Source of the DNA: Microgenomates group bacterium
GTDB lineage: Bacteria; Patescibacteriota; Microgenomatia; UBA10105; UBA927
Length of the DNA stretch: 64,000 bases
Direction: 5' to 3'
Assembly: GCA_049287205.1 (NCBI GenBank)
Contig: JBAQFJ010000001.1
Coordinates: 943,653-1,007,652 of the forward strand
Positions 1 to 64,000 of the stretch are shown piece after piece; the first letter of the stretch is position 1, and every line of letters begins with the position of its first letter. The position numbers and the translations under genes are program-made. Under the pieces are notes generated by a model. It did no database searches. It was not told the DNA's origin and worked only from the letters and a program-made list of their open reading frames with translations.

Positions 1-561
1 CATTATGGAGATTGTTTCATCGGAGCAAACCATATTAAAACAAAAACAAGTATTACGACTGATTATGCGTATGAAAATACGGAAGGACTCAATGAAAACG
101 GCTGTTGGGTGATCGCTGACAGTATTGCGGCAGGAAGAAATTTAATTGCAACTTTGAAGTCGCTTCTCGGGAAATATCACCCAAAGGAGTTGATTTTCAT
201 CGTTTCTATCGGCAATCGTTGGGGTATCAATGAAGTAAGCCGCGTCGTTTCCGAGTATCATGTTAAAGCAACGTTTGTTGTGTGGGGAGCGCTGTTCGGA
301 CTGAATCCCGAGAATCATTATGATGAGCCGTGGGGACTTGATGACTGTGAACCAATTGACCTCAGGGATCAAACAACATTCATTTCCATGTATTCAAAAG
401 ATTTATGTGTCGGCGGGGATTTTGGCAATGATTATTATTGTCCTGCACTCGCGCAAAAATTATATGAAAAACAGCTTGCTGATCTTCGTATCACGCCTAA
501 AATTCCGACAGCAAAACAGATCCGTGCTGTCTATACTTCAGATGAGATTTTGATAAGGTAA
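1..561 (+). CDS. C-terminal fragment of an uncharacterized protein (ORF is open from nt 1, so the gene starts upstream of the window)
   Basis: Frame 1 is open from position 1 to the stop at 561. I do not recognise the family. Confidence 0.4.
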   Translation, partial: HYGDCFIGANHIKTKTSITTDYAYENTEGLNENGCWVIADSIAAGRNLIATLKSLLGKYHPKELIFIVSIGNRWGINEVSRVVSEYHVKATFVVWGALFGLNPENHYDEPWGLDDCEPIDLRDQTTFISMYSKDLCVGGDFGNDYYCPALAQKLYEKQLADLRITPKIPTAKQIRAVYTSDEILIR

Positions 562-565
562 TACA

Positions 566-1957
566 TTACCTGATTCTTGATCCTATTGGAAGATCACTTC
601 CCGAAAGAAACACCGGCTTATTGTCTTTGTCATCGGCAGCCACAATCATCCCCTGTGATTCTTCTCCCATCATTTTGCGTGGGGCAAGATTGACAATAAA
701 GAAAAACTGTTTCCCTATAAAGCTGTCGGCTGTATATCCATATTGCCTGACGCCGGTAAAAATAACTCGTTTACCAAGATTGCCAAAATCTATATGAAGT
801 CGGATAAGTTTTTCACTTTTTTCGACATGTTCAGCTGACTCTACTTTTCCTACCCTTATATCGACAGCGGCAAAGTCATCGATGGTGATTGTTGATTTTT
901 TACCTTTTTGGATAGAATACGCGTTGCTTAACCCAATCGTTTCCCTTACTTCTTTCATTGTGCTTTCAGCAACAGCCATGGCCTTTTCTTTCCCTTTTGA
1001 AAGAATTCCTTTGACTAATTCCGGATTATTTTTCAGTTCTTCATACGAATCCCTCGCATTTTTAAAGTATACAAGCAGGGATTCATATAAATATTGTTTT
1101 ACTGCAACATCCGCTATTTGGCCCTTAGTATAGCTGGTTTTCATTTCGTCTACTTTTGCTTTTTCACCAAAAAAATCAAGGTAAGCAAACACCATGTTTC
1201 CCTCAATGTGACCAACGTCAGTAGCATGTGCACGCGTCGGATCAGTATACGTTCCCATCACCTGTTTTTTGATTGTGTCTTCTGAATCAAAAATGGAAAT
1301 GATGTTTCCCAAGGATTTGCTCATTTTCCGTTTTCCGTCAGTCCCTAAAACAGTTGCAACACTATCCGGAATAAACGCCTCAGGAAGTTTAAAGACCTGT
1401 TTTTTATATATGTGGTTAAACCGCTCTCCAACATCGCGGGCAATCTCTACATGTTGTTTTTGGTCTTTTCCGACAGGAACAAAATCCGGTTTGTAGAGAA
1501 GAATGTCAGATGCCATGAGAATCGGATAACTAAACAGCCCGACATTTATATCGTCTTCCGTGATATCTTTTTGGAGCTTATCTTTGTACGCATGGGCGCG
1601 CTTCAACAGTCCAAGCGGTGTGACATTATTAAGAATTGTCTGCAATTCCGGATGAAATCCTTCAAGATCAGACTGTCTGTAAAAAACAAGTCTGTCGAAT
1701 TCTTCAGGTGTTAAGAATCCTTTAAGGAGTGCCAGTTCATTGAGAATAAGCGATTCCACGTTTTTTTGTAATTGTCCTTTGTTTTGAATCGTGGTGAGGG
1801 CATGAAAATCAGCCACGAAAAGAAAGCACTCGTTTTCACGCGCCATTTCTATCGATTGTTTTACCATCCCTAAATAATTACCAATATGGAGACTTCCATC
1901 CCCGCTTGGTGTAATGCCTGATAATATTCGTTTCATATAGTTTTTCCTTTCTATCAT
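566..1957 (-). CDS. trpS: Tryptophanyl-tRNA synthetase with a C-terminal Myf/EMAP-II-like tRNA-binding OB domain
   Basis: N-terminal SGITPSG...HIGNYLG (TrpRS HIGH-like motif) and a KMSKS motif. The C-terminal ~110 aa (DIRVGKV...GKRVIFTGVRQYG...VNLAPRKMMGEESQGM) resemble the Trbp111/MetRS C-terminal tRNA-binding domain. The true start may be the internal Met at 1936. Confidence 0.8.
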   Translation of the reverse strand: MIERKNYMKRILSGITPSGDGSLHIGNYLGMVKQSIEMARENECFLFVADFHALTTIQNKGQLQKNVESLILNELALLKGFLTPEEFDRLVFYRQSDLEGFHPELQTILNNVTPLGLLKRAHAYKDKLQKDITEDDINVGLFSYPILMASDILLYKPDFVPVGKDQKQHVEIARDVGERFNHIYKKQVFKLPEAFIPDSVATVLGTDGKRKMSKSLGNIISIFDSEDTIKKQVMGTYTDPTRAHATDVGHIEGNMVFAYLDFFGEKAKVDEMKTSYTKGQIADVAVKQYLYESLLVYFKNARDSYEELKNNPELVKGILSKGKEKAMAVAESTMKEVRETIGLSNAYSIQKGKKSTITIDDFAAVDIRVGKVESAEHVEKSEKLIRLHIDFGNLGKRVIFTGVRQYGYTADSFIGKQFFFIVNLAPRKMMGEESQGMIVAADDKDNKPVFLSGSDLPIGSRIR

Positions 1958-2012
1958 TGTATCATTTGTTTTTATACTCGCGGGCGGGAGATAATCCCGC
2001 CCGCGTTGTCTC

Positions 2013-3314
2013 TTACTTCATTTTTCCACTCAAAAATGTTTCATACGCGCCGAGATCTAGAAGCCCGTGTCCTGACAAATTAAACAGAATGGTTTTCTTT
2101 TTCCCTTCTTTTTTTGCCTGTAGCGCTTCCACGATCATGTGTTTAATTGCATGGGCTGATTCCGGCGCAGGGATAATCCCCTCAGTTTCAATAAAAAGCT
2201 GTGCTGCAGCAAACACTTCTTTTTGATCATAGGCAGCCGCCTCAATAAGTTTTTTGTTGTACAAAAAACTCACCAGTGGTGAGACGCCGTGATATCTGAG
2301 CCCTCCCGCATGAATTGGTGAAGGCACATATCCACTGCCGACCGTATACATTTTCATGAGGGGTGTCATCCCTGCGGTATCACCATAGTCATAGCGATAT
2401 TTACCCTTCGTCAGTGACGGACACGCTGTCGGTTCAACAGCAATACAGCGTAACTTTTTTGTGTTACCCATTATCTTGTCTGCCAGAAATGGAAATGCGA
2501 CGCCTGCAAAATTGCTCCCTCCTCCACAGCAACCAATGATGACATCAGGATATTCGCTTACCTGTTCTAGTTGTTTTTTTGCTTCCTGACCAATGATGGT
2601 TTGGTGAAGCATCACATGATTGAGTGCACTTCCCAGAGCATACCGTGTATTTCTACCGGATACTGCAACTTCAATCGCTTCAGATATCGCCATCCCCAAG
2701 CTTCCATTGGTATGTGGATAGTCTTTCAAAAATTGTTTTCCACAAACAGTTTTTGTTGACGGGCTTGCGTGCACCACCCCTCCATAGAGATGTATGATAG
2801 TTTTTCTGTATGGTTTTTGGTCATAGGAACTTTGCACCATAAACACAACGCACTTCATTCCAAATAATTTGGTTGCAAGGGACAGTGCTGACCCCCATTG
2901 TCCAGCACCAGTTTCCGTCGTCAAGGTCGTTATGCCTTCCTTTTTGTTGTAATATGCTTGGGGTAAGGCAGTATTGAATTTATGACTTCCCACAGGCGAC
3001 ACCCCCTCATATTTTGCAAAGATATGCGCAGGTGTTCCCAGTCGTTTTTCAAGACGGCGCAGCCGTAAAAGCGGTGACGGTCTATATGTTTTATAGAGCT
3101 CATACACCTCATCGGGTATCGGCACTGTTTTTTCCAAGGTTGTTTCCTGACGTATAAGTTCGCGCGGAAAAATTGGTGCCAAATCCGCAGCTTGTAATAC
3201 CTGTTTTGTTTTCGGATGCAGATACGGATCCGGCAACCCTACCCCGTACTTTTTTAAGTAATAGGGTAAGTTCAGATATGTTTTTGCTAGTATTTCTTCA
3301 TTTTGTTTTTTCAT
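2013..3314 (-). CDS. trpB: Tryptophan synthase beta chain, long TrpB2-type (PLP-dependent)
   Basis: The PLP lysine motif VGSHKFNTAL and the GAGQWGSALS region are present. A length of 433 aa is typical of TrpB2. Confidence 0.8.
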   Translation of the reverse strand: MKKQNEEILAKTYLNLPYYLKKYGVGLPDPYLHPKTKQVLQAADLAPIFPRELIRQETTLEKTVPIPDEVYELYKTYRPSPLLRLRRLEKRLGTPAHIFAKYEGVSPVGSHKFNTALPQAYYNKKEGITTLTTETGAGQWGSALSLATKLFGMKCVVFMVQSSYDQKPYRKTIIHLYGGVVHASPSTKTVCGKQFLKDYPHTNGSLGMAISEAIEVAVSGRNTRYALGSALNHVMLHQTIIGQEAKKQLEQVSEYPDVIIGCCGGGSNFAGVAFPFLADKIMGNTKKLRCIAVEPTACPSLTKGKYRYDYGDTAGMTPLMKMYTVGSGYVPSPIHAGGLRYHGVSPLVSFLYNKKLIEAAAYDQKEVFAAAQLFIETEGIIPAPESAHAIKHMIVEALQAKKEGKKKTILFNLSGHGLLDLGAYETFLSGKMK

Positions 3315-3460
3315 AGTTTCCTTTTTTTAAATTTTTACACGTAAAAGTTAACGAATGAATCCGCCACGTCAAACGTGGCTTTATGCCACAGTAAGCGTGG
3401 AGATCGCGTTTGACGCGATGCCAGTATGTCCTCCATGGTGTTTGTGTATGGTGATGCATA

Positions 3461-3533
3461 GGCAGGAGCACCAGGATTTGAACCTGAAATAGGGATTTTG
3501 GAGATCCCTGTGATACCGTTTCACTATGCTCCT
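3461..3533 (-). tRNA. tRNA-Trp (anticodon CCA)
   Basis: Reverse complement is AGGAGCAUAGUGAAACGGUAUCACAGGGAUCUCCAAAAUCCCUAUUUCAGGUUCAAAUCCUGGUGCUCCUG(CC). It has a 7-bp acceptor stem, a D-loop with GG, anticodon loop CUCCAAA (anticodon CCA), a T-loop TTCAAAT and discriminator G. Confidence 0.85.
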
Positions 3534-3589
3534 AAAAAACAAATAGGCCCTTGTAAATCACTCAAAGACTTGAGTAACTTACAAGGGCC
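3534..3589 (-). terminator. Intrinsic terminator (minus strand) directly upstream of tRNA-Trp
   Basis: Perfect 11-bp inverted repeat GGCCCTTGTAA...TTACAAGGGCC (3546-3589) with a nested ACTCAA/TTGAGT stem. On the minus strand it is followed by TATTTGTTTTTT. Confidence 0.6.
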
Positions 3590-3630
3590 TACAAAAAAGG
3601 CGGTTCCACCTTGTTTCATCGTCCTGCCAT

Positions 3631-3653
3631 TAAAAAACTCCCTTTCGGGGAGT
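3631..3653 (-). terminator. Intrinsic terminator (minus strand) downstream of the tRNA-like CAT gene
   Basis: Minus strand reads ACTCCCCGAAAGGGAGT followed by TTTTTTA. Confidence 0.55.
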
Positions 3654-3862
3654 CATGATATAAGGCGGGAAAATCTTATTACATGCTCCGCTGAACGCGA
3701 CACATGGTGCTTTATTTTTACAGGTAAGCTTCTGGATGAGACATTCTTTCTTTGGAAAGATAGCCCTCTCAGCCTCGATTTTCATCGATAGGAAGATCCC
3801 AATCAATCTCCCTGTGGCATTTATTCACTTGGCAACTAGTATAACACACCTCGTCAAATTTG

Positions 3863-3932
3863 TTGCGGAGCCAGGAATCGCACCTGGTCTAGAAGATTAT
3901 GAGCCTTCTGTGCAACTTTACACTACCCCGCG
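3863..3932 (-). tRNA. Atypical tRNA-like gene with anticodon CAT (candidate initiator-like tRNA-Met, or a degenerate tRNA)
   Basis: Reverse complement is CGCGGGGUAGUGUAAAGUUGCACAGAAGGCUCAUAAUCUUCUAGACCAGGUGCGAUUCCUGGCUCCGCAA. It has a 7-bp acceptor stem with a C1xA72 mismatch, U8, anticodon loop CUCAUAA, a T-arm CCAGG/CCUGG and discriminator A. The D-loop is short (6 nt) and lacks the GG pair. The gene is flanked by a TATAAT-containing putative promoter and its own terminator. Confidence 0.45.
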
Positions 3933-4009
3933 GTTTGTTTAAAGAACAATGGTCATTATATCTGATTTTGACCATGCTGTATAGCGCGGGGTATACTAGA
4001 GTAAGATAT

Positions 4010-4513
4010 ATGAAATCTAAAAAAACATCTGTTTCATTCACAATCCCCTTCAGCATTGTTGTCTTTTTCATTACTGTTTTTGTTGGTTTTTTGATATATA
4101 AACAAACGGCAGTCAATGTTTTGGGTACCTCTGATACCGCAACCTCATTCTTGAAAGAAGCATATATCCCCTTAGGAACAGGTGTAAACAATGCAACCGA
4201 TTGGGTAGACGTCAAGGGAGTGGCTGCATATGTGAATACTGGTTCCTACGGAGCCATGAAAAAAGTAACTTTTGAAGTGAGTATTGGGGTGCCGTCCGGA
4301 AATCAGACAGCGTATGTGAGGCTATACAACGCGACAGATAAGCATCCCGTGTGGTATTCAGAAATGACCATGGCAGGTGTTGGCCCTGAACTCCTCATAT
4401 CAACGCCTGTCACTCTTGACAGCGGGAATAAGCTGTACCAGGTACATATGAAATCTCAGCTTGGTGCGACAACTAATCTTTTGCAAGCGCGACTACACAT
4501 TCTTCTGTATTAA
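4010..4513 (+). CDS. Hypothetical secreted or membrane-anchored protein (N-terminal signal anchor)
   Basis: Start taken at MKSKKTSVSF, followed by a hydrophobic helix. TTGACC-18-TATACT lies upstream. The longer ORF-track start at 3899 would overlap the tRNA-like gene. Confidence 0.5.
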   Translation: MKSKKTSVSFTIPFSIVVFFITVFVGFLIYKQTAVNVLGTSDTATSFLKEAYIPLGTGVNNATDWVDVKGVAAYVNTGSYGAMKKVTFEVSIGVPSGNQTAYVRLYNATDKHPVWYSEMTMAGVGPELLISTPVTLDSGNKLYQVHMKSQLGATTNLLQARLHILLY

Positions 4514-4555
4514 TGGTTGTTTTTGCCTGATAAATCCCGTACAATAGCTTCAATT

Positions 4556-4627
4556 GTCAGCGTAGCTCAGTGGTAGAGCAGCGCCTTCATAAGGCGTGTG
4601 TCGCAGGTCCGATCCCCGCCGCTGACA
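4556..4627 (+). tRNA. tRNA with anticodon CAT (elongator Met or Ile2-lysidine type)
   Basis: GUCAGCGUAGCUCAGUGGUAGAGCAGCGCCUUCAUAAGGCGU... with paired G1-C72, D-loop AGUGGUA, anticodon loop UUCAUAA and discriminator A. The T-arm has one A-C mismatch. Confidence 0.7.
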
Positions 4628-4632
4628 CAAGT

Positions 4633-4983
4633 TTAATAGAATAACCCCCACCAGATTTTCCAATTGGTCGTAGCACTGGTTTTTTTGAGTGTTTCCCCAT
4701 TCCCTAGTTCCTGATTTATCAGGATGATTGTTTCGCCTGGGCGCGCCATATTCAGCTTCATTCTTGCTTCAGACTCGATAAATTCCGGAGACCTCGTAAA
4801 TTCAAGTTTTTTTTGCAGTGCAGCTTCCCTTTTTTGAAGCTCCACAAGAATCTTTTCCCGATCTTCTCTGGCATTTTGTCGTTTTATCGTGGAAGAGATG
4901 GAAGAAATGAGGCTAATACACCCAAAAATGAGGCTAATTAACAGAAGTAATGGGAAAAATCGAACTATGGGTTTTTGCTTCAT
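4633..4983 (-). CDS. Septum formation initiator FtsB/DivIC-like protein
   Basis: N-terminal TM helix, a coiled-coil segment, and an ARMKLNMARPGETII signature of the FtsB/DivIC family. Confidence 0.6.
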   Translation of the reverse strand: MKQKPIVRFFPLLLLISLIFGCISLISSISSTIKRQNAREDREKILVELQKREAALQKKLEFTRSPEFIESEARMKLNMARPGETIILINQELGNGETLKKTSATTNWKIWWGLFY

Positions 4984-5048
4984 AGCTAATTTATTTTTTA
5001 TACCTTGTTATTGCTGTGCATATGTGATATTATAGGCTTTATCTTGCC

Positions 5049-5064
5049 TGAGGCAATTGCCTCA
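5049..5064. promoter_or_regulatory. Perfect 16-bp palindrome TGAGGCAATTGCCTCA about 30 nt upstream of the recombinase gene
   Basis: Read directly from the sequence. It could be an operator or a recombination-site half. Confidence 0.35.
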
Positions 5065-5095
5065 TTATTAGACCTGCTTCAAACATATACGCATT

Positions 5096-5956
5096 ATGAG
5101 TGTTGATCTTAAGGCTACAAATGAACAGTTTGTTGAATATTTAGCGTCTCGCAAGCGAGCACGTGCTACCATCGTAGCATATAAAAAAGACATTGACCAA
5201 ATGTTGACGTTTTTTCAGACTGCAGAGAAAAAAGCCATTGGGGACATCACAAAAGATGAAATTGACGCTTTTTTGAAGAAATTGACCAGTGACAGCTATA
5301 CCCCAAAATCAGTATCCCGAAAAATTAACTCCATAAAAACCTACTTCCGGTTTCTTAAGATTTCCAATATCATTGCCGCTGATCCAGCGCTTGAGGTAGA
5401 ACATCCAAAATATGATGTAAAACCGCCTCGGATTTTGTCTAAACTTGAATATCGTGCGCTTCGTGATGCATGCAGGGGCGATGTCCGCATGTATGCGATC
5501 GTTGAACTGTTTTTGCAGACAGGTGTCCGCATTGGAGAACTTGCGGCACTTATGGTTGTTGACGTGAAAGCTACGGAACTGCATATTGCCAGTCAAGAAG
5601 GTCATGAAGAGCGAATGGTACCTCTAAATAAGGCAGCGCTCGAGGCCCTCCATAAATACATGGAAATCCGAAACAGTGAGGCAAAAAGCAATGCGCTCTT
5701 TATCACAAAAACAGGTCGCCCACTTTTGATTCGAAATATCAGGACTGCAATTGACCGGTATTTTAGAATTGCTGGCATTGAAGGAGCAAAGGTAAATGAC
5801 CTTCGTCACACCTTTATCGCCCATCATTTGATGGCGGGCACTCCCATTATGACACTGTCAAAACTTGTCGGACACAAACGCCTTTCCACGACAGAAAAAT
5901 ATTTGGAGCTTATTAAGGGACAACAGTCTGAGAATGTGAAGCTTGAAGAGTTATAA
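5096..5956 (+). CDS. Tyrosine site-specific recombinase (XerC/XerD / phage-integrase family)
   Basis: C-terminal catalytic region LRHTFIAHHLMAGTPIMTLSKLVGHKRLSTTEKYLEL carrying the R...HxxR...Y signature. Length 286 aa. Confidence 0.8.
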   Translation: MSVDLKATNEQFVEYLASRKRARATIVAYKKDIDQMLTFFQTAEKKAIGDITKDEIDAFLKKLTSDSYTPKSVSRKINSIKTYFRFLKISNIIAADPALEVEHPKYDVKPPRILSKLEYRALRDACRGDVRMYAIVELFLQTGVRIGELAALMVVDVKATELHIASQEGHEERMVPLNKAALEALHKYMEIRNSEAKSNALFITKTGRPLLIRNIRTAIDRYFRIAGIEGAKVNDLRHTFIAHHLMAGTPIMTLSKLVGHKRLSTTEKYLELIKGQQSENVKLEEL

Positions 5957-5981
5957 CCCCAAGCGCTACAATACGTGAGTA

Positions 5982-8123
5982 ATGGATAAAGCGTACATCC
6001 CAAAATCATTTGAAGAGACGATCTATTCCTCGTGGGAACAGGATGGGTATTTCTCGCCGAAAAAAGAAGCAGGAAAAGATCCATTCTGCGTTATTCTTCC
6101 CCTTCCGAACGCAAACGGTGATCTTCACTTGGGGCATGCCATGTTTACGATTGAGGACATCATGATTCGGTATCACCGGATGAAGGGCGACGTTACGTTA
6201 TGGCAACCAGGATTTGATCACGCGGGTTTTGAGACGCAATATGTGTTTGAAAAATTTTTAGCAAAACAGGGAAAAAGCAGGTTTGACTACTCGCGGGATG
6301 AACTGTACAAAGCGATTTGGGATTTTGCTCAGTCTAATCGTGGCAGCATGGAATCACAACTTCGGCGTATGGGGTTTTCCTTAGATTGGCCGAGACTGAA
6401 ATTTCCACTCGACCCCGCAATCATCGAAATCGTGTATAAAACATTCAAAAAAATGCATGACGATGGACTTGTCTATCGTGGAGAACGGCTGGTAAATTAC
6501 TGTACAAAATGCGGCACAAGTTTTTCGGATCTTGAAGTGAAACATGTGGAACAAATTGATCCCCTGTACTATCTGAAATATGGACCGTTTGTACTTGCAA
6601 CAGTCAGGCCTGAAACAAAATTTGGTGATACTGCAGTGGCAGTTCATCCGACAGACAAACGATATAAAGACTATATCGGAAAAGACATCACATTTGATGG
6701 ACTTATCGGTCAGGTGACGCTCCATGTGGTTGCTGATGAAGCGGTGGATCCTGCGTTTGGCACAGGTGTCGTGAAAGTCACTCCTGCACATGATATGACG
6801 GACTATGAAATCAGCAAACGTCATAATCTCCCACTCGTGCAGGTGATTGGATTTGATGGGAAATTGACTGCCGTTACCGGTCCATATACGGGACTTCGCG
6901 TCAAAGCGGCGCGCGCAAAGGTTGTTGAAGACCTTACGGCAAAGGGACTCATTGATCACATAGATGAAGGATATGTGCATACGGTTGGAACGTGCTATAA
7001 ATGCCAAACAACGTTAGAACCACTTCCTATGTCTCAGTGGTTTGTAAAAATCAAACCGCTTGCAGATCGTGCGATTACTTCTATTACAAAAAAAGAGGTG
7101 TCATTTGTTCCAAAACGATTTGAAAAAACAGCAACCCAGTGGCTCACTGACTTTCATGACTGGAATATCAGCCGTCAAATTGTGTGGGGTATACGAATTC
7201 CTGCATGGCGCTGCGAAAGCTGTGCAAAAACGAATCCTGAGAATGAATGGATTATTACTGAGGGAAGTATTCCTGAAAAATGTCCGCATTGCGGCGGAAC
7301 AACGCTACAACAGGATGAAGACGTATTTGATACCTGGTTTTCCAGTGCACAGTGGCCGTTTGCGACCTTGCAGGCAAACAGTGAAAAATCGGATTTTGAA
7401 ACATTCTATCCGACATCGGTTATGGAAACAGGCTATGATATTTTACCGTGGTGGGTATGTCGTATGCTCATGGTGGGTCTTTATGTGACAGGTAAAGTTC
7501 CATTTAAAAAAGTGTATCTTCATGGGTTAGTTCGAGACAGTAAAGGTCAGAAAATGAGTAAAAGCAAAGGCAATGTAGTTAATCCGATTAAAATGGTGGA
7601 TTTATATGGTGCAGACGCTCTTCGTATGGCACTCGTGTTTGGAGCGGCAGCCGGAAATGATATATCCCTTTCTGAAGATAAGATTCGCGGCATGCGGAAT
7701 TTTGCCAATAAATTATGGAATATTTCCCGTTTGTTTTTGATGAATACCGAAAACAGTAAAGATCTCCTTTTTTATGATAAAACCATGAATAAAGATTTAG
7801 TGAAGAATGATCTAGAAATGCTAAAAAAACTTGAGGCAACTGTAAAAACGACAACAAAATATATGGATACGTACCGATATTCCGATGCGGCGCAAACACT
7901 GTATGATTTTACATGGCATACACTTGCTGATGAATATCTGGAACAGAATAAAGAACGATTTAAACAAGGAGACACACAAGCGCTTGCTGTCTATCGTCAT
8001 GTGCTTCTGGTTGTACTCAAACTTCTCCATCCATTTATGCCGTTTGTCACTGAGAGTATTTGGGGTCAATTACCACGAAAACAAGATACAAAACTGATTA
8101 TTTCTTCGTGGCCAACCGTATAA
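5982..8123 (+). CDS. valS: Valyl-tRNA synthetase (short form lacking the C-terminal coiled-coil)
   Basis: PNANGDLHLGHAMF (HIGH motif), WQPGFDHAGFETQ and KMSKSKGN motifs. Length 713 aa. Confidence 0.8.
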   Translation: MDKAYIPKSFEETIYSSWEQDGYFSPKKEAGKDPFCVILPLPNANGDLHLGHAMFTIEDIMIRYHRMKGDVTLWQPGFDHAGFETQYVFEKFLAKQGKSRFDYSRDELYKAIWDFAQSNRGSMESQLRRMGFSLDWPRLKFPLDPAIIEIVYKTFKKMHDDGLVYRGERLVNYCTKCGTSFSDLEVKHVEQIDPLYYLKYGPFVLATVRPETKFGDTAVAVHPTDKRYKDYIGKDITFDGLIGQVTLHVVADEAVDPAFGTGVVKVTPAHDMTDYEISKRHNLPLVQVIGFDGKLTAVTGPYTGLRVKAARAKVVEDLTAKGLIDHIDEGYVHTVGTCYKCQTTLEPLPMSQWFVKIKPLADRAITSITKKEVSFVPKRFEKTATQWLTDFHDWNISRQIVWGIRIPAWRCESCAKTNPENEWIITEGSIPEKCPHCGGTTLQQDEDVFDTWFSSAQWPFATLQANSEKSDFETFYPTSVMETGYDILPWWVCRMLMVGLYVTGKVPFKKVYLHGLVRDSKGQKMSKSKGNVVNPIKMVDLYGADALRMALVFGAAAGNDISLSEDKIRGMRNFANKLWNISRLFLMNTENSKDLLFYDKTMNKDLVKNDLEMLKKLEATVKTTTKYMDTYRYSDAAQTLYDFTWHTLADEYLEQNKERFKQGDTQALAVYRHVLLVVLKLLHPFMPFVTESIWGQLPRKQDTKLIISSWPTV

Positions 8124-8135
8124 TACCCAGGAAGG

Positions 8136-9077
8136 TTACTTAAATGTAATCGTTGCCACAATCGATTTAAATACTGCGTCATCTGCAGCAAAATCGGCCG
8201 TGATACCACTCGGCGAGAAGTGATTTATTTCAAATGAGAGTGTATCCGTTACTTCAATCATGTATCCATGCATCGTTGTAAATGTATACCCGCCAACGGT
8301 TGACCCTGTTGTGTCTGTCGTATATTCAGTTGCTTTTTTTCCGCCAACTGTCGTTTCTTTGGTTATGAGCGCTTTTCCTGACGCATCACTGATGATTTTT
8401 CCCCGATAATCAGCAAGCACTTCCCCTACTCCACGTGGCGCGATGGTGAGTCGTGTTCCACCCGATAAATATGTACCTTGTGATCCGCAGCTTGACCCAT
8501 CACATACCGGTGCCAATACTGTTCCCGGAAGACTCAGTTGGATGGTAGTAATAGGAGATCTTGTTGTTCCATGAACCGGATTATACTGCTTCCAAGCACT
8601 TGAGGAGGCAAGTGGTGTTGGTGTAGTGAATGTTTTTGGTATAGCAAGCACTGAAAGACTACTCTCTGTCGCCACCGCTGTGGTTGGCAGTATTTCAGCC
8701 GGTGCAGTGGTTGGAGTAAGAATGGTTTTTGTTGTGACTTTTGATTCAGAAGTTTTTGTAATGAGGGTACGTATCACACCGCTTAATGCATATCCCACAA
8801 TGAAAAGAATAAGAAAGATAAAAAATCCTTTGATGAATGTTTTTGGTGACCGTTTGTTTGACGGCACTACAGGTGTTTCAACTGATGGAGGGGACATTGG
8901 TTCTTCAGCAGACATGGCGGGTGGTGTTTCCGGTTGTTTTTCACTTTGTTCCTGAATTGGAGTAATTACCGGTGTTTCTTCGTATTGGATATCGGGTGTT
9001 TGTACTTTTGGTTCAAAAGAAGTTGATTCGTCATCCATAGTAATAATTATTGTTTCACGAGTTGGAAACAGTGTCAA
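8136..9077 (-). CDS. Hypothetical Thr/Pro-rich, membrane-anchored extracellular protein
   Basis: Single TM helix (FFIFLILFIVGYAL) and a low-complexity T/P/S-rich region. Confidence 0.4.
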   Translation of the reverse strand: MTLFPTRETIIITMDDESTSFEPKVQTPDIQYEETPVITPIQEQSEKQPETPPAMSAEEPMSPPSVETPVVPSNKRSPKTFIKGFFIFLILFIVGYALSGVIRTLITKTSESKVTTKTILTPTTAPAEILPTTAVATESSLSVLAIPKTFTTPTPLASSSAWKQYNPVHGTTRSPITTIQLSLPGTVLAPVCDGSSCGSQGTYLSGGTRLTIAPRGVGEVLADYRGKIISDASGKALITKETTVGGKKATEYTTDTTGSTVGGYTFTTMHGYMIEVTDTLSFEINHFSPSGITADFAADDAVFKSIVATITFK

Positions 9078-9095
9078 TCGTAAGAAGAGTGTCTA

Positions 9096-9659
9096 TTATG
9101 CCCGTTCGACATAGCTTCCGGTTTCAGGATCAATGGCAATCAGTTCACCTTCTTTGATGAACAGTGGAACAGTAACAATAGCGCCCGTTTCAACAGTCAC
9201 TGTTTTTGTGGCTCCTGACATGGTATTTCCCTTTGCACCTTCCGTTGCCTCTGTTACCACAAGTCGAACTTTTTTAGGAAGCCGAATACCAACAGCCTCT
9301 TCTTCGTGAACGAGCACCTGATACGTGTCATTTGGTTTCAGGAATTTAACGAAGTCGCCAAGTAATGTTCCTTTTACTGTTACCTGATCAAATGTCTGAT
9401 TGTTCATAAACACATAATCGTCCCCTTCGGGATAGAGATATTGCATTTCCTGCGTTTCAACAGGAAGCTCCTCAACGGATTCACCGGATTTGTATGTGAA
9501 TTCCTGTACTTTTCCTGTGGTGAGTGATTTTAACCGAGTTCTTACAAATGCCGAGCCCTTACCCGGGTTGACGCGCTGAAATTCCACAATTTGGTGCGGT
9601 TGATCTTTAAACGTGATGAATATTCCGTTTTTGAAATCTGATGTTGTTATAGAGGACAT
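9096..9659 (-). CDS. efp: Translation elongation factor P
   Basis: Start taken at the internal Met (MSSITTSDFKNG). The conserved loop NPGKGSA carries Lys at position 34. Confidence 0.85.
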   Translation of the reverse strand: MSSITTSDFKNGIFITFKDQPHQIVEFQRVNPGKGSAFVRTRLKSLTTGKVQEFTYKSGESVEELPVETQEMQYLYPEGDDYVFMNNQTFDQVTVKGTLLGDFVKFLKPNDTYQVLVHEEEAVGIRLPKKVRLVVTEATEGAKGNTMSGATKTVTVETGAIVTVPLFIKEGELIAIDPETGSYVERA

Positions 9660-9684
9660 GGAAGCTATTATCCCACGAACAGGC

Positions 9685-10722
9685 TTATTTTTCAAACAGT
9701 TCAACACTTGGAAAGAAGAGTGTGTCAGCAATACGAGTTGTGTCGGCAAATAACATGATCAGCCGGTCAAGACCGACTGCAATTCCGCTTGTGTCCGGCA
9801 TACCAACCTTCAAGCTTTCAATAAAATCATGATCATAGTCATAGGTCGTTTTTCCGAGACGTTTAATTTCTGTGAGCTCCCAGTCAAATCGATCCTGTTG
9901 TTCTTTCCAATCGGTCAGTTCTGTATAACAATCGCCCAGTTCGAGACCACCGATATACCATTCAAACCGTTCTGCATAGTTTGGATTCTCTTTTTTCTTT
10001 TTAGACAAGGCAGCGAGGCATCCCGGAAATTCATAAATAATTGTGGGTTGGGTTTTTCCCAAATGCGGTTCAATTTCGTTGAGGTAAATCTGATCGTAGA
10101 GTTCTTCCCATGTGTTTGTATCTTTTACAGTATACCCTTTTTGTGCGGCAATGCTTCTTGCTTTTTTGTTGTCTAAAAATTCGTCAAAATTGATGCCAGC
10201 CCATTTTTGGAATGCTTCCTTGATTGTTATTTTTTCCCAAACGCCTGCAAGATCAAATGTCACTCCCTGATATGTGAGTGTATTTCCATTGCCAAGCGCA
10301 TGATTTATAGATAACAGCATATTTTTGCAGTCATCCATGAGTGATGTGTACGTTGCTCCTACACGATACCATTCAAGAATAGTAAATTCCGGATTATGTG
10401 TGTGACTGTCTGTTTCCATGTTTCTGAAGCTTTTTGTGATGCTGTAGCAATTGCCGATGCCAGCGACAATGAGTTTTTTTAGTGCAAGCTCCGGAGAAGT
10501 GGATAAATATGCGGGTATACTTTTTCGGTCTCTATCTAGTAGTTTTGTTTCAAAGACATCAAGGTAGCTTTCTGCAGCAGGCGCCCCAAGGAGTAAAGGA
10601 GTTTCAACTTCATGAAACTGTTCTTTATCAAAGAAGGAACGCACTCTGCGAATGACGTGTTCTCGAACGAAATATCGATCCCAGAGTTTCGGATTTTGCT
10701 TTAATGCTTGCCAGGTTTTCAT
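9685..10722 (-). CDS. epmA: EF-P lysine-34 lysyltransferase EpmA (PoxA/GenX) paralog of the class II LysRS catalytic core
   Basis: Class II motifs FHEVETPLL and FRNMETDSHTHNPEFTILEWY are present and there is no N-terminal anticodon-binding domain. Start at MKTWQALK, where ATGA overlaps the upstream ORF's stop. The gene sits immediately upstream of efp. Confidence 0.65.
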   Translation of the reverse strand: MKTWQALKQNPKLWDRYFVREHVIRRVRSFFDKEQFHEVETPLLLGAPAAESYLDVFETKLLDRDRKSIPAYLSTSPELALKKLIVAGIGNCYSITKSFRNMETDSHTHNPEFTILEWYRVGATYTSLMDDCKNMLLSINHALGNGNTLTYQGVTFDLAGVWEKITIKEAFQKWAGINFDEFLDNKKARSIAAQKGYTVKDTNTWEELYDQIYLNEIEPHLGKTQPTIIYEFPGCLAALSKKKKENPNYAERFEWYIGGLELGDCYTELTDWKEQQDRFDWELTEIKRLGKTTYDYDHDFIESLKVGMPDTSGIAVGLDRLIMLFADTTRIADTLFFPSVELFEK

Positions 10723-10988
10723 GAAGACCGTTTTTTCTTTGTTGCCCTTTTTGCCATTGGTTTTGCGCCAATTCCTGCAAAAGCTCTCACGACAAACAAG
10801 AGATAACAAATTTCCAGAATTCCCACTGTGTTTACTACCAATAGTCCGATAAACCACCATTTTTCATTTCGTTTCGCGGCATGCCATAAGGCAAATCCTT
10901 TCCATGCAAGACTCCAAATCATTGTGGGAATAAAACCGATACTCATCCATGGAAGCATGTTTATTGTTTCTCCGTTTAGCCAGTGCAT
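10719..10988 (-). CDS. Small Trp-rich membrane protein (2 TM), translationally coupled to epmA
   Basis: 89 aa with two hydrophobic helices. Its stop overlaps the epmA start (ATGA). Confidence 0.4.
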   Translation of the reverse strand: MHWLNGETINMLPWMSIGFIPTMIWSLAWKGFALWHAAKRNEKWWFIGLLVVNTVGILEICYLLFVVRAFAGIGAKPMAKRATKKKRSS

Positions 10989-10997
10989 AGTCCCCCT

Positions 10998-11678
10998 TTA
11001 TTTCATAAGTCGGTATACCTTGGCTTTTTCTTTCAGCGCGGCATACCACGTTTGTAATTGTTCACTAACTTTTTGTGTAAGAATTGCTTCCCGTGCTTCT
11101 TTTTGCATTCCATCAGAGTCTGTTGCAATAAGGGTTGACGGGTTATCTGCAATGTATGTTGTCACCTCATCATCAGTGATTGTGATATCTTTTCCGATGA
11201 TTTTTGTAAGCTGCATCTGTAGTTTGATTTGCTGATCAAAATCTTCTTTCGTCATTCCCTGATAGCTCAAGACTTCCTCTAATGTGACATTTCCACCGAA
11301 ACTTGCAAGAATTTCTTGTTCTTTCGCTTCAATTTCTTCTTTTGACACGGTCACTTTTTGTTTTGCCGCCTCGTCGCTGATGAGCTGTTCTGTAATCATG
11401 TTTTCCAGTGTTTGTGTTCCATATCGTGATACAAGCGCTTTATTTACCGTTGATCTGAAAATAAGTTTATTATTCACTACTGCAGCTATGATAAGGCCGC
11501 GATTTACCGCGAGAATTCCAAGAATAATTACACCAAGAACGATTGCGATGATTCCTGTTTTTGAAATACCTGTCTGTTTCGAAGGCTCAACTTGGAATGT
11601 CGGAAGTTCACTAGGCATAAAAACAACTTTTTTTGCCTGTGAAATTCGTTTTTTTGCGGTTTTCATTTTCTTTGCCAT
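10998..11678 (-). CDS. Membrane-anchored SurA/PrsA N-terminal-domain-like chaperone protein
   Basis: N-terminal TM helix, then a SurA_N-like region (NNKLIFRSTVNKALVSRYG...). No obvious PPIase domain. Confidence 0.45.
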   Translation of the reverse strand: MAKKMKTAKKRISQAKKVVFMPSELPTFQVEPSKQTGISKTGIIAIVLGVIILGILAVNRGLIIAAVVNNKLIFRSTVNKALVSRYGTQTLENMITEQLISDEAAKQKVTVSKEEIEAKEQEILASFGGNVTLEEVLSYQGMTKEDFDQQIKLQMQLTKIIGKDITITDDEVTTYIADNPSTLIATDSDGMQKEAREAILTQKVSEQLQTWYAALKEKAKVYRLMK

Positions 11679-11771
11679 ATAGGTTGCTCCTTTTTAAACG
11701 GACAGATGAATCTTGCTATGGGTATCATCCTATCATGTTTTTGGGCGCGAAACAAGAAAAATCTTTTTTAA

Positions 11772-12473
11772 TTATGTTCTTTTTGCAGGGCAAAATTGTG
11801 CAAGTGCACACGTTTGACAAAGTGGATGCACTGCTCTGCACACCGCCCTTCCATGCTCAATGAGCTGATATGTGATGGTATTCCATTTTTCTTTTGGAAG
11901 TAATTGTTGCAGTTCACTCTCAATCTTTTCTGGTATCGCGTCTTTAATAAAATCGATTGTTTTGCGGGAAGTATCTGTGTACATGTATGTTTTTCCGCCG
12001 ATTGTAGGAAGTGACACCAAACGGAGCCGTTGACTTAAACGGATGACATGTGTATCAACAGCAATACCTTTTGTCACATTAAACGCGTTTGAAAGTACAA
12101 CATTTGCTGTTTTTCTTGCTACTCCTTTGATTGTAAGGAGCGATTCCATAGTTTTCGGCACTTCCCCTTTATACACGGCATTGATGCGTTTGGCCGCAGC
12201 GATAATATTTTTTGCTTTATTTTTATAAAATCCGGTTTTTTTGACAAGTGTTTCTACTGTATGGTTCGATGCAGATGCGATATCTTGTATTGTCGGATAC
12301 GTGGAAAATAACAGAGGGGTTACGCTGTTTACCATTTTATCTGTACATTGAGCCGAAAGCATGACGGCTACAAGGAGCTCCCAAGGAGACTGATACGTAA
12401 GCATAATATGTGCGTTCGGATAGTCTTTTTCAAGAATTGACAGAAGTGTATGTATTCGTACATCATCCTTCAT
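11772..12473 (-). CDS. nth: Endonuclease III (DNA glycosylase/AP lyase)
   Basis: HhH-GPD region (GVARKTANVVL) and a C-terminal CxxxxxxCxxCxxxxxC 4Fe-4S cluster loop. Confidence 0.8.
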   Translation of the reverse strand: MKDDVRIHTLLSILEKDYPNAHIMLTYQSPWELLVAVMLSAQCTDKMVNSVTPLLFSTYPTIQDIASASNHTVETLVKKTGFYKNKAKNIIAAAKRINAVYKGEVPKTMESLLTIKGVARKTANVVLSNAFNVTKGIAVDTHVIRLSQRLRLVSLPTIGGKTYMYTDTSRKTIDFIKDAIPEKIESELQQLLPKEKWNTITYQLIEHGRAVCRAVHPLCQTCALAQFCPAKRT

Positions 12474-12511
12474 ATTGCGTTATGACGCTCTGATCAATAC
12501 AATAAAAACAG

Positions 12512-13114
12512 ATGGCGCTTATGAATATTCTATCACGGATGCAAAAGCAGTTATTACCGCATATTTCCCGAATATTCTCCGCATTGCCAAATTTGTCTCA
12601 GTTCCGGTTTACCATATTAGCCTCATTTTTTGCTTTTGTGGCACTCAATGTTTGGATGTCCCGTGTGACTCCAAATGAGTTGATTATAGAGCGTATGGAT
12701 CTTCTCTCTTCCCCTTTTTCGAGCACCAATCACATCCTGCTAGGAAAGCAGTTCTATGCCTTAGGAAATATGTCGGATGCCACGAAAGAATTATATTTAG
12801 CTCGTCAGGTGTCTACGTTTTCACCTCCGTTTTCATTTTTTGTTCCCAGTGTGCTTGGTGCACAGTCAGAGCCGACCGATGTCTTAAGCGCGTGGGAACA
12901 AGACCGATCGTATACACATCGTGCATATTCGTTTTGGAAAACAGTCGTTGAGAAGAATCCGGACTATCGAGATGCATACATCACTCTTGCAAAAATTTGT
13001 CTTCGTCTGGATAAGCGTGATGCAGCAATCACGTATGTAAAAACAGCATATCTATTAGATCCTAATGACGAAATCATACAAGAATTTGCAGCGCAACTTG
13101 GGGTGTTACTCTAA
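12512..13114 (+). CDS. Hypothetical membrane-anchored TPR-like repeat protein
   Basis: N-terminal hydrophobic segment followed by helical-repeat-like sequence. Confidence 0.4.
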   Translation: MALMNILSRMQKQLLPHISRIFSALPNLSQFRFTILASFFAFVALNVWMSRVTPNELIIERMDLLSSPFSSTNHILLGKQFYALGNMSDATKELYLARQVSTFSPPFSFFVPSVLGAQSEPTDVLSAWEQDRSYTHRAYSFWKTVVEKNPDYRDAYITLAKICLRLDKRDAAITYVKTAYLLDPNDEIIQEFAAQLGVLL

Positions 13115-13118
13115 AGAA

Positions 13119-13787
13119 TTATTCTTCTTTTGTCTCTTCCGCTGGTGCCGCTTCGCCTTCTTTTGTCTCTTCCGCTGGTTTTTCTTCCCCTTCTGCAGCG
13201 TTTTCGGTTACTACCGGCTCCGGCTCCTTTTCCACAATAAATGCGCCAATTTTAACAACAATGAGCGTTGGGTCTGTTAACACCTCAACACCTGTTGGAA
13301 TGGTTAATTCTCCAACAATAATTTGGTCATTCACAGCGGCAAGTCCTGTAATATCGACCTCGATTTTTTCCGGAAGCTCAGCAGGCAGCGCCTCTACCTC
13401 AATATGATCCATTAACGGCATAAGCACGCCAATTTTTTCTTTGATTGCCATTGGTTCTCCGATAAGTTCTACGGGAACTTCTGCATGTACCTTTTCTTTC
13501 AAATTCACTTCATGGAATTCCACATGAAGAATCGCAGCTGTTATTGGATGTACCTGTACAGTGTGAATTAATACCGGGTGTTTTTTTCCTGTTATAGTAA
13601 GTTCGATAAGTCCAGTTTCCCCTGCTTCGTGGTAGACTTTTTTAAAATCCGCTGCAGAAACGCTGATTGTTTCTGGTTCAACGCCTTTACCATAGACCGT
13701 TGCAGGTGTTTGTCCATTTGCACGGACAGATTTAACCTGTTTACCTTTGATAGTACGGATTTCTCCCTGGAGTGTATGTGAACTCAT
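13119..13787 (-). CDS. rplY: 50S ribosomal protein L25 (Ctc form) with a repetitive acidic C-terminal tail
   Basis: N-terminal L25 fold sequence (GKGVEPETISV...). The tail is encoded by a 33-bp-period direct DNA repeat at 13126-13181. Confidence 0.7.
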   Translation of the reverse strand: MSSHTLQGEIRTIKGKQVKSVRANGQTPATVYGKGVEPETISVSAADFKKVYHEAGETGLIELTITGKKHPVLIHTVQVHPITAAILHVEFHEVNLKEKVHAEVPVELIGEPMAIKEKIGVLMPLMDHIEVEALPAELPEKIEVDITGLAAVNDQIIVGELTIPTGVEVLTDPTLIVVKIGAFIVEKEPEPVVTENAAEGEEKPAEETKEGEAAPAEETKEE

Positions 13788-13791
13788 AGTG

Positions 13792-16308
13792 CTATTCCTT
13801 TATAAAACGTATTTGTATGTCGGAATCTTCCAACATCGTGCTATTGTACTCGAGATACCCTTCGTTTGCAAGTGTTATGCCTTCAGATTTGCCTGTGTTA
13901 AGCAATTTCCAGACAGCCGGATACTGCACACGAATAATGGTTGGCACTGTATCAATTCCCGATTGTTTTTGTCCAAAAATATACAGATCAAATTGTTTTG
14001 AAATGGCTGTCTCTTTATTTGTATATTCATACTGTATGGAAACGGTTGTTTTTTGGGACGGTTCGAGCGAGAACGCAACCGCGACTACGGAAAAATCAGC
14101 GCGTGTTGTGTCAAGTTCCCCGTACGGAAATACGAGTGGCGTGTTTTTTTTCGTTGGTTTTGCAGGTACGGACATATTGTCGATAGTAAAATTTGTAATA
14201 TGCGCCTGAACAGGAACATAGAAGCGCATATAATTTTTGTATGCCCCACTCCCCACCTGATTGTTGGAGGTGTTCCGTATTATTCTTGTTATATTTTCAG
14301 TAATTTTTCCTGCAGCATCAATAGTAATGGCTCTTGTGTCATCACGTTGTATATAATAATTTGTTTTGTTCACTCCAAGATTGGATTCAATAATTGTGTT
14401 GTAATCAAATACGCATGGTGTCGCCACATCTTTACAGTACGTTTTACTCGGGATAATACCCGCCCACGCAAATTGTTTGGATAATTGTTGTGCTTCCGGA
14501 TGAACAAAATACATTTGTATATTTCTATTTCGTAAGGCTTCATCAATAATACTGAATGCCTGAATACCGGATAATTTTTTGTTCCCCAAAAATGACGTCA
14601 TTACCGTTTTGACTAAGTTTCCAAGGAAATCTTTTTTTTGTGTTGATCCGGGAAAAAAATCCGTTTGGGTATACGAGAAAGATTTTTCATAAAAGTTCTC
14701 AGCTGTAATGACGTCTTTTGTATCAAGAATTTGAATTGAACCGAGAATTTTTAAAATTTGTATGATAAGCGACGAGTTGATCGCGATGACACCTTGTACG
14801 GTTTTTCCTGTTTCCTTTTCATAAAACCACATTGCGCGTTTTGCAGCCTCCTCAAAATTTGGATCCCAATTGCTGTCCCTGAGATACCAATGCTCCTGTT
14901 CCATGATGTCACGAATGGGGTTTGGTGGGTCGACATGACCTCGCAGTTGTCCGTCGACTGCATAGACATCCTGCACTTCCATTGAGTTTATGACACCATC
15001 CTCAATTGACATTTCCATAATTGAACCAATAAATCCTCCGGTTGGCCGAAGTTCTGTGCTATTTTGAAAAAGAAACAACAGATGAAGCGGTTCTTTAAAG
15101 CCTGCGATGTACGGGTATAACAATAATAAACGTTCTGCAGTTTGCAGCCGAGTTCGCACAATCTCTAAAATATCGATTCCCTGTTCAGCCTTGATTGTGA
15201 TGGAGGGAATTGACAGTGGAAAAGGAGGATGTTTCATTATTTGTTCAATGAGACGGTATGACAGATCTAGGTTAGTATGGAGAGAAAATATTTGTGTTTT
15301 TAGTTTTTCAACCTGCACCACTGTTGTCGTTGCATCTGCCTTTGATAAATCCGTGGTGAAAAAGGACTGACTGAAATCAGTTGCTAAATTTTCTATTTCT
15401 ATTGTCGATGCAAGTGTTGCTGATACTTTTTCAAGCGTGGTAATACTATTGGTGTCTGCAATGGTGTCTTGATGTATAAGATGAAATAGTGTTTGCACGT
15501 ATGGGAGGAGTCTGCGTGCATGTGTTGACCAAGATTGCATGGAATGTGCCGGCTCCTTAATACAGGGAAGGTTTGGTTTTGTAAGACATAATGATTGCCG
15601 ATAGATAATAATCAGCATTGCGCCAAGCGAGACTACATAGAGACATATTGGCAGGAGGAATGAAAACAAAAGCAGGCTTAGGATTAGTCGAATTTTTCTG
15701 CTTTTACTTTTTTTCCGGTTATTCGGAATTTTCGTTTTAGATATTTCTTTCACTTCCTTTGTTAAAAATGTTTGCGCTATGGTGTGTGCAATTCGTTGTA
15801 TGTCATGTTGTACATCTGTTGTATTTTCCTTTTCCGGCTCACGTTGTTTAGGTGTTTTTTCAAACGACTGCGTTTCTGTTTCAGACTTTGTATTTTTTTG
15901 TATGGGCGCAGTTTGATAGTTTTTAATTTTCTGTGTCCCCGTAAAAAAAAAGTTGCAAAGTTTTTCGAGAACAGAAGCGGTAATGGGTTTTGGATCAATA
16001 AGTGCATATTTTGTATATGGGGAATTTAAACTGGCTACATCATCTTCGTTAACCTCCCATATGACACTCATAGCCTTTTGACTGGTAATTTTATGATTAT
16101 CGAGAATATATTTCACAAAGATAAGATCGCCAACAATAAGATGATATGTTGTGTATGCGCTTGGTGAAGAATTAATAAAAACCTGACATCCGTTTAACGC
16201 AAAGAATTCCCGTAACGGTTCAACATAGTTTTCATCAAGCGCGTCGATACGTACCACCGGTGATGCGATCGTTTCGTTATGAATTTCTGCTTTTGTGTCC
16301 GTTTTCAT
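13792..16308 (-). CDS. Large (838 aa) hypothetical protein: ~190-aa cytoplasmic N-domain, one TM, ~600-aa extracellular domain
   Basis: TM helix IRLILSLLLFSFLLPICLYVVSLGAMLIIIY. No recognised catalytic motif. Confidence 0.5.
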   Translation of the reverse strand: MKTDTKAEIHNETIASPVVRIDALDENYVEPLREFFALNGCQVFINSSPSAYTTYHLIVGDLIFVKYILDNHKITSQKAMSVIWEVNEDDVASLNSPYTKYALIDPKPITASVLEKLCNFFFTGTQKIKNYQTAPIQKNTKSETETQSFEKTPKQREPEKENTTDVQHDIQRIAHTIAQTFLTKEVKEISKTKIPNNRKKSKSRKIRLILSLLLFSFLLPICLYVVSLGAMLIIIYRQSLCLTKPNLPCIKEPAHSMQSWSTHARRLLPYVQTLFHLIHQDTIADTNSITTLEKVSATLASTIEIENLATDFSQSFFTTDLSKADATTTVVQVEKLKTQIFSLHTNLDLSYRLIEQIMKHPPFPLSIPSITIKAEQGIDILEIVRTRLQTAERLLLLYPYIAGFKEPLHLLFLFQNSTELRPTGGFIGSIMEMSIEDGVINSMEVQDVYAVDGQLRGHVDPPNPIRDIMEQEHWYLRDSNWDPNFEEAAKRAMWFYEKETGKTVQGVIAINSSLIIQILKILGSIQILDTKDVITAENFYEKSFSYTQTDFFPGSTQKKDFLGNLVKTVMTSFLGNKKLSGIQAFSIIDEALRNRNIQMYFVHPEAQQLSKQFAWAGIIPSKTYCKDVATPCVFDYNTIIESNLGVNKTNYYIQRDDTRAITIDAAGKITENITRIIRNTSNNQVGSGAYKNYMRFYVPVQAHITNFTIDNMSVPAKPTKKNTPLVFPYGELDTTRADFSVVAVAFSLEPSQKTTVSIQYEYTNKETAISKQFDLYIFGQKQSGIDTVPTIIRVQYPAVWKLLNTGKSEGITLANEGYLEYNSTMLEDSDIQIRFIKE

Positions 16309-16471
16309 AGAAGTTCGTGCATTGGAGCTATTGTATTATGACAAAAAGGAAACACGAAAACAACCTGATTATATAGCCTGCACATTATATTATTTTTGTA
16401 TCCCAACATGAGTGGCCCAGCAGTACTTGTTATACATTCGATGAAGACTCCAAGTGTGTAAAAATCAGCAC

Positions 16472-16921
16472 TTAGTTTGAAGCATCAAGCGCCTGGTTTA
16501 CAAAAAAGTCCGCCCGTTTATTGAGTTCCCGTCTGACAGCAGTGTAGATAACTTTTCCACAAAGAATCCGTTCAAGAGATTTTACTTGTGCGGCTAAAAT
16601 TTGCAGCTTTGTATCTTTAATTTTAAATGTTCCCATGAGTTGATTGACGACAAGCAACGAATCCAATATGAATGTGATTTGTTCCGCCTGTTCCCCTTTT
16701 GACTGAAGATATTGCAGCGCCTTGATGACTGCGGTATATTCAGCAACATTATTTGTTGTGTCCCCTATCTTTTCGCCAAATTCCGCGAGTAATGTTCCAT
16801 TTTTCTCTATTACAACGCCAATTGCAGCTGGTCCGGGATTGCCTCTTGCTCCCCCGTCTGTGTGAATGGTAAATGCATTATTCATGGCACAAGTATCGCA
16901 CTCCCGTTTCTCTTCTGTCAA
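16472..16921 (-). CDS. Ribonuclease H, type 1 (archaeal-like RNase HI family)
   Basis: DGGARGNPGPAAIGVVI and TNNVAEYTAVIKAL motifs. Confidence 0.7.
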   Translation of the reverse strand: MTEEKRECDTCAMNNAFTIHTDGGARGNPGPAAIGVVIEKNGTLLAEFGEKIGDTTNNVAEYTAVIKALQYLQSKGEQAEQITFILDSLLVVNQLMGTFKIKDTKLQILAAQVKSLERILCGKVIYTAVRRELNKRADFFVNQALDASN

Positions 16922-18153
16922 GCGCGTTTGATTGAAAAAAATGAAGTAAGGAGTATAAAAAGTTCAGAGATTAGGGTTATGTATGCCGCGGCCATGTATC
17001 CATACGTTGGAATAAATAGTATATTTGCAATAATGTTGAATACCATGGAAAGTGCATAAATTATCAACATTTGTTTCTGCCTTTTTTCAACAACCAACAC
17101 CCACATAGTTAATGAACTGAGATAGAAAATCGGCAGTCCAACAAGCAGCACTTTAAACGGAAGAATGCTCGAGACAAATTCCGGTTTAATCATGGTAATG
17201 AGCGGCGATACTATCCAGCCGGCAACAGCTACGAAAAGGGATAATAGAAAAAGTGCAATACTAGCGTTTCGAATTTGCGACCGCAGTTTTTTTTCGTCCG
17301 CTTCTTTTTTTGCACGCATGAGCGAAGGAAGCGCTGCATTCATAAAAAATGTTGGGATGACTAATGCCATTTCAAAAAATTTATACGCCAGTCCATACGT
17401 TCCAACCTCCATTGTTGATCTGGTAATTGTGAGAACGACGCTGTCTATTCTGAAATATACGACATTGAACAGCAGGGTAATTCCTAATGGCAGGGCAGTG
17501 AGCAAAAGTTTTTTTATCGTCTTCACGTCAACAGTGAGCGATGGTAAACCTGCGAATTTTTTGACAAAAAAAAGAGCAATGATTGTTGTAAAAAGGGAGC
17601 CGAGTAAAAATGCTAGCAAGCTCCCAAACACCATCGCATTTGGAAGAAGAATTTTTGTCAGCGCCAGAATACACACAAGCGTTACAAGCGAACCTGCAAT
17701 TGTTGCGTATGTGGCAAAGTCATATCGTAATCGTTCTTGAAAGAATGCGTTTGTAGTTGTGATAATCGCCTGAAATAGTACTGTTGGAGTGAACAGAATA
17801 ATTCCCATTTTTACCATTGTTGAGTAACCTTGTTCAGATGAACCGGGAAGAAATGTGGTAATTGCAAGGGTAATAAACATTAACAAAAGACTTAAAACAA
17901 ATCGGGTAGTAAATAAGGCATTTTTTAATTGTTTGTCTGTTTGTTTTTCTTTCAGTTGTAAATACGCAGCGTTGAGCCCAAAGTCACAGAATAGATAAAA
18001 GAATGCTACATAGGTCGTAATTTTTGTGAAGTCGCCGTAGCCATCAACTCCAAGTGCTCGAGCTAGAAGAATGCTGACAAAGAATGTTGTTCCGCCAGAT
18101 ATAATTTTCCCAATGATCTGCGCCAATGTGTTAAGCGCGATTGTTTTTTTCAT
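16918..18153 (-). CDS. Polysaccharide/oligosaccharide flippase (MOP/Wzx family)
   Basis: About 12 TM helices. N-terminal NTLAQIIGKIISGGTTFFVSILLARALG is typical of the PST family. Confidence 0.65.
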   Translation of the reverse strand: MKKTIALNTLAQIIGKIISGGTTFFVSILLARALGVDGYGDFTKITTYVAFFYLFCDFGLNAAYLQLKEKQTDKQLKNALFTTRFVLSLLLMFITLAITTFLPGSSEQGYSTMVKMGIILFTPTVLFQAIITTTNAFFQERLRYDFATYATIAGSLVTLVCILALTKILLPNAMVFGSLLAFLLGSLFTTIIALFFVKKFAGLPSLTVDVKTIKKLLLTALPLGITLLFNVVYFRIDSVVLTITRSTMEVGTYGLAYKFFEMALVIPTFFMNAALPSLMRAKKEADEKKLRSQIRNASIALFLLSLFVAVAGWIVSPLITMIKPEFVSSILPFKVLLVGLPIFYLSSLTMWVLVVEKRQKQMLIIYALSMVFNIIANILFIPTYGYMAAAYITLISELFILLTSFFSIKRA

Positions 18154-18170
18154 ACCTGCCTTCTATTGTA

Positions 18171-19430
18171 TCAGGAATTTTTTTTTAAGAAGGGGAGAGC
18201 AAAAAAACAGGTCATAAGCAGTTGCCCCTGTTGTACGGTAAAAGGGTAATGATCAATCAAACCTAGCAAGCAAAGTGCGATGCTAGGAATGTAGAGAGCC
18301 CATGCTCCTTGCGGTCGCTTCATTTTTTTGTATATATACGCAACAATTCCGATAAGAAGCACACCAATACTGCCGGTTTCACTGAGAAGCAGCAGATAAA
18401 TATTGTGTACCGGCTGTAAGAAATATAAATCCCGTATTTGTAGTATTGCAGGAAGATTTGGTAAAAACGTTCCAAGACCAATTCCTGTGTATGGATGGGA
18501 GAGAAATAATTGTAGTGCCGCTTGTGCCAGATCAAGACGTATAAAGACACTCTCGTTAGTTTTGTTCAGTGTTTGTATATATGGCCACGCAAACAGGAAT
18601 CCGAAGACGATTGTCATACTGCTCATGATCCAGATGACCCATTTTTTTTTCGTTTTTGACCATGCAAAAACTCCGATAAAAAGTGCAGTACCGATGATCC
18701 ATGCGCCTCTGCTAAATGTTATGCCAAGTGCGCATAGTCCAAAAACAATACTGGTAATAAGAAAAATTTGTGCAGAGAGTATACGCGTTTTTTTTAATTG
18801 GAGAAGAATAAGCGGAATTGTTGTTGCAAGAAAGCCTCCTAATATATTTGGATGGGGGAGCGTTGCATATGGTCTTAAGAGTTCTATACACTGTGTTTTT
18901 GAAGGCCAGCACCAGTTTACTTTTGCTATTCCCGGAGTGTCAATGGAAAATGTCCGTTCTCCCAAAAACCAGAATATTCCTCCAAGTGTGTGTTGCATGA
19001 AGAATTGTGAAATTGCGATAACGGAAGAATAGAGTAGTGCGATTCCGAAACAATAGACTGTTTTTCTCAATGATGGTTTAGAAACATATATAACATAGAA
19101 GAAAAGAATATATTCCAAAACTTTTGCCCATTTTAAAATGGAAAGTATTGGATTTGAAGAAAAGAAGCAATTCAGTGCAATTAAAGTGATCGTTATGAAA
19201 CTCACTAATTTGTATTGCCAAAAGGTTTTTACCAAATTTTTTATGGCGTTTGTTTGTGCAAACCACGTACAGATTGTGATGAGGATAGTAATGTCTGTGA
19301 GAAAAATGGTAGGTGACAGGTAGTCAACCCGTCTGCCTAGAACTAACGTCCAATCCGGCCAAAAATGAACCCCTAGTTGTGTTGGAAGTAATAGAACAGT
19401 CAGATAAAAAAACCACTCAAAGATGCGCAT
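18171..19430 (-). CDS. O-antigen ligase/polymerase family membrane protein (Wzy/WaaL-like)
   Basis: Polytopic membrane protein with a central large loop. Resembles the O-antigen ligase domain family. Confidence 0.55.
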   Translation of the reverse strand: MRIFEWFFYLTVLLLPTQLGVHFWPDWTLVLGRRVDYLSPTIFLTDITILITICTWFAQTNAIKNLVKTFWQYKLVSFITITLIALNCFFSSNPILSILKWAKVLEYILFFYVIYVSKPSLRKTVYCFGIALLYSSVIAISQFFMQHTLGGIFWFLGERTFSIDTPGIAKVNWCWPSKTQCIELLRPYATLPHPNILGGFLATTIPLILLQLKKTRILSAQIFLITSIVFGLCALGITFSRGAWIIGTALFIGVFAWSKTKKKWVIWIMSSMTIVFGFLFAWPYIQTLNKTNESVFIRLDLAQAALQLFLSHPYTGIGLGTFLPNLPAILQIRDLYFLQPVHNIYLLLLSETGSIGVLLIGIVAYIYKKMKRPQGAWALYIPSIALCLLGLIDHYPFTVQQGQLLMTCFFALPFLKKNS

Positions 19431-19470
19431 CTACCATCAAGTATAGAAGGGGAATGGTATCAGGTGCAAC

Positions 19471-19929
19471 TTACGCAATTGGTTTTGGAGTGATAATAAG
19501 TTTTCGATCACGCCCCTCACCCGCTGATTCTGTGCTCACGCGTTCATCACCTGAAAGGGTGAGGTGAATCACACGCCTTTCAGCTGCTGACAAGTGGGAA
19601 AGTTCAACCGGATTGCCGGTTGTAATGGCCCGTTCTGACGCACGTTGTGCCATGTACATAAGCGCTTCCTCCCGTTTTTCACGGTAATCGCCGACATTTA
19701 CATACACGCGTTCCCAAGTTCCTAATACTTTTGCGACAATCATACCGAGGATCATTTGAAAACTTTCGAGTGTTCTTCCGTGAAACCCAATGAGAAGACC
19801 TGTTTCTTCTGTATTAATGTTTACGCGGTGAGCGCCTGACTCATCCATGTCAACACTTACTTCTCCTGTAACTCCTAGGCGAGTCAAAAGATCTTCAGTT
19901 ACTTCTTTAATTTTTGCTGTTGGTTCCAT
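19471..19929 (-). CDS. Jag/KhpB-like RNA-binding protein (KH + R3H domains)
   Basis: C-terminal R3H motif (RRVIHLTLSGDERVSTESAGEG). Located downstream of yidC. Confidence 0.7.
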   Translation of the reverse strand: MEPTAKIKEVTEDLLTRLGVTGEVSVDMDESGAHRVNINTEETGLLIGFHGRTLESFQMILGMIVAKVLGTWERVYVNVGDYREKREEALMYMAQRASERAITTGNPVELSHLSAAERRVIHLTLSGDERVSTESAGEGRDRKLIITPKPIA

Positions 19930-19930
19930 A

Positions 19931-20719
19931 TTATTTTCCTTTATTTACCTGTAATTGCTGAATAATACCAAAAAGTCCGAAGATATTCCAGTACAAAGCA
20001 AGACCGATAGGCAGTTGGAATGCGAAGAATCCAAACATGATTGGTGTAATGAGCATCATTTGTTTTTGCATATCAGCCATTGTATCTTGTTTTTTCTCTT
20101 CGCCGGGTTTTGCCAGCTCCGTAGTTTTTGATGCCTTTGGCATCATCAGTTTGGACTGATAGAGTTGGAGAAGTGCCGTAATAACCGGAATCAACAGGAG
20201 CCACCAACCAAATTGTTGCCAGTCGCTTGGTTTTACACCAAGATTCATACCAAAGAATGTCACATCAAATGTAGTCACCTGTAGTGCTTTATTGTACACA
20301 ATGGCATTTATGTCCTCCATCATTTTTCCGGCATTTCCATTTCCCAGTACCTGATAAAACACATTGTAGAGTGCAATGAGGATAGGAAATTGGATGAGCG
20401 TTGGTAAACAACCTGCGGCGGGATTAACTCCATGTTCTTTGTACAACGCCATTTGTGCCTGCTGCAGTGCCTGTTTATCGTCTTTATGTTTTTTTGAAAG
20501 TTCATCCAGATGCGGTTTCATATCAGACATTTTCTTTGCGCTTTTGAGTTGTGCCTGCATCAGGGGGTAGAGAATAAGTCGAACAGCAATGGTGAGTAAA
20601 ATAATGGCAAATCCAAGTGGCCCTGGTAGATGAAGCCATTCACAGAATTTGTAAAAGACCATGAGAAGATTTGTAATTGGCCATACGAGCAGTTGATTCC
20701 AGATTGTTGGATTTGTCAT
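19931..20719 (-). CDS. yidC: Membrane protein insertase YidC (short Oxa1/SpoIIIJ-type)
   Basis: Five-TM core with a conserved first TM and amphipathic region. Its neighbours are yidD, rnpA and rpmH. Confidence 0.8.
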
Positions 20720-20961
20720 AATTTTTTGGGAATCGGGTCAAAACCGCCTTTATTCCATGGGTGACAGCGAATAATGCGTTTGAGCCCTAACCACGATCCG
20801 ATTATTATACCATAGCGATCGATTGCCTGATACGTATACTCACTGCAGGTTGGAGTAAACCGACATATCTTATCAGTCAGCCATACGTGTTTTGCAAGTC
20901 CTGTATCAAGCGAAAGATATTTTTGGTAGAACCGTATAGCAGAAAGAAAAAATTTTTTCAT
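20716..20961 (-). CDS. yidD: Membrane protein insertion efficiency factor YidD
   Basis: [19 protein letters not shown] motif. Confidence 0.8.
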
Positions 20962-21287
20962 GACAGAGAAGCAATATACGCTTCAATTGTTGTTTTTAGA
21001 TTTTGAAATGAACTGTATTGAATCGGCTGCATAATCTTACACACAATATTTTTTGGTGCGCTTTCCTTTTCAAGGAGCGGCAGAAATGCCATGGCAATTT
21101 GTTTTTTTATTTGGTTTCTTGTCACTGCCTTTTTGCTAAATTTTTTTGTGACAAGGATGCCAAGATGTGTATGTGACGACTCAGTGTTTATTGAGGTAAA
21201 TTGCATACCGTGTATTTGTGACCGAATGCCGTGGCGCATGGTTTGAATAAAATTCTTTTTTGGCAATCTGTATATAGACGGAAGCAT
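20958..21287 (-). CDS. rnpA: RNase P protein component
   Basis: Basic RnpA-like sequence and position between rpmH and yidD. Confidence 0.7.
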
Positions 21288-21342
21288 ATATCTATTATAC
21301 CTGAAAAAAGTGTACGCTGATGTTTTTGAAGACTATCTTGTG

Positions 21343-21483
21343 TTAGACAGTAAGCACTTTTCGCCCAGTTGCCCGACGCCTTTTCAAGACTCTTCGTCCA
21401 CCTTTTGTTTTCATACGAGTTCGAAACCCGTGTGTACGTGAACGTTTTGCTTTGCTTGGATGATAAACACGTTTCGTTGCCAT
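21343..21483 (-). CDS. rpmH: 50S ribosomal protein L34
   Basis: Manual translation gives [46 protein letters not shown] (46 aa). It is not in the ORF track because it is under 60 aa. Confidence 0.85.
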
Positions 21484-21555
21484 AGTCTGACTATTATACA
21501 CAAAAAACTACAGGTGATGCAATAACAAAACAACTGAAAATGATACAATGGGGGC

Positions 21556-22641
21556 ATGCGTATCGCTAAAACGACTCTACAGAAATTCCGGTTGTACGAA
21601 AAACAATCGTTCATTTTTTCTTCCGGTATTACGGTACTTGTCGGTCAAAATGCAATCGGGAAAACAAATATTCTTGAAGCAATCGCACTGGCAGCCGTTG
21701 GTAAAAGTTTTCGGGCTGTCAAAGACAGCGACATGATATTGTGGGGAAATGAACTTGCGCGGGTGACGCACACGATTGTTGACAAAAAAGGCGGTGAAAC
21801 AATACTGGAAATACTGTTGACAACAGGCATGGTACAGGGTAAAAAAACCCAAGGAAAAAAATATCTGGTCAACGGCATTCCCAGGCGTCAGGTCGATTTT
21901 GTGGGAAATCTTCATGCGGTGTTGTTTGCACCAACAGATTTAAAACTTGTTACAGAAAGTCCAAGCGTCAGGCGTGAGTATCTCAATACTGTGCTTGTGC
22001 AAGTCGATCGAGAGTATCGAAGGAATCTGCAATCCTATGAGCGTGGGCTTCGGCAAAGAAATTCGCTTTTAGACCGAATCAATGAAGGTGTCGCCGCGCG
22101 TTCACAATTGTTGTTTTGGGATCAGCTGCTCATAAAAACCGGTTCCTATATTTCGGAGAAACGAAAAGAATATATTGAAGCAGTTAACGCATATAGTCTT
22201 GATGACCTAACGTATCGTATTTTGTATGATCCCAGTATTATTTCACTATCTCGGCTTCTTCAATATGCGGATGAAGAAATTGCGGCAAAATCTACACTTG
22301 TCGGTCCGCAGCGTGATGATTTTCGATTTGAAAAAATCAGCACTGATGATATATATATTGACATCGCGCGGTTTGGATCACGAGGAGAACAACGGCTTGC
22401 TGTATTATGGTTAAAATTGGCGGAACTGACATTTATTGAGCAAAAAACCGGTGACAGACCAGTACTTCTTCTTGATGATATTTTTTCTGAACTGGATGAA
22501 GAAAGTCGTCACATTGTGTTTGCAGTTATTGATCAACAACAAACAATTATCACTTCTGCTGAGGAAGAGTTGTTGCCGATGCTTAAAAAAATCCATAACG
22601 CCGAAATTATTCAATTACCGGTCCGGCATGGAGTACAATAA
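21556..22641 (+). CDS. recF: DNA replication and repair protein RecF
   Basis: N-terminal Walker A GQNAIGKTNILEAI and the overall RecF/SMC-like layout. Confidence 0.8.
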   Translation: MRIAKTTLQKFRLYEKQSFIFSSGITVLVGQNAIGKTNILEAIALAAVGKSFRAVKDSDMILWGNELARVTHTIVDKKGGETILEILLTTGMVQGKKTQGKKYLVNGIPRRQVDFVGNLHAVLFAPTDLKLVTESPSVRREYLNTVLVQVDREYRRNLQSYERGLRQRNSLLDRINEGVAARSQLLFWDQLLIKTGSYISEKRKEYIEAVNAYSLDDLTYRILYDPSIISLSRLLQYADEEIAAKSTLVGPQRDDFRFEKISTDDIYIDIARFGSRGEQRLAVLWLKLAELTFIEQKTGDRPVLLLDDIFSELDEESRHIVFAVIDQQQTIITSAEEELLPMLKKIHNAEIIQLPVRHGVQ

Positions 22642-23437
22642 TAGTATGATTGACGCAGCGTTTATCAAAGATCATATACACGTCGCACATCCTGATTCCC
22701 ATAAAGGACAAAATGGAAGACTCCTTATAATCGGAGGGTCGGATTTATTTCATGCGGCAAGTATCTGGTCGTTAACCGTTGCATCCCGCATTGTTGATCT
22801 TGTGCATTTTGCATCCACTCCTGAAAATAATGAAATAGTCCAAAAAGCAAAAGAAGAATTTAGAAATGGTATTGTCATCCACCGTGATGCAATTCATACG
22901 TATATTGAAGAAGATGATTGTATATTAGTGGGTCCCGGGATGGAAAGAACTCATGAAACAAGAGAGATGGTTGATACATTGCTCAAAACGTACCAGCACA
23001 AACAATGGGTGATTGATGCGGGAGCTCTGCAAATGATGGATAACAAACTTATACCACAGCATGCAATTCTGACTCCGCATCATCAGGAATTTGCACTCCT
23101 CCAAAAAGGGAATAAAACCATCACCCCGCAGCAATTTGCAAAAGTTCATGAGTGTATCGTAGTGGAAAAAGGTCAAGTTGATGTGATAACGGACGGAGAC
23201 CGTACCGAAGAAATTTCAGGCGGGAACGCCGGAATGACGAAAGGCGGAACGGGAGATGTACTTGCAGGACTTATCGCCGCACTTGCCTGCACACATGATC
23301 CATTGTTTGCAGCTATAGCAGGGAGCTTTATCAATAAACGCGCTGGGGATGACTTATACACAACAGTCGGACCTTTTTTTAACGCAACTGACTTAGCCGG
23401 TCAGATTCCAAAAACAATGAAAACGCTTTTGTTATAA
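22628..23437 (+). CDS. ADP-dependent NAD(P)H-hydrate dehydratase (YjeF C-terminal domain / Nnr2)
   Basis: GGTGDVLAGLIAAL motif and a carbohydrate-kinase-like fold. Start at MEYNNSM overlaps the recF end. Confidence 0.7.
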   Translation: MEYNNSMIDAAFIKDHIHVAHPDSHKGQNGRLLIIGGSDLFHAASIWSLTVASRIVDLVHFASTPENNEIVQKAKEEFRNGIVIHRDAIHTYIEEDDCILVGPGMERTHETREMVDTLLKTYQHKQWVIDAGALQMMDNKLIPQHAILTPHHQEFALLQKGNKTITPQQFAKVHECIVVEKGQVDVITDGDRTEEISGGNAGMTKGGTGDVLAGLIAALACTHDPLFAAIAGSFINKRAGDDLYTTVGPFFNATDLAGQIPKTMKTLLL

Positions 23438-23453
23438 GCGCTTCTTCGTAGTA

Positions 23454-23714
23454 TTACGTTTCAATTTTTTCGTTGATTTTCATCAAAAGGTATGTCACAA
23501 GAAGTGCAAGTGCAGTAACAACCACTGCATAGACAAGTTGTGAGAATACGACACTTCCTTTTGGCATGTATGGTTTGATATACGTATCAATTGTCGCTTG
23601 TATTACCGTGTTCCATGCGAGTGCCGCAACGAGTCCAAAAGCGGCTGTTGATAGCGCTATCATTTGTTTGAGCATGGCACGCGCCATTGCCTTGGATTGT
23701 TTTTTGGTTTCCAT
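23454..23714 (-). CDS. Small membrane protein (2 TM; DUF5654-like)
   Basis: 86 aa with two hydrophobic helices. Confidence 0.4.
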   Translation of the reverse strand: METKKQSKAMARAMLKQMIALSTAAFGLVAALAWNTVIQATIDTYIKPYMPKGSVVFSQLVYAVVVTALALLVTYLLMKINEKIET

Positions 23715-23740
23715 ACCATTATTATATACCTATATCCTTT

Positions 23741-24784
23741 ATGTACACACCAACCTTCAATATCACCAATAAAATACTGAAAAACATCGGCATCATTGAA
23801 GCTGCAAAAGAAGTGATTGAAAATGCACCTCTTGTACCTGCATGGGAAGCAAAATTTCGGGAAGAGGCAATTGTGAGGACTGTTCATCACGGAACACACA
23901 TTGAAGGAAACGAACTTAATTTTACAGAAGCAGAAAAAGTACTTGCCGGAGCAAAAGTGGTAGGACGCGATCGGGATATTCAAGAAGTCTTAAATTATCG
24001 AAACGTCTTGAAATTTATTGAATCATATCAGGGGGATGCAATCGGTGATGAAACGGTAAAGCATGTGCATGCGCTTATTGCCGACAGGATATTGCCGGAA
24101 GCCGTTGTTGGTGAATACCGGAAATCTCAAGTGGTGGTAAAAAACAGTCAAACTGGAGAAATTACATTTCGTCCGCCGCCGGCAGTGGAAGTTCCTTTCC
24201 TTGTTTCTGACTTCTTGTTGTGGCTTAAAAATGCGGCACCTGATGAAATGCATGCGGCACTTAAGGCGGGAATCACCCATTATGAATTAGTACGTATCCA
24301 TCCATTTCTTGATGGAAACGGTAGAGCAGCGCGCGCGATTGCGACACTTGTTTTATTTCGGGATGGATATGATATTAAACGGTTTTTTTCACTTGAAGAA
24401 TATTATGATCGGGAACCGCTGAATTATTACAACGCGCTCCAGAGTGTTGCGACAGAGAATGGAAATTTAACGCACTGGCTTGAATATTTTACTGAAGGAC
24501 TTGCAATAGAACTTTCACGTATAAAGGAAAAAGTAAAAACACTGTCCACAGATCTTAAAATGAAAAAACAACTCGGCGGGCAGCAATTGACCCTCTCGGA
24601 ACGGCAAATAAAAATTGTTGAATTTATTCAGGAAAATGGATTTTTGCAGAATAAAGCATTTTTTGAATTATTCCCGATGATTAGTGAAGACACGGTGCTC
24701 CGGGAAATTAAAGATTTAATGAAGAAAGGCATACTTACAAAACAAGGATCAACAAAAGGTGTTCGCTATATCCTAAAAGGATAA
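23741..24784 (+). CDS. Fic family protein with a C-terminal winged-helix domain
   Basis: Fic motif HPFLDGNGRAARA. Start taken at MYTPTFNITNKIL. Confidence 0.8.
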   Translation: MYTPTFNITNKILKNIGIIEAAKEVIENAPLVPAWEAKFREEAIVRTVHHGTHIEGNELNFTEAEKVLAGAKVVGRDRDIQEVLNYRNVLKFIESYQGDAIGDETVKHVHALIADRILPEAVVGEYRKSQVVVKNSQTGEITFRPPPAVEVPFLVSDFLLWLKNAAPDEMHAALKAGITHYELVRIHPFLDGNGRAARAIATLVLFRDGYDIKRFFSLEEYYDREPLNYYNALQSVATENGNLTHWLEYFTEGLAIELSRIKEKVKTLSTDLKMKKQLGGQQLTLSERQIKIVEFIQENGFLQNKAFFELFPMISEDTVLREIKDLMKKGILTKQGSTKGVRYILKG

Positions 24785-24798
24785 CGCAATTTATACCA

Positions 24799-26520
24799 AT
24801 GACATTCCAGACGCTTGCTGTTTACGTTCAAAAACTTGAAAGCACTCCATCGCGTAACGCAATGACGCAGATTCTTGCTGACCTTTTTCTTCAGGCAAAA
24901 AATGACGAAATTGGAGAGCTATGCTATTTGCTGCAGGGGAGAGTAGCGCCTTTATATGAGGCAACAGAATTTGGTATTGCAGACAAGCTTATGATTCGAG
25001 CGGTTGCTATGGCATATGGAGTGGAAGAATCTCATGTGACAACACTTTTTAAAAAATATGGGGATTTGGGAATTGCAGCAGAGGAAATTGCGGGTGCTAA
25101 AAAACGATCTGTACAATACCAACTTCATGATGTGTTTTTTAAATTAAAAGCTGTTGCCATGATGGGTGGGGAGGGGTCACAGGAACAAAAAATTCAGGCA
25201 TTATCCGATTTATTCATTCATTCTGATTCACTTTCTGTCCGGTATCTTGTGAGGATTCCTTTGGATAAACTGCGTTTAGGGTTTTCGGATATGACGATGA
25301 TTGATGCGTTATCCTGGATGATTACTGGAACGAAAGCGCATAAAGATCAGATTGAGGCGGCTTATGAAGTCAGGCCGGATCTCGGGTATATCGCAACACA
25401 GCTTAAAATGCATGGTTTGCACGGGGTTTCCCATGTGAAACCTGTTGTGGGTGCACCGATTCTTGCAGCCCTCTGTCAGCGGCTTCCCAATGCCAGTGAA
25501 ATGATAAAGAAAATGGGAGAAGTAGATGTTGAACCGAAATATGACGGCGTGAGAACACAAATTCATTTCGACAGGAAAAACAAAAAGATTACTGTCTCGA
25601 GTTTTTCAAGAAATTTGGAAAATACAACAGCGATGTACCCGGAACTTGAGCATATAGCAGATCAAATTCATGCAGATGACGTTATTTTGGATAGTGAAGC
25701 GGTTGGGTATGATGAAAAAACACATCGGGTCATTCCATTTCAGGAAACTATGACGAGGAAACGAAAACATAATATTGCAGGGGCGACGCAGAGTGTACCT
25801 TTACGGTTTTTTGTTTTTGATATTTTAGAGAAGAATGGAGAGGATTTGATGGGTGTTTCTCTTTCAAAACGGCGGGATATTTTGGAACGCACCGTTATGA
25901 ACGGCCCAATTTTATCTGTTTCGCCGCATATTGTTACAGACAGCATTCAAACGCTCCGCGATTATCATACAGAGCAAATTACACTTGGTCTTGAAGGCGT
26001 CGTTGTGAAGAAATGGGAAGCGGTGTACGAACCGGGACGTCGCGGGTATACATGGGTGAAATTCAAAGAAGAAAATAAAGTGGGAAAACTTGCAGACACT
26101 GTCGATGCTGTAGTGATGGGCTATTACAAAGGGGAAGGGAAGCGGACGAACTTCGGTATCGGGGCATTTTTAGTGGGTGTTAAAAAGGGAGAATCATTTG
26201 TGACAATGACCAAAATCGGAACCGGAGTGACTGATGCACTATGGAAAGAAATGAAATTGTTGTTTGGCGCGTATGCATCAAAAGAGCAACCAAAAGCATA
26301 CCAGCAGGTTGATAAAATATTTATTCCAGATGTGTGGATAACACCTGAAATTGTTGTGGAAATTGCGGCAGATGATATTACAAAATCACCGTCACACGGT
26401 GCTAAATTTGCATTACGATTTCCAAGGCTTGTCAGAATTAGAACTGATAAAAACGCGAGTCAGGTAACTACAGTGAGCGAATTGGAAACCATGTATCATA
26501 ATCAGGAGTCAATACAATGA
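24799..26520 (+). CDS. ATP-dependent DNA ligase (archaeal/eukaryotic Lig type, 573 aa)
   Basis: Motif I EPKYDGVR, motif IV EGVVVKK and motif V WVKFK, plus an N-terminal DNA-binding domain. Confidence 0.8.
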   Translation: MTFQTLAVYVQKLESTPSRNAMTQILADLFLQAKNDEIGELCYLLQGRVAPLYEATEFGIADKLMIRAVAMAYGVEESHVTTLFKKYGDLGIAAEEIAGAKKRSVQYQLHDVFFKLKAVAMMGGEGSQEQKIQALSDLFIHSDSLSVRYLVRIPLDKLRLGFSDMTMIDALSWMITGTKAHKDQIEAAYEVRPDLGYIATQLKMHGLHGVSHVKPVVGAPILAALCQRLPNASEMIKKMGEVDVEPKYDGVRTQIHFDRKNKKITVSSFSRNLENTTAMYPELEHIADQIHADDVILDSEAVGYDEKTHRVIPFQETMTRKRKHNIAGATQSVPLRFFVFDILEKNGEDLMGVSLSKRRDILERTVMNGPILSVSPHIVTDSIQTLRDYHTEQITLGLEGVVVKKWEAVYEPGRRGYTWVKFKEENKVGKLADTVDAVVMGYYKGEGKRTNFGIGAFLVGVKKGESFVTMTKIGTGVTDALWKEMKLLFGAYASKEQPKAYQQVDKIFIPDVWITPEIVVEIAADDITKSPSHGAKFALRFPRLVRIRTDKNASQVTTVSELETMYHNQESIQ

Positions 26521-27458
26521 TAATAGTATTTTATGCCATTGCATTTCTCGTGTTGGGATTTGTGCTTGCAAAAAGCGCTGACTGGGTAGTAAAAGGCACA
26601 GCGTTTATCGCACATAAAGCACATATCAAGAGTTTTCTTCTTGGATTTTTAATCTTAGGGTTTGCAACGACAATCCCAGAAATGTTTGTTGCCTATCAGG
26701 CAGTCCATGACGGTGTACCTCAATTATCTGTCGGGAATCTTCTTGGGGGATCAATACTTTTGCTTTCTTTTGTTATGGGAGGAAGCGCAATTATCCTGAA
26801 GCGGATTAAACTTGATCACGGGTTGTCTATATTTGATATTGGCATGTCTTCCGCAGTCATTTTAGCACCAGCCATGGTGATATGGGATGGGAATCTGACA
26901 CGACCGGAAGGATGGATTCTCCTTGGTGTGTATGCAGCGCAACTGTTGTTTATCAATAAGGAACAGCATGTTGCCGACACTATGGAGCATCACGCCAAAC
27001 AAGTTTCGCACGCATGGCATGCATTGGGACTGCTTGCCGCAGGCCTTGTCGGTATGGCTATTGCATCACGGTATATTGTGACGATTGCAGAAATTGTTGC
27101 CAACATGTTTTCCATACCCGCATTTGTCGTCGGTTTATTTCTTGTGACCATTGGGACAAATTTACCGGAATTGACGCTCGCGGTTGAAGCAATCGTAAAA
27201 AAACAAAAAGATATTGCATTCGGCGATATCTTAGGTTCCAGTGTAATTAATACGCCTCTTTTAGGAATTATTTGTATTATCCGCCCATTTTCAATTCCTG
27301 ATCATGAACGGATGCAAGTAACGCTCATATTACTTGTTCTTGTCTCTCTATTTTTCTTTTGGGCGGCTGCAACAAAAAAAGATATAACAAGACGGGAAGG
27401 ATTCGTACTTTTTACCATCTATATTGCATTTATCTTGTTTGAAATGCTTCATATATAG
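26517..27458 (+). CDS. Ca2+/cation antiporter (CaCA family, YrbG-like)
   Basis: Two alpha-repeats (TIPEMFV and GTNLPELTLAVEA). About 10 TM helices. Confidence 0.7.
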   Translation: MIIVFYAIAFLVLGFVLAKSADWVVKGTAFIAHKAHIKSFLLGFLILGFATTIPEMFVAYQAVHDGVPQLSVGNLLGGSILLLSFVMGGSAIILKRIKLDHGLSIFDIGMSSAVILAPAMVIWDGNLTRPEGWILLGVYAAQLLFINKEQHVADTMEHHAKQVSHAWHALGLLAAGLVGMAIASRYIVTIAEIVANMFSIPAFVVGLFLVTIGTNLPELTLAVEAIVKKQKDIAFGDILGSSVINTPLLGIICIIRPFSIPDHERMQVTLILLVLVSLFFFWAAATKKDITRREGFVLFTIYIAFILFEMLHI

Positions 27459-27480
27459 CCGTATAATGCGATGTATACCT

Positions 27481-28305
27481 ATGGGAAAACCATTTTTTTC
27501 TGTTATCATTCCGGCGCTCAACGAAGAAAAGTTTTTACCAAAACTTCTTGAGAGTCTTTCTCATCAACATTTTACTGATTTTGAGGTCATTGTTGTGGAT
27601 GGAAAATCAAAAGACAAAACTGTCGCTGTTGCATCAACATATATTGGAAAAGTGCCAAATTTATCCGTGGTTGTTGCGGATCACGCCAGCTTACCGTATC
27701 AGAGAAATATTGGCGCGGATGCCGCGACGGGAGGGTGGCTCGTATTTATTGACGCAGATACTGTACTCTATTCTTATACATTGGAACGGTTATACACACA
27801 ACTTTCTGTTTCTGAAGAGTCATTCTTTACCACATGGTTTAGTCCTGATAGCGATGATATCAATGATGTGCGGTTAACGTTGTTTGCTATTTTCTTTATT
27901 GAATTATCAAAAACTGTTAAACGTGCCGTATCACCCGGTTCGTTTACCGTCGTAAAACGATCAGCATTTACTGCTATTAACGGGTATGATATTGAACACC
28001 CATTTTTGGAAGATCAGGATTTTTCCCGTCGTATGTCTACACACGGGTTTGAGCTTTCAATAATAAGGGAGACACTATATATATGGTCACTTAGACGCTA
28101 TCGAAAAGAAGGAACAGCGAAAGTACTGCAAGCATATACCCGGTCTATTTTGCCTGTGATTTTTTCCAAAAAAGTGCCAAAGAATATGAAGGGATATGAA
28201 ATGGGCGGACAAATATTTTCGAAGAAAAAAAAGAGTGTGAAAAAACCGTTATTAAAGGACACGGAACGAAAAATGAAAAAATTGATGCAGGAAATTTTTG
28301 AATAA
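27481..28305 (+). CDS. Family 2 glycosyltransferase
   Basis: FSVIIPALNEE...VIVVDGKSKDKT and the GT-A fold DxD region. Start at MGKPFF. Confidence 0.7.
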   Translation: MGKPFFSVIIPALNEEKFLPKLLESLSHQHFTDFEVIVVDGKSKDKTVAVASTYIGKVPNLSVVVADHASLPYQRNIGADAATGGWLVFIDADTVLYSYTLERLYTQLSVSEESFFTTWFSPDSDDINDVRLTLFAIFFIELSKTVKRAVSPGSFTVVKRSAFTAINGYDIEHPFLEDQDFSRRMSTHGFELSIIRETLYIWSLRRYRKEGTAKVLQAYTRSILPVIFSKKVPKNMKGYEMGGQIFSKKKKSVKKPLLKDTERKMKKLMQEIFE

Positions 28306-28311
28306 ACTCGT

Positions 28312-29628
28312 ATGCGAATTATTGCCGATCTTCATCTTCATTCACGATTTTCTAGGGCCGTTTCCCGTGAGATGACCATAAAAAATTTGTACGCTTCGGG
28401 TGTCCGAAAAGGAATAGGTCTTATTGCAACGGGAGACTGGACACATCCCTTATGGATGGGTGAAATTGAAAGTGAACTGGAAGAGATGGGAAACGGATTT
28501 TTGCAGCTAAAAGGAACAACGGAAGGTCCAAAATTTTTGCTTTCCACTGAAATATCCTGTATTTTTTCCCAGAATGGAAAAACAAGACGGGTGCATACTC
28601 TTATCTGGGTTCCAACCATTGCCTCAGCGATCAAAATCAGCCAGGAAATTACTAAACAGGGTGGTAATGTACTTTCAGACGGAAGGCCAATTTTAGGGTT
28701 TACCCTGATTCGCCTTGCTGAACTTGTGTTGACCATTGAGCCTAAGGCTCTTATAGTGCCTGCACACATTTGGACGCCGTGGTTTTCTGTGTACGGGAAG
28801 ATGGGCGGATTTGACAGCCTAAAAGAAGCATTTGGAGAATATGAAAAATATATTTATGCGGTGGAAACCGGGCTTTCAAGCAGTCCTGATATGAACTGGC
28901 AAATTGGAGAACTTGATACCCGTTCTATCGTATCGTTTTCTGATGCACACAGCGGTCCAAAATTAGGAAGAGAGGCAACGATATTTTCTTTGCCTTCGCT
29001 GTCATTTGAGTATCTTACTGCGGCACTGAAAAATTATAAAAATAATCCGAAACTTCCACACATTGAATCAACCATCGAGTTTTATCCCGAGGAAGGAAAA
29101 TATCATTACACGGGGCATAGAGACTGTCATATTCGTTTGACGCCTAAAGAAGTCGAAAAAAAAGGAACAACCTGTCCTGTATGTGGGAAGCCGCTTACTC
29201 AAGGTGTGATGCAACGCGTTTCTGAGCTTGCAACGAGACCCCTCGCATCAAATAAGACAACAACAGATGGAATGAGTCATTATGAAAATGTCGGGCATGC
29301 ACGTCCTCCATTTATCATGTTGGTGCCACTTATGGAAATTATCGCCGAAGCTCTCGGCAGACCCGTCACGAGTCCGAGGGTTCAAGAGCGGTATGACGCG
29401 TTAATTAAGGAATTTACCAGTGATTTTGCTATTCTTATGCATGTCTCTATTGAAGAAATTGCCCGGGTATCACTTCCTGAAATAGCAGACGGAATTAAAA
29501 AAGTCCGTACAGGAGATATTGTAATTGATCCCGGATATGACGGGGTGTTTGGCGTTGTGAAAATCTGGAAAAGTGAAAAAGATAGGGATCTCGTCTCCGC
29601 TGCGGGAGAACAGGAAAGTATATTTTAA
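28312..29628 (+). CDS. Endonuclease Q-like PHP-domain nuclease (TIGR00375 family)
   Basis: ADLHLHSRFSRAVSREMT, GTGDW, RRVHTLIW, PAHIWTPWFSVYG, LSSSPDM and FSDAHSGPKLGRE motifs, plus C-terminal Zn-finger cysteines (HYTGHRDCH...CPVCGKPL). The pattern matches my recollection of archaeal EndoQ. Confidence 0.6.
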   Translation: MRIIADLHLHSRFSRAVSREMTIKNLYASGVRKGIGLIATGDWTHPLWMGEIESELEEMGNGFLQLKGTTEGPKFLLSTEISCIFSQNGKTRRVHTLIWVPTIASAIKISQEITKQGGNVLSDGRPILGFTLIRLAELVLTIEPKALIVPAHIWTPWFSVYGKMGGFDSLKEAFGEYEKYIYAVETGLSSSPDMNWQIGELDTRSIVSFSDAHSGPKLGREATIFSLPSLSFEYLTAALKNYKNNPKLPHIESTIEFYPEEGKYHYTGHRDCHIRLTPKEVEKKGTTCPVCGKPLTQGVMQRVSELATRPLASNKTTTDGMSHYENVGHARPPFIMLVPLMEIIAEALGRPVTSPRVQERYDALIKEFTSDFAILMHVSIEEIARVSLPEIADGIKKVRTGDIVIDPGYDGVFGVVKIWKSEKDRDLVSAAGEQESIF

Positions 29629-29639
29629 CCTCTTTCTTA

Positions 29640-29725
29640 TTGACCTTCAAAAACAAATCGTGATACGCTGATATGTAGAACCCTCCTTCGTCCTCAATAA
29701 AAAGGACTACGGCGGGCGAAGGAGG
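29640..29725 (+). promoter_or_regulatory. Putative promoter (TTGACC-18-TACGCT) and 5' leader hairpin that sequesters the Shine-Dalgarno of the downstream DUF4870 gene
   Basis: CCTCCTTCG (29682-29690) pairs with CGAAGGAGG (29717-29725). The latter is the RBS AGGAGG, 7 nt before the ATG at 29737. An inner GTCCT/AGGAC hairpin sits in the loop. Confidence 0.45.
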
Positions 29726-29736
29726 TGAATTAATCA

Positions 29737-30069
29737 ATGGCGCAAACAAAAGCAAACAACGAAAATTTAATGGGCGCAGCAACATACTTGTTGGCGTTTG
29801 TTACCGGAATTATTTTTTTAATCGTTGAGAAAGAAAGCAAATTTATCCGGTTTCACGCAATGCAGTCAACCATCCTTTTTGGAGGAATTTTTATCGCAAA
29901 CATCGTCTTAGGATTTATTCCAATTTTAGGTTGGTTACTTGGTTTATTGTTGTCCCTCGCATCATTTATCCTTTGGATTATCTGTATGTGGAAAGCATTC
30001 CAAGGAGAAATGTACAAAGTACCATTTGTTGGTAATTTGGCAGAGCAACAATTAAAGAAAATGAAGTAA
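29737..30069 (+). CDS. DUF4870-family small membrane protein
   Basis: AATYLLAFVTGIIFLIVEKESKFIRFHAMQS motif. Confidence 0.6.
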   Translation: MAQTKANNENLMGAATYLLAFVTGIIFLIVEKESKFIRFHAMQSTILFGGIFIANIVLGFIPILGWLLGLLLSLASFILWIICMWKAFQGEMYKVPFVGNLAEQQLKKMK

Positions 30070-30155
30070 TGGATATCTCGCGAGATACCTATTCTCTATG
30101 ACACCACTTGCCTTGGAAGGGGAGTGGTGTTTATAGTAAGAGATAAGAAAGGGGT

Positions 30156-30788
30156 GTGCACATGAAAATAATTGTCGGACTTGGAAATCCCGGAAGTGAA
30201 TATCAAGATACGCGTCATAATATCGGGTTCATGACGATTGATAAACTGGCAAAAGAATTGACCCCGGAATCCGTTTCCTGGAAAGAAGAGGCAAAATTTA
30301 GCGCCATGACGACAAAAATTGGTGAAGTTGTTCTGGTAAAACCGATTACCTTCATGAATAATTCTGGCGTTGCCGTGTCTGCAATTATGCATTTTTTCAA
30401 ATTGACTCCCGCTGATGTCTGGGTGATTCATGATGATATTGATCTGCCGATTGGAAAAATTAGGATTCGCCAGAAGGGAAGCAGCGCGGGACATCGGGGC
30501 GTTGAGTCTCTTATTGCCGAACTTAAAACTGATGCGTTTGTCCGATTTCGTCTTGGTATCGGGCGGGGTAAGTTGTTTAGTAAAGGTGATTCGGATACGC
30601 AAGATATTGAAAAAGGAAACGCGGGGAAAGCGCAACACGGAAGGCATCAATGGGATATCTCATTTGTTCTTTCCAGGTTTTCTCAGGGAGAAGCGGGAAC
30701 GCTCAAACATTTGATTAAAAATGGAACGGAAGCCGTCCGTATTGCACTGAATGAAGGCATTGATAAGGCAATGACACGATTCAATTAA
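30156..30788 (+). CDS. pth: Peptidyl-tRNA hydrolase (with a C-terminal extension)
   Basis: MKIIVGLGNPGSEYQDTRHNIGF N-terminus. Confidence 0.85.
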   Translation: MHMKIIVGLGNPGSEYQDTRHNIGFMTIDKLAKELTPESVSWKEEAKFSAMTTKIGEVVLVKPITFMNNSGVAVSAIMHFFKLTPADVWVIHDDIDLPIGKIRIRQKGSSAGHRGVESLIAELKTDAFVRFRLGIGRGKLFSKGDSDTQDIEKGNAGKAQHGRHQWDISFVLSRFSQGEAGTLKHLIKNGTEAVRIALNEGIDKAMTRFN

Positions 30789-30822
30789 TCCGACCAATAA
30801 ATACCAATAAGTACCAATATAA
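30785..30822. repeat. Phased CCAATAA repeat block, copy 1 (AATCCGACCAATAAATACCAATAAGTACCAATATAATT) abutting a start codon
   Basis: Three about-10-bp-spaced CCAATA(A/T) units. Shares the 17-mer AATCCGACCAATAAATA and CCAATAAATACCAATAAG with copy 2. Confidence 0.6.
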
Positions 30823-30824
30823 TT

Positions 30825-31097
30825 ATGCAAAAAATGCAAAAGCTTGGTGACATTCTCCAGTTATTTAATCCTGTTGAGGATAAATACATTTCGCGTGAAT
30901 TTCAGAAATACGGTATCTATCTTGCGGAAACGTTGAACGATTATAAACATAGGGCGTTATATATTCGTCTTGCTAAAACTATCCCGCGTGCGATTCTTGA
31001 AAAAACGCTCAGCTTTGTAAAAGACGCAAATGCAACCAGCAAGCCGCGACTGTTTATGTGGAAAATGAAAGAGCTTAGACAGAAGGAAAAAGAATAA
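30825..31097 (+). CDS. Hypothetical 90-aa protein
   Basis: The ORF is bracketed by the two CCAATAA repeat blocks. No recognisable domain. Confidence 0.4.
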   Translation: MQKMQKLGDILQLFNPVEDKYISREFQKYGIYLAETLNDYKHRALYIRLAKTIPRAILEKTLSFVKDANATSKPRLFMWKMKELRQKEKE

Positions 31098-31099
31098 AC

Positions 31100-31152
31100 T
31101 AATAACCCAATAAATACCAATAAGCCAATAAATCAATCCGACCAATAAATAA
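31100..31152. repeat. Phased CCAATAA repeat block, copy 2 (four CCAATAA units) abutting the acylphosphatase start codon
   Basis: Sequence is AATAACCCAATAAATACCAATAAGCCAATAAATCAATCCGACCAATAAATAA. Confidence 0.6.
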
Positions 31153-31425
31153 ATGAAAACAATACGTCTTATTATTTCAGGGAGTGTGCAGGGGATAGGA
31201 TTTCGGAAATGGATCAAGCGACAAGCACAACGCGCGTCTGTAACAGGATGGGTTAAGAATAGGGAAGATGGGGCTGTGGAATCCGTTGTGCAGGGTGAAG
31301 CTGATGCAATTCAACAACTCATAATCCATATACATCAGGGCCCGCCGCTCGCGCTCGTAGAAGGTGTTTTTGAAGAACCAATAGAAGATGCTTCCAGATA
31401 TGAAGATTTTATCGTGATACAATAA
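31153..31425 (+). CDS. acyP: Acylphosphatase
   Basis: ISGSVQGIGFRKW motif and a 90-aa length. Confidence 0.75.
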   Translation: MKTIRLIISGSVQGIGFRKWIKRQAQRASVTGWVKNREDGAVESVVQGEADAIQQLIIHIHQGPPLALVEGVFEEPIEDASRYEDFIVIQ

Positions 31426-31432
31426 AAATAGT

Positions 31433-31900
31433 ATGCAAAAGCTCGTATCTTTTTTGCGTTGTAAACCCTTCTTTTTCTTTTGGATTACTCTTATTTATAT
31501 TGTTTTTGTGTATGTTGTGAAATGGAATATCCATCCGACGATACAAGCGGGATTGTTTATTGTTGGGGGTCTGATTGGGATGTATTTTTTGGAGGCGGCG
31601 GAGCGGTTTGTGCATCTTAATCCGTCTCCTTTCCGATCCATTGTGTTTGTTGCTCTTTTTTTGGCAGTTTCTTTTTTTGTGGTTACTTCGTCTGTTTCTT
31701 ATATTGCGTCAGGGCTGGTTCTCAGTATTTTTTTAACGCTTATATTGTGGCAATTTGGAGAATGGTCAACGGCTAAAAATCTTCATCGTTGGTATGTGAT
31801 GCTTGCTGATCCTGTATCACCCCGTGCACAAGTATGGATTCTTTGTTTTGAATTCGTATTTTTTGTTTTTCAAACAATTATTTTTATACAAAAGGCGTAA
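31433..31900 (+). CDS. Hypothetical 4-TM membrane protein
   Basis: Hydrophobicity pattern only. Confidence 0.4.
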   Translation: MQKLVSFLRCKPFFFFWITLIYIVFVYVVKWNIHPTIQAGLFIVGGLIGMYFLEAAERFVHLNPSPFRSIVFVALFLAVSFFVVTSSVSYIASGLVLSIFLTLILWQFGEWSTAKNLHRWYVMLADPVSPRAQVWILCFEFVFFVFQTIIFIQKA

Positions 31901-31904
31901 TGAT

Positions 31905-32399
31905 ATGTTGATTCAACATACTGATAGTATTTGGAAGTATTTATCAGAAGAACAACGCGTGCTCGCTGATGACGGGGCATTTTTGCTTGCTGACAGCCTC
32001 GTTCATAAGGATGCTGAGCCGACGGATTATTCTTATCTAGTATTTCCTTATGCAAAGCTGTACGAGGGGTTTTTAAAAGACGCATTTTTACAGCTCGGTG
32101 TGATCACAGCTCCTGATTATGCAAGTAACAGGTTTCGTATTGGAAGAGTATTGAATCCGAATATTACAAAACTCCTGCGAGGAAAAAGCGTGTTTGCGCA
32201 GCTTCGGAATCAATATGGCATTGAATTACCCGAACGTCTTTGGAACGCTTGGAAACAAGGAAGAAATTTAGTATTCCATTATTTTCCAACGAATGTGCAC
32301 ATGCTTTCCCGGGATCAGGCAATTACCACCATTGATATTCTTATCAGTGCAATGCGGGAACTGTTGGAGCGAACCCGCATTACAAAAAAAGGAGCTTGA
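31905..32399 (+). CDS. Hypothetical protein (164 aa)
   Basis: Start taken at MLIQHTD immediately after the upstream stop. No recognised domain. Confidence 0.4.
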   Translation: MLIQHTDSIWKYLSEEQRVLADDGAFLLADSLVHKDAEPTDYSYLVFPYAKLYEGFLKDAFLQLGVITAPDYASNRFRIGRVLNPNITKLLRGKSVFAQLRNQYGIELPERLWNAWKQGRNLVFHYFPTNVHMLSRDQAITTIDILISAMRELLERTRITKKGA

Positions 32400-32412
32400 A
32401 TAGCACGAGAGA

Positions 32413-33120
32413 ATGGATAATACTACAAATATATCTATGAAACAGGTACGTACGCAAAAAAAACACATACACGCGCATGTTTCAACAGAATGGGTGTTTC
32501 GATTCTGGGCGTGGCAGCTTTTATTTTGGGCATTATATCGCTATTTTTTCCACTTACCAGAATGGGCGGATGAGTTTGTGTTTAAGCCCCTTGTCTTTGT
32601 TGTTCCTGTGTTTTTATACGTCTTAAAAAAAGAACGATCCAGACTTATTTCGATAGGATTAACCAAAAAAAACTTGAGCAAAAACCTGCTTTTTGGTATG
32701 GGCATGGGAATTATCTTTTTCCTTGAGGGAATTGGGGTAAATATTGCTACGAACGGCACGCTTAAAATACAACAACTGTCTACAGTTGCAGGATACTCCG
32801 TAGGATTATTGACGCTTTTGTCACTGGCAACTGCGTTTTCTGAGGAAGTATTAAGCAGGGGATTTCTTTTTTCCAGACTCTACGCACAAACAAAACGACT
32901 GTGGTACAGCATTTTGCTGTCAACCGCTATGTTTGTGGCATTTCATATTCCTATTCTTGTCACCTCACTAAAATTTCAGGGACCAACACTTATTTTGTTT
33001 GTCGCAACAAGTGTGGTGCTTGCGATCGTTAACAGTATTATTTTCGTGCAGTCAAAGTCTTTGGTAACCCCGATCCTTATCCACTTTTTTTGGAATATGA
33101 CAGTTGCACTATTTCTTTAA
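32413..33120 (+). CDS. CPBP-family intramembrane metalloprotease (CAAX protease / Abi-like)
   Basis: FSEEVLSRGFLF (EExxxR), FVAFHIP (FxxxH) and HFFWN (HxxxN) motifs. Confidence 0.65.
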   Translation: MDNTTNISMKQVRTQKKHIHAHVSTEWVFRFWAWQLLFWALYRYFFHLPEWADEFVFKPLVFVVPVFLYVLKKERSRLISIGLTKKNLSKNLLFGMGMGIIFFLEGIGVNIATNGTLKIQQLSTVAGYSVGLLTLLSLATAFSEEVLSRGFLFSRLYAQTKRLWYSILLSTAMFVAFHIPILVTSLKFQGPTLILFVATSVVLAIVNSIIFVQSKSLVTPILIHFFWNMTVALFL

Positions 33121-33135
33121 ATCCGAAGTTCGGAT

Positions 33136-33897
33136 TTAACTTGCGGTCCAGCCGCCATCAATGTAGAGCGTTGCTCCTGTTGTGTAGCTTGCTTCATCAG
33201 ATGCTAAATAGACAACAGTTGCTGCGATTTCTTCTGCTTTACCAAATCGTTTCATAGGAATTCTTGCAATGAGCGTGTTATAAAAATCAGGCATTTGTTT
33301 CACGGCTTCGGTCATCTCTGTCTCAATAAACCCCGGACCGATTGCATTAACAGTAATGCCGTGTTGCGCAAACTCATCTGCGAGCGCTTCGGTTAGAGAA
33401 ACAACGCCGCCTTTGGACGCGCAGTAGTTTACTGCTCCTGCCATGCCGCTTCCGACACCACCTGACAGAATAGAAGCAATGTTTATGATTCGACCAAATT
33501 TATTTTTTATCATTTCTTTTGCTGCTGCTTGCGCAACAAAAAAATATGCTTTGAGATTCGTATCAAGGACCTTGTCCCATCCGTCACCAGTCATGTTGAG
33601 TGTCTGTTCAATGGATCCGACTCCCGCGTTGTTAAGGAGTATATCTAGTCGTCCAAATGTTGCAACTGTTTTTGCAACAGCGTTTGTCACATCTTCCTGT
33701 TGTAACACGTCCGTTGGAATGGCGATTGCATCGCCACCTGCAGCTTTTATTTCAGCAACAAGTGCGTCAAGCTTTTCAACGCGTCGTGCTGCAAGCGCGA
33801 CTTTTGCACCCTGACTAGCAAGCGCAAGTGCTGAGGCGCGACCTATACCACTTGAAGCTCCGGTGACGAGCGCAACTTTACCAGTGAGAGAAAACAT
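33136..33897 (-). CDS. Short-chain dehydrogenase/reductase (FabG-like 3-oxoacyl-ACP reductase family)
   Basis: KVALVTGASSGIGRA Rossmann motif and an SDR-typical length. Confidence 0.7.
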   Translation of the reverse strand: MFSLTGKVALVTGASSGIGRASALALASQGAKVALAARRVEKLDALVAEIKAAGGDAIAIPTDVLQQEDVTNAVAKTVATFGRLDILLNNAGVGSIEQTLNMTGDGWDKVLDTNLKAYFFVAQAAAKEMIKNKFGRIINIASILSGGVGSGMAGAVNYCASKGGVVSLTEALADEFAQHGITVNAIGPGFIETEMTEAVKQMPDFYNTLIARIPMKRFGKAEEIAATVVYLASDEASYTTGATLYIDGGWTAS

Positions 33898-33960
33898 ATA
33901 TATGTCCTTTCGGCTGAAAACCTAGGCAGCAAAATATGTTTTGTTGTCAGGTAGTCTGCT

Positions 33961-34587
33961 TTATTTTGTACTTGTTATTGCCGCATCAACTGCAACGATA
34001 AGGTCGTTGACGGTGTTTAACTGCAGTTTATTTCCATTCAGATAAAATGTCGGTGTTGCATTGACACCGATAGATTCACCTAACCGTACATCCTGATCGA
34101 TCAATGATTGTATTGCGTCTGCTTGCATATCCTGATTGAATGCTTCCATGCGAAGCCCAAGTCTTGCAGCTTCTGAGGCGATGAACGTGGTATTTAATTC
34201 TTTTTGTCCCAAAAACAGTGCGTCATGCATTTCCCAATATTTTCCCTGCAATGCGGCAGCTTCTGCAGCCCGTGCTGCAGGAAGCGCCATAGTATGTGAA
34301 GGGATAGGATAATTCCGATATACGAAGTACAATGAATCTTTGTATTTTTCCGTTAATTGTTTGACACTTGGATAGAATTGTCCGCACGCCGGACATTGAT
34401 AGTCGGAAAATTCAACGAGCCAAACGGGAGCATCTTTCGATCCTAACGTACGCATTGCATTTGCAGTGAGTATTTCTTTTGAAACCGGCTTTGCAGGTTG
34501 TGTCATAACAATCATTGCGATGGTGAGAATTATTCCTGTGATTGCAAAAATACCTAAGAACAGTTTTGTTTCCGATGTTAGTTTCAT
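33961..34587 (-). CDS. DsbA-like thiol:disulfide oxidoreductase (secreted thioredoxin fold)
   Basis: N-terminal TM or signal sequence and a CPAC active site (DYQCPACGQF). Confidence 0.7.
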   Translation of the reverse strand: MKLTSETKLFLGIFAITGIILTIAMIVMTQPAKPVSKEILTANAMRTLGSKDAPVWLVEFSDYQCPACGQFYPSVKQLTEKYKDSLYFVYRNYPIPSHTMALPAARAAEAAALQGKYWEMHDALFLGQKELNTTFIASEAARLGLRMEAFNQDMQADAIQSLIDQDVRLGESIGVNATPTFYLNGNKLQLNTVNDLIVAVDAAITSTK

Positions 34588-35054
34588 ACTTTTTTTGTGA
34601 GGGATAGGCTTTTAAGCGCTAAACCAAAAATAATATACATATTGACCGCTGAAATGCCACACCACATGCAAACGCCATGAATCAGGAACAGTTCTGTGTA
34701 GGTAAACCAAGAGACGAAACAGATACCAAACAGACCCATGCCGAAGATTCCCCAGAGTAATCCTTTATTTGTTTTAAATGTTCGAAGGAAAGATAAAATC
34801 ATTAAGAATGTATATCCGAGAACGCCAATGGCAGGCACAGGAATACCGAACGGGTAGGAGAGTGCGCTTTTTCTGACTGCTTCACATCCGCCACCACTTA
34901 AACACACAATACCAGTCTGTCTAAGGAAACTTTGCAGAACATAGACACCCATAATGAGGCCTGCAATAGAAAGAATAAAGATAATTCGGTTTATCGATTT
35001 TAATTGTGTATCCATAATAGTTCTATTATGCCATAGCATATAGAATCCCGCCAC
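34584..35054 (-). CDS. Vitamin K epoxide reductase (VKOR)-family disulfide-bond-forming membrane protein, the DsbB analogue
   Basis: Four-TM protein with a CxxC (VCMWCG) and loop cysteines (CLSGGGCEA). It overlaps dsbA by 4 nt. Confidence 0.6.
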   Translation of the reverse strand: MAGFYMLWHNRTIMDTQLKSINRIIFILSIAGLIMGVYVLQSFLRQTGIVCLSGGGCEAVRKSALSYPFGIPVPAIGVLGYTFLMILSFLRTFKTNKGLLWGIFGMGLFGICFVSWFTYTELFLIHGVCMWCGISAVNMYIIFGLALKSLSLTKKV

Positions 35055-37302
35055 GGCGGGATTTCAGGGTTTCTATTTCATATGGTGCTTCAATTTTTAT
35101 ACGTGAGAGCCTCGATGAGTTGAGTACAACAGACAGTGAACTTGCGGCCATTGCAAATGCGGCCATGGGAGGAGTTAATGTAACTCCAAAAGATGCACCA
35201 ACTCCCATTGCAATAGGGATGAGAATAATGTTGTATCCAAATGCCCACAAAAGATTTTGTCTGATTGTCTGCATAACACGTTTTGAAACGTGGATCATAA
35301 AAGGGATGCGATTCAATGAATCGGAAAGAATGGTCATATCAGCGGTTGCTTTTGCAATCGCAGTTCCTGATCCAATGGCAACACCGACATCGGATGCCGC
35401 AATTGCTGGCGCATCATTGATGCCGTCACCGATCATCATGATAATTTGATTATTACCACGGAGCTTTTCGATGATTCCTGCTTTTTCATCCGGTTTTACC
35501 CCTCCAATAACTTTTTCAATGCCAACCATATTCGCTTTGATTTTTGCACTTTCTTTTTTGTCGCCTGATAGGAGAATTGGTGTGATATGCATGGATTTGA
35601 GCGTTCCAATAACATGGGAAACTTCTGGTCGTAGTTCATCATCAATGGCAAATAGAGCAACAAGTTTGGTGTCATATGCAGCAAGAACAATTGTTTTTCC
35701 TGAATTGCGAAACTCGCTCAATTTTTGTTGTATATTTTTATCAATACGCACCGCATGTGACTGAAGAAACTGTTCTGTTCCAATAAAGATATGTTTATTA
35801 TGTGTTACTGCACTGATTCCTAATCCTGGGATTGCTGTAATCTGTTGTGGTGTTGTTTTGTCATGATTGATCTTGTTTGCTGTTGCCCATGTGAGGAGTG
35901 CTGTGGAAAGGGGGTGTTCGGATGCTGCCTCAACTGCAAAGAGTGTCGGAAGTACACTCGTATCTATGATGACTGTGTCTGTCACCACCGGTTTTCCTTT
36001 GGTGATTGTCCCTGTTTTATCAAATACTACAGTTGTTGTATTACCTGCGCGTTCTAGGGCATGGGCTGACCGAATTAGTACACCTGCTTTTGCAGCCCTG
36101 CCGACACCACCGATGACTGCCATAGGAGTGGCAAGTCCTAATGCACACGGACAAGCAACGACAAAAACCGCAATACTTTTTGCGATGGCGTCCACTGGTG
36201 ATCCCATGATAAGCCAAAATATGGCCGTTCCAACACCGAGGATAATAACAATAGGAACAAAGACAGATGAAATGGAATCAGCAAGTCGTGCAATTTCCGG
36301 TTTTGCATTTTGTGCATCGCGTACCAATTGTTGAATGTGAGACAACATCGTGTCTTTACCGACAGCACTCGCCTTCATACGGAGGACTCCTGTTGTGTTG
36401 ATTGTTCCTGCGATAAGCTCATCACCGATGTGTTTTTCCATAGGAATCGGTTCACCAGTTAACAGTGATTGATCAATTGATGACGCGCCGGACACAATGA
36501 TGCCATCAACAGGAATGCGTTCACCTGGACGAATTTCCAAAAGGTCACCAAGGATAATGTTTTCGGTTTTTGTTTCAACTATGTTGTTGCCGATTAATTT
36601 ATGACTTGTGATTGATTCGAGTTTGGATAATGCACGTATACTTTCGGTAGCACTATGTTTTCCTTTTGCCTCCAAGTATTTTCCGAGAAGGACAAGGGTA
36701 ATAATGACTGTGCTACTGTCATAAAACATTGCTTGTGGTAATCCTTCTGCTTGGCCAAGTAAAGTTGCAATAAAATGAAATACAGAATAACCGTAGGCGA
36801 TGGTAGTACCAAGAACAATCAGGGTGTCCATGTTGGTGGCACCGACTCGAAGCGCGCTTAATGCTCCTTGATAAAATCCCCAACCTCCATAGATTTGTAC
36901 AATCGTTGCAAGGAGTGTGGATGCATAAATAAGCGGTTCTTTCAAATTTGAGGGGATGGGGAATCCAAGCATGTCGGGAAGCGTAAAAAGTACGACGAGG
37001 AATGTCAGCATTCCATTGATGAACACGACTTTTCCCATACGTTGTACAGTATGTATGTGCGCTTCTTCCTTTTTTTCTTCTGACACAACTGCGTCATCTG
37101 AAATAATTGGTTTGTATCCGAGTGACGTAATGGTTTGTATCACTGTCGTGATATCATTTTTTGAATCGACATCCACAACAGCTTCTTCGCTTCCGTAATT
37201 TACATCGGCTCGTTGGACACCTTTGGTTTTTTTGAGCTGTCTTGCTATGAGCGTTGCGCAGGAAGCGCAATGCATGCCCATGATCGGAATGGTTTGTTTC
37301 AT
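35026..37302 (-). CDS. copA: Copper-translocating P1B-type ATPase
   Basis: N-terminal HMA GMHCASCA, CPC motif VVACPCALG, DKTGTIT and GDGINDAP. Confidence 0.85.
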   Translation of the reverse strand: MKQTIPIMGMHCASCATLIARQLKKTKGVQRADVNYGSEEAVVDVDSKNDITTVIQTITSLGYKPIISDDAVVSEEKKEEAHIHTVQRMGKVVFINGMLTFLVVLFTLPDMLGFPIPSNLKEPLIYASTLLATIVQIYGGWGFYQGALSALRVGATNMDTLIVLGTTIAYGYSVFHFIATLLGQAEGLPQAMFYDSSTVIITLVLLGKYLEAKGKHSATESIRALSKLESITSHKLIGNNIVETKTENIILGDLLEIRPGERIPVDGIIVSGASSIDQSLLTGEPIPMEKHIGDELIAGTINTTGVLRMKASAVGKDTMLSHIQQLVRDAQNAKPEIARLADSISSVFVPIVIILGVGTAIFWLIMGSPVDAIAKSIAVFVVACPCALGLATPMAVIGGVGRAAKAGVLIRSAHALERAGNTTTVVFDKTGTITKGKPVVTDTVIIDTSVLPTLFAVEAASEHPLSTALLTWATANKINHDKTTPQQITAIPGLGISAVTHNKHIFIGTEQFLQSHAVRIDKNIQQKLSEFRNSGKTIVLAAYDTKLVALFAIDDELRPEVSHVIGTLKSMHITPILLSGDKKESAKIKANMVGIEKVIGGVKPDEKAGIIEKLRGNNQIIMMIGDGINDAPAIAASDVGVAIGSGTAIAKATADMTILSDSLNRIPFMIHVSKRVMQTIRQNLLWAFGYNIILIPIAMGVGASFGVTLTPPMAAFAMAASSLSVVLNSSRLSRIKIEAPYEIETLKSRRGGILYAMA

Positions 37303-37580
37303 GATTTCTTTTCCATCACTTTCATGACTTCATCAATTACTTCTTTTTCATTGCCCTTTTTAATAGCGTCAGACACGCAGGTTTGTAAGTGATTTTTAAG
37401 AATGATTTGGTCAATTTGACGAAGCGCTGATTGGATAGCGAGGGATTGATGGATGATATGGATACAATAATGACCGTCTTCTACCATAGAGATAACCTTA
37501 TCAAGTTGGCCTCGGGTAATTTTTAACCGATGAAGGATGGTATGTTGTACACTTTTGTCTCGTGGTATTCCTTTTGGCAT
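37299..37580 (-). CDS. csoR: CsoR/RcnR-family metal-sensing transcriptional repressor
   Basis: 93 aa with C/H/C ligand positions (YCIHIIHQ...QTCV). It overlaps the copA start by 4 nt. Confidence 0.7.
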   Translation of the reverse strand: MPKGIPRDKSVQHTILHRLKITRGQLDKVISMVEDGHYCIHIIHQSLAIQSALRQIDQIILKNHLQTCVSDAIKKGNEKEVIDEVMKVMEKKS

Positions 37581-37608
37581 AGTGAATTCCTTTTCATGAA
37601 AGAGGCAC

Positions 37609-37639
37609 TTGACTTATATCCCCCCCATAGGGATAGAAT
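37609..37639. promoter_or_regulatory. Candidate CsoR operator overlapping a TTGACT-19-TAGAAT promoter in the csoR / permease-copZ divergent region
   Basis: GC-tract pseudo-palindrome TATCCCCCCCATAGGGATA between a -35-like and a -10-like hexamer. Confidence 0.4.
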
Positions 37640-37656
37640 AGAGAGGTTATCAACGA

Positions 37657-38691
37657 TTGTCAATAGTAGTATTTATGCCAAATTTGTATCTTATTTTTTT
37701 GACAGGACTTATCACAGGAGGCATTGGTTGCATGGCAGTGCAAGGGGGACTTCTTGCAAGTATCATTGCGACGAGACAGGTAAAAGAACACACTCTCAAG
37801 AGTACGCTTTGGATTGTTTTGATATTTTTAATTGGGAAGATCTTCGCATATACATTGCTTGGATTTGCACTGGGGTGGGTGGGTTCATTTTTTCAAATGA
37901 CGGTTATAACCCGAGTAGTTCTCATGGTGGTAGCATCGCTGTTTATGATTGTGACGGCTTTGAATTTATTCGAGGTGCATCCGATATTTCGTCGTTTTGC
38001 TATACAGCCGCCGAAGTTTTTTTATAGATTTGCACGAAAAGAATCAAAAACACTTGATTGGTTTGCACCACTTTTTGTTGGAGTTCTTACTATATTTCTA
38101 CCGTGCGGAACAACACAAGCGATGATGGTGACCGCACTCCAATATGGAAATCCTGTATTATCGGCAAGTATTTTATTAGTGTTTACCTTAGGGACCGTGC
38201 CTTTATTTATACTGTTTGGCGTGTTGATACAGGCTGCATCTGTTGTGTTTACGAAGTATTTTGCGCCGATTGCCGCGACGCTTGTCATTGGACTTGCAGT
38301 ATGGAATTTGAGTAATGCAGCTGCCATCAGCGGATTTGACGTACGTGAAATAACGAAGCCAATGGTTTGCCAACTTGTGTATTGTGATGAGATTGTGGGG
38401 AATACACAGCAAAAACAAGTAGCCACAACGACACCCATAATTACGATTAACGCCACGTCTTATACCATTGATAATCCACATATCAAAGCCGGATCAGAAG
38501 TGAAATTGACGGTGAAAAATGTTCGTGGGGGCGGCTGCATACAATTTTTTACAATACCAAAACTACGTATTGAGAAAACAATTGCGGTGGGCGAGGAAGA
38601 GATACTGGTATTTACGGCTCCCAAAGAAAAAGGATCCTTGCCATTTATGTGTAGTATGGGTATGTATCGGGGAGCGTTTATCGTTGAATAG
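37657..38691 (+). CDS. Putative metal-transport permease with a C-terminal soluble metal-binding-like domain
   Basis: Six to eight TM helices with CxxC-like cysteines in the first TM (GGIGCMAVQGG). It lies in the copper operon next to copZ. Family uncertain (TauE/CcdA-like). Confidence 0.35.
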   Translation: MSIVVFMPNLYLIFLTGLITGGIGCMAVQGGLLASIIATRQVKEHTLKSTLWIVLIFLIGKIFAYTLLGFALGWVGSFFQMTVITRVVLMVVASLFMIVTALNLFEVHPIFRRFAIQPPKFFYRFARKESKTLDWFAPLFVGVLTIFLPCGTTQAMMVTALQYGNPVLSASILLVFTLGTVPLFILFGVLIQAASVVFTKYFAPIAATLVIGLAVWNLSNAAAISGFDVREITKPMVCQLVYCDEIVGNTQQKQVATTTPIITINATSYTIDNPHIKAGSEVKLTVKNVRGGGCIQFFTIPKLRIEKTIAVGEEEILVFTAPKEKGSLPFMCSMGMYRGAFIVE

Positions 38692-38698
38692 GAGGAAT

Positions 38699-38902
38699 AT
38701 GACAACAATACAATTAAAATTATCTGGTATGCACTGTGTGAGTTGTTCACTGCTGATTGAGGGGGAGCTAGAAGATATTGGGGTGCAGGCAAAGGCAAAT
38801 TACGCAAAACAGTTGGTAGATTGTACGTACGACGAGGAAAAAATTGATGTAAAAAAAATACAGGAAGTGATTGAAAAACTTGGGTACAAGGTGGTCAGTT
38901 AA
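38699..38902 (+). CDS. copZ: Copper chaperone CopZ (HMA domain)
   Basis: MTTIQLKLSGMHCVSCS motif (GMxCxxC). A GGAGG RBS precedes it. The ORF-track start at 38519 is too long. Confidence 0.75.
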   Translation: MTTIQLKLSGMHCVSCSLLIEGELEDIGVQAKANYAKQLVDCTYDEEKIDVKKIQEVIEKLGYKVVS

Positions 38903-39328
38903 TCAGTTTTTCAGCGTCAGCAAATAGGTCTCAAGTTGTTTGAGGGCGTCGTCCTCTGAAGAAAAAGGAATTTCTTTTTTTACAGCAGGACACCCCCTGA
39001 GCATACGACTGACTCTGTCAGTCTTCTCATAGAGAAGGACAACGGGTTTGCCGGTTTGATGTGCATGTTCTACCTCAATACCAGTGCCTGTGGTAGGTTC
39101 GCCGACATAGGCAATCATGATGTCGCTTTTGTCGAGCGCAGCAATGTCCCGGTTGTAGACGTCTTGAGAAGAGACATCAGGATTTGCATCCGGATCAGTG
39201 CCGTTTAAAAATGCCCAGAAGTAGGTAAACCCGAGATTTTCGGCAATAGCAGCCATTTTTTTGTAAAACGATTTCGTTTTATCGGGTTTAGGTAAATCGT
39301 TGAGCGCGCCGGCAAAAAATATATGCAT
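38903..39328 (-). CDS. Nucleoside 2-deoxyribosyltransferase-like protein
   Basis: IFFAGAL N-terminus and IAYVGEPTTGTGIEVEHAHQTGKPVVLL, typical of the NDT family. Confidence 0.45.
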   Translation of the reverse strand: MHIFFAGALNDLPKPDKTKSFYKKMAAIAENLGFTYFWAFLNGTDPDANPDVSSQDVYNRDIAALDKSDIMIAYVGEPTTGTGIEVEHAHQTGKPVVLLYEKTDRVSRMLRGCPAVKKEIPFSSEDDALKQLETYLLTLKN

Positions 39329-39415
39329 ATTGTTCTTTGTTCCTGTAAGAAATATAGTATACTACTTATGCAAGCCACGCAATTTTATTATCGTACTGAT
39401 GTTTGAAGGAGGAAT

Positions 39416-39736
39416 ATGACAGATATAACGTTAACTGATCAAAGTTTTGATGAACTCGTAATAAAGAGCGATGTTCCATTTTTAGTTGATTTTTGGGCAG
39501 TGTGGTGCGGACCATGTCAGACACAGGGGCCGATCATTGAAGAAATTGCGACAGCTTTTGCAGGAAAAGCAAAAGTCGGAAAAGTGAATGTTGATGAGAA
39601 TCCGCAGACAGCCGGAAAATACGGCATCATGTCTATTCCAACGCTTATGATTTTTAAAGGCGGTGCCGTTGTTAAACAACTTATTGGACTGCAGAGCAAA
39701 GAGATGATTGTTTCAGAATTGAATAAACTGGTGTAA
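39416..39736 (+). CDS. trxA: Thioredoxin
   Basis: WCGPC active site. Confidence 0.9.
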   Translation: MTDITLTDQSFDELVIKSDVPFLVDFWAVWCGPCQTQGPIIEEIATAFAGKAKVGKVNVDENPQTAGKYGIMSIPTLMIFKGGAVVKQLIGLQSKEMIVSELNKLV

Positions 39737-39741
39737 TTTTT

Positions 39742-40671
39742 ATGTACGACGTACTCATTATCGGATCAGGACCTGCAGGATATACAGCTGCTATTTATTC
39801 GTCCCGTGCATTTTTAAAAACGCTCGTTATTTCAGGGTATATTCCCGGCGGACAACTGACCACAACAACAGACATTGATAATTTTCCCGGATTTCCAAAA
39901 GGCATCATGGGACCGCAACTGATGACGGACATGGGGGAGCAGGCAAAGCGATTTGGGACAGAGTTTGTGACAGATGCGGTAACAACCATTGAAACAAATA
40001 CCGATGGAACATTTGCAGTGAAAACAGGAAATGGTGCGTATCAGACAAAATCCATTATTATCGCAACAGGAGCGCAGGCGAAAGAATTGGGTACCCTCGG
40101 GGAAGAGCAATATCGGGGGAAGGGAATCAGTTATTGTGCAACCTGTGACGGGTTTTTTTTCAGAGAAAAACACGTTATTGTCGTCGGCGGCGGGGATACA
40201 GCAATGGAAGAGGCAACGTTTTTGACGAAATTTGCCGCGCACGTCACAATCCTGCATCGCAGGGAAGAATTCCGAGCAAGCGCCATCATGCTAGAGCGAG
40301 CGAAAAAAGATCCAAAAATTTCATTTATGACTAATACTGTTATTGAATCGTTTACGGGAGATATGAAGCTAACTGGAGTGAAATTGAAAAATACAGTGAC
40401 AAATGAAGTGACAGAGATGTTGATTGATGGCGTGTTTGCGGCTATCGGACATACGCCCGCAACAGGATTTTTAAAAGATGTCGTGACGATGGATGAAAAA
40501 GGATATGTCATAACAAAAAAAGGCGATGTGGTAGAGACTGCAACATCAGTTGAAGGAATTTTTGCCGCAGGAGACTGTGTTGATACGCGCTACCGTCAGG
40601 GAATTGTTGCGGCGGGGACTGGTGCAATGGCAGCGATCGATGCGGAACGATATCTGCAGGATAAAACATAA
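39742..40671 (+). CDS. trxB: Thioredoxin-disulfide reductase
   Basis: CATC redox centre (CATCDGFFF) and FAD/NAD GxGxxG/A motifs. Confidence 0.85.
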   Translation: MYDVLIIGSGPAGYTAAIYSSRAFLKTLVISGYIPGGQLTTTTDIDNFPGFPKGIMGPQLMTDMGEQAKRFGTEFVTDAVTTIETNTDGTFAVKTGNGAYQTKSIIIATGAQAKELGTLGEEQYRGKGISYCATCDGFFFREKHVIVVGGGDTAMEEATFLTKFAAHVTILHRREEFRASAIMLERAKKDPKISFMTNTVIESFTGDMKLTGVKLKNTVTNEVTEMLIDGVFAAIGHTPATGFLKDVVTMDEKGYVITKKGDVVETATSVEGIFAAGDCVDTRYRQGIVAAGTGAMAAIDAERYLQDKT

Positions 40672-40673
40672 TC

Positions 40674-41360
40674 ATGCAAACACCAGCACTTCATACCGCG
40701 CGAATTAAACACATCCAAAAGCTTACAGACACAGTGTATGAATTTACCTATACTTTTCTTGACACAACACCGATGCAGTTTTCTGCTGGCCAGTATGGAA
40801 CGGTAATTATTGACAGCACCAATCGGAGACAATATTCGTTTTGTTCTGATCCAAAACACACCGATACGGTAAGCATGGTGATTGATACAAAACCGATGGG
40901 GCCGGGGTCAATGTATTTCCTTTCAAAAAAAATAGGGGATGCTATTCAGATGCTAGCGCCACTAGGAAATTTTGTTCTTGAACCAAGCCCAAGAAAGAAG
41001 CTTTTTGTCGCGACAGGAACGGGAATTGCACCGATCAAAAGTATGATTTTAGACGCGATACAAACAATGCCGATAATATTGCATTGGGGGCTTCGACATG
41101 AAACAGATATGTATTGGGACAAAGAATTTACCGAGTTAGCCAAAAAGCATCCTACATTTCAGTACAATCTTGTGTTGTCAAAACCAGAAACGCAATGGCA
41201 GGGGAAAACCGGTCATGTCACAGATCATCTTGCGGAAGTGGATGAATTGTTAGATACTGATTATTACCTTTGCGGAAACAAACAGATGATTTCTGATGCG
41301 AAGGAACTGCTTCTTGCCCACCATGTCCCTGATGGACAGATTAAAACAGAAATGTTTTAA
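40674..41360 (+). CDS. Ferredoxin-NADP+ reductase-like FAD/NAD(P)-binding oxidoreductase
   Basis: RQYSF FAD-binding motif and GTGIAP NAD(P)-binding motif. Confidence 0.6.
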   Translation: MQTPALHTARIKHIQKLTDTVYEFTYTFLDTTPMQFSAGQYGTVIIDSTNRRQYSFCSDPKHTDTVSMVIDTKPMGPGSMYFLSKKIGDAIQMLAPLGNFVLEPSPRKKLFVATGTGIAPIKSMILDAIQTMPIILHWGLRHETDMYWDKEFTELAKKHPTFQYNLVLSKPETQWQGKTGHVTDHLAEVDELLDTDYYLCGNKQMISDAKELLLAHHVPDGQIKTEMF

Positions 41361-41394
41361 TAATTATTCATTTTTTTAGGAAGGATGTATTGTT

Positions 41395-42663
41395 ATGGTT
41401 ACTATCAATCCATTTGAAAATGCAATGAAACAGCTGGAAAAGGCAGCTGTATTTGTTGGAAAATCCCACTCCGTTCAAACTTCGCGGGATGGAGAGAATT
41501 TGGAAATTCTCAAACAACCTCAACGTATACTCAATGTGACCATTCCTGTGAAGATGGATAATGGAAGGACAAAAATCTTCCAAGGATATCGCGTGCAGTT
41601 TAATAATGCCAGAGGCCCATATAAGGGGGGCATTCGTTTTCATCCACAAGTGTCTCTTGATGAAGTGAAAGCATTGTCGTTTTGGATGGCAATGAAATGT
41701 GCTGTAGCTGATCTTCCACTTGGCGGCGGGAAAGGCGGGGTGATTGTTGACCCAAAAACATTGTCGACGAGTGAACTTGAACGGTTGTCTCGGGGGTATG
41801 TCCGCGCGATTTCTGACAATATAGGGCCTTCTAAAGATGTACCGGCGCCTGATGTAAATACCACAGGACAAATTATGGGATGGATGGTGGATGAATATAT
41901 TAAACTCCAGCAGAAAAAACTGACAAAAAAAGAAACACTGAAATTACGGTCAACATTTACCGGAAAACTCATCAGTGATGGGGGAAGTGAGGGGAGAGAA
42001 GAAGCAACAGGACTTGGAGGACTGTTTGTGTTGCAAGCCATGCTCAAAAAAATGAAATTGTTAGGCAAATTAACTGCTGCAGTACAGGGGTTTGGAAATG
42101 TGGGGTATAACATTGCAAAATTCTTGCATGAACAGGGTTTTGTTGTTGTAGCAGTCTCTGACAGTAAAGGCGGTATATATAATAAGGAAGGATTAGATCC
42201 AGAGTCAGTACTTGCTGTTAAGAAGAAAACAGGCACACTTCCACGCATCGGAAAAGCAATTACAAATGCAGCATTGCTAGAGCTTCCGGTTGACGTACTC
42301 GTTCCATCTGCACTCGAAAGCGTCATCACAAAGGCAAATGCCACAAAGATCAAGGCGCGGGTGATTTTGGAAATGGCAAACGGACCGATCGCGTCGGAAG
42401 CAGACAGTATCCTCTACAAAAAGGGGATCGTGGTGATTCCTGATATTTTGGCCAATTCCGGCGGCGTCTCGGTTTCCGCATTTGAATGGGAGCAAAACCT
42501 GAAAGCACAACATTGGACAAAAAAGGCAGTGAATGCCAAGCTTAAAACGAAAATGGAAAAGGCTGCAACTGATATCTGGGTTATGGCGAAGAAGATCAAG
42601 ACTGATCTTCGCACTGCAGCGTTTGTCGTTGCATTGGAACGAATCTTAAAAGCAATGAAGTAA
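41395..42663 (+). CDS. Glutamate dehydrogenase (Glu/Leu/Phe/Val dehydrogenase family)
   Basis: [14 protein letters not shown] catalytic glycine-rich motif and a C-terminal Rossmann domain. Confidence 0.85.
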
Positions 42664-42671
42664 TACGTTTG

Positions 42672-43055
42672 TTATGCGTCGCCAGTGAATTTTTGTCCAA
42701 ACGCCTTTTTTGCGTTGCGTTCAACTTCTCTCCAATCTGGCTCACCGCGTTTTTGGGGAATTACCTTTTCTTTTTGTACTCCTACGTGTTTTGCGCGTTC
42801 AACCAATGCATCAAGATGTTGAAATCTGTTTGTTATAATTGACTGTTGATCATGTTTTGGAAGCGTAGAAAGAATAAGTGCCTCACTGAAGCTAAAAGCG
42901 ATACCAACAAACTGAGTACCTGAAGGGTTATTCTCAGGCGACATGGCTCTTATAGTAAGAAAGAAAGAGGTATATCGCAATGCAGCGCTGTGATGTATAT
43001 CACTAGCGGTACATTCCTTGTTGACATGACTGGTAAACTTGCGTAGAATATACAT
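42672..43055 (-). CDS. Doubtful hypothetical ORF. Its 5' part overlaps a strong plus-strand promoter, and the true start, if any, may be the internal Met at 42944.
   Basis: No recognised domain. Confidence 0.25.
   Translation of the reverse strand: MYILRKFTSHVNKECTASDIHHSAALRYTSFFLTIRAMSPENNPSGTQFVGIAFSFSEALILSTLPKHDQQSIITNRFQHLDALVERAKHVGVQKEKVIPQKRGEPDWREVERNAKKAFGQKFTGDA
43021..43049 (+). promoter_or_regulatory. Sigma70-type promoter TTGACA-17-TAGAAT for the rRNA operon leader or a small RNA
   Basis: Read directly: TTGACA tgactggtaaacttgcg TAGAAT. Confidence 0.55.
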
Positions 43056-43206
43056 TTGCTCGTGTAAGGGTATACTTTTTTATTGATTTCTCGTTCGTTT
43101 CCAAGAGAAATGAGTAAAAAATTATTCATGACAAGACACACACCATATAACCGAAAGATAAACGGATTTTTGCCGTGGTGATCTTCTTTCATGGATAACG
43201 TATGAA

Positions 43207-43230
43207 CCCCGCACAGGCGGGGTTTTTCTT
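43207..43230 (+). terminator. Intrinsic terminator or attenuator (CCCCGC-ACAG-GCGGGG followed by TTTTTCTTT) between the promoter and tRNA-Ala
   Basis: GC hairpin plus a T-run on the plus strand, about 160 nt downstream of the promoter. Confidence 0.55.
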
Positions 43231-43310
43231 TGCCCTTCGAAGTTTTAACGAAGGAGGGTAATGGACCCCTCGCACATTTTTAAAGTTGGACGACACACTC
43301 TCTGGGTTTC

Positions 43311-43383
43311 GGGCCCGTAGCTTAGCTGGTAGAGCGCATCATTTGCAATGATGAGGTCACCGGTTCGAATCCGGTCGGGTCCA
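43311..43383 (+). tRNA. tRNA-Ala (anticodon UGC)
   Basis: GGGCCCGUAGCUUAGCUGGUAGAGCGCAUCAUUUGCAAUGAUGAGGUCACCGGUUCGAAUCCGGUCGGGUCCA with a G3:U70 pair. Confidence 0.9.
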
Positions 43384-43935
43384 CAATAAAAAGTTCGTTT
43401 CGCGGGATAAGCGATTACTGAGTAATCTTTTATCTCGCGACAAGAGCGCGTCGTCGCGTAAACCGCGACAATAGCACTTTTACAATATCAATAGTATCTT
43501 CCTTTATAAATAGGACAAGGAAGATACATGGTTTTTTTGAATGAAATATGAGTAGTTACATCGTAAGGGATAATCTTAAATGTTGATTACCTGTTACGAT
43601 GACATTTCGTTGGGCGACAATTTTTTTATTAAATGAGTCGAGAAAAATAGAGCAAAGCGCGCTAATTAATTTTAGCTCCTTTGTTCTCTGCAACGCTTTT
43701 AAAGTTGATAATGGATGCCCTGGGTATTCATGCCGAGGAAGGACGTATATGACAGCGATATTCGTCGGGGAGGAGTCATAATCCTGTGATCCGGCGGTTT
43801 CCGAATGGGGAAACCCGTCTAGTGAAGAACTAGTCAATGTACGATGAAGATAACCGAAAGGTTGGGATAGTCGTATGTAGGATACCGGGCGAACTGAAAC
43901 ATCTCAGTAGCCTGAGGAATAGAAATCAAGTACGA

Positions 43936-43967
<32 letters not shown>

Positions 43968-45684
43968 AAGTCTAAACCACAGCGCAAGTTGTGGGGTTGT
44001 AGGGCTTTCGATCTGGAATGCAATTGGTGATAACAGAATACCGTGGAATAGGAAACCAAAGAACGTGAAAGTCGTGTATGTGAAATTACCAATTCTCCTA
44101 GAGAGTTCCTAAGTACCATGGACCACGAAGGGTCTGTGGGAATCTGGGTCAACCACGATCCAAGACTAAATACATGAATGCACCGATAGTGAACAAGTAC
44201 CATGAGGGAAAGGTGAAAAGCACCCCGGAAGGGGAATGAAATAGTACCTGAAATTATCAACTAACAAACAGACGAAGTCCTGCAATCGCAAGATTTGGAT
44301 AACGTCGTGCCTATTGAAGAATGAACCGGCGAGTTGCCCAGTACGGCTTTGCTTAATCAAGTAACCCTTGAGGAGGCGTAGTGAAAGCGAGGTCTAATTG
44401 ACCGATTATGTTGTACTGGACAGACCCGAAACCAGGTGAGCTAACCATGAGCAGGGTGAATGTTGACGAAAGCCAACAAGAGGCCCGAACTCGTCAGAGC
44501 TGCAAATCTGTGAGATGACTTGTGGTTAGGGGTAATATGCCTATCGAACCTGGAGATAGCTGGTTCTCCCCGAAATATATTTAGGTATAGCGGTTACTAA
44601 TTCCCGGAAGGGGTAGAGCACTGAATGATACGTGTTTCGCAAGGAATACGCATCAATCAAACTCCGAATACTTTCCGTGATACCGTAACTAGTCAGACAT
44701 GCACGGCTAAGCGCGTGTGTCAAGAGGGCAACAGCCCGGACTTACATCTAAGGTCTCTAAGTGTGTGCTCAGTGGTTAAGGAAGTTATGAATTTAAGACA
44801 CCCAGGAAGTTGGCTCAGAAGCAGCCACCTTTTAAAGAACGCGTAACAGCGCACTGGATGAAATTCGTAGCGCCGAAAATGAACGAGGCTCAAGCACGCC
44901 ACCGAAGATTAAGATGTGCCGTAAGGCACGTGGTAGGGGAGCGTTCTGTTCTGCGGTGAAGGTTAGGCTGTAAGGCTGACTGGAGCGGACAGAAGTGAGA
45001 ATGCCGGTATGAGTAGCGTTTGGAAGTGAGAATCTTCCATGCCGAATGCGCAAGGTTTCCGAAGCAACGTTCGTCGACTTCGGGTAAGTCGGATCTAAGC
45101 CGAGGCCATTATTTTGATGGCGTAGGTCGATGTATAAACGGTTTATATTCCGTTACTATAGTGTATTGATTAAGACACAAAGGAATGACAATGAGGGATT
45201 TGTTGATGTCTCGCACTCGCGGGATCTAAGCATTAAAGTAGTGAGGACTGGTAAATCCGTTCTCATGTTTAACTAAAGATGTGGGGGAGTTTGAGGAGCA
45301 ATCCGATGACAACATCAATCGTTTCTTATTCGAGAAAAGTTTCGTTGTGAAATACATTGTATCCGTACTAATAACCAACACTGGTGCGCTGGTAGAGTAT
45401 ACCAAGGCAAGCGGGCGACAGCAGTTTAAGGAACTCGGCAACAAAAACTAGGTGTAACTTATTGGAGATACCTTACCTAGAGCAATCTAGGTCACAGTAA
45501 ACGACACTATGCAACTGTTTAACTAAAACACAGGTCTCTGCGAAGCGGAAACGCAACGTATAGGGGCTGACACCTGCCCAGTGCCGGTAAGTTAAAAATG
45601 GTCGGTAAACAAAAACGTAAGTTTTTTTAGCTGGCTTTTTAAGCTCCGGTGAACGGCAGCAGTAACTATAACTGTTCTATGGTA

Positions 45685-46292
45685 AATTTTCGTTGCTATA
45701 GTGAGGTAGACAAACCTCTCTTTTATTCCCCGTGCAAAAGGAAGGCGGGATAAAAGAAAAATTGTGCTAAATGCTGGAAACTCTGAGTATCTTGTGCTAC
45801 TATGTGTTATATGACACATAGTGAAAAAGCATCAAGTGCAGACAATCAGCAGGAAAGATTGGATCCGTGGTGGATTGTAGGATTTGTTGATGGAGAAGGA
45901 TGTTTTTCCGTTAGTACGTTTAAAAATTCAACTTGTTCAAGTGGGTTTCAAACTCTTTATGAGTTTGTGGTCACACAAGGAGAAACGAGTAAACGAGCTA
46001 TGGAAGCAATCAAAACTTATTTTGGTTGCGGAGCGATTTATATAAATCGCAGACATGATAACCATCATCACGATCTTTTACGATATTGTGTACGAAAGCA
46101 GGAAGATTTGAAAACAAAAATCATCCCGTTTTTCAGAAAATATCCATTACAATCTGCAAAACAAGAACAATTTGAGACATTTTGTCAAAAATTGTTTGAT
46201 CCAAAATCCTCAACGACTATACGCACAACTCGGTAAAACGAGAAGATATAGTCTGATCTTCATGGCGACATGAAGTTAACAAATTTTTATGA
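45685..46292 (+). other. Group I intron in 23S domain IV, after GGTA and before GCGAAATTCC (E. coli ~1931 site), carrying a LAGLIDADG ORF
   Basis: The exon sequence is interrupted between ...AACTGTTCTATGGTA and GCGAAATTCCTTGTCGGG. Boundaries are accurate to within 1-2 nt. Confidence 0.7.
45802..46236 (+). CDS. LAGLIDADG homing endonuclease (single-motif, I-CreI-like), intron-encoded
   Basis: VGFVDGEGCF motif. Located inside the 23S intron. Confidence 0.8.
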   Translation: MCYMTHSEKASSADNQQERLDPWWIVGFVDGEGCFSVSTFKNSTCSSGFQTLYEFVVTQGETSKRAMEAIKTYFGCGAIYINRRHDNHHHDLLRYCVRKQEDLKTKIIPFFRKYPLQSAKQEQFETFCQKLFDPKSSTTIRTTR

Positions 46293-46912
46293 GCGAAATT
46301 CCTTGTCGGGCAAGTTCCGACCCGCACGAAAGGTAGAATGACATAGTGACTGTCTTAAACTGTTACCCGGCGAAATTGAAATGGCTGTGAAGATGCGGCC
46401 TACTCACACATGGACAAAAAGACCCCATGAAGCTTTACTGCAATTTGGCACTGAAGAGTTTATTTTAACTGTCGAGTATAGGTGGGAGCCTTCGGGCGAA
46501 CAATGGAATACCACTCTTTAAAATGAATGAATCTTACTTACTCCTACATAAAAATCTAGGAGCAGGACACTGTCTGATGGGCAGTTTAACTGGGGAGGTT
46601 GCCTCCAAAAGTGTAACGGAGGCGTGCAAAGGTTGGCTAATCCTGAATGGAAACCAGGACGTGTCGTGCAAACGCGATAAGCCAGCTTGACTGCGAGACG
46701 TACATGTCGAGCAGATGCGAAAGCAGGCGTTAGTGATCCTCGATACCCTCGTGGGAGGGTTCGGGCTTAACGGATAAAAGCTACTCTGGGGATAACAGGC
46801 TGATCGCTTCCGAGAGTCCATATCGACGAGGCGGTTTGGCACCTCGATGTCGGCTCATCCTATCCTGGGGCTGTAGAAGGTCCCAAGGGTCCGGCTGTTC
46901 GCCGGTTAAAAG

Positions 46913-46948
<36 letters not shown>

Positions 46949-47310
46949 AGACCTTAGTGGAATAGACGCCACTATAACGAGCTGTCCATCCTTTACCGTT
47001 CTAGAATCTTTGTATATCGAGAAATTTTAAAGGATCCCGCAAAACAATACTAATTATATTGAATGCGGGAATAAATCTGACTAATTGCTGGAAACACTCA
47101 GTATCTAATACTACTTTTAAAAAAAGTAACAATGTATTAGTGGAGTCAATCAGCAGGGAAGGCCCCGCCTTGGCGGGGAACCCTCAGAGACTATATGTCA
47201 GATCTGGCTTCGCCAGAAAGATATAGTCCGAACTGTATGGCGACATACAGACTGCAGCAGAAATGCGTGCAGAGTCGTTTTTACATCAAAAAACGATATT
47301 AACATTATTG
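46949..47310 (+). other. ORF-less group I intron in 23S domain V, inserted after GAGACAGT and before TCGGTC (E. coli 2593 / I-CreI-type site)
   Basis: The exon resumes with TCGGTCTCTATCC...CTAGTACGAGAGGACCG. The intron ends in G. It shares an AAGATATAGTC...ATGGCGACAT core-like block with intron 1. Confidence 0.7.
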
Positions 47311-47754
47311 TCGGTCTCTATCCTGTGTGAGCGTTCGATTCTTGAGGGGAGTTCTCTCTAGTACGAGAGGACCGAGAGGAACAGATCCCTGGTTTGCCTG
47401 TTGTCACCCTGAGAGGTGGCACCGCAGGGTAGCTAGATCTGGAAGGGATAAGTGCTGAAAGCATCTCAAGCACCAAGCCCACCCCAAGATGAAGAATCGT
47501 TGAAGATCCGTTGTAGATGACAACGTTGATAGGCGAGAAGTGTACGCACCGTGAGGTGTTCTAGCTTACTCGTACTAATTGATCGAATGTTGTGGAGAAC
47601 AAAGGAAGATTTGTTCTATTCCCAAACGATATGAACATCGCCTCTGGGATCAGCAACAAGATTATCCCTTATGTGTAATTACTCATTCAAAAAGTGTGAA
47701 TATTGATATTAACAATTAAATATTGGTAAAATAGCGAATCGAGAACCGCTCTAG

Positions 47755-47882
47755 AGTTCTCCAGTTTTTTGAGCGACGTGGCACCACCCGATCCCATCCC
47801 GAACTCGGAAGTGAAACGCGTTAGCGCTGACAATACTTGGTCCGCGAGGTCCTGGGAAGATAAGTCAAAGCTGGGGAACTGT
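47755..47882 (+). rRNA. rrf: 5S ribosomal RNA (boundaries approximate)
   Basis: CCCATCCCGAACTCGGAAGTGAAACGCGTTAGCGCTGA core, and a helix I GTTCTCCAG/CTGGGGAAC extended into a long processing stem. Confidence 0.7.
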
Positions 47883-47897
47883 GGAGCGGTTTTTTCG
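47871..47897 (+). terminator. rRNA operon terminator: the 3' arm of the long 5S-flanking stem followed by TTTTTT
   Basis: CTGGGGAACTGTGGAGCGG pairs with CCGCTCTAGAGTTCTCCAG (47742-47760). It is followed by TTTTTTCG. Confidence 0.5.
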
Positions 47898-48000
47898 TGG
47901 AAAAAAAATAACACCCTTACCTTGATCGAAAATCGATCTTCCGACTTGTCGGAATGAACAGGTAAGAGTGTCGGATTGAGTTTGTTCAATCGTTGGGAGA

Positions 48001-48453
48001 TTATCCAATGCCAATACAAAATGCGGCAGAATCCAGGCGTTTTAGCCACACATTTACCGCCATTGGTTTTCCAATTTGGGTTGGAAAATATATGGGAACG
48101 ATGCGTTCTTTTACCAGTTGATTGATTTTTTCTTTGAGTAGTGTCAGATCAGCTGTTCTGCTCCAATCCATAAAGTCACTATTATTGGCGCTCCATTCAA
48201 CGGTTATAACAACCCCATATGCTGAATCAGCTTCTTCTAGATGTGGTTTACGAACAATGAGTACGTCATCACCTGTTGCTTCAAATTTCAGTAAACCAAC
48301 ATTGATAAGGAGTTGTTGCAATGCTTTCCGATATGCAACAAGATTGCCGTTTAATGCTATTCCAGGTTCAAAAATATCTGTTCGAACGTCTCCCATTTTA
48401 TCCTCCCGAACACTATATAAATTTAGGTGTTTACCACGCGTTTGTGTTGACAC
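48001..48453 (-). CDS. Hypothetical protein (150 aa)
   Basis: No recognised domain. A hairpin-rich region lies downstream of its stop. Confidence 0.4.
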   Translation of the reverse strand: MSTQTRGKHLNLYSVREDKMGDVRTDIFEPGIALNGNLVAYRKALQQLLINVGLLKFEATGDDVLIVRKPHLEEADSAYGVVITVEWSANNSDFMDWSRTADLTLLKEKINQLVKERIVPIYFPTQIGKPMAVNVWLKRLDSAAFCIGIG

Positions 48454-48483
48454 CTGCGATTGTATTGCCTCAATTTCAGCAAC

Positions 48484-48512
48484 TTGACAGCATCATACGC
48501 GTATCCTATAAT
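48484..48512 (+). promoter_or_regulatory. Consensus sigma70 promoter TTGACA-17-TATAAT upstream of the TrmB-like regulator
   Basis: TTGACA gcatcatacgcgtatcc TATAAT, about 25 nt before the ATG at 48537. Confidence 0.6.
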
Positions 48513-48536
48513 AGAAGCAAACATCTGTTCGTTTAT

Positions 48537-49340
48537 ATGAACAAACAAATACTTTCTACTCAGCTTGAACAATTTGGTCTTGATGAAATTGAGGTTCAAA
48601 TATACCTGAATTTACTCGAAACTGGTGCTAAGACTCCTCTTGATCTTTCTCGTGAAACAAACATTAATCGAACAAAGATATATCGGTATCTTGATCGCTT
48701 GAAGGCAAAAAAGCTTGTTGAGGAAGTCAATTCCGGTCGAGGGATGCATTTAAAAGCATCAGATCCTGAAAATTTACAGATTTTGCTTCTCGAAAAAGAA
48801 CATCAAATAACATCACAAAAAGAATTGCTTCCAGGTTTGCTTCAAGAGCTTACTAAAATACCAAATACGCAGCAGTCATTTTTTGAGATGAAACAATATC
48901 ACGGAGATGACGGGCTCAAACAAATGTTATGGAATTGGTCATCAGCAAAAAAAGAGATTTTATTATATGGGTATCAGACAATGAATGAGATTGTCGGAAG
49001 GAAATTTGCTGAAATGCTCCGTGAGGAGCAGGTAAAAAAGAAGATTACTGTTTATGAAATAGAAGAGGAAATTGATCAAGGTAATTTTACCGGTAAATTT
49101 ACCTATACTGATGTTCAAAATTGGGGTAAGTATTACACTCCTCGATATGTTGATCCAAAATTGTTAAAAATACGGCAATATACAGGTATTTATAATAATA
49201 CGGTTTGCATCATGAATTGGGATCATGGTGTGAAAGTGGGAGTCGAAATTATCAATGAGGTGTACGCTTCAATGCAAAAACAGCTGTTTTGGAACACCTG
49301 GAATCAGATAGGGGAAAAGCCGATTCATTCCAAAAAGTAA
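48537..49340 (+). CDS. TrmB-family (winged HTH) transcriptional regulator
   Basis: N-terminal FGLDEIEVQIYLNLLETGAKTPLDLSRETNINRTKIYRYLDRLKAKKLVEE wHTH. Start at MNKQILS. The longer ORF-track start overlaps the minus-strand ORF. Confidence 0.65.
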   Translation: MNKQILSTQLEQFGLDEIEVQIYLNLLETGAKTPLDLSRETNINRTKIYRYLDRLKAKKLVEEVNSGRGMHLKASDPENLQILLLEKEHQITSQKELLPGLLQELTKIPNTQQSFFEMKQYHGDDGLKQMLWNWSSAKKEILLYGYQTMNEIVGRKFAEMLREEQVKKKITVYEIEEEIDQGNFTGKFTYTDVQNWGKYYTPRYVDPKLLKIRQYTGIYNNTVCIMNWDHGVKVGVEIINEVYASMQKQLFWNTWNQIGEKPIHSKK

Positions 49341-49347
49341 CTTCTAT

Positions 49348-49376
49348 TTGGCAAATAGCCTCATTTCCTGTATAAT
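49348..49376 (+). promoter_or_regulatory. Promoter TTGGCA-17-TGTATAAT (extended -10) upstream of rpsA
   Basis: Read directly from the sequence. Confidence 0.55.
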
Positions 49377-49412
49377 ACCCCTATTCCAATAGAAAGGCGG
49401 AAATAATAATTA

Positions 49413-50597
49413 ATGGCACCAAAGAAAAAGTTCGATAAACAAACTCCAAAAGTCGCGGAGGAAATTGCGACAACGAAAAAAGAGGAAGTAAAAACACCTC
49501 AACCCCCGAAGAAGATCACAGCAACCACGATGGAAGAGCTCTTGTCTCAGACAGGCTATTCCCTCAAAGGCCTCAAAAAAGGTGATGTGGTGGAAGGCAC
49601 TGTGACACGTGTTACTCCAAAAGAAGTTACGATTGAAATCGGTGGCAAAACCGAAGGTGTGGTCATTGACCGCGAACTGGAAAGCTATCGCGATACGATT
49701 TTAGCCTTGAAACCGGGTGATACCGTAACCGCACTCGTTATCGTCGCAGAAAACGATCGAGGACAATCCGTACTTTCCCTCAGGAAAAGCATTTTTGAAA
49801 AACAATGGAATGGGCTCACTGACAAGCAGAAGAGTGGGGAAGCCATTGAAGTGCTCCTAAAAGAGCTTGTTCGTGGCGGTATGCTCGTTGATTGTGGCGG
49901 ACTTCGTGGATACATCCCACAGTCACAATTTGACAGTGCAACAAGTAAAACTCTTGATAAAATGGTCGGCCGTCGTATGGCTGTCAAAGTCATGGAAGTT
50001 GATCAGGCATCAAACCGTTTGATCTTCTCCCAACGCGCAATGACCGAAGAGGCAAATCTTTCCAAACAGAAAGAACTTTTGGAACTTATTAAAGTCGGCG
50101 ATACCGTGGAAGCAAAAGTAACAGGTGTTGTGCCATTTGGTGCATTTGCCAAATTCTCCGTGGAAAAAGACGGAGAAAAGCATGATATTGAAGGTCTCAT
50201 CCACATTTCTGAAATTGCGTGGGAAAAAGTTGAAGATCCAGGACAATACATCAAAGCCAATGACACCGTGAAGGTAAAAGTCATCGGCATTGATGAAAAA
50301 TCAGGGAAGATGACGTTGTCACTCAAACAATTATTGCCAGATCCATGGGAACATGTCCTTGATATGTTCGAAAAAGATACACAAGTCAAAGGGACAGTCT
50401 CCCGTGTATCTCCATATGGCGTCTTTGTGAATCTTTCACCGGGTATTGACGGACTCATCCATATTTCCAAGATTTCCCCAGGGGAAGAACCGAAAGTTGG
50501 CGATGCAATCACAGTGAACATCGAAGATATTCAGCCAGACAAACGAAAAATTAGTTTGTCCATGACGCTTACTGAAAAACCAATTGGGTACCGGTAA
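49413..50597 (+). CDS. rpsA: 30S ribosomal protein S1 (four S1 domains)
   Basis: Repeated S1 OB-fold signatures (GDVVEGTVTRV..., GDTVEAKVTGV..., GTVSRVSPYGVFV...). Confidence 0.8.
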   Translation: MAPKKKFDKQTPKVAEEIATTKKEEVKTPQPPKKITATTMEELLSQTGYSLKGLKKGDVVEGTVTRVTPKEVTIEIGGKTEGVVIDRELESYRDTILALKPGDTVTALVIVAENDRGQSVLSLRKSIFEKQWNGLTDKQKSGEAIEVLLKELVRGGMLVDCGGLRGYIPQSQFDSATSKTLDKMVGRRMAVKVMEVDQASNRLIFSQRAMTEEANLSKQKELLELIKVGDTVEAKVTGVVPFGAFAKFSVEKDGEKHDIEGLIHISEIAWEKVEDPGQYIKANDTVKVKVIGIDEKSGKMTLSLKQLLPDPWEHVLDMFEKDTQVKGTVSRVSPYGVFVNLSPGIDGLIHISKISPGEEPKVGDAITVNIEDIQPDKRKISLSMTLTEKPIGYR

Positions 50598-50608
50598 ACC
50601 ATACTTTT

Positions 50609-51298
50609 ATGGCATTTGAGAATATCAGACCACCTCATATTGAGGTCGGCACAATCGTCCGAAAGGTTCCTATAACACCTGACGTTAAGCAGATGATCGG
50701 TGAATCATTGCTGACGCGACTGAATCCTGATAATGAATCGCATATATTTGCGGCGCATCGGCTTGACAGGAAAAGTGCAGAAGCCGGACTTCTTACTACA
50801 GATGGCAAACCCGAGTTACTTTCAGCAGAAGATTTCAGGAATTGGACGCACGCAGGAGACACACGGGAGAATCCGTGGAGAAAATTAGACCTCGTGCAAC
50901 AGGAAGGTGATATGAAAGCGACGGGATTTATCAATTCTTATGCGCCCGAGCGTGGTGTGAAGAAAACCCTTCTGGAACATGGTGCGATTACCAATAAAAA
51001 AGCAGTCATTGATGAAATTGAATGGTATATGCCGGAAATGACTGAAATAAGTGAAAATAAGATAGTGATGCAACATATGTCTGACAGATTTAAACACGGA
51101 ACGGATGTCGTCACGCATTGGGTCGATGTGGGGGATATCAACGACGATATACGAGGGTTACACAAGCAACTTGGATTTAAAGAAGTATATAAGCAATCCT
51201 ACATGGGCGAGGAAGAGGACAGTATTTGTTTTGTCGCTGACCGTTCTTCTTTTGCCCGCGCGATGCTTGAACAATTAGCTGCTCCGGCCGGAAAATAA
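50609..51298 (+). CDS. Hypothetical protein (229 aa, possibly GNAT-like fold)
   Basis: No confident motif. The beta-rich C-terminal half weakly resembles acetyltransferases. Confidence 0.35.
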   Translation: MAFENIRPPHIEVGTIVRKVPITPDVKQMIGESLLTRLNPDNESHIFAAHRLDRKSAEAGLLTTDGKPELLSAEDFRNWTHAGDTRENPWRKLDLVQQEGDMKATGFINSYAPERGVKKTLLEHGAITNKKAVIDEIEWYMPEMTEISENKIVMQHMSDRFKHGTDVVTHWVDVGDINDDIRGLHKQLGFKEVYKQSYMGEEEDSICFVADRSSFARAMLEQLAAPAGK

Positions 51299-51320
51299 AG
51301 ACGTGATATAATCCTCTCAC

Positions 51321-52628
51321 ATGAAGCAACGGTCCTCATTTGTGTGTCAACAATGTTCTGCAGAGTTTCCGCAGTGGTACGGGAAATGCCCAAACTGTGA
51401 TTCATGGAACTCACTGGTCGAGACGGTAAAGGAAAGTGAATCAACATCCTCAGGAGCATTCCACAAAAAAGTTATCAATGCGACTGCTCCCCAAAAACTC
51501 TCCGCTGTAAAACACATTGAGAAAAATCGTCTCAAAAGCGGGATTCCGGAATTTGACCGCGTGATGGGTGGGGGGATTGTTCCCGGATCTGTCACTCTTC
51601 TTGCCGGAGACCCCGGAGTCGGAAAATCAACATTGCTTCTTCATGTTCTCTCACCAATCGGTGGACTTTATGTTTCCGGTGAAGAATCGAGTGAACAGAT
51701 TAAACTTCGTGCAAAACGAATGGGAATTGACGGGGAAAATATCATGGTTCTTGCAGAAACGGTCTTAGAGGGCATTACAGAGGCTCTTTCAAAAAACACC
51801 TCTTTTCCTCTTATTATCATTGATTCCATTCAAACAATAGCCTCAAATGAACTTGAAGGGATGGCTGGATCAGTAGGACAGATCAGATATTGTGCTGAGG
51901 AGCTCGTGAATTTTGCAAAATCAAAAGGTGTTCCTATTCTTATCATCGGACACGTTACCAAAGAAGGGGAGATTGCGGGACCAAAAGTTCTCGAACATAT
52001 GGTCGATACGGTTTTGTATCTTGAGGGAGAACGGTATCAGGATGCAAGAATATTGCGGACTCTCAAAAATCGGTTTGGTGCAGTTGAAGAGGTGGGAATT
52101 TTTGAAATGAAGGAAAATGGACTGAAGGAGATAGCCAATCCTTCCGAGCTATTCTTGCAAGACCGAGTAAAGAATGTACCTGGGTCGGTTGTGACGGTAA
52201 TTCTTGAAGGCACCCGTCCACTTTTGGTTGAAATTCAGGCTTTGGTGGTACCAAGTCAGATACCGATTCCCCGCAGAGTTGCAAACGGTTTTGATTACAA
52301 TAGACTACAACTTCTGATTGCGATTTTGCAGAAACGATGCGGGTTGCCACTTGGTACATCAGACGTTTTTGTCAATGTGAGCGGTGGATTAAAAATTACA
52401 GAGCGTGCGTGTGATTTGGCCGTAGCTGCCGCGATAATCAGTTCATATAAAAATATCGCACTCGACACAAAAACGGCATTATTTGGTGAGGTAGGACTTC
52501 TTGGAGAGGTGCGGCATGTGGGGCAGGAAGAGCGTCGGGAAAAAGAAGCAAAACGTTTAGGATTTACGACCGTACTTGCCAGCAAAACCACAAAAAATCT
52601 TCAACAACTGCAGAAAATTTTGCAATGA
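51321..52628 (+). CDS. radA: DNA repair protein RadA/Sms
   Basis: N-terminal C4 zinc finger (CQQCSAEFPQWYGKCPNCDSW), Walker A GDPGVGKSTLLL, and a C-terminal Lon-like domain. Confidence 0.85.
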   Translation: MKQRSSFVCQQCSAEFPQWYGKCPNCDSWNSLVETVKESESTSSGAFHKKVINATAPQKLSAVKHIEKNRLKSGIPEFDRVMGGGIVPGSVTLLAGDPGVGKSTLLLHVLSPIGGLYVSGEESSEQIKLRAKRMGIDGENIMVLAETVLEGITEALSKNTSFPLIIIDSIQTIASNELEGMAGSVGQIRYCAEELVNFAKSKGVPILIIGHVTKEGEIAGPKVLEHMVDTVLYLEGERYQDARILRTLKNRFGAVEEVGIFEMKENGLKEIANPSELFLQDRVKNVPGSVVTVILEGTRPLLVEIQALVVPSQIPIPRRVANGFDYNRLQLLIAILQKRCGLPLGTSDVFVNVSGGLKITERACDLAVAAAIISSYKNIALDTKTALFGEVGLLGEVRHVGQEERREKEAKRLGFTTVLASKTTKNLQQLQKILQ

Positions 52629-52633
52629 GGACT

Positions 52634-53419
52634 TCAAGGGTGCGATTCATTAAACGCCGTGAGACGTTGTAATGCAGATTCAGATTGGAAAAACCAAGCA
52701 AGAGATGCAGTAAACGGATCATTTCCCTTTCCAATTTGTTGAAATAATCCAGTTGCCCAATCATTTCGAAGAAGTTTATCAGGATATTTGGCTTTAGAGT
52801 TGTAGAATATTGGAGTGATTTTTTGTAATGCTCTGATGTTTTCTTCCGGCAGATGGGGAATTTTTATATACCGAGTTACTCCAATGACGCGACCAGCATA
52901 TATATCAGGCACATATATTGCACTGTTTTTTTCAGACGATCTAATTACATCCCAATTACGGTGTTCAAATTGTTTGGTTTCCTGCGTTGGATTTTTGCTT
53001 ATTTCTGTGGAGATTTCTCTATATTGTTTCATTATCCAAGAGACAGCTTCGCTGTCACAAAAATCTTTCCGTTCAAGTGTGTTGAGAATATTTTGTTGAA
53101 GATCAATCGGTTCTTCCTGGAAATTAAGAAAAACTGAATCTGCAAGATTAGTAAGCACTGCTTGTGTTTCTTCCGGTTTTTTAACTTTTCCCAAAAGGTG
53201 GTAGAGTAAACTAGTTCTTTCGCCGTCTTCTCTTATCATTGCGTTGAATGTGAATTCTTTTTGATACGCATCAGCTATATCGACCATGTTGGAAAATGTT
53301 TGTGGGCTTAAAAAATTTGAATATGCTGTAAAGAGTCCTTTGGCGAATGGGGGAGAAGTCGGTTCATATCCGAGATGTTCAAGTGTGGGCACTCGATCCT
53401 GACTTTCGATTGGAGCCAT
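52634..53419 (-). CDS. Hypothetical protein (261 aa)
   Basis: No recognised domain. Confidence 0.4.
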   Translation of the reverse strand: MAPIESQDRVPTLEHLGYEPTSPPFAKGLFTAYSNFLSPQTFSNMVDIADAYQKEFTFNAMIREDGERTSLLYHLLGKVKKPEETQAVLTNLADSVFLNFQEEPIDLQQNILNTLERKDFCDSEAVSWIMKQYREISTEISKNPTQETKQFEHRNWDVIRSSEKNSAIYVPDIYAGRVIGVTRYIKIPHLPEENIRALQKITPIFYNSKAKYPDKLLRNDWATGLFQQIGKGNDPFTASLAWFFQSESALQRLTAFNESHP

Positions 53420-53564
53420 GTAAAAGATGAGTATACCACCATTTTTTGTAAATGCAAGCTATGAGTATATATACTATCCAATACTTCGGTATTTTCCTTA
53501 TTTTATTAGTATTTTTTATTATTTTCAGATTCGTTTCATTGTTTCTGTGGTACAATGGGATTCG

Positions 53565-54356
53565 ATGAAAAAAGGAATTATTCAACCGGTTGTTCAGAAG
53601 CGCGCAGAAAAAAGTGTAACGCCGTCATCTGCGTTTACCAAGGAACTTGCGCAGGAGATTGTGCGTAATCTTACTGCATTTGGAAAATTGACAGCCCGAC
53701 CATTTCAAAAACGTACCCACCCACTAGCCAAGAAAAAATCAATACCGCCAGTTGGTGAATACCCAGTGCTTGTGGATACGAGTGTCCTTATTGATGGAAG
53801 AATCCTGCCGATTGTAAACAGCGGGTTTTTTGTGGCTACACTTATCGTCCCACAATTTGTGCTTGCAGAGATTCAGCATATTGCCGATAGCGCCGATATG
53901 ATCAGACGTTCAAAGGGAAGACGGGGAATGGACGTGGTGAACGCCTTAAAAAATCAACGGGTGAATGCAGGAGTGAAAGTGAAAATTGTGGCGGATGATC
54001 CGCAGGAGATCAAAGAAGTCGATCATAAGCTTGCATATTTGTCTAAACTTTGGAAAGCACGGCTTTTAACCGTTGATTTTAATCTTGCACAGATGGCCCG
54101 TGCGCAGGGTGTAAAAGTATTGAATGTGAATGATCTTGCACAAGCGCTTAAAGTTGCGCTCATTTCCGGCGAAGAGTTAACCGTAAAGATCACGCATAGT
54201 GGAAAAGAACGGAATCAAGGGGTCGGGTACTTGCCCGACGGAACCATGGTGGTGGTCGAGGATACCAAAGAGCGGATAGGACAAGATGTGGTGGTGGTTA
54301 TTACAAAAGTACATCAGACGCCCGCAGGACAGTTATTCTTCGCACGGCTTAAATAA
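53565..54356 (+). CDS. PIN + TRAM domain protein (YacL-like)
   Basis: PIN N-terminal acidic residues (VLVDTSVLIDGRI) and a C-terminal TRAM OB-fold (VGYLPDGTMVVVEDTKERIGQDVVVVITKV). Start at MKKGII, preceded by a TACAAT -10 element. Confidence 0.65.
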   Translation: MKKGIIQPVVQKRAEKSVTPSSAFTKELAQEIVRNLTAFGKLTARPFQKRTHPLAKKKSIPPVGEYPVLVDTSVLIDGRILPIVNSGFFVATLIVPQFVLAEIQHIADSADMIRRSKGRRGMDVVNALKNQRVNAGVKVKIVADDPQEIKEVDHKLAYLSKLWKARLLTVDFNLAQMARAQGVKVLNVNDLAQALKVALISGEELTVKITHSGKERNQGVGYLPDGTMVVVEDTKERIGQDVVVVITKVHQTPAGQLFFARLK

Positions 54357-54592
54357 TCCTCTCATCGTAGAACACGTCTTTATAAAAGACGTTCGCATAG
54401 GTATGTTCAACTTCGTAGTTGTTCTCGCTCACTAAGAGACAATGTCAATTACAGTAAAGATGTATGTTTGAGGCGTACTATGACATTTTCTGTTCTTTTT
54501 TAAAGCCGTATTCTACGCTTTTTTGAATATTTCTCCATATATATAGGAAGGATAGGGGAAAGGGGTTATCCTGAAGTTATCCACAAAAAGTT

Positions 54593-54889
54593 TTGAAAAT
54601 ACAAAGAGAGCGTAATGACAATATAATTATCATTAAAATAACTATAAGACTATGGTTTTTGACAGCAATATTTCCTATGGGACTTGACAAGGTCGAGAAA
54701 AAGGTTTTCAATGAATATATGTCAGTAAAACTACTGCTCAAGCAGATGGGTTTGGGAAGTTCAGGAGATAAGGCTAAGGCGCGGCTATCTCCGATGGTTC
54801 GTGAGCGCCAATCGTTTGAATCTGAGGTTCGGCGACAATTTGTCGAACTGAAGAAAAAGGGAATCAGTATTCCCGTATTTACGTTATAA
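54593..54889 (+). CDS. Possible small protein. The real start may be an internal Met (MGLDK or MSVKLL, 56-70 aa).
   Basis: The ORF is followed 30 nt later by a clean intrinsic terminator. No recognised domain. Confidence 0.3.
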   Translation: MKIQRERNDNIIIIKITIRLWFLTAIFPMGLDKVEKKVFNEYMSVKLLLKQMGLGSSGDKAKARLSPMVRERQSFESEVRRQFVELKKKGISIPVFTL

Positions 54890-54920
54890 CAAACAGTATT
54901 TACTAGCAGATTTGGGGGAA

Positions 54921-54950
54921 AAGACCACCGATGAGGTGGTCTTTTTTGTT
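54921..54950 (+). terminator. Intrinsic terminator AAGACCACC-GATGA-GGTGGTCTT followed by TTTTTGTTT
   Basis: Read directly from the sequence. Confidence 0.7.
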
Positions 54951-54988
54951 TCAGGAATTACTCAGGAAAGAGTAGGAAAATAGAAGAG

Positions 54989-55005
54989 GATTTGGGTTTG
55001 GGTCA
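54989..55005. repeat. 17-bp repeat GATTTGGGTTTGGGTCA, copy 1, in the non-coding island
   Basis: An identical 17-mer occurs at 55147-55163. A related AGCAGATTTGGG occurs at 54905 and 55143. Confidence 0.6.
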
Positions 55006-55146
55006 AAGGTGTTCCACCACATTTTCCTTCTCGCCTTAGTTCATTCGAACTGCGGCTCGAAGAGCGATTGTTGGCGGACAATAAAGACTAATTTCGAAGA
55101 CTCAATAAGTCTTTATTGCATTAAAAAAGCATCACTACCGCTAGCA

Positions 55147-55163
55147 GATTTGGGTTTGGGTCA
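55147..55163. repeat. 17-bp repeat GATTTGGGTTTGGGTCA, copy 2
   Basis: Identical to copy 1. Confidence 0.6.
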
Positions 55164-55508
55164 CCTTTTTCAAGATGATTTTGCTACGAATAGTAATGCT
55201 TTTCTTTTGGATATTGCCGTAAAGCAATATCTTATACCGCAGAATAACGAAAATGAGTAAATGTTGTCAAATTTTTTTTTGAAGCTAAATTATTTCACGC
55301 GGATTGTTGGAATGGCAAAATTTCATGATGAATTTCACGCCATAAAAAAAGTCGAGATATGCTGTATGGGAAATAGTTTGCCTGCCCAACAAACTATTCC
55401 CCGTACAAAACACCTCGACCGTTTTTTTTGAAAAAAGATTTTTTATAAAAATCTTATAGTTTGCCGATTGTAACGCGACAACGGGAAGTTGTCAATTAGG
55501 GAGATGCC

Positions 55509-56780
55509 CTATAACGATTCTTTTTTTAGGAGAGTGTGTGCAGCAAGTTTTCCAAATTCCACTGCATAGTTCGTTCCGCGATCCCATGGATAGATAGAAT
55601 CAAGATTTGCCAGATATATGTGTTTGTATGGTGTGACAATTACAGGTGCACACTTCGAATAATTGCAGGTATGCACGGGCTGCGCGTTAGGAACGGTAAA
55701 TAGAAACATGTTGGTGATATCTTTTTTTGAAAAATGAGGAGCAATTTTTTTGAGGTATGGGAAAAAGAGTGCTAGCAGTTCCTCTTTCGTTTTTGTAATG
55801 AATGCATGACCATCCGGCAGATAATTGCCGACATAACAAATATGGTTTCCTCCATAGTGGGATGACGCAATCATATTTGTGTGATCAACAACTGCCAAAA
55901 ATGGAAATGATCGGTCGTTAATGTTGAGCCAATACGTCTTGTTGAGTATTGGTTTTTTTGTTTCAAGAATGAGTGTTTGCGCCCAAAGGTGTGGAATTGC
56001 AAGTAATTGTTTTTTGTAGTGTTCGTCAAACCCGCCGATTGCCGCGGCAATTGAGGAGGGGACAGTATAGAGGATTGCATCAAACTGACGCTCATTGATG
56101 AGAAATCCGGTTGTCGTTTTTTTGATTGCTGTTATTGTGGTATTTGTCAGTATAGTGCCGCTATTTTTTTTGACAGCGTCTGCTAGCACTTCAACAAACC
56201 GAGAAAATCCGCCTCGAAAATACCCGAGACGGGGGGTTCTTTTGTAGAGTCTCGCCCAAAGCCAAGATGCTGCCACTTTGTCTGCGAATGGCCCAAATTT
56301 TGCGTCCAAGAGCGGTTCCCAGATCCGCTGCCATGCAATTTTACCGTTGATAATCTGAAATAATTTTTTTGCTGTGATGTGTTCGAGTGGCTTCCAAAAT
56401 GGATTGCATTTCATGAGGGCCGCAGTCATCCCCGTTCTTACGCGATCAATAAACGGCAATCCCGGGAATTTTAAAATAGTGAGTGGTGTGTCAAATGGAT
56501 GTTGCTCGCCATTAAGATATATAGAAGTGGTTGGGGAGAGGATAAGCATATCGTTTTTTAGTCCAAGTTCACGGGCAAGACTGATGAGTGCGCGGTCGTT
56601 GGTAAAAAAATGGTGATAGGTTTTTTCCAATTTCCAGCTCCATGAGGCGCTAGAAAAACCGTTTGCGAGTCCTCCGAGTGATTCATCCTTTTCAAACACA
56701 GTAACCGCGGCACCGCGTTTAGTGAGTTCATATGCGGCACTTAGCCCTGTGATCCCGCCGCCGATGATTGCAACATTCAT
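55509..56780 (-). CDS. FAD-dependent oxidoreductase of the UDP-galactopyranose mutase (Glf) / amine-oxidase-like superfamily
   Basis: N-terminal MNVAIIGGGITGLSAAYEL...VFEKDESLGGL dinucleotide fold, and TYHHFFTND resembling the Glf GAHIFHTND motif. Length 423 aa. Confidence 0.5.
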   Translation of the reverse strand: MNVAIIGGGITGLSAAYELTKRGAAVTVFEKDESLGGLANGFSSASWSWKLEKTYHHFFTNDRALISLARELGLKNDMLILSPTTSIYLNGEQHPFDTPLTILKFPGLPFIDRVRTGMTAALMKCNPFWKPLEHITAKKLFQIINGKIAWQRIWEPLLDAKFGPFADKVAASWLWARLYKRTPRLGYFRGGFSRFVEVLADAVKKNSGTILTNTTITAIKKTTTGFLINERQFDAILYTVPSSIAAAIGGFDEHYKKQLLAIPHLWAQTLILETKKPILNKTYWLNINDRSFPFLAVVDHTNMIASSHYGGNHICYVGNYLPDGHAFITKTKEELLALFFPYLKKIAPHFSKKDITNMFLFTVPNAQPVHTCNYSKCAPVIVTPYKHIYLANLDSIYPWDRGTNYAVEFGKLAAHTLLKKESL

Positions 56781-56874
56781 ACTGGAAGAAATTGTAGCAC
56801 AAACAGAGCGTGATACTGTTTGTTTTATTGCTAGACTGAGACATTCACGATATACTTATGTTCGGAATTCTTGT

Positions 56875-57768
56875 ATGTTTCGCTTATTTCAAAAAACGCT
56901 TTTGTATCAGCTTCTTTTTCTTCTTCGTCCGTGGCATTGGGTGAAAAATATCGCAGTCTACGTGCCTATTGTGTTTGCCGGACTTTTGTTTACCTCAGCT
57001 GCTTTTTGGCAAACAACCATTGCGTTTCTTTCCTTATGTTTTCTTTCGTCATCACATTACATTATCAATGACATTGTGGATGCGCCAAAAGACAAGCTAG
57101 ACAGCAACCGGAAACATCGTCCTATTGCATCCTCCGCAATTTCTGTGGAACTTGCATGGTTTGTATGGTGTGTCTGTGTCGGTATCGGATTTTTTATCGC
57201 CTCGCAACTGGGGAGTTCATTTTTTATTGTCGCTCTTACCTATTCGTTTGTTCATTATCTTCTATTATTTATTTTCCGTCATATGCCCATTCTTGATATT
57301 ATGGCGCTTGCAACAGGATATATACTCCGAATATTTGCGGGTGAAGTCGCATCGGATATTCATATATCCATTTGGCTTGCACTTTCGGCATTTTCTCTTG
57401 CCCTGCTGTTTGCTGTTTCTAAACGGAGACATGAATGGAATATGAAACAGGCAACTGTTGTGAAAGAACGGTATTCTGAACGATTGCTTGATACGTACAT
57501 AGCTGTTTTTGCAACCTCATCATTTCTTTCCTATACGTATTTTACGTTTCTTTCGACGTTTTCGTTGGAGGGGGTGACGGGAGCCGGTAGAAAATGGCTG
57601 ATGATAACAACCCCATTTGTGTTATATGGCATACTTCGGTTTCTTCAGCAGCTGTATGAAGAAAAGCAAAAAACATTTCAACGATTACTGGTGACTGATG
57701 CGCCACTTCTGATTACCGCATTTGGGTGGGGAATATCAGTACTCGTCATCATCTACGGATTGCGCTAA
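56875..57768 (+). CDS. UbiA-family prenyltransferase resembling decaprenyl-phosphate phosphoribosyltransferase (DPPR synthase, Rv3806c-like)
   Basis: NDIVDAPKDKLDSNRKHRPIASS (NDxxDxxxD...RPIAS) motif and about 8 TM helices. Start at MFRLFQ; the ORF-track GTG start at 56722 overlaps the upstream gene. Confidence 0.6.
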   Translation: MFRLFQKTLLYQLLFLLRPWHWVKNIAVYVPIVFAGLLFTSAAFWQTTIAFLSLCFLSSSHYIINDIVDAPKDKLDSNRKHRPIASSAISVELAWFVWCVCVGIGFFIASQLGSSFFIVALTYSFVHYLLLFIFRHMPILDIMALATGYILRIFAGEVASDIHISIWLALSAFSLALLFAVSKRRHEWNMKQATVVKERYSERLLDTYIAVFATSSFLSYTYFTFLSTFSLEGVTGAGRKWLMITTPFVLYGILRFLQQLYEEKQKTFQRLLVTDAPLLITAFGWGISVLVIIYGLR

Positions 57769-57771
57769 AAT

Positions 57772-58365
57772 GTGATGCATATGACTCCACGACACCCGCA
57801 CTCCACAAAACCCATTCGTATAGGATTGGATTTTGACGGGGTTGTTGCAGCAAATCCGCTTCGTATTGTTCGCGGTCCGATTACATTCATTAAACGTCAT
57901 ATTTTCAAAAAGAAAAAAACGGAATTTTATATTCCGACATCGCCCCTCATGAAATTTGCGTTTTGGTTGCCGCACCAATGGAGTGTTTTTCCGGGGTACG
58001 GTGTAGGGATACTGAAACAATTGGTTCATGAAGGGAATGTGGAAGCATGCATTGTCAGCGGCAGATACGGGTATCTGGATGCACAGATTCCCATTTGGTT
58101 GAAGCGGCGTGGGCTGGATAAGACGTTTACTGCCGTGTATGCAAATGAGAAGAATGAGCAGCCGCATATATTTAAAGAACGGATGCTCAAGAAACTGCAG
58201 TTGGATTATTTTATTGAGGATAATTTGGATATTGTGCTGTATCTGGCACCGCGTGTGAAAACAAAAATTTTATGGATTTACAATAGTTTTGACTTCGCCT
58301 TTCCGTATGATGCAAAATATGCATCTGTTTTTCAGGCACTCAAAACACTTATGGCGCATCGGTAA
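57772..58365 (+). CDS. HAD-superfamily phosphatase
   Basis: IGLDFDGVV (DxDG) motif I. Located directly after the UbiA-like gene. Confidence 0.55.
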   Translation: MMHMTPRHPHSTKPIRIGLDFDGVVAANPLRIVRGPITFIKRHIFKKKKTEFYIPTSPLMKFAFWLPHQWSVFPGYGVGILKQLVHEGNVEACIVSGRYGYLDAQIPIWLKRRGLDKTFTAVYANEKNEQPHIFKERMLKKLQLDYFIEDNLDIVLYLAPRVKTKILWIYNSFDFAFPYDAKYASVFQALKTLMAHR

Positions 58366-58371
58366 ATACCA

Positions 58372-59904
58372 GTGCTATATTCTTTGATTGAAAAAACAAT
58401 GAGTTTTTTTAAAAAAAATCAGGATCGCATAGTGTTATGTGCCATATGCATTGCTTTTTTTATTGTCGGACTCTATCGATTAGATACACTTCCCGGAGAA
58501 TGGTTTGGTGATATCTCCATAGTAAATAATTATGTAAGCGAGATTTTAGCGGGAAACCATCCATTCATTTTTGTTACGAGTGCGGGCCCTGTATATTTTT
58601 ATTGTATTGCTCCGATCATTTATCTTGTTGGTGCCTCATTTTTGACGTATAAATTGATTTCCTTAAGCGTTGGAGTTGTTGGCATCGTTGTTATCTATCT
58701 TTTTGCCCGAGCGCTGTTTTCTTCCCGTATTGCCCTCATCACCTCCTTTCTTACCGCCTGTTCATTCTGGTATCTCGTGTGGGCAAGACTTGGTAACTAC
58801 AACATCTGTGTTCCTATTCTTACAGCGTGTATGCTGTATTGTTTTTTGAAATATGTGCATGGTCATCATTTTCGTTGGCTTGCAGGAAGCATTATTGCTT
58901 CTGGATTCGGACTGTTTTTATATGCAGGCACATTTGTATTGCCCGTTGTGTTGTGTGCGTTGTATTTGTACGACCTTGTTTGGCAACGGAAAAAAATGGA
59001 GTGGAGGCAGATATGGCGGATGGCATGTTGGTATCTCCCTATTTTTACCTTGTTTATGTTGTTGCTTTTTTTGAGTGCCAGGCAAGAAGCAGATGGGTAT
59101 TTAGGAACGAAACTCATCGATACATTTTCCTTACCGCTTGGTGATTTTTTGTTGCAGTTGGGGCGAAATGCCTTTCGTACCCTGACCATGCTACATCTTG
59201 AGGGAGACATTGTGTTTCGGTGGAATATTCCTGCCAAACCTCTGATCGATACGGTAAGCGGGATAGTTTTTATTTTTGGTGTGCTGTTACTGTTTATTCA
59301 AAAAAAATCCTGTCTGCCATATATTGTTATTCCTGCGTGTCTTTTACTTATTCCTTCCATACTTCCCGGTCATCCGGCAATTGAAGTCCCAAGTAGTCCT
59401 AGGACACTTGCTATTCTTCCATTTGTATTTGTCAGTATTGCGTACGGCATCGATTGTATGTATGTTTTTTTCAAAGAAAAGATCGGGCCTTTTGGCGGCA
59501 AGATATTGTTGCTCGCTCTATGTGTAGTGATTTTATATTTGAATATGTATGCGTATTTTGTTCAGTATCCAACTCACTTGCCAAACAGGAATGTACCGTA
59601 TAGCAAACTCATTGCCGCGTTTATCGACACAGTCTCTACAGAAACACCGGTGTATATAACTGCCTTAGAGTGGGGAGAGTGGGGACAACCGGAATATGAC
59701 GGAATTTATTATGCACTGCAGCATAGAGATAGAATACTGAGTACCGATGTGCCGACATGCGATCTCGTCGGCACAGCATTTGTTGTTATCGCCTCACCGT
59801 ATCAACAGGAAGAAGTATCTGTATTGCAGTCGTGTATACCGACTGCAACCATACGGGAGCACAGAAAAAATGGTCAGCTAGTCTTTTTGTCGCTTACGAA
59901 TTAG
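58372..59904 (+). CDS. GT-C fold membrane glycosyltransferase (ArnT/PMT_2-like, GT39/GT83)
   Basis: About 11 TM helices, a first extracytoplasmic loop with PGEWFGD, and a C-terminal soluble domain. Confidence 0.55.
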   Translation: MLYSLIEKTMSFFKKNQDRIVLCAICIAFFIVGLYRLDTLPGEWFGDISIVNNYVSEILAGNHPFIFVTSAGPVYFYCIAPIIYLVGASFLTYKLISLSVGVVGIVVIYLFARALFSSRIALITSFLTACSFWYLVWARLGNYNICVPILTACMLYCFLKYVHGHHFRWLAGSIIASGFGLFLYAGTFVLPVVLCALYLYDLVWQRKKMEWRQIWRMACWYLPIFTLFMLLLFLSARQEADGYLGTKLIDTFSLPLGDFLLQLGRNAFRTLTMLHLEGDIVFRWNIPAKPLIDTVSGIVFIFGVLLLFIQKKSCLPYIVIPACLLLIPSILPGHPAIEVPSSPRTLAILPFVFVSIAYGIDCMYVFFKEKIGPFGGKILLLALCVVILYLNMYAYFVQYPTHLPNRNVPYSKLIAAFIDTVSTETPVYITALEWGEWGQPEYDGIYYALQHRDRILSTDVPTCDLVGTAFVVIASPYQQEEVSVLQSCIPTATIREHRKNGQLVFLSLTN

Positions 59905-59977
59905 CGTACCTTGTTTTCAGATGAAGCAGTTTTTGTCTGTGCTATACTGTGTGAATTGTTTTTCGCATTGATTTTTT

Positions 59978-61021
59978 ATGAAAGATACGCGTCTATTTTT
60001 GGTAACCGGCGGATCAGGATTCTTGGGCATTAATTGTATAAGGTATCTTCTTCATCGGGGTTGCCGTGTGCGTTCGCTTGATATAGCGCCATTTACGTAT
60101 CCTGAAAAAACCCGCGTTGTTTCTCTTGTTGGAGACATTCGTGACAAAAAAACGGTAGAACAAGCGATGCGCGGTGTGGATGTGGTTGTTCATTGCGCCG
60201 CCGCACTTCCTTTGTACACAAAAGAGGATATTTATTCAACGGAAGTGACTGGGACGGAAATCGTTTTGGCTGCAGCAAAAAAACTGCATATTTCGTGCGT
60301 TATATATATTTCTTCAACCGCTGTTTATGGTATTCCCGACCATCATCCGATTGTAGAAACTGACCGCATGATCGGTGTAGGTCCGTATGGTGAAGCCAAA
60401 ATACAAGCAGAAGCGCTATGTCGGCGTGCAAGAGCACAAGGCTTGTGTGTACCAATCATCAGACCAAAAACATTTGTCGGCCCCGAACGGTTGGGGATTT
60501 TCGGGATGCTGTATGACTGGGCATATACAGGGCACGGGTTTCCGATGATTGGGTCGGGGAACCACCGGTATCAACTGTTGGATGTGGAAGACTTATGCCA
60601 GTTTATTTATCTTGTAAGTTGTAAACCAAGGGACGTGGTAAATACTGAATTTAATGTCGGCGCTTTGAAATTTGGAACAATGCGTGAAGATTTTCAGTCT
60701 GTATTAACCCTTGCGGGACATGGAAAAAAAATCATTGGTTTTGCCGAACAGCCTGTTATCTTTGGACTGAAGGTGTTGGAAGCACTGCACTTGTCGCCAG
60801 TCTATGAATGGATTTATGAAACTGCAGGAAAAGATTCGTTTGTTTCGATTGTAAAAGCTCAAAAAATTGGTTACAAGCCTCAGTATTCCAACAGTGATGC
60901 GTTGAAACGGAATTATATGTGGTATGTGAAGAATTTGCCGAGTTTTGCTCGTACGACGGGTATATCACACCGTGTGCCGTGGGGACAGGGAATTTTGCAG
61001 TTTGCCAAGTTATTCTTCTAA
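59978..61021 (+). CDS. NAD-dependent epimerase/dehydratase (extended SDR)
   Basis: LVTGGSGFLGINCIRYLL Rossmann motif and the YGEAK catalytic YxxxK. Confidence 0.75.
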   Translation: MKDTRLFLVTGGSGFLGINCIRYLLHRGCRVRSLDIAPFTYPEKTRVVSLVGDIRDKKTVEQAMRGVDVVVHCAAALPLYTKEDIYSTEVTGTEIVLAAAKKLHISCVIYISSTAVYGIPDHHPIVETDRMIGVGPYGEAKIQAEALCRRARAQGLCVPIIRPKTFVGPERLGIFGMLYDWAYTGHGFPMIGSGNHRYQLLDVEDLCQFIYLVSCKPRDVVNTEFNVGALKFGTMREDFQSVLTLAGHGKKIIGFAEQPVIFGLKVLEALHLSPVYEWIYETAGKDSFVSIVKAQKIGYKPQYSNSDALKRNYMWYVKNLPSFARTTGISHRVPWGQGILQFAKLFF

Positions 61022-62671
61022 TGTAATCGGAGTAAACACACCGGTTTTTTTGAATATCATAATTTTCGGATGGTCATAGACGGTAAACGATTCATCGGCC
61101 ACGCTGTCATTGATTTGCATGTTGGTAAACGGTAATGTCGGATAATTTTCAAACGTTGCAACTTTTGTAAACCCGAGGGATCCGGAAAATAATTTATGAT
61201 AATACATCGCTGTTGTTTTGTAGCATTTGTCTTTTGGCAATCTGCTGCAGTTTGTCAATTTCATAAGTGGGGTATAGAGTCTGTTGCTTGCGATGATAAT
61301 GTAGTCTGTTTCACTTAACACCTGATTGACAGTGTCCCATTTTTCGTTTGTATCCGTTTCATAGAGCGCTAGTTCACGTACAGCATAGAGGGAAGCAAAT
61401 CCGATCGGCAACGCGTCGTCCCAATGTTCAAGGGCGATGACCGCGCCTTTTGCAATGTTTGTTTTTATCCATGCTGTTGCTGTGACCCGTGTGTTCGGCA
61501 CGGTGTATATTGTCATGAAGGTCATTGTCCACAGAAGTATAATTCCGGTACAAATACCGTAGATAAGCACACTTTTGTTGCGGGATAGAGTATGAGTACA
61601 TTTTTGTATCAATAATGCTGCAAAGATTGTCAGTAGTGGATATATAGGAAGCATATATCGCATAAATCCGATGGCAAACCGTCCGACAGTTGCTGTATAG
61701 ATCCAAAAAAAGGAAAGGAGAAGAATAGCGGGGAAGTGTTTTTCTTTTATTGTGTGCAGTGTTGCATAGATGATTCCTACGATCGATAGCGTGCCAAGCA
61801 GTATTCCTTGTCCCCAAAGCAGGATATTTTTTAGTTCATATATATAGGGAATTTTTCCGACATATTGGAGGGTATAGGGGAATGTGAACGCGTTTTTTGT
61901 CATGGTTTGTTGTGCGATTATTTGCTGCTTGAATGAGACAAAATCAAAAAATGCGAATGGTTCTGAAACAAAAAATGTATACAGTGTCGCTCCACCGATG
62001 CATGCTGCATGGGTAAGTGTCTGTTTCCAACTGTTTTTCCATTGGAGAGCGAGGGTTATGCCGATTGGAATACATAATATTGTTGCACTTATTTTTGTTG
62101 CAAGCGCAAGTCCGCATGCAACACCAATATACAGCGCATTGGAGATGGTTTGGTGTTGGTGGTATCGAAGGATGAGGAGGAGGGTGAGCATGGAAAAAAA
62201 TGTGAGGAGTGTATCAACCGCGTAAAAATGGCTGAGTTGTATGGGAAGAACAGAGATGGCGTACCAAAGTGAGCCAAACCACACCGTGTATTTATTTTTA
62301 GTTAATCTGCGAAGAATATAATATATGCAACAGACAGACCCGATATCAAATACTCCCGACAGTATTCTTCCAAGAATGTAGATTTTGTCGTAGCTTGCAA
62401 ACCGTATGTCGAACATTCCGCCGATTGCTCCTGTAAGTTTCAACAGATAGAACGGGAAACTTCCATAGGCAAAAAAGTGCGGATTCATGTCTTGGTGAAC
62501 GTTTAACTGTTCGACGGTCATGAGAATCATCCGTTCATCCGGATGAAGATGGTTCCCCTGATCCCAATCAAGACCTGTGAATCTGAAGACGGCGGCAATG
62601 CCAAGAATTGCAATCAATAGTATGAATGATTTAATTCGTGGTTTCATGGTAATTGCATGACTGAGCGACAT
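61010..62671 (-). CDS. GT-C fold glycosyltransferase family 39-like (PMT_2 / ArnT-like)
   Basis: LHPDERMI (DE motif) in the first loop and about 11 TM helices. Confidence 0.6.
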   Translation of the reverse strand: MSLSHAITMKPRIKSFILLIAILGIAAVFRFTGLDWDQGNHLHPDERMILMTVEQLNVHQDMNPHFFAYGSFPFYLLKLTGAIGGMFDIRFASYDKIYILGRILSGVFDIGSVCCIYYILRRLTKNKYTVWFGSLWYAISVLPIQLSHFYAVDTLLTFFSMLTLLLILRYHQHQTISNALYIGVACGLALATKISATILCIPIGITLALQWKNSWKQTLTHAACIGGATLYTFFVSEPFAFFDFVSFKQQIIAQQTMTKNAFTFPYTLQYVGKIPYIYELKNILLWGQGILLGTLSIVGIIYATLHTIKEKHFPAILLLSFFWIYTATVGRFAIGFMRYMLPIYPLLTIFAALLIQKCTHTLSRNKSVLIYGICTGIILLWTMTFMTIYTVPNTRVTATAWIKTNIAKGAVIALEHWDDALPIGFASLYAVRELALYETDTNEKWDTVNQVLSETDYIIIASNRLYTPLMKLTNCSRLPKDKCYKTTAMYYHKLFSGSLGFTKVATFENYPTLPFTNMQINDSVADESFTVYDHPKIMIFKKTGVFTPITLEE

Positions 62672-63971
62672 CGTATACGTTCATTCCCGTTGTTGTATTG
62701 GTGTATAGATTTACAAATTCATTTTCAAACAAGACATTGTTTGGTTGAAGAAATTGTTCCGGGGTACGGGAAAGTTCTATATACCCGATATGGTACTTTT
62801 GCAATAAATAACATGCTTTTTCTTTGTTGGTTGCTTCATAAATGGATTTTTGCTGCATTTCCCGTTTTGTCTGATTATATCCGTATGACCATGTAAAGTA
62901 GGTATATCCCGCAAATATTTTTCTTCCGGCAAGAGACGCCGGGTGATAGAGCCATGTGCTGTTTAAAATAACGGCATCAGGCGGAGTGTTGGTGCGGAAA
63001 AATTCTACATCCCGGTTATTAGGCGCATCCTGCATCGATCCTTTTGTTTCATTGAAAATAGGGAACAGATCAATGATGCCGGAAAGAGTTAAAATAAATG
63101 CCAATAAGCCAATAACCCAATAACTTAATATACGGATGATTTTAGATGAAGATTTTTTGAGCCAGTCAAAGATTTTGACCAATCCATGTGCGGTAAGTAA
63201 GTTGCCGACGATAATAAAAAAATTAAAGAATTTGTGATTATTGATCATATCAGGAGAAAACCGCCACAGATTGGGTGCAATAAACAGTAGCAGTAAGGGA
63301 ACGATGAACAGAATTTTAACTTTTTTTGGTGCGACAATGAATCCGAAGGGAATCATAACAAACGAAAGTCCGAGATTTTGCCACCAAAATACCACAATGG
63401 AACGCAGTGTGAGCGGATTGTGCACAAGATAGCCTGGATCAAAGGTGATAGTACCAGACAAGCCAATAAGCTTTGTATACACGAAAATACTTGGAATACT
63501 GATGAGTGCGGCACAAAGGAGGGGGATACGAGATTTTTTTTGTATGATGCAGATCCACAGAAGCCAAATTCCTGCAATAAGGGCAGCTGCTTGGTTTAAA
63601 AAAAGCAGGGTAATCATGGAGAGTGCAATGCTGCAGGAGAGCAGGAATCTATGGACTTTTGACTGCATGGTATTTGTCTTGAGTGTAAGCAGTATTGTTA
63701 TGAGTACCAGTGCATACGACAATCCAAGATGTCGTTGATTTGTATAGATATTCATTGTCCAGAATGCGCTTACAAGTCCTCCATCCCACGGGCCGAATGC
63801 CGGAAACGCGGTATTTGTGACAATATCCTGCAGTGTATGGGATGAAAGCGGATGTTTTTCAAAAAATCGTACAAAGGACAGTGACCCATTAAAACAAAAA
63901 AGGAGTACGGCAATGGTTGCAGTTGCATAGCGAGAGAACAGTTTTTTTGCCATGAGTGCAATGGTAAGCAT
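62631..63971 (-). CDS. Polytopic membrane protein, putative GT-C-like glycosyltransferase (may extend beyond the window)
   Basis: About 10 TM helices plus a C-terminal soluble domain. It overlaps the downstream GT-C gene by 41 nt. Confidence 0.4.
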   Translation of the reverse strand: MLTIALMAKKLFSRYATATIAVLLFCFNGSLSFVRFFEKHPLSSHTLQDIVTNTAFPAFGPWDGGLVSAFWTMNIYTNQRHLGLSYALVLITILLTLKTNTMQSKVHRFLLSCSIALSMITLLFLNQAAALIAGIWLLWICIIQKKSRIPLLCAALISIPSIFVYTKLIGLSGTITFDPGYLVHNPLTLRSIVVFWWQNLGLSFVMIPFGFIVAPKKVKILFIVPLLLLFIAPNLWRFSPDMINNHKFFNFFIIVGNLLTAHGLVKIFDWLKKSSSKIIRILSYWVIGLLAFILTLSGIIDLFPIFNETKGSMQDAPNNRDVEFFRTNTPPDAVILNSTWLYHPASLAGRKIFAGYTYFTWSYGYNQTKREMQQKSIYEATNKEKACYLLQKYHIGYIELSRTPEQFLQPNNVLFENEFVNLYTNTTTGMNVYDVAQSCNYHETTN

Positions 63972-64000
63972 GAGTGCGGAAAGACCAAATACGCTCAGTG

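Follow-up and report, generated by a model that had tools for sequence, protein, structure and literature searches.

The window, a stretch of 64,000 nucleotides from a Microgenomates (CPR) genome, carries at its end a cluster of seven genes. All seven genes of the original prediction were recovered as open reading frames where it had placed them. The last one is interrupted by the window end, after which a DUF2298 gene comes next.

55509..56780, minus strand: flavoprotein gene, soluble FAD protein of 423 aa, NCBIfam NF005560/PRK07233 (Pfam, NCBIfam)
56781..56874, no strand: divergent intergenic region of 94 bp separating the flavoprotein gene from the UbiA operon
56875..57768, plus strand: homologue of UbiA-superfamily polyprenyl-phosphate 5-phosphoribosyltransferases (PPPRS/DPPRS-like), 297 aa, polytopic (NCBIfam, PDB)
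57772..58365, plus strand: predicted stand-alone HAD-superfamily phosphatase, 194-197 aa (AF2 fold, motifs)
58372..59904, plus strand: GT-C #1 (PMT_2), membrane glycosyltransferase, 490-510 aa (Pfam)
59978..61021, plus strand: extended SDR of the NAD-dependent epimerase/dehydratase family, 347 aa (Pfam Epimerase)
61010..62671, minus strand: GT-C #2 (PMT/PMT_2), membrane glycosyltransferase, 553 aa, with an HLHPDER first-loop motif (Pfam, profile)
62631..64000, minus strand: polytopic membrane protein, distant DUF2298/Chlor_Arch_YYY paralogue (hhalign), N-terminus past the window end

The flavoprotein gene and the UbiA operon run divergently, and this arrangement is kept in the related loci L003-L005, L019, L041, L042, L046 and L058. 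Inside the intergenic region lies a weak promoter-like site (56828-56856, plus strand), recognised from a consensus-pattern match alone. The overall layout, flavoprotein / UbiA-HAD-[variable cassette] / GT-C, DUF2298-like / DUF2298, is common to the window, L005 and L058. The comparative synteny check that had been proposed shows the gene set again in related genomes, which goes beyond chance. Since the CPR loci compared are all fairly close relatives, this synteny is partly inherited and not selected.

A phosphoribosyltransferase relative and its neighbouring predicted phosphatase

The UbiA protein, whose true start is at 56875, contains the motifs INDIVDAPKD...HRPIAS. Its four top NCBIfam models all describe decaprenyl-phosphate phosphoribosyltransferases (DPPRS) or HAD-UbiA fusions (173, 138, 127 and 84 bits), and the next prenyltransferase model reaches 39 bits; the top DPPRS score exceeds that of every prenyltransferase model by >100 bits. 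In all four top models the protein stays below the equivalog cut-off (173 versus 234). The best solved relative in a PDB search is Rv3806c (8j8j, E=1.7e-17), of whose 14 catalytic or substrate-binding residues 12 are kept, with functional roles taken from PMC10994848. R22, K28, Y70, N73, D74, D77, D81, R90, Y157 and R160 are identical, K87 and K143 are replaced by arginine and counted as kept, and Q135 and Y138 are changed to histidine and leucine. The conserved set includes the ribose 5'-phosphate binders K28, Y70 and Y157 as well as the residues that bind the pyrophosphate of PRPP. The Rv3806c study (PMC10994848) reports that the UbiA superfamily does not share the phosphoribose-binding sites of Rv3806c. 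Model ranking, closest structure and retained residues confirm, at the level of sequence, the predicted DPPR-synthase-like character of the protein as a decaprenyl/polyprenyl-phosphate phosphoribosyltransferase relative. Literature searches agree with the view that the pathway is undescribed in a CPR-like lineage, though NCBI already annotates CPR homologues of this protein as decaprenyl-phosphate phosphoribosyltransferase.

The next gene had been called a HAD-type phosphatase rather than one of the PAP2 type, and both parts of that call are borne out. The protein has no match to a Pfam or NCBIfam family model and no PDB sequence match. Its AF2 model has a pLDDT of 89.7, and the top 50 Foldseek matches are HAD phosphatases only. 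All four HAD motifs (DFDGV / S-T / K / EDN) show no variation across 45 homologues, among them residues D17 and D19 of DxDGV, K132 and E146-D147-N148 (P0241 numbering). In 10 of the 10 loci that have both genes, the HAD gene lies immediately 3' of UbiA; L047 has UbiA with no HAD detected. The stand-alone family is lineage-specific and new here: none of its 129 detectable members has a Pfam domain, all source names given are CPR, and no sequence similarity is detectable to the PRP domains of the proteobacterial fusions. From fold and context we propose that the protein acts as a polyprenyl-phospho-5-phosphoribose 5'-phosphatase, analogous to PRP.

Glycosyltransferases, SDR and flavoprotein

Three GT-C transferases had been predicted, and two of them stand. 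GT-C #1 has many hydrophobic segments and matches Pfam PMT_2 (E=3.4e-12). It is a variable cassette gene, with clear orthologues in about 3-4 of the 46 related loci and a GT4 and a methyltransferase in its position in L058. GT-C #2 matches PMT_2 (6e-12) and PMT (4e-11), finds yeast PMT1 (6p25, 1.4e-5) and ArnT (5ezm, 2e-4) in profile comparison, and is present in 23 of the 46 loci; D45, E46 and R47 of its HLHPDER motif do not vary among 17 homologues. The third candidate (62631-63971) is not confirmed as a GT-C and shows no PMT-like similarity. Its reading frame is still open where the window ends, and the gene is complete on Logan contig L001 (2573-4240, 555 aa), beside a 760-aa DUF2298 gene (L001:268-2550). 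The 555-aa protein has neither a Pfam nor a PDB match, and hhalign aligns it to DUF2298 over 490 columns with 96.1% probability (E=3e-9), versus only 22% for PMT-type GT-C proteins; it is best described as a distant DUF2298 paralogue. The cluster has no GtrA, SMR, MATE or Wzx-type flippase; the closest Wzx-like gene is ~37 kb distant.

The extended SDR was correctly recognised (Pfam Epimerase, E=1.4e-33). Its translation shows the motifs TGGSGFLG and YGEAK, and its best NCBIfam models are HpnA (top), OleD and LegB, all below cut-off. Close orthologues occur only in L005 (75%) and L047 (44%) among the related loci. We regard it as a variable cassette gene whose product is a candidate auxiliary enzyme, an epimerase or reductase that would act on a lipid-linked pentofuranose.

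The flavoprotein had been taken for a Glf-like enzyme, an identity that is ruled out by its domain content, fold and unconserved motif. Pfam assigns Amino_oxidase over the full length and detects no GLF domain; the protein reaches 408 bits with the NF005560 model (cut-off 252), and HpnE comes second among NCBIfam models with 71 bits. The fold is nearest to phytoene desaturase (PDS, top structural match) and PPOX, which both rank above UGM. A profile search returns PF1083, PPOX, LAAO, MAO and PDS at 1e-13 to 1e-8, and E. coli UGM only at 2e-4, in the N-terminal FAD-binding part alone. The UGM motif is HIFHTND; the corresponding HHFFTND of the flavoprotein is not kept outside the CPR clade, where proteobacterial and Embleya members have YHFVCKFD. 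With 0 hydrophobic segments the protein is soluble.

It is a phytoene-desaturase/PPOX-type protein of an unstudied family tied to lipid-linked sugar pathways. On four proteobacterial plasmids the operon consists of HAD-UbiA, DprE1-like, DprE2-like, extended SDR, PRK07233 and GtrA genes, so that UbiA, flavoprotein and extended SDR recur together in Proteobacteria; the SDR there is not clearly orthologous to the CPR one (27% identity, generic similarity only). In Embleya the flavoprotein gene and a GT2 gene overlap, and natural fusions of the family include GtrA::flavoprotein, GtrA::flavoprotein::GT2::GT2 and LPG_synthase_TM::flavoprotein. In a single case (L036) it is fused in frame to GT-C #2. 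The genes most tightly linked to it are the 555-aa gene (35 of 46 loci) and DUF2298 (39 of 46). At most of these loci it adjoins DUF2298-type genes and no UbiA-HAD pair lies closer than 10 kb, so the link to the ribose pathway is not obligatory in gene order.

A predicted pentofuranose pathway and its alternatives

In an arabinogalactan-precursor-like cluster, as first suggested, a Glf-type mutase would make UDP-Galf and the UbiA/phosphatase/epimerase arm decaprenyl-P-arabinose. The UbiA/HAD arm is real and the YHHFFTND motif does resemble that of UGM, but the motif is lost in other members of the family, UGM ranks low in both profile and fold comparisons, and a full-length Amino_oxidase/NF005560 protein stands in place of a GLF domain. 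Pfam and NCBIfam moreover reveal no GlfT-like galactofuranosyltransferase and no DprE1/DprE2 in the cluster. The original prediction had itself named a PPOX/phytoene-desaturase-type flavoprotein as evidence against its galactofuranose/arabinogalactan-precursor label, and this is the type found. Nothing in the locus indicates galactofuranose or arabinogalactan synthesis, and we consider this explanation scarcely credible.

The predicted lack of a DprE1-like oxidoreductase was correct, and the cluster contains a single FAD enzyme and a single NAD(P) enzyme. The pair might be a non-orthologous replacement of DprE1/DprE2, in which the flavoprotein would oxidise the ribose of polyprenyl-P-ribose at a hydroxyl and the SDR would reduce the resulting keto sugar with inversion, giving polyprenyl-P-arabinofuranose or -xylofuranose. 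In each of the proteobacterial operons examined the two genes lie side by side, and the nearest models of the SDR (HpnA, OleD, 3beta-HSD) act on lipid-type substrates. In those operons, however, the pair coexists with DprE1-/DprE2-like genes and is no simple substitute for them; the SDRs of the two groups are not clear orthologues, and most flavoprotein-bearing CPR loci have no SDR, its place in L058 being taken by the GT4 and methyltransferase. Alcohol oxidation is also not typical of the PDS/PPOX/amine-oxidase fold, and we judge such a replacement unlikely. Very improbable is an isoprenoid-lipid pathway like those of carotenoid or hopanoid clusters, with UbiA prenylating a non-sugar acceptor and a PDS/HpnE-like flavoprotein and HpnA-like SDR modifying the isoprenoid. 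The HpnE, phytoene desaturase and HpnA matches and the sub-cut-off DPPRS scores would fit it, but UbiA keeps its PRPP 5'-phosphate- and pyrophosphate-binding residues, simple prenylation has no role for a tightly coupled phosphatase, the neighbours are GT-C proteins and not terpene synthases or cyclases, and fusions and operons tie the flavoprotein to GtrA, GT2 and DprE1/E2 rather than to carotenoid or hopanoid genes.

We favour, with a probability of about 0.62 based on homology and gene context, a Microgenomates (CPR) version of an extracytoplasmic polyprenyl-phosphate pentofuranose glycosylation pathway. Rv3806c residue conservation, the HAD fold and the PMT_2-type GT-C proteins support the earlier idea of a lipid-linked pentofuranose used by GT-C enzymes. 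By homology, the UbiA-type enzyme would transfer 5-phosphoribose from PRPP to polyprenyl phosphate at the cytoplasmic face, and the adjacent HAD phosphatase would strip the 5'-phosphate to leave polyprenyl-P-ribofuranose. After translocation, the PMT_2-type GT-C transferases would move the pentofuranose to a surface acceptor. More tentatively, the extended SDR may epimerise ribose, for example to xylo- or arabino-furanose, for which Citrobacter ORF13 is a precedent. The PRK07233 flavoprotein could be a conserved cytoplasmic accessory acting before flipping on the sugar or polyprenyl chain of the lipid-linked intermediate, and the two DUF2298-type membrane proteins might be further components, such as transferases, polymerases or translocators.

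The supposed restriction of this pathway to Corynebacterineae is outdated, as it is now known in many bacteria. Systems of polyprenyl-phosphoribose synthase, HAD phosphatase, flippase and GT-C with optional SDR epimerases are widespread (Kelly et al. 2024). [quoted passage not shown] The UbiA and HAD pair fits the PPPRS+PRP scheme that has been demonstrated biochemically with Citrobacter ORF15, with the HAD protein stand-alone here; the phage example in the same study likewise has PRP as a separate gene. What is new here, relative to these systems, is the absence of a recognisable flippase, the flavoprotein, the lineage-specific stand-alone HAD and the CPR setting.

Gene layout and conservation of the cluster

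The original prediction read this cluster as arabinogalactan-precursor-like, with a Glf-like flavoprotein and three GT-C transferases. That observation is partly confirmed and its interpretation partly supported: the UbiA/HAD donor arm and two of the GT-C proteins stand, Glf and the galactan do not, and the third GT-C is not confirmed. The mechanism best supported by our analysis, with a probability of roughly 60%, is the use of a PRPP-derived polyprenyl-phosphate-pentofuranose donor by GT-C enzymes. The genes in question are arranged as follows.

55509-56780, - strand, flavoprotein (423 aa)
56875-57768, + strand, UbiA protein (297 aa)
57772-58365, + strand, HAD protein (stand-alone, phosphatase fold)
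58372-59904, + strand, GT-C #1
59978-61021, + strand, extended SDR
61010-62671, - strand, GT-C #2
62631 to beyond 64000, - strand, 555-aa membrane protein, frame still open at the window end

A 12.8-kb Logan contig (L001), identical to the window, reaches past its end; on this contig the last gene encodes 555 aa and is followed by a divergent gene for a 760-aa DUF2298/Chlor_Arch_YYY protein. The UbiA protein, both GT-C proteins, the 555-aa protein and the DUF2298 protein are polytopic, and no hydrophobic segments are found in the flavoprotein, the HAD protein or the SDR.

We counted the genes near the flavoprotein gene across 46 related Microgenomates loci. The most frequent neighbors are the genes for the DUF2298 protein (39/46) and the 555-aa protein (35/46), followed by GT-C #2 (23/46), HAD (13/46) and UbiA (10-11/46); close SDR homologues are encoded in three loci and distant ones in another three, and GT-C #1 is found in about 4 of the 46. 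Locus L058 has the same frame as the window, consisting of the flavoprotein gene, a UbiA-HAD-cassette unit, two membrane protein genes and the DUF2298 gene, with GT4 and methyltransferase genes at the place of GT-C #1 and SDR. GT-C #1 and SDR therefore form a variable cassette. The neighboring genes for S1, RadA, PIN/TRAM and Rho are also syntenic in related loci, and a scan of the genome collection with the flavoprotein alignment returned only close Microgenomates relatives. As the compared genomes are fairly closely related, part of the synteny is simply inherited. In locus L036 (5896-9111, + strand) a single in-frame ORF of 1071 aa encodes a full-length flavoprotein joined to a protein of the GT-C #2 type in which LHPDER is retained; seen in a single MAG, this ORF could reflect a true fusion of the two genes, the loss of a stop codon or an assembly error.

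Several other features of the window were recorded. The 23S rRNA gene (43688-47597) measures 3910 nt against a model of 2925 nt, so that it carries insertions of about 1 kb, one of them a group I intron at 46993-47250 that scores above the Rfam gathering threshold. A 5S rRNA gene (47760-47876) and a tRNA gene (43311-43383) lie nearby, and no 16S gene is found beside the 23S gene within the window. Three tRNA genes (3463-4627) are followed closely on their downstream side by a gene for a tyrosine recombinase of the phage integrase family (5096-5956); this region (3463-5956) is possibly the border of an integrated element. A Fic/DOC-family protein (23687-24784) adjoins an ATP-dependent DNA ligase (24799-26520), and neither is related to the cluster.

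A candidate pentofuranose donor pathway

The assignment of the UbiA protein as DPPRS-like is borne out by its NCBIfam ranking, by its best solved relative and by its conserved functional residues. The ranking is headed by three models for decaprenyl-phosphate phosphoribosyltransferase (173, 138 and 84 bits) and one for the HAD-UbiA fusion PRK08238 (127 bits), all four with scores below their equivalog cut-offs (173 versus 234 for NF008977 and 138 versus 207 for NF008978). The best ordinary prenyltransferase model reaches 39 bits, which leaves the DPPRS models ahead by >100 bits. The closest solved structure is that of M. tuberculosis Rv3806c (8j8j, E=1.7e-17). Residues were compared in an alignment of 120 CPR homologues and four proteobacterial fusions, with their roles taken from the Rv3806c structure paper (PMC10994848). 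R22, K28, Y70, N73, D74, D77, D81, R90, Y157 and R160 are identical in the window protein, and K87 and K143 are both replaced by R, Q135 by H and Y138 by L; position 135 is Q in 84 of the 120 CPR homologues. The first Asp-rich motif N-D-x-x-D-x-x-x-D and the pyrophosphate-binding R/K cluster (R22, K87, R90, K143) are thus present, the latter with its two K as R. K28, Y70 and Y157 of Rv3806c contact the ribose 5'-phosphate, Q135 belongs to the same PRPP-binding set, and the phosphoribose-binding sites are reported not to be conserved across the UbiA superfamily (PMC10994848). K28, Y70 and Y157 are kept in the window protein, as they are in no fewer than 117 of the 120 CPR homologues, and their retention, despite this lack of conservation in the superfamily, is the strongest computational argument that the enzyme probably uses PRPP.

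Homologues of 38-42% identity from Levybacteria, Gottesmanbacteria and "Patescibacteria group" already carry the NCBI name "decaprenyl-phosphate phosphoribosyltransferase", and our literature search on DPPRS in Patescibacteria found nothing relevant. A second subtype of CPR DPPRS-like UbiA (312-314 aa) is encoded in three further loci, L053, L055 and L057 (about 5600-10950 in each). The conserved gene order there is a GT2-like gene, a gene for a protein of ~456-483 aa, a gene for a small protein of 117-130 aa, Glycos_transf_4 (MraY/WecA-like) and UbiA. The ~456-483-aa protein has a PMT_2 match in L053 and L055 and none on record in L057, where BacA is found nearby; this operon has neither HAD nor flavoprotein. 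The presence of a second subtype in a separate operon makes DPPRS-like enzymes look widespread in the CPR lineage.

The HAD protein was not recognized in Pfam, NCBIfam or PDB sequence searches, the last performed both with the single sequence and with a profile. A search of 5.8 billion sequences for homologues (P0241-P0360 among those found) delineates a family of 129 detectable members, none with a Pfam domain and all of CPR origin where the source is named. An AF2 model built on 45 homologues has a pLDDT of 89.7, and every one of the top 50 Foldseek matches to it is a phosphatase of the HAD superfamily. The residues of motif I (DxDx[TV]), motif III (K) and motif IV (acidic pair), namely D17, D19, K132 and E146-D147, are invariant in 45/45 sequences, and the S/T of motif II is aligned in 13/13 homologues from related loci. 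The modeled Rossmannoid HAD fold with motifs I-IV agrees with the HAD-type phosphatase of the original prediction. A UbiA-HAD pair occurs in 10 loci, with HAD directly after UbiA in all of them; in locus L047 UbiA is present and no HAD was detected.

The obvious counterpart in known systems is the phosphoribose phosphatase (PRP). An hmmsearch with a profile of 13 HAD homologues against four proteobacterial HAD-UbiA fusions revealed nothing beyond motif I, tblastn of the HAD protein against the plasmid collection for PRP-like sequence gave no match, and the HAD-UbiA model NF006088 matches the UbiA part only, leaving the window HAD protein unmatched. As no sequence similarity to the PRP domain is detectable, we do not place the HAD protein in the PRP family. 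It is better described as a functional analogue of PRP by position and fold, and a PRP-like role is plausible from its gene position.

GT-C #1 and GT-C #2 are PMT_2/PMT-type proteins. In GT-C #2 D45-E46-R47 of the HLHPDER motif are invariant, and its profile matches yeast PMT1 (1.4e-5) and ArnT (2e-4). The proposed third GT-C, the 555-aa protein, is not detectably PMT-like and is instead a distant relative of DUF2298. In hhalign it aligns with DUF2298 over 490 columns (96%, E=3e-9), with WSDFG opposite MDYGF and the YYY region also aligned; against the PMT_2-type alignment the 555-aa and DUF2298 proteins reach 22% and 6%, respectively. Weak DUF6798 matches are the sole hints for the 555-aa protein in Pfam. 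PDB searches with this protein and with DUF2298 gave no match, and our literature search on DUF2298 and Chlor_Arch_YYY found nothing relevant. The extended SDR matches Pfam Epimerase (1.4e-33) and has TGGSGFLG (TGxxGxxG) and YGEAK (YxxxK) in its translation. Neither DprE1 (VAO-type, FAD_binding_4) nor DprE2 (a classical SDR of ~250 aa), both readily detected in proteobacterial operons, is encoded in the cluster.

No GtrA, MatE or SMR flippase match was found among the cluster proteins, and the sole Wzx/MatE-like gene in the window is located at 16918-18153. It belongs to a second surface-glycan gene group (13792-19430, - strand), which also encodes an 838-aa DUF4012 protein and a Wzy_C/O-antigen-ligase-like protein (18171-19430). 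This group could be the source of the acceptor polymer or of the flippase for the pentofuranose system.

The flavoprotein family and its proposed role

The flavoprotein lacks the GLF domain (Pfam PF03275) and matches Amino_oxidase over its full length. The original prediction had itself named a PPOX/phytoene-desaturase-type enzyme with no Glf signature as a refuting outcome; by this criterion the Glf component is refuted, and the galactan half of that reading falls with it. The protein scores 408 bits against NCBIfam NF005560 (PRK07233, "hypothetical protein"; cut-off 252). In the family-profile ranking PF1083, PPOX, LAAO, MAO and PDS lie far above E. coli UGM, which appears in the profile search (1i8t) at E=2e-4 with residues 5-84 only, and in the fold test UGM is not the closest fold. 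The motif that suggested Glf is found as YHHFFTND in the CPR clade alone, proteobacterial members reading YHFVCKFD; conservation across phyla is limited in this region to E52, Y55, H56 and D62. A UGM-like HxFHTN motif is thus not a family-wide constraint. Nor is HHFFTND specific for Glf, since at the same position plant PDS reads LHIFFG.

An exhaustive search (E<=1e-30) groups the family into 823 clusters at 50% identity, with members well beyond CPR. On plasmids of Agrobacterium (L048), Burkholderia (L049), Rhodobacteraceae (L051) and Rhizobium (L052), at ~4500-10700 in each, the flavoprotein gene is part of an operon in the order HAD-UbiA fusion, DprE1-like, DprE2-like SDR, extended SDR, flavoprotein and GtrA. 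Scores are 532 bits for the PRK08238 HAD-UbiA fusion, 373 bits for the DprE1-like protein and 510 bits for the flavoprotein against NF005560. This six-gene proteobacterial operon appears to be uncharacterized, and the hypothetical membrane proteins that flank it matched neither Pfam nor the CPR GT-C and DUF2298 profiles. The closest homologue outside CPR (32% identity) is encoded in Embleya sp. NBC_00888 (L050:7741-11365), where the flavoprotein gene overlaps the last part of a GT2 gene, with a DegT aminotransferase gene before it, GMC oxidoreductase genes after it and no UbiA within 10 kb. The sugar module beside the flavoprotein appears to vary, from a PRPP-derived pentose in some contexts to a GT2-made sugar in others. 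Natural fusions (P0451, P0486, P0495, P0490, P0493 and P0405) join the flavoprotein to GtrA (n=3), to GtrA and two GT2 domains (GtrA::flavoprotein::GT2::GT2, 1447 aa), to the MprF flippase-like domain LPG_synthase_TM and to a methyltransferase. Three independent lines, namely CPR synteny, the proteobacterial DprE1/E2-GtrA operons and the fusions to GtrA, GT2, the MprF flippase-like domain and GT-C, tie the family to polyprenyl-phosphate sugar pathways, and we infer that its place is alongside polyprenyl-phosphate sugar donors and the flippases that serve them.

What the flavoprotein does there can be read in more than one way. One option, that it is a simple substitute for DprE1, would suit a cluster that lacks DprE1 and DprE2. 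The flavoprotein coexists with both of these in the proteobacterial operons and is hence not simply their replacement; we rank this reading below the pentofuranose donor used by GT-C enzymes. Polyprenyl phosphate is the shared element of all contexts, and together with the PDS-like fold this suggests the lipid as a plausible substrate, with a precedent in RetSat-type enzymes, which saturate an allylic isoprene unit. The flavoprotein may instead act on the sugar, where it would be a new sugar-modifying oxidase.

On either substrate, the flavoprotein would work at the cytoplasmic face of the membrane, acting on polyprenyl-phosphate sugars just before these are flipped. Of most interest is the option that it reduces or desaturates the polyprenyl chain as a PDS/RetSat-like enzyme. 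This could yield a dolichol-like, alpha-saturated carrier dedicated to the GT-C and DUF2298 enzymes. In Microgenomates, the flavoprotein and the DUF2298-type proteins would constitute a conserved envelope-glycan core into which UbiA and the novel HAD protein are plugged as a pentofuranose donor module. That NF005560/PRK07233 is an unrecognized, widely distributed component of lipid-linked-sugar pathways, forming this core with the DUF2298-type proteins, is a tentative proposal that we consider rather doubtful as it stands. In the maturation of lipid-linked donors, the family offers a concrete candidate for a missing step, and one that can be tested.

Comparison with known systems

To our knowledge, CPR cell envelopes are essentially uncharacterized. 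The cluster, a neighbor of the core genes S1, RadA and Rho, is conserved across Gottesman- and Woesebacteria-type genomes, which leads us to predict a surface glycan that contains pentofuranose and is built from PRPP, a compound that reduced CPR genomes are expected to make. An arabinogalactan-like wall outside Corynebacterineae is not revealed by the cluster. The cluster is of a kind already known from the Citrobacter-type three-component systems and from rhizobial noeC(N)HOP. It is set apart by its CPR host, by a novel family of HAD proteins at the place of the phosphatase, by having no flippase gene, by its PMT_2-type and DUF2298-type membrane proteins and by the PRK07233 flavoprotein among its core members.

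The CPR host, as far as we know, has neither outer membrane nor O antigen, unlike that of the Citrobacter system. In Citrobacter, ORF15, which combines a UbiA-type polyprenyl-phosphoribose synthase (PPPRS) with a HAD-family PRP domain, was shown biochemically to make undecaprenyl-P-ribofuranose from PRPP, and a single SDR, ORF13, turns the side chain into xylofuranose (PMC11127046). The remaining components are a flippase and a GT-C, in Citrobacter youngae O1/O2 the MATE flippase ORF14 and the GT-C/GT136 protein ORF12 (Kelly et al., PNAS 2024, PMC11127046). [quoted passage not shown] The window cluster likewise has an Rv3806c-related UbiA phosphoribosyltransferase, GT-C transferases and, optionally, a single extended SDR as candidate epimerase. 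A HAD-superfamily phosphatase is common to both, encoded by a separate gene in the window as in the Caudoviricetes example. Unlike the Citrobacter system, the window HAD protein belongs to the 129-member family without detectable similarity to the PRP domain, a MATE, SMR or GtrA flippase is lacking, and two DUF2298-type proteins and the PRK07233 flavoprotein are core members; the flavoprotein is not discussed in the text or supplement of PMC11127046. The window GT-C proteins are of the PMT_2 type, and Citrobacter ORF12 is assigned to GT136.

With the mycobacterial decaprenyl-phospho-arabinose pathway the cluster shares the first committed step, the overall logic and the catalytic residues of Rv3806c. 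The phosphatase is of the HAD type in the window and of the PAP2 type (Rv3807c) in mycobacteria, and the GT-C proteins are PMT_2-like as opposed to Emb/Aft. Unlike mycobacteria, the window cluster has no DprE1/DprE2, GtrA (Rv3789-like), glf or glfT, and hence no galactan arm. The proteobacterial PRK08238 operon resembles it in placing an NF005560 flavoprotein near a DPPRS-type UbiA, a HAD phosphatase and an extended SDR, and differs in the fusion of HAD to UbiA and in the presence of DprE1/E2 and GtrA, which are absent in the window. The rhizobial noeC(N)HOP genes for Nod-factor D-arabinosylation also combine a UbiA/DPPRS homologue, a candidate phosphatase and a dedicated transferase outside Corynebacterineae (PMC5080398). 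They use the DprE1/E2 homologues NoeH/NoeO with a lipo-chitooligosaccharide as acceptor (PMC5080398), and a PRK07233 flavoprotein, present in the window cluster, is not reported for them. The haloarchaeal Agl23/TIGR03663 and TIGR03662 proteins offer a last comparison. For Agl23, a putative hexose-P-dolichol flippase, flipping has been shown in vitro (PMC11182771). The DUF2298 protein beyond the window matches TIGR03662 at 469 bits, and the window PMT_2 proteins match TIGR03663 faintly, at 18-20 bits, far below the cut-off of 126. Since the window cluster has no recognizable flippase, the putative flippase role of Agl23 is worth remembering.
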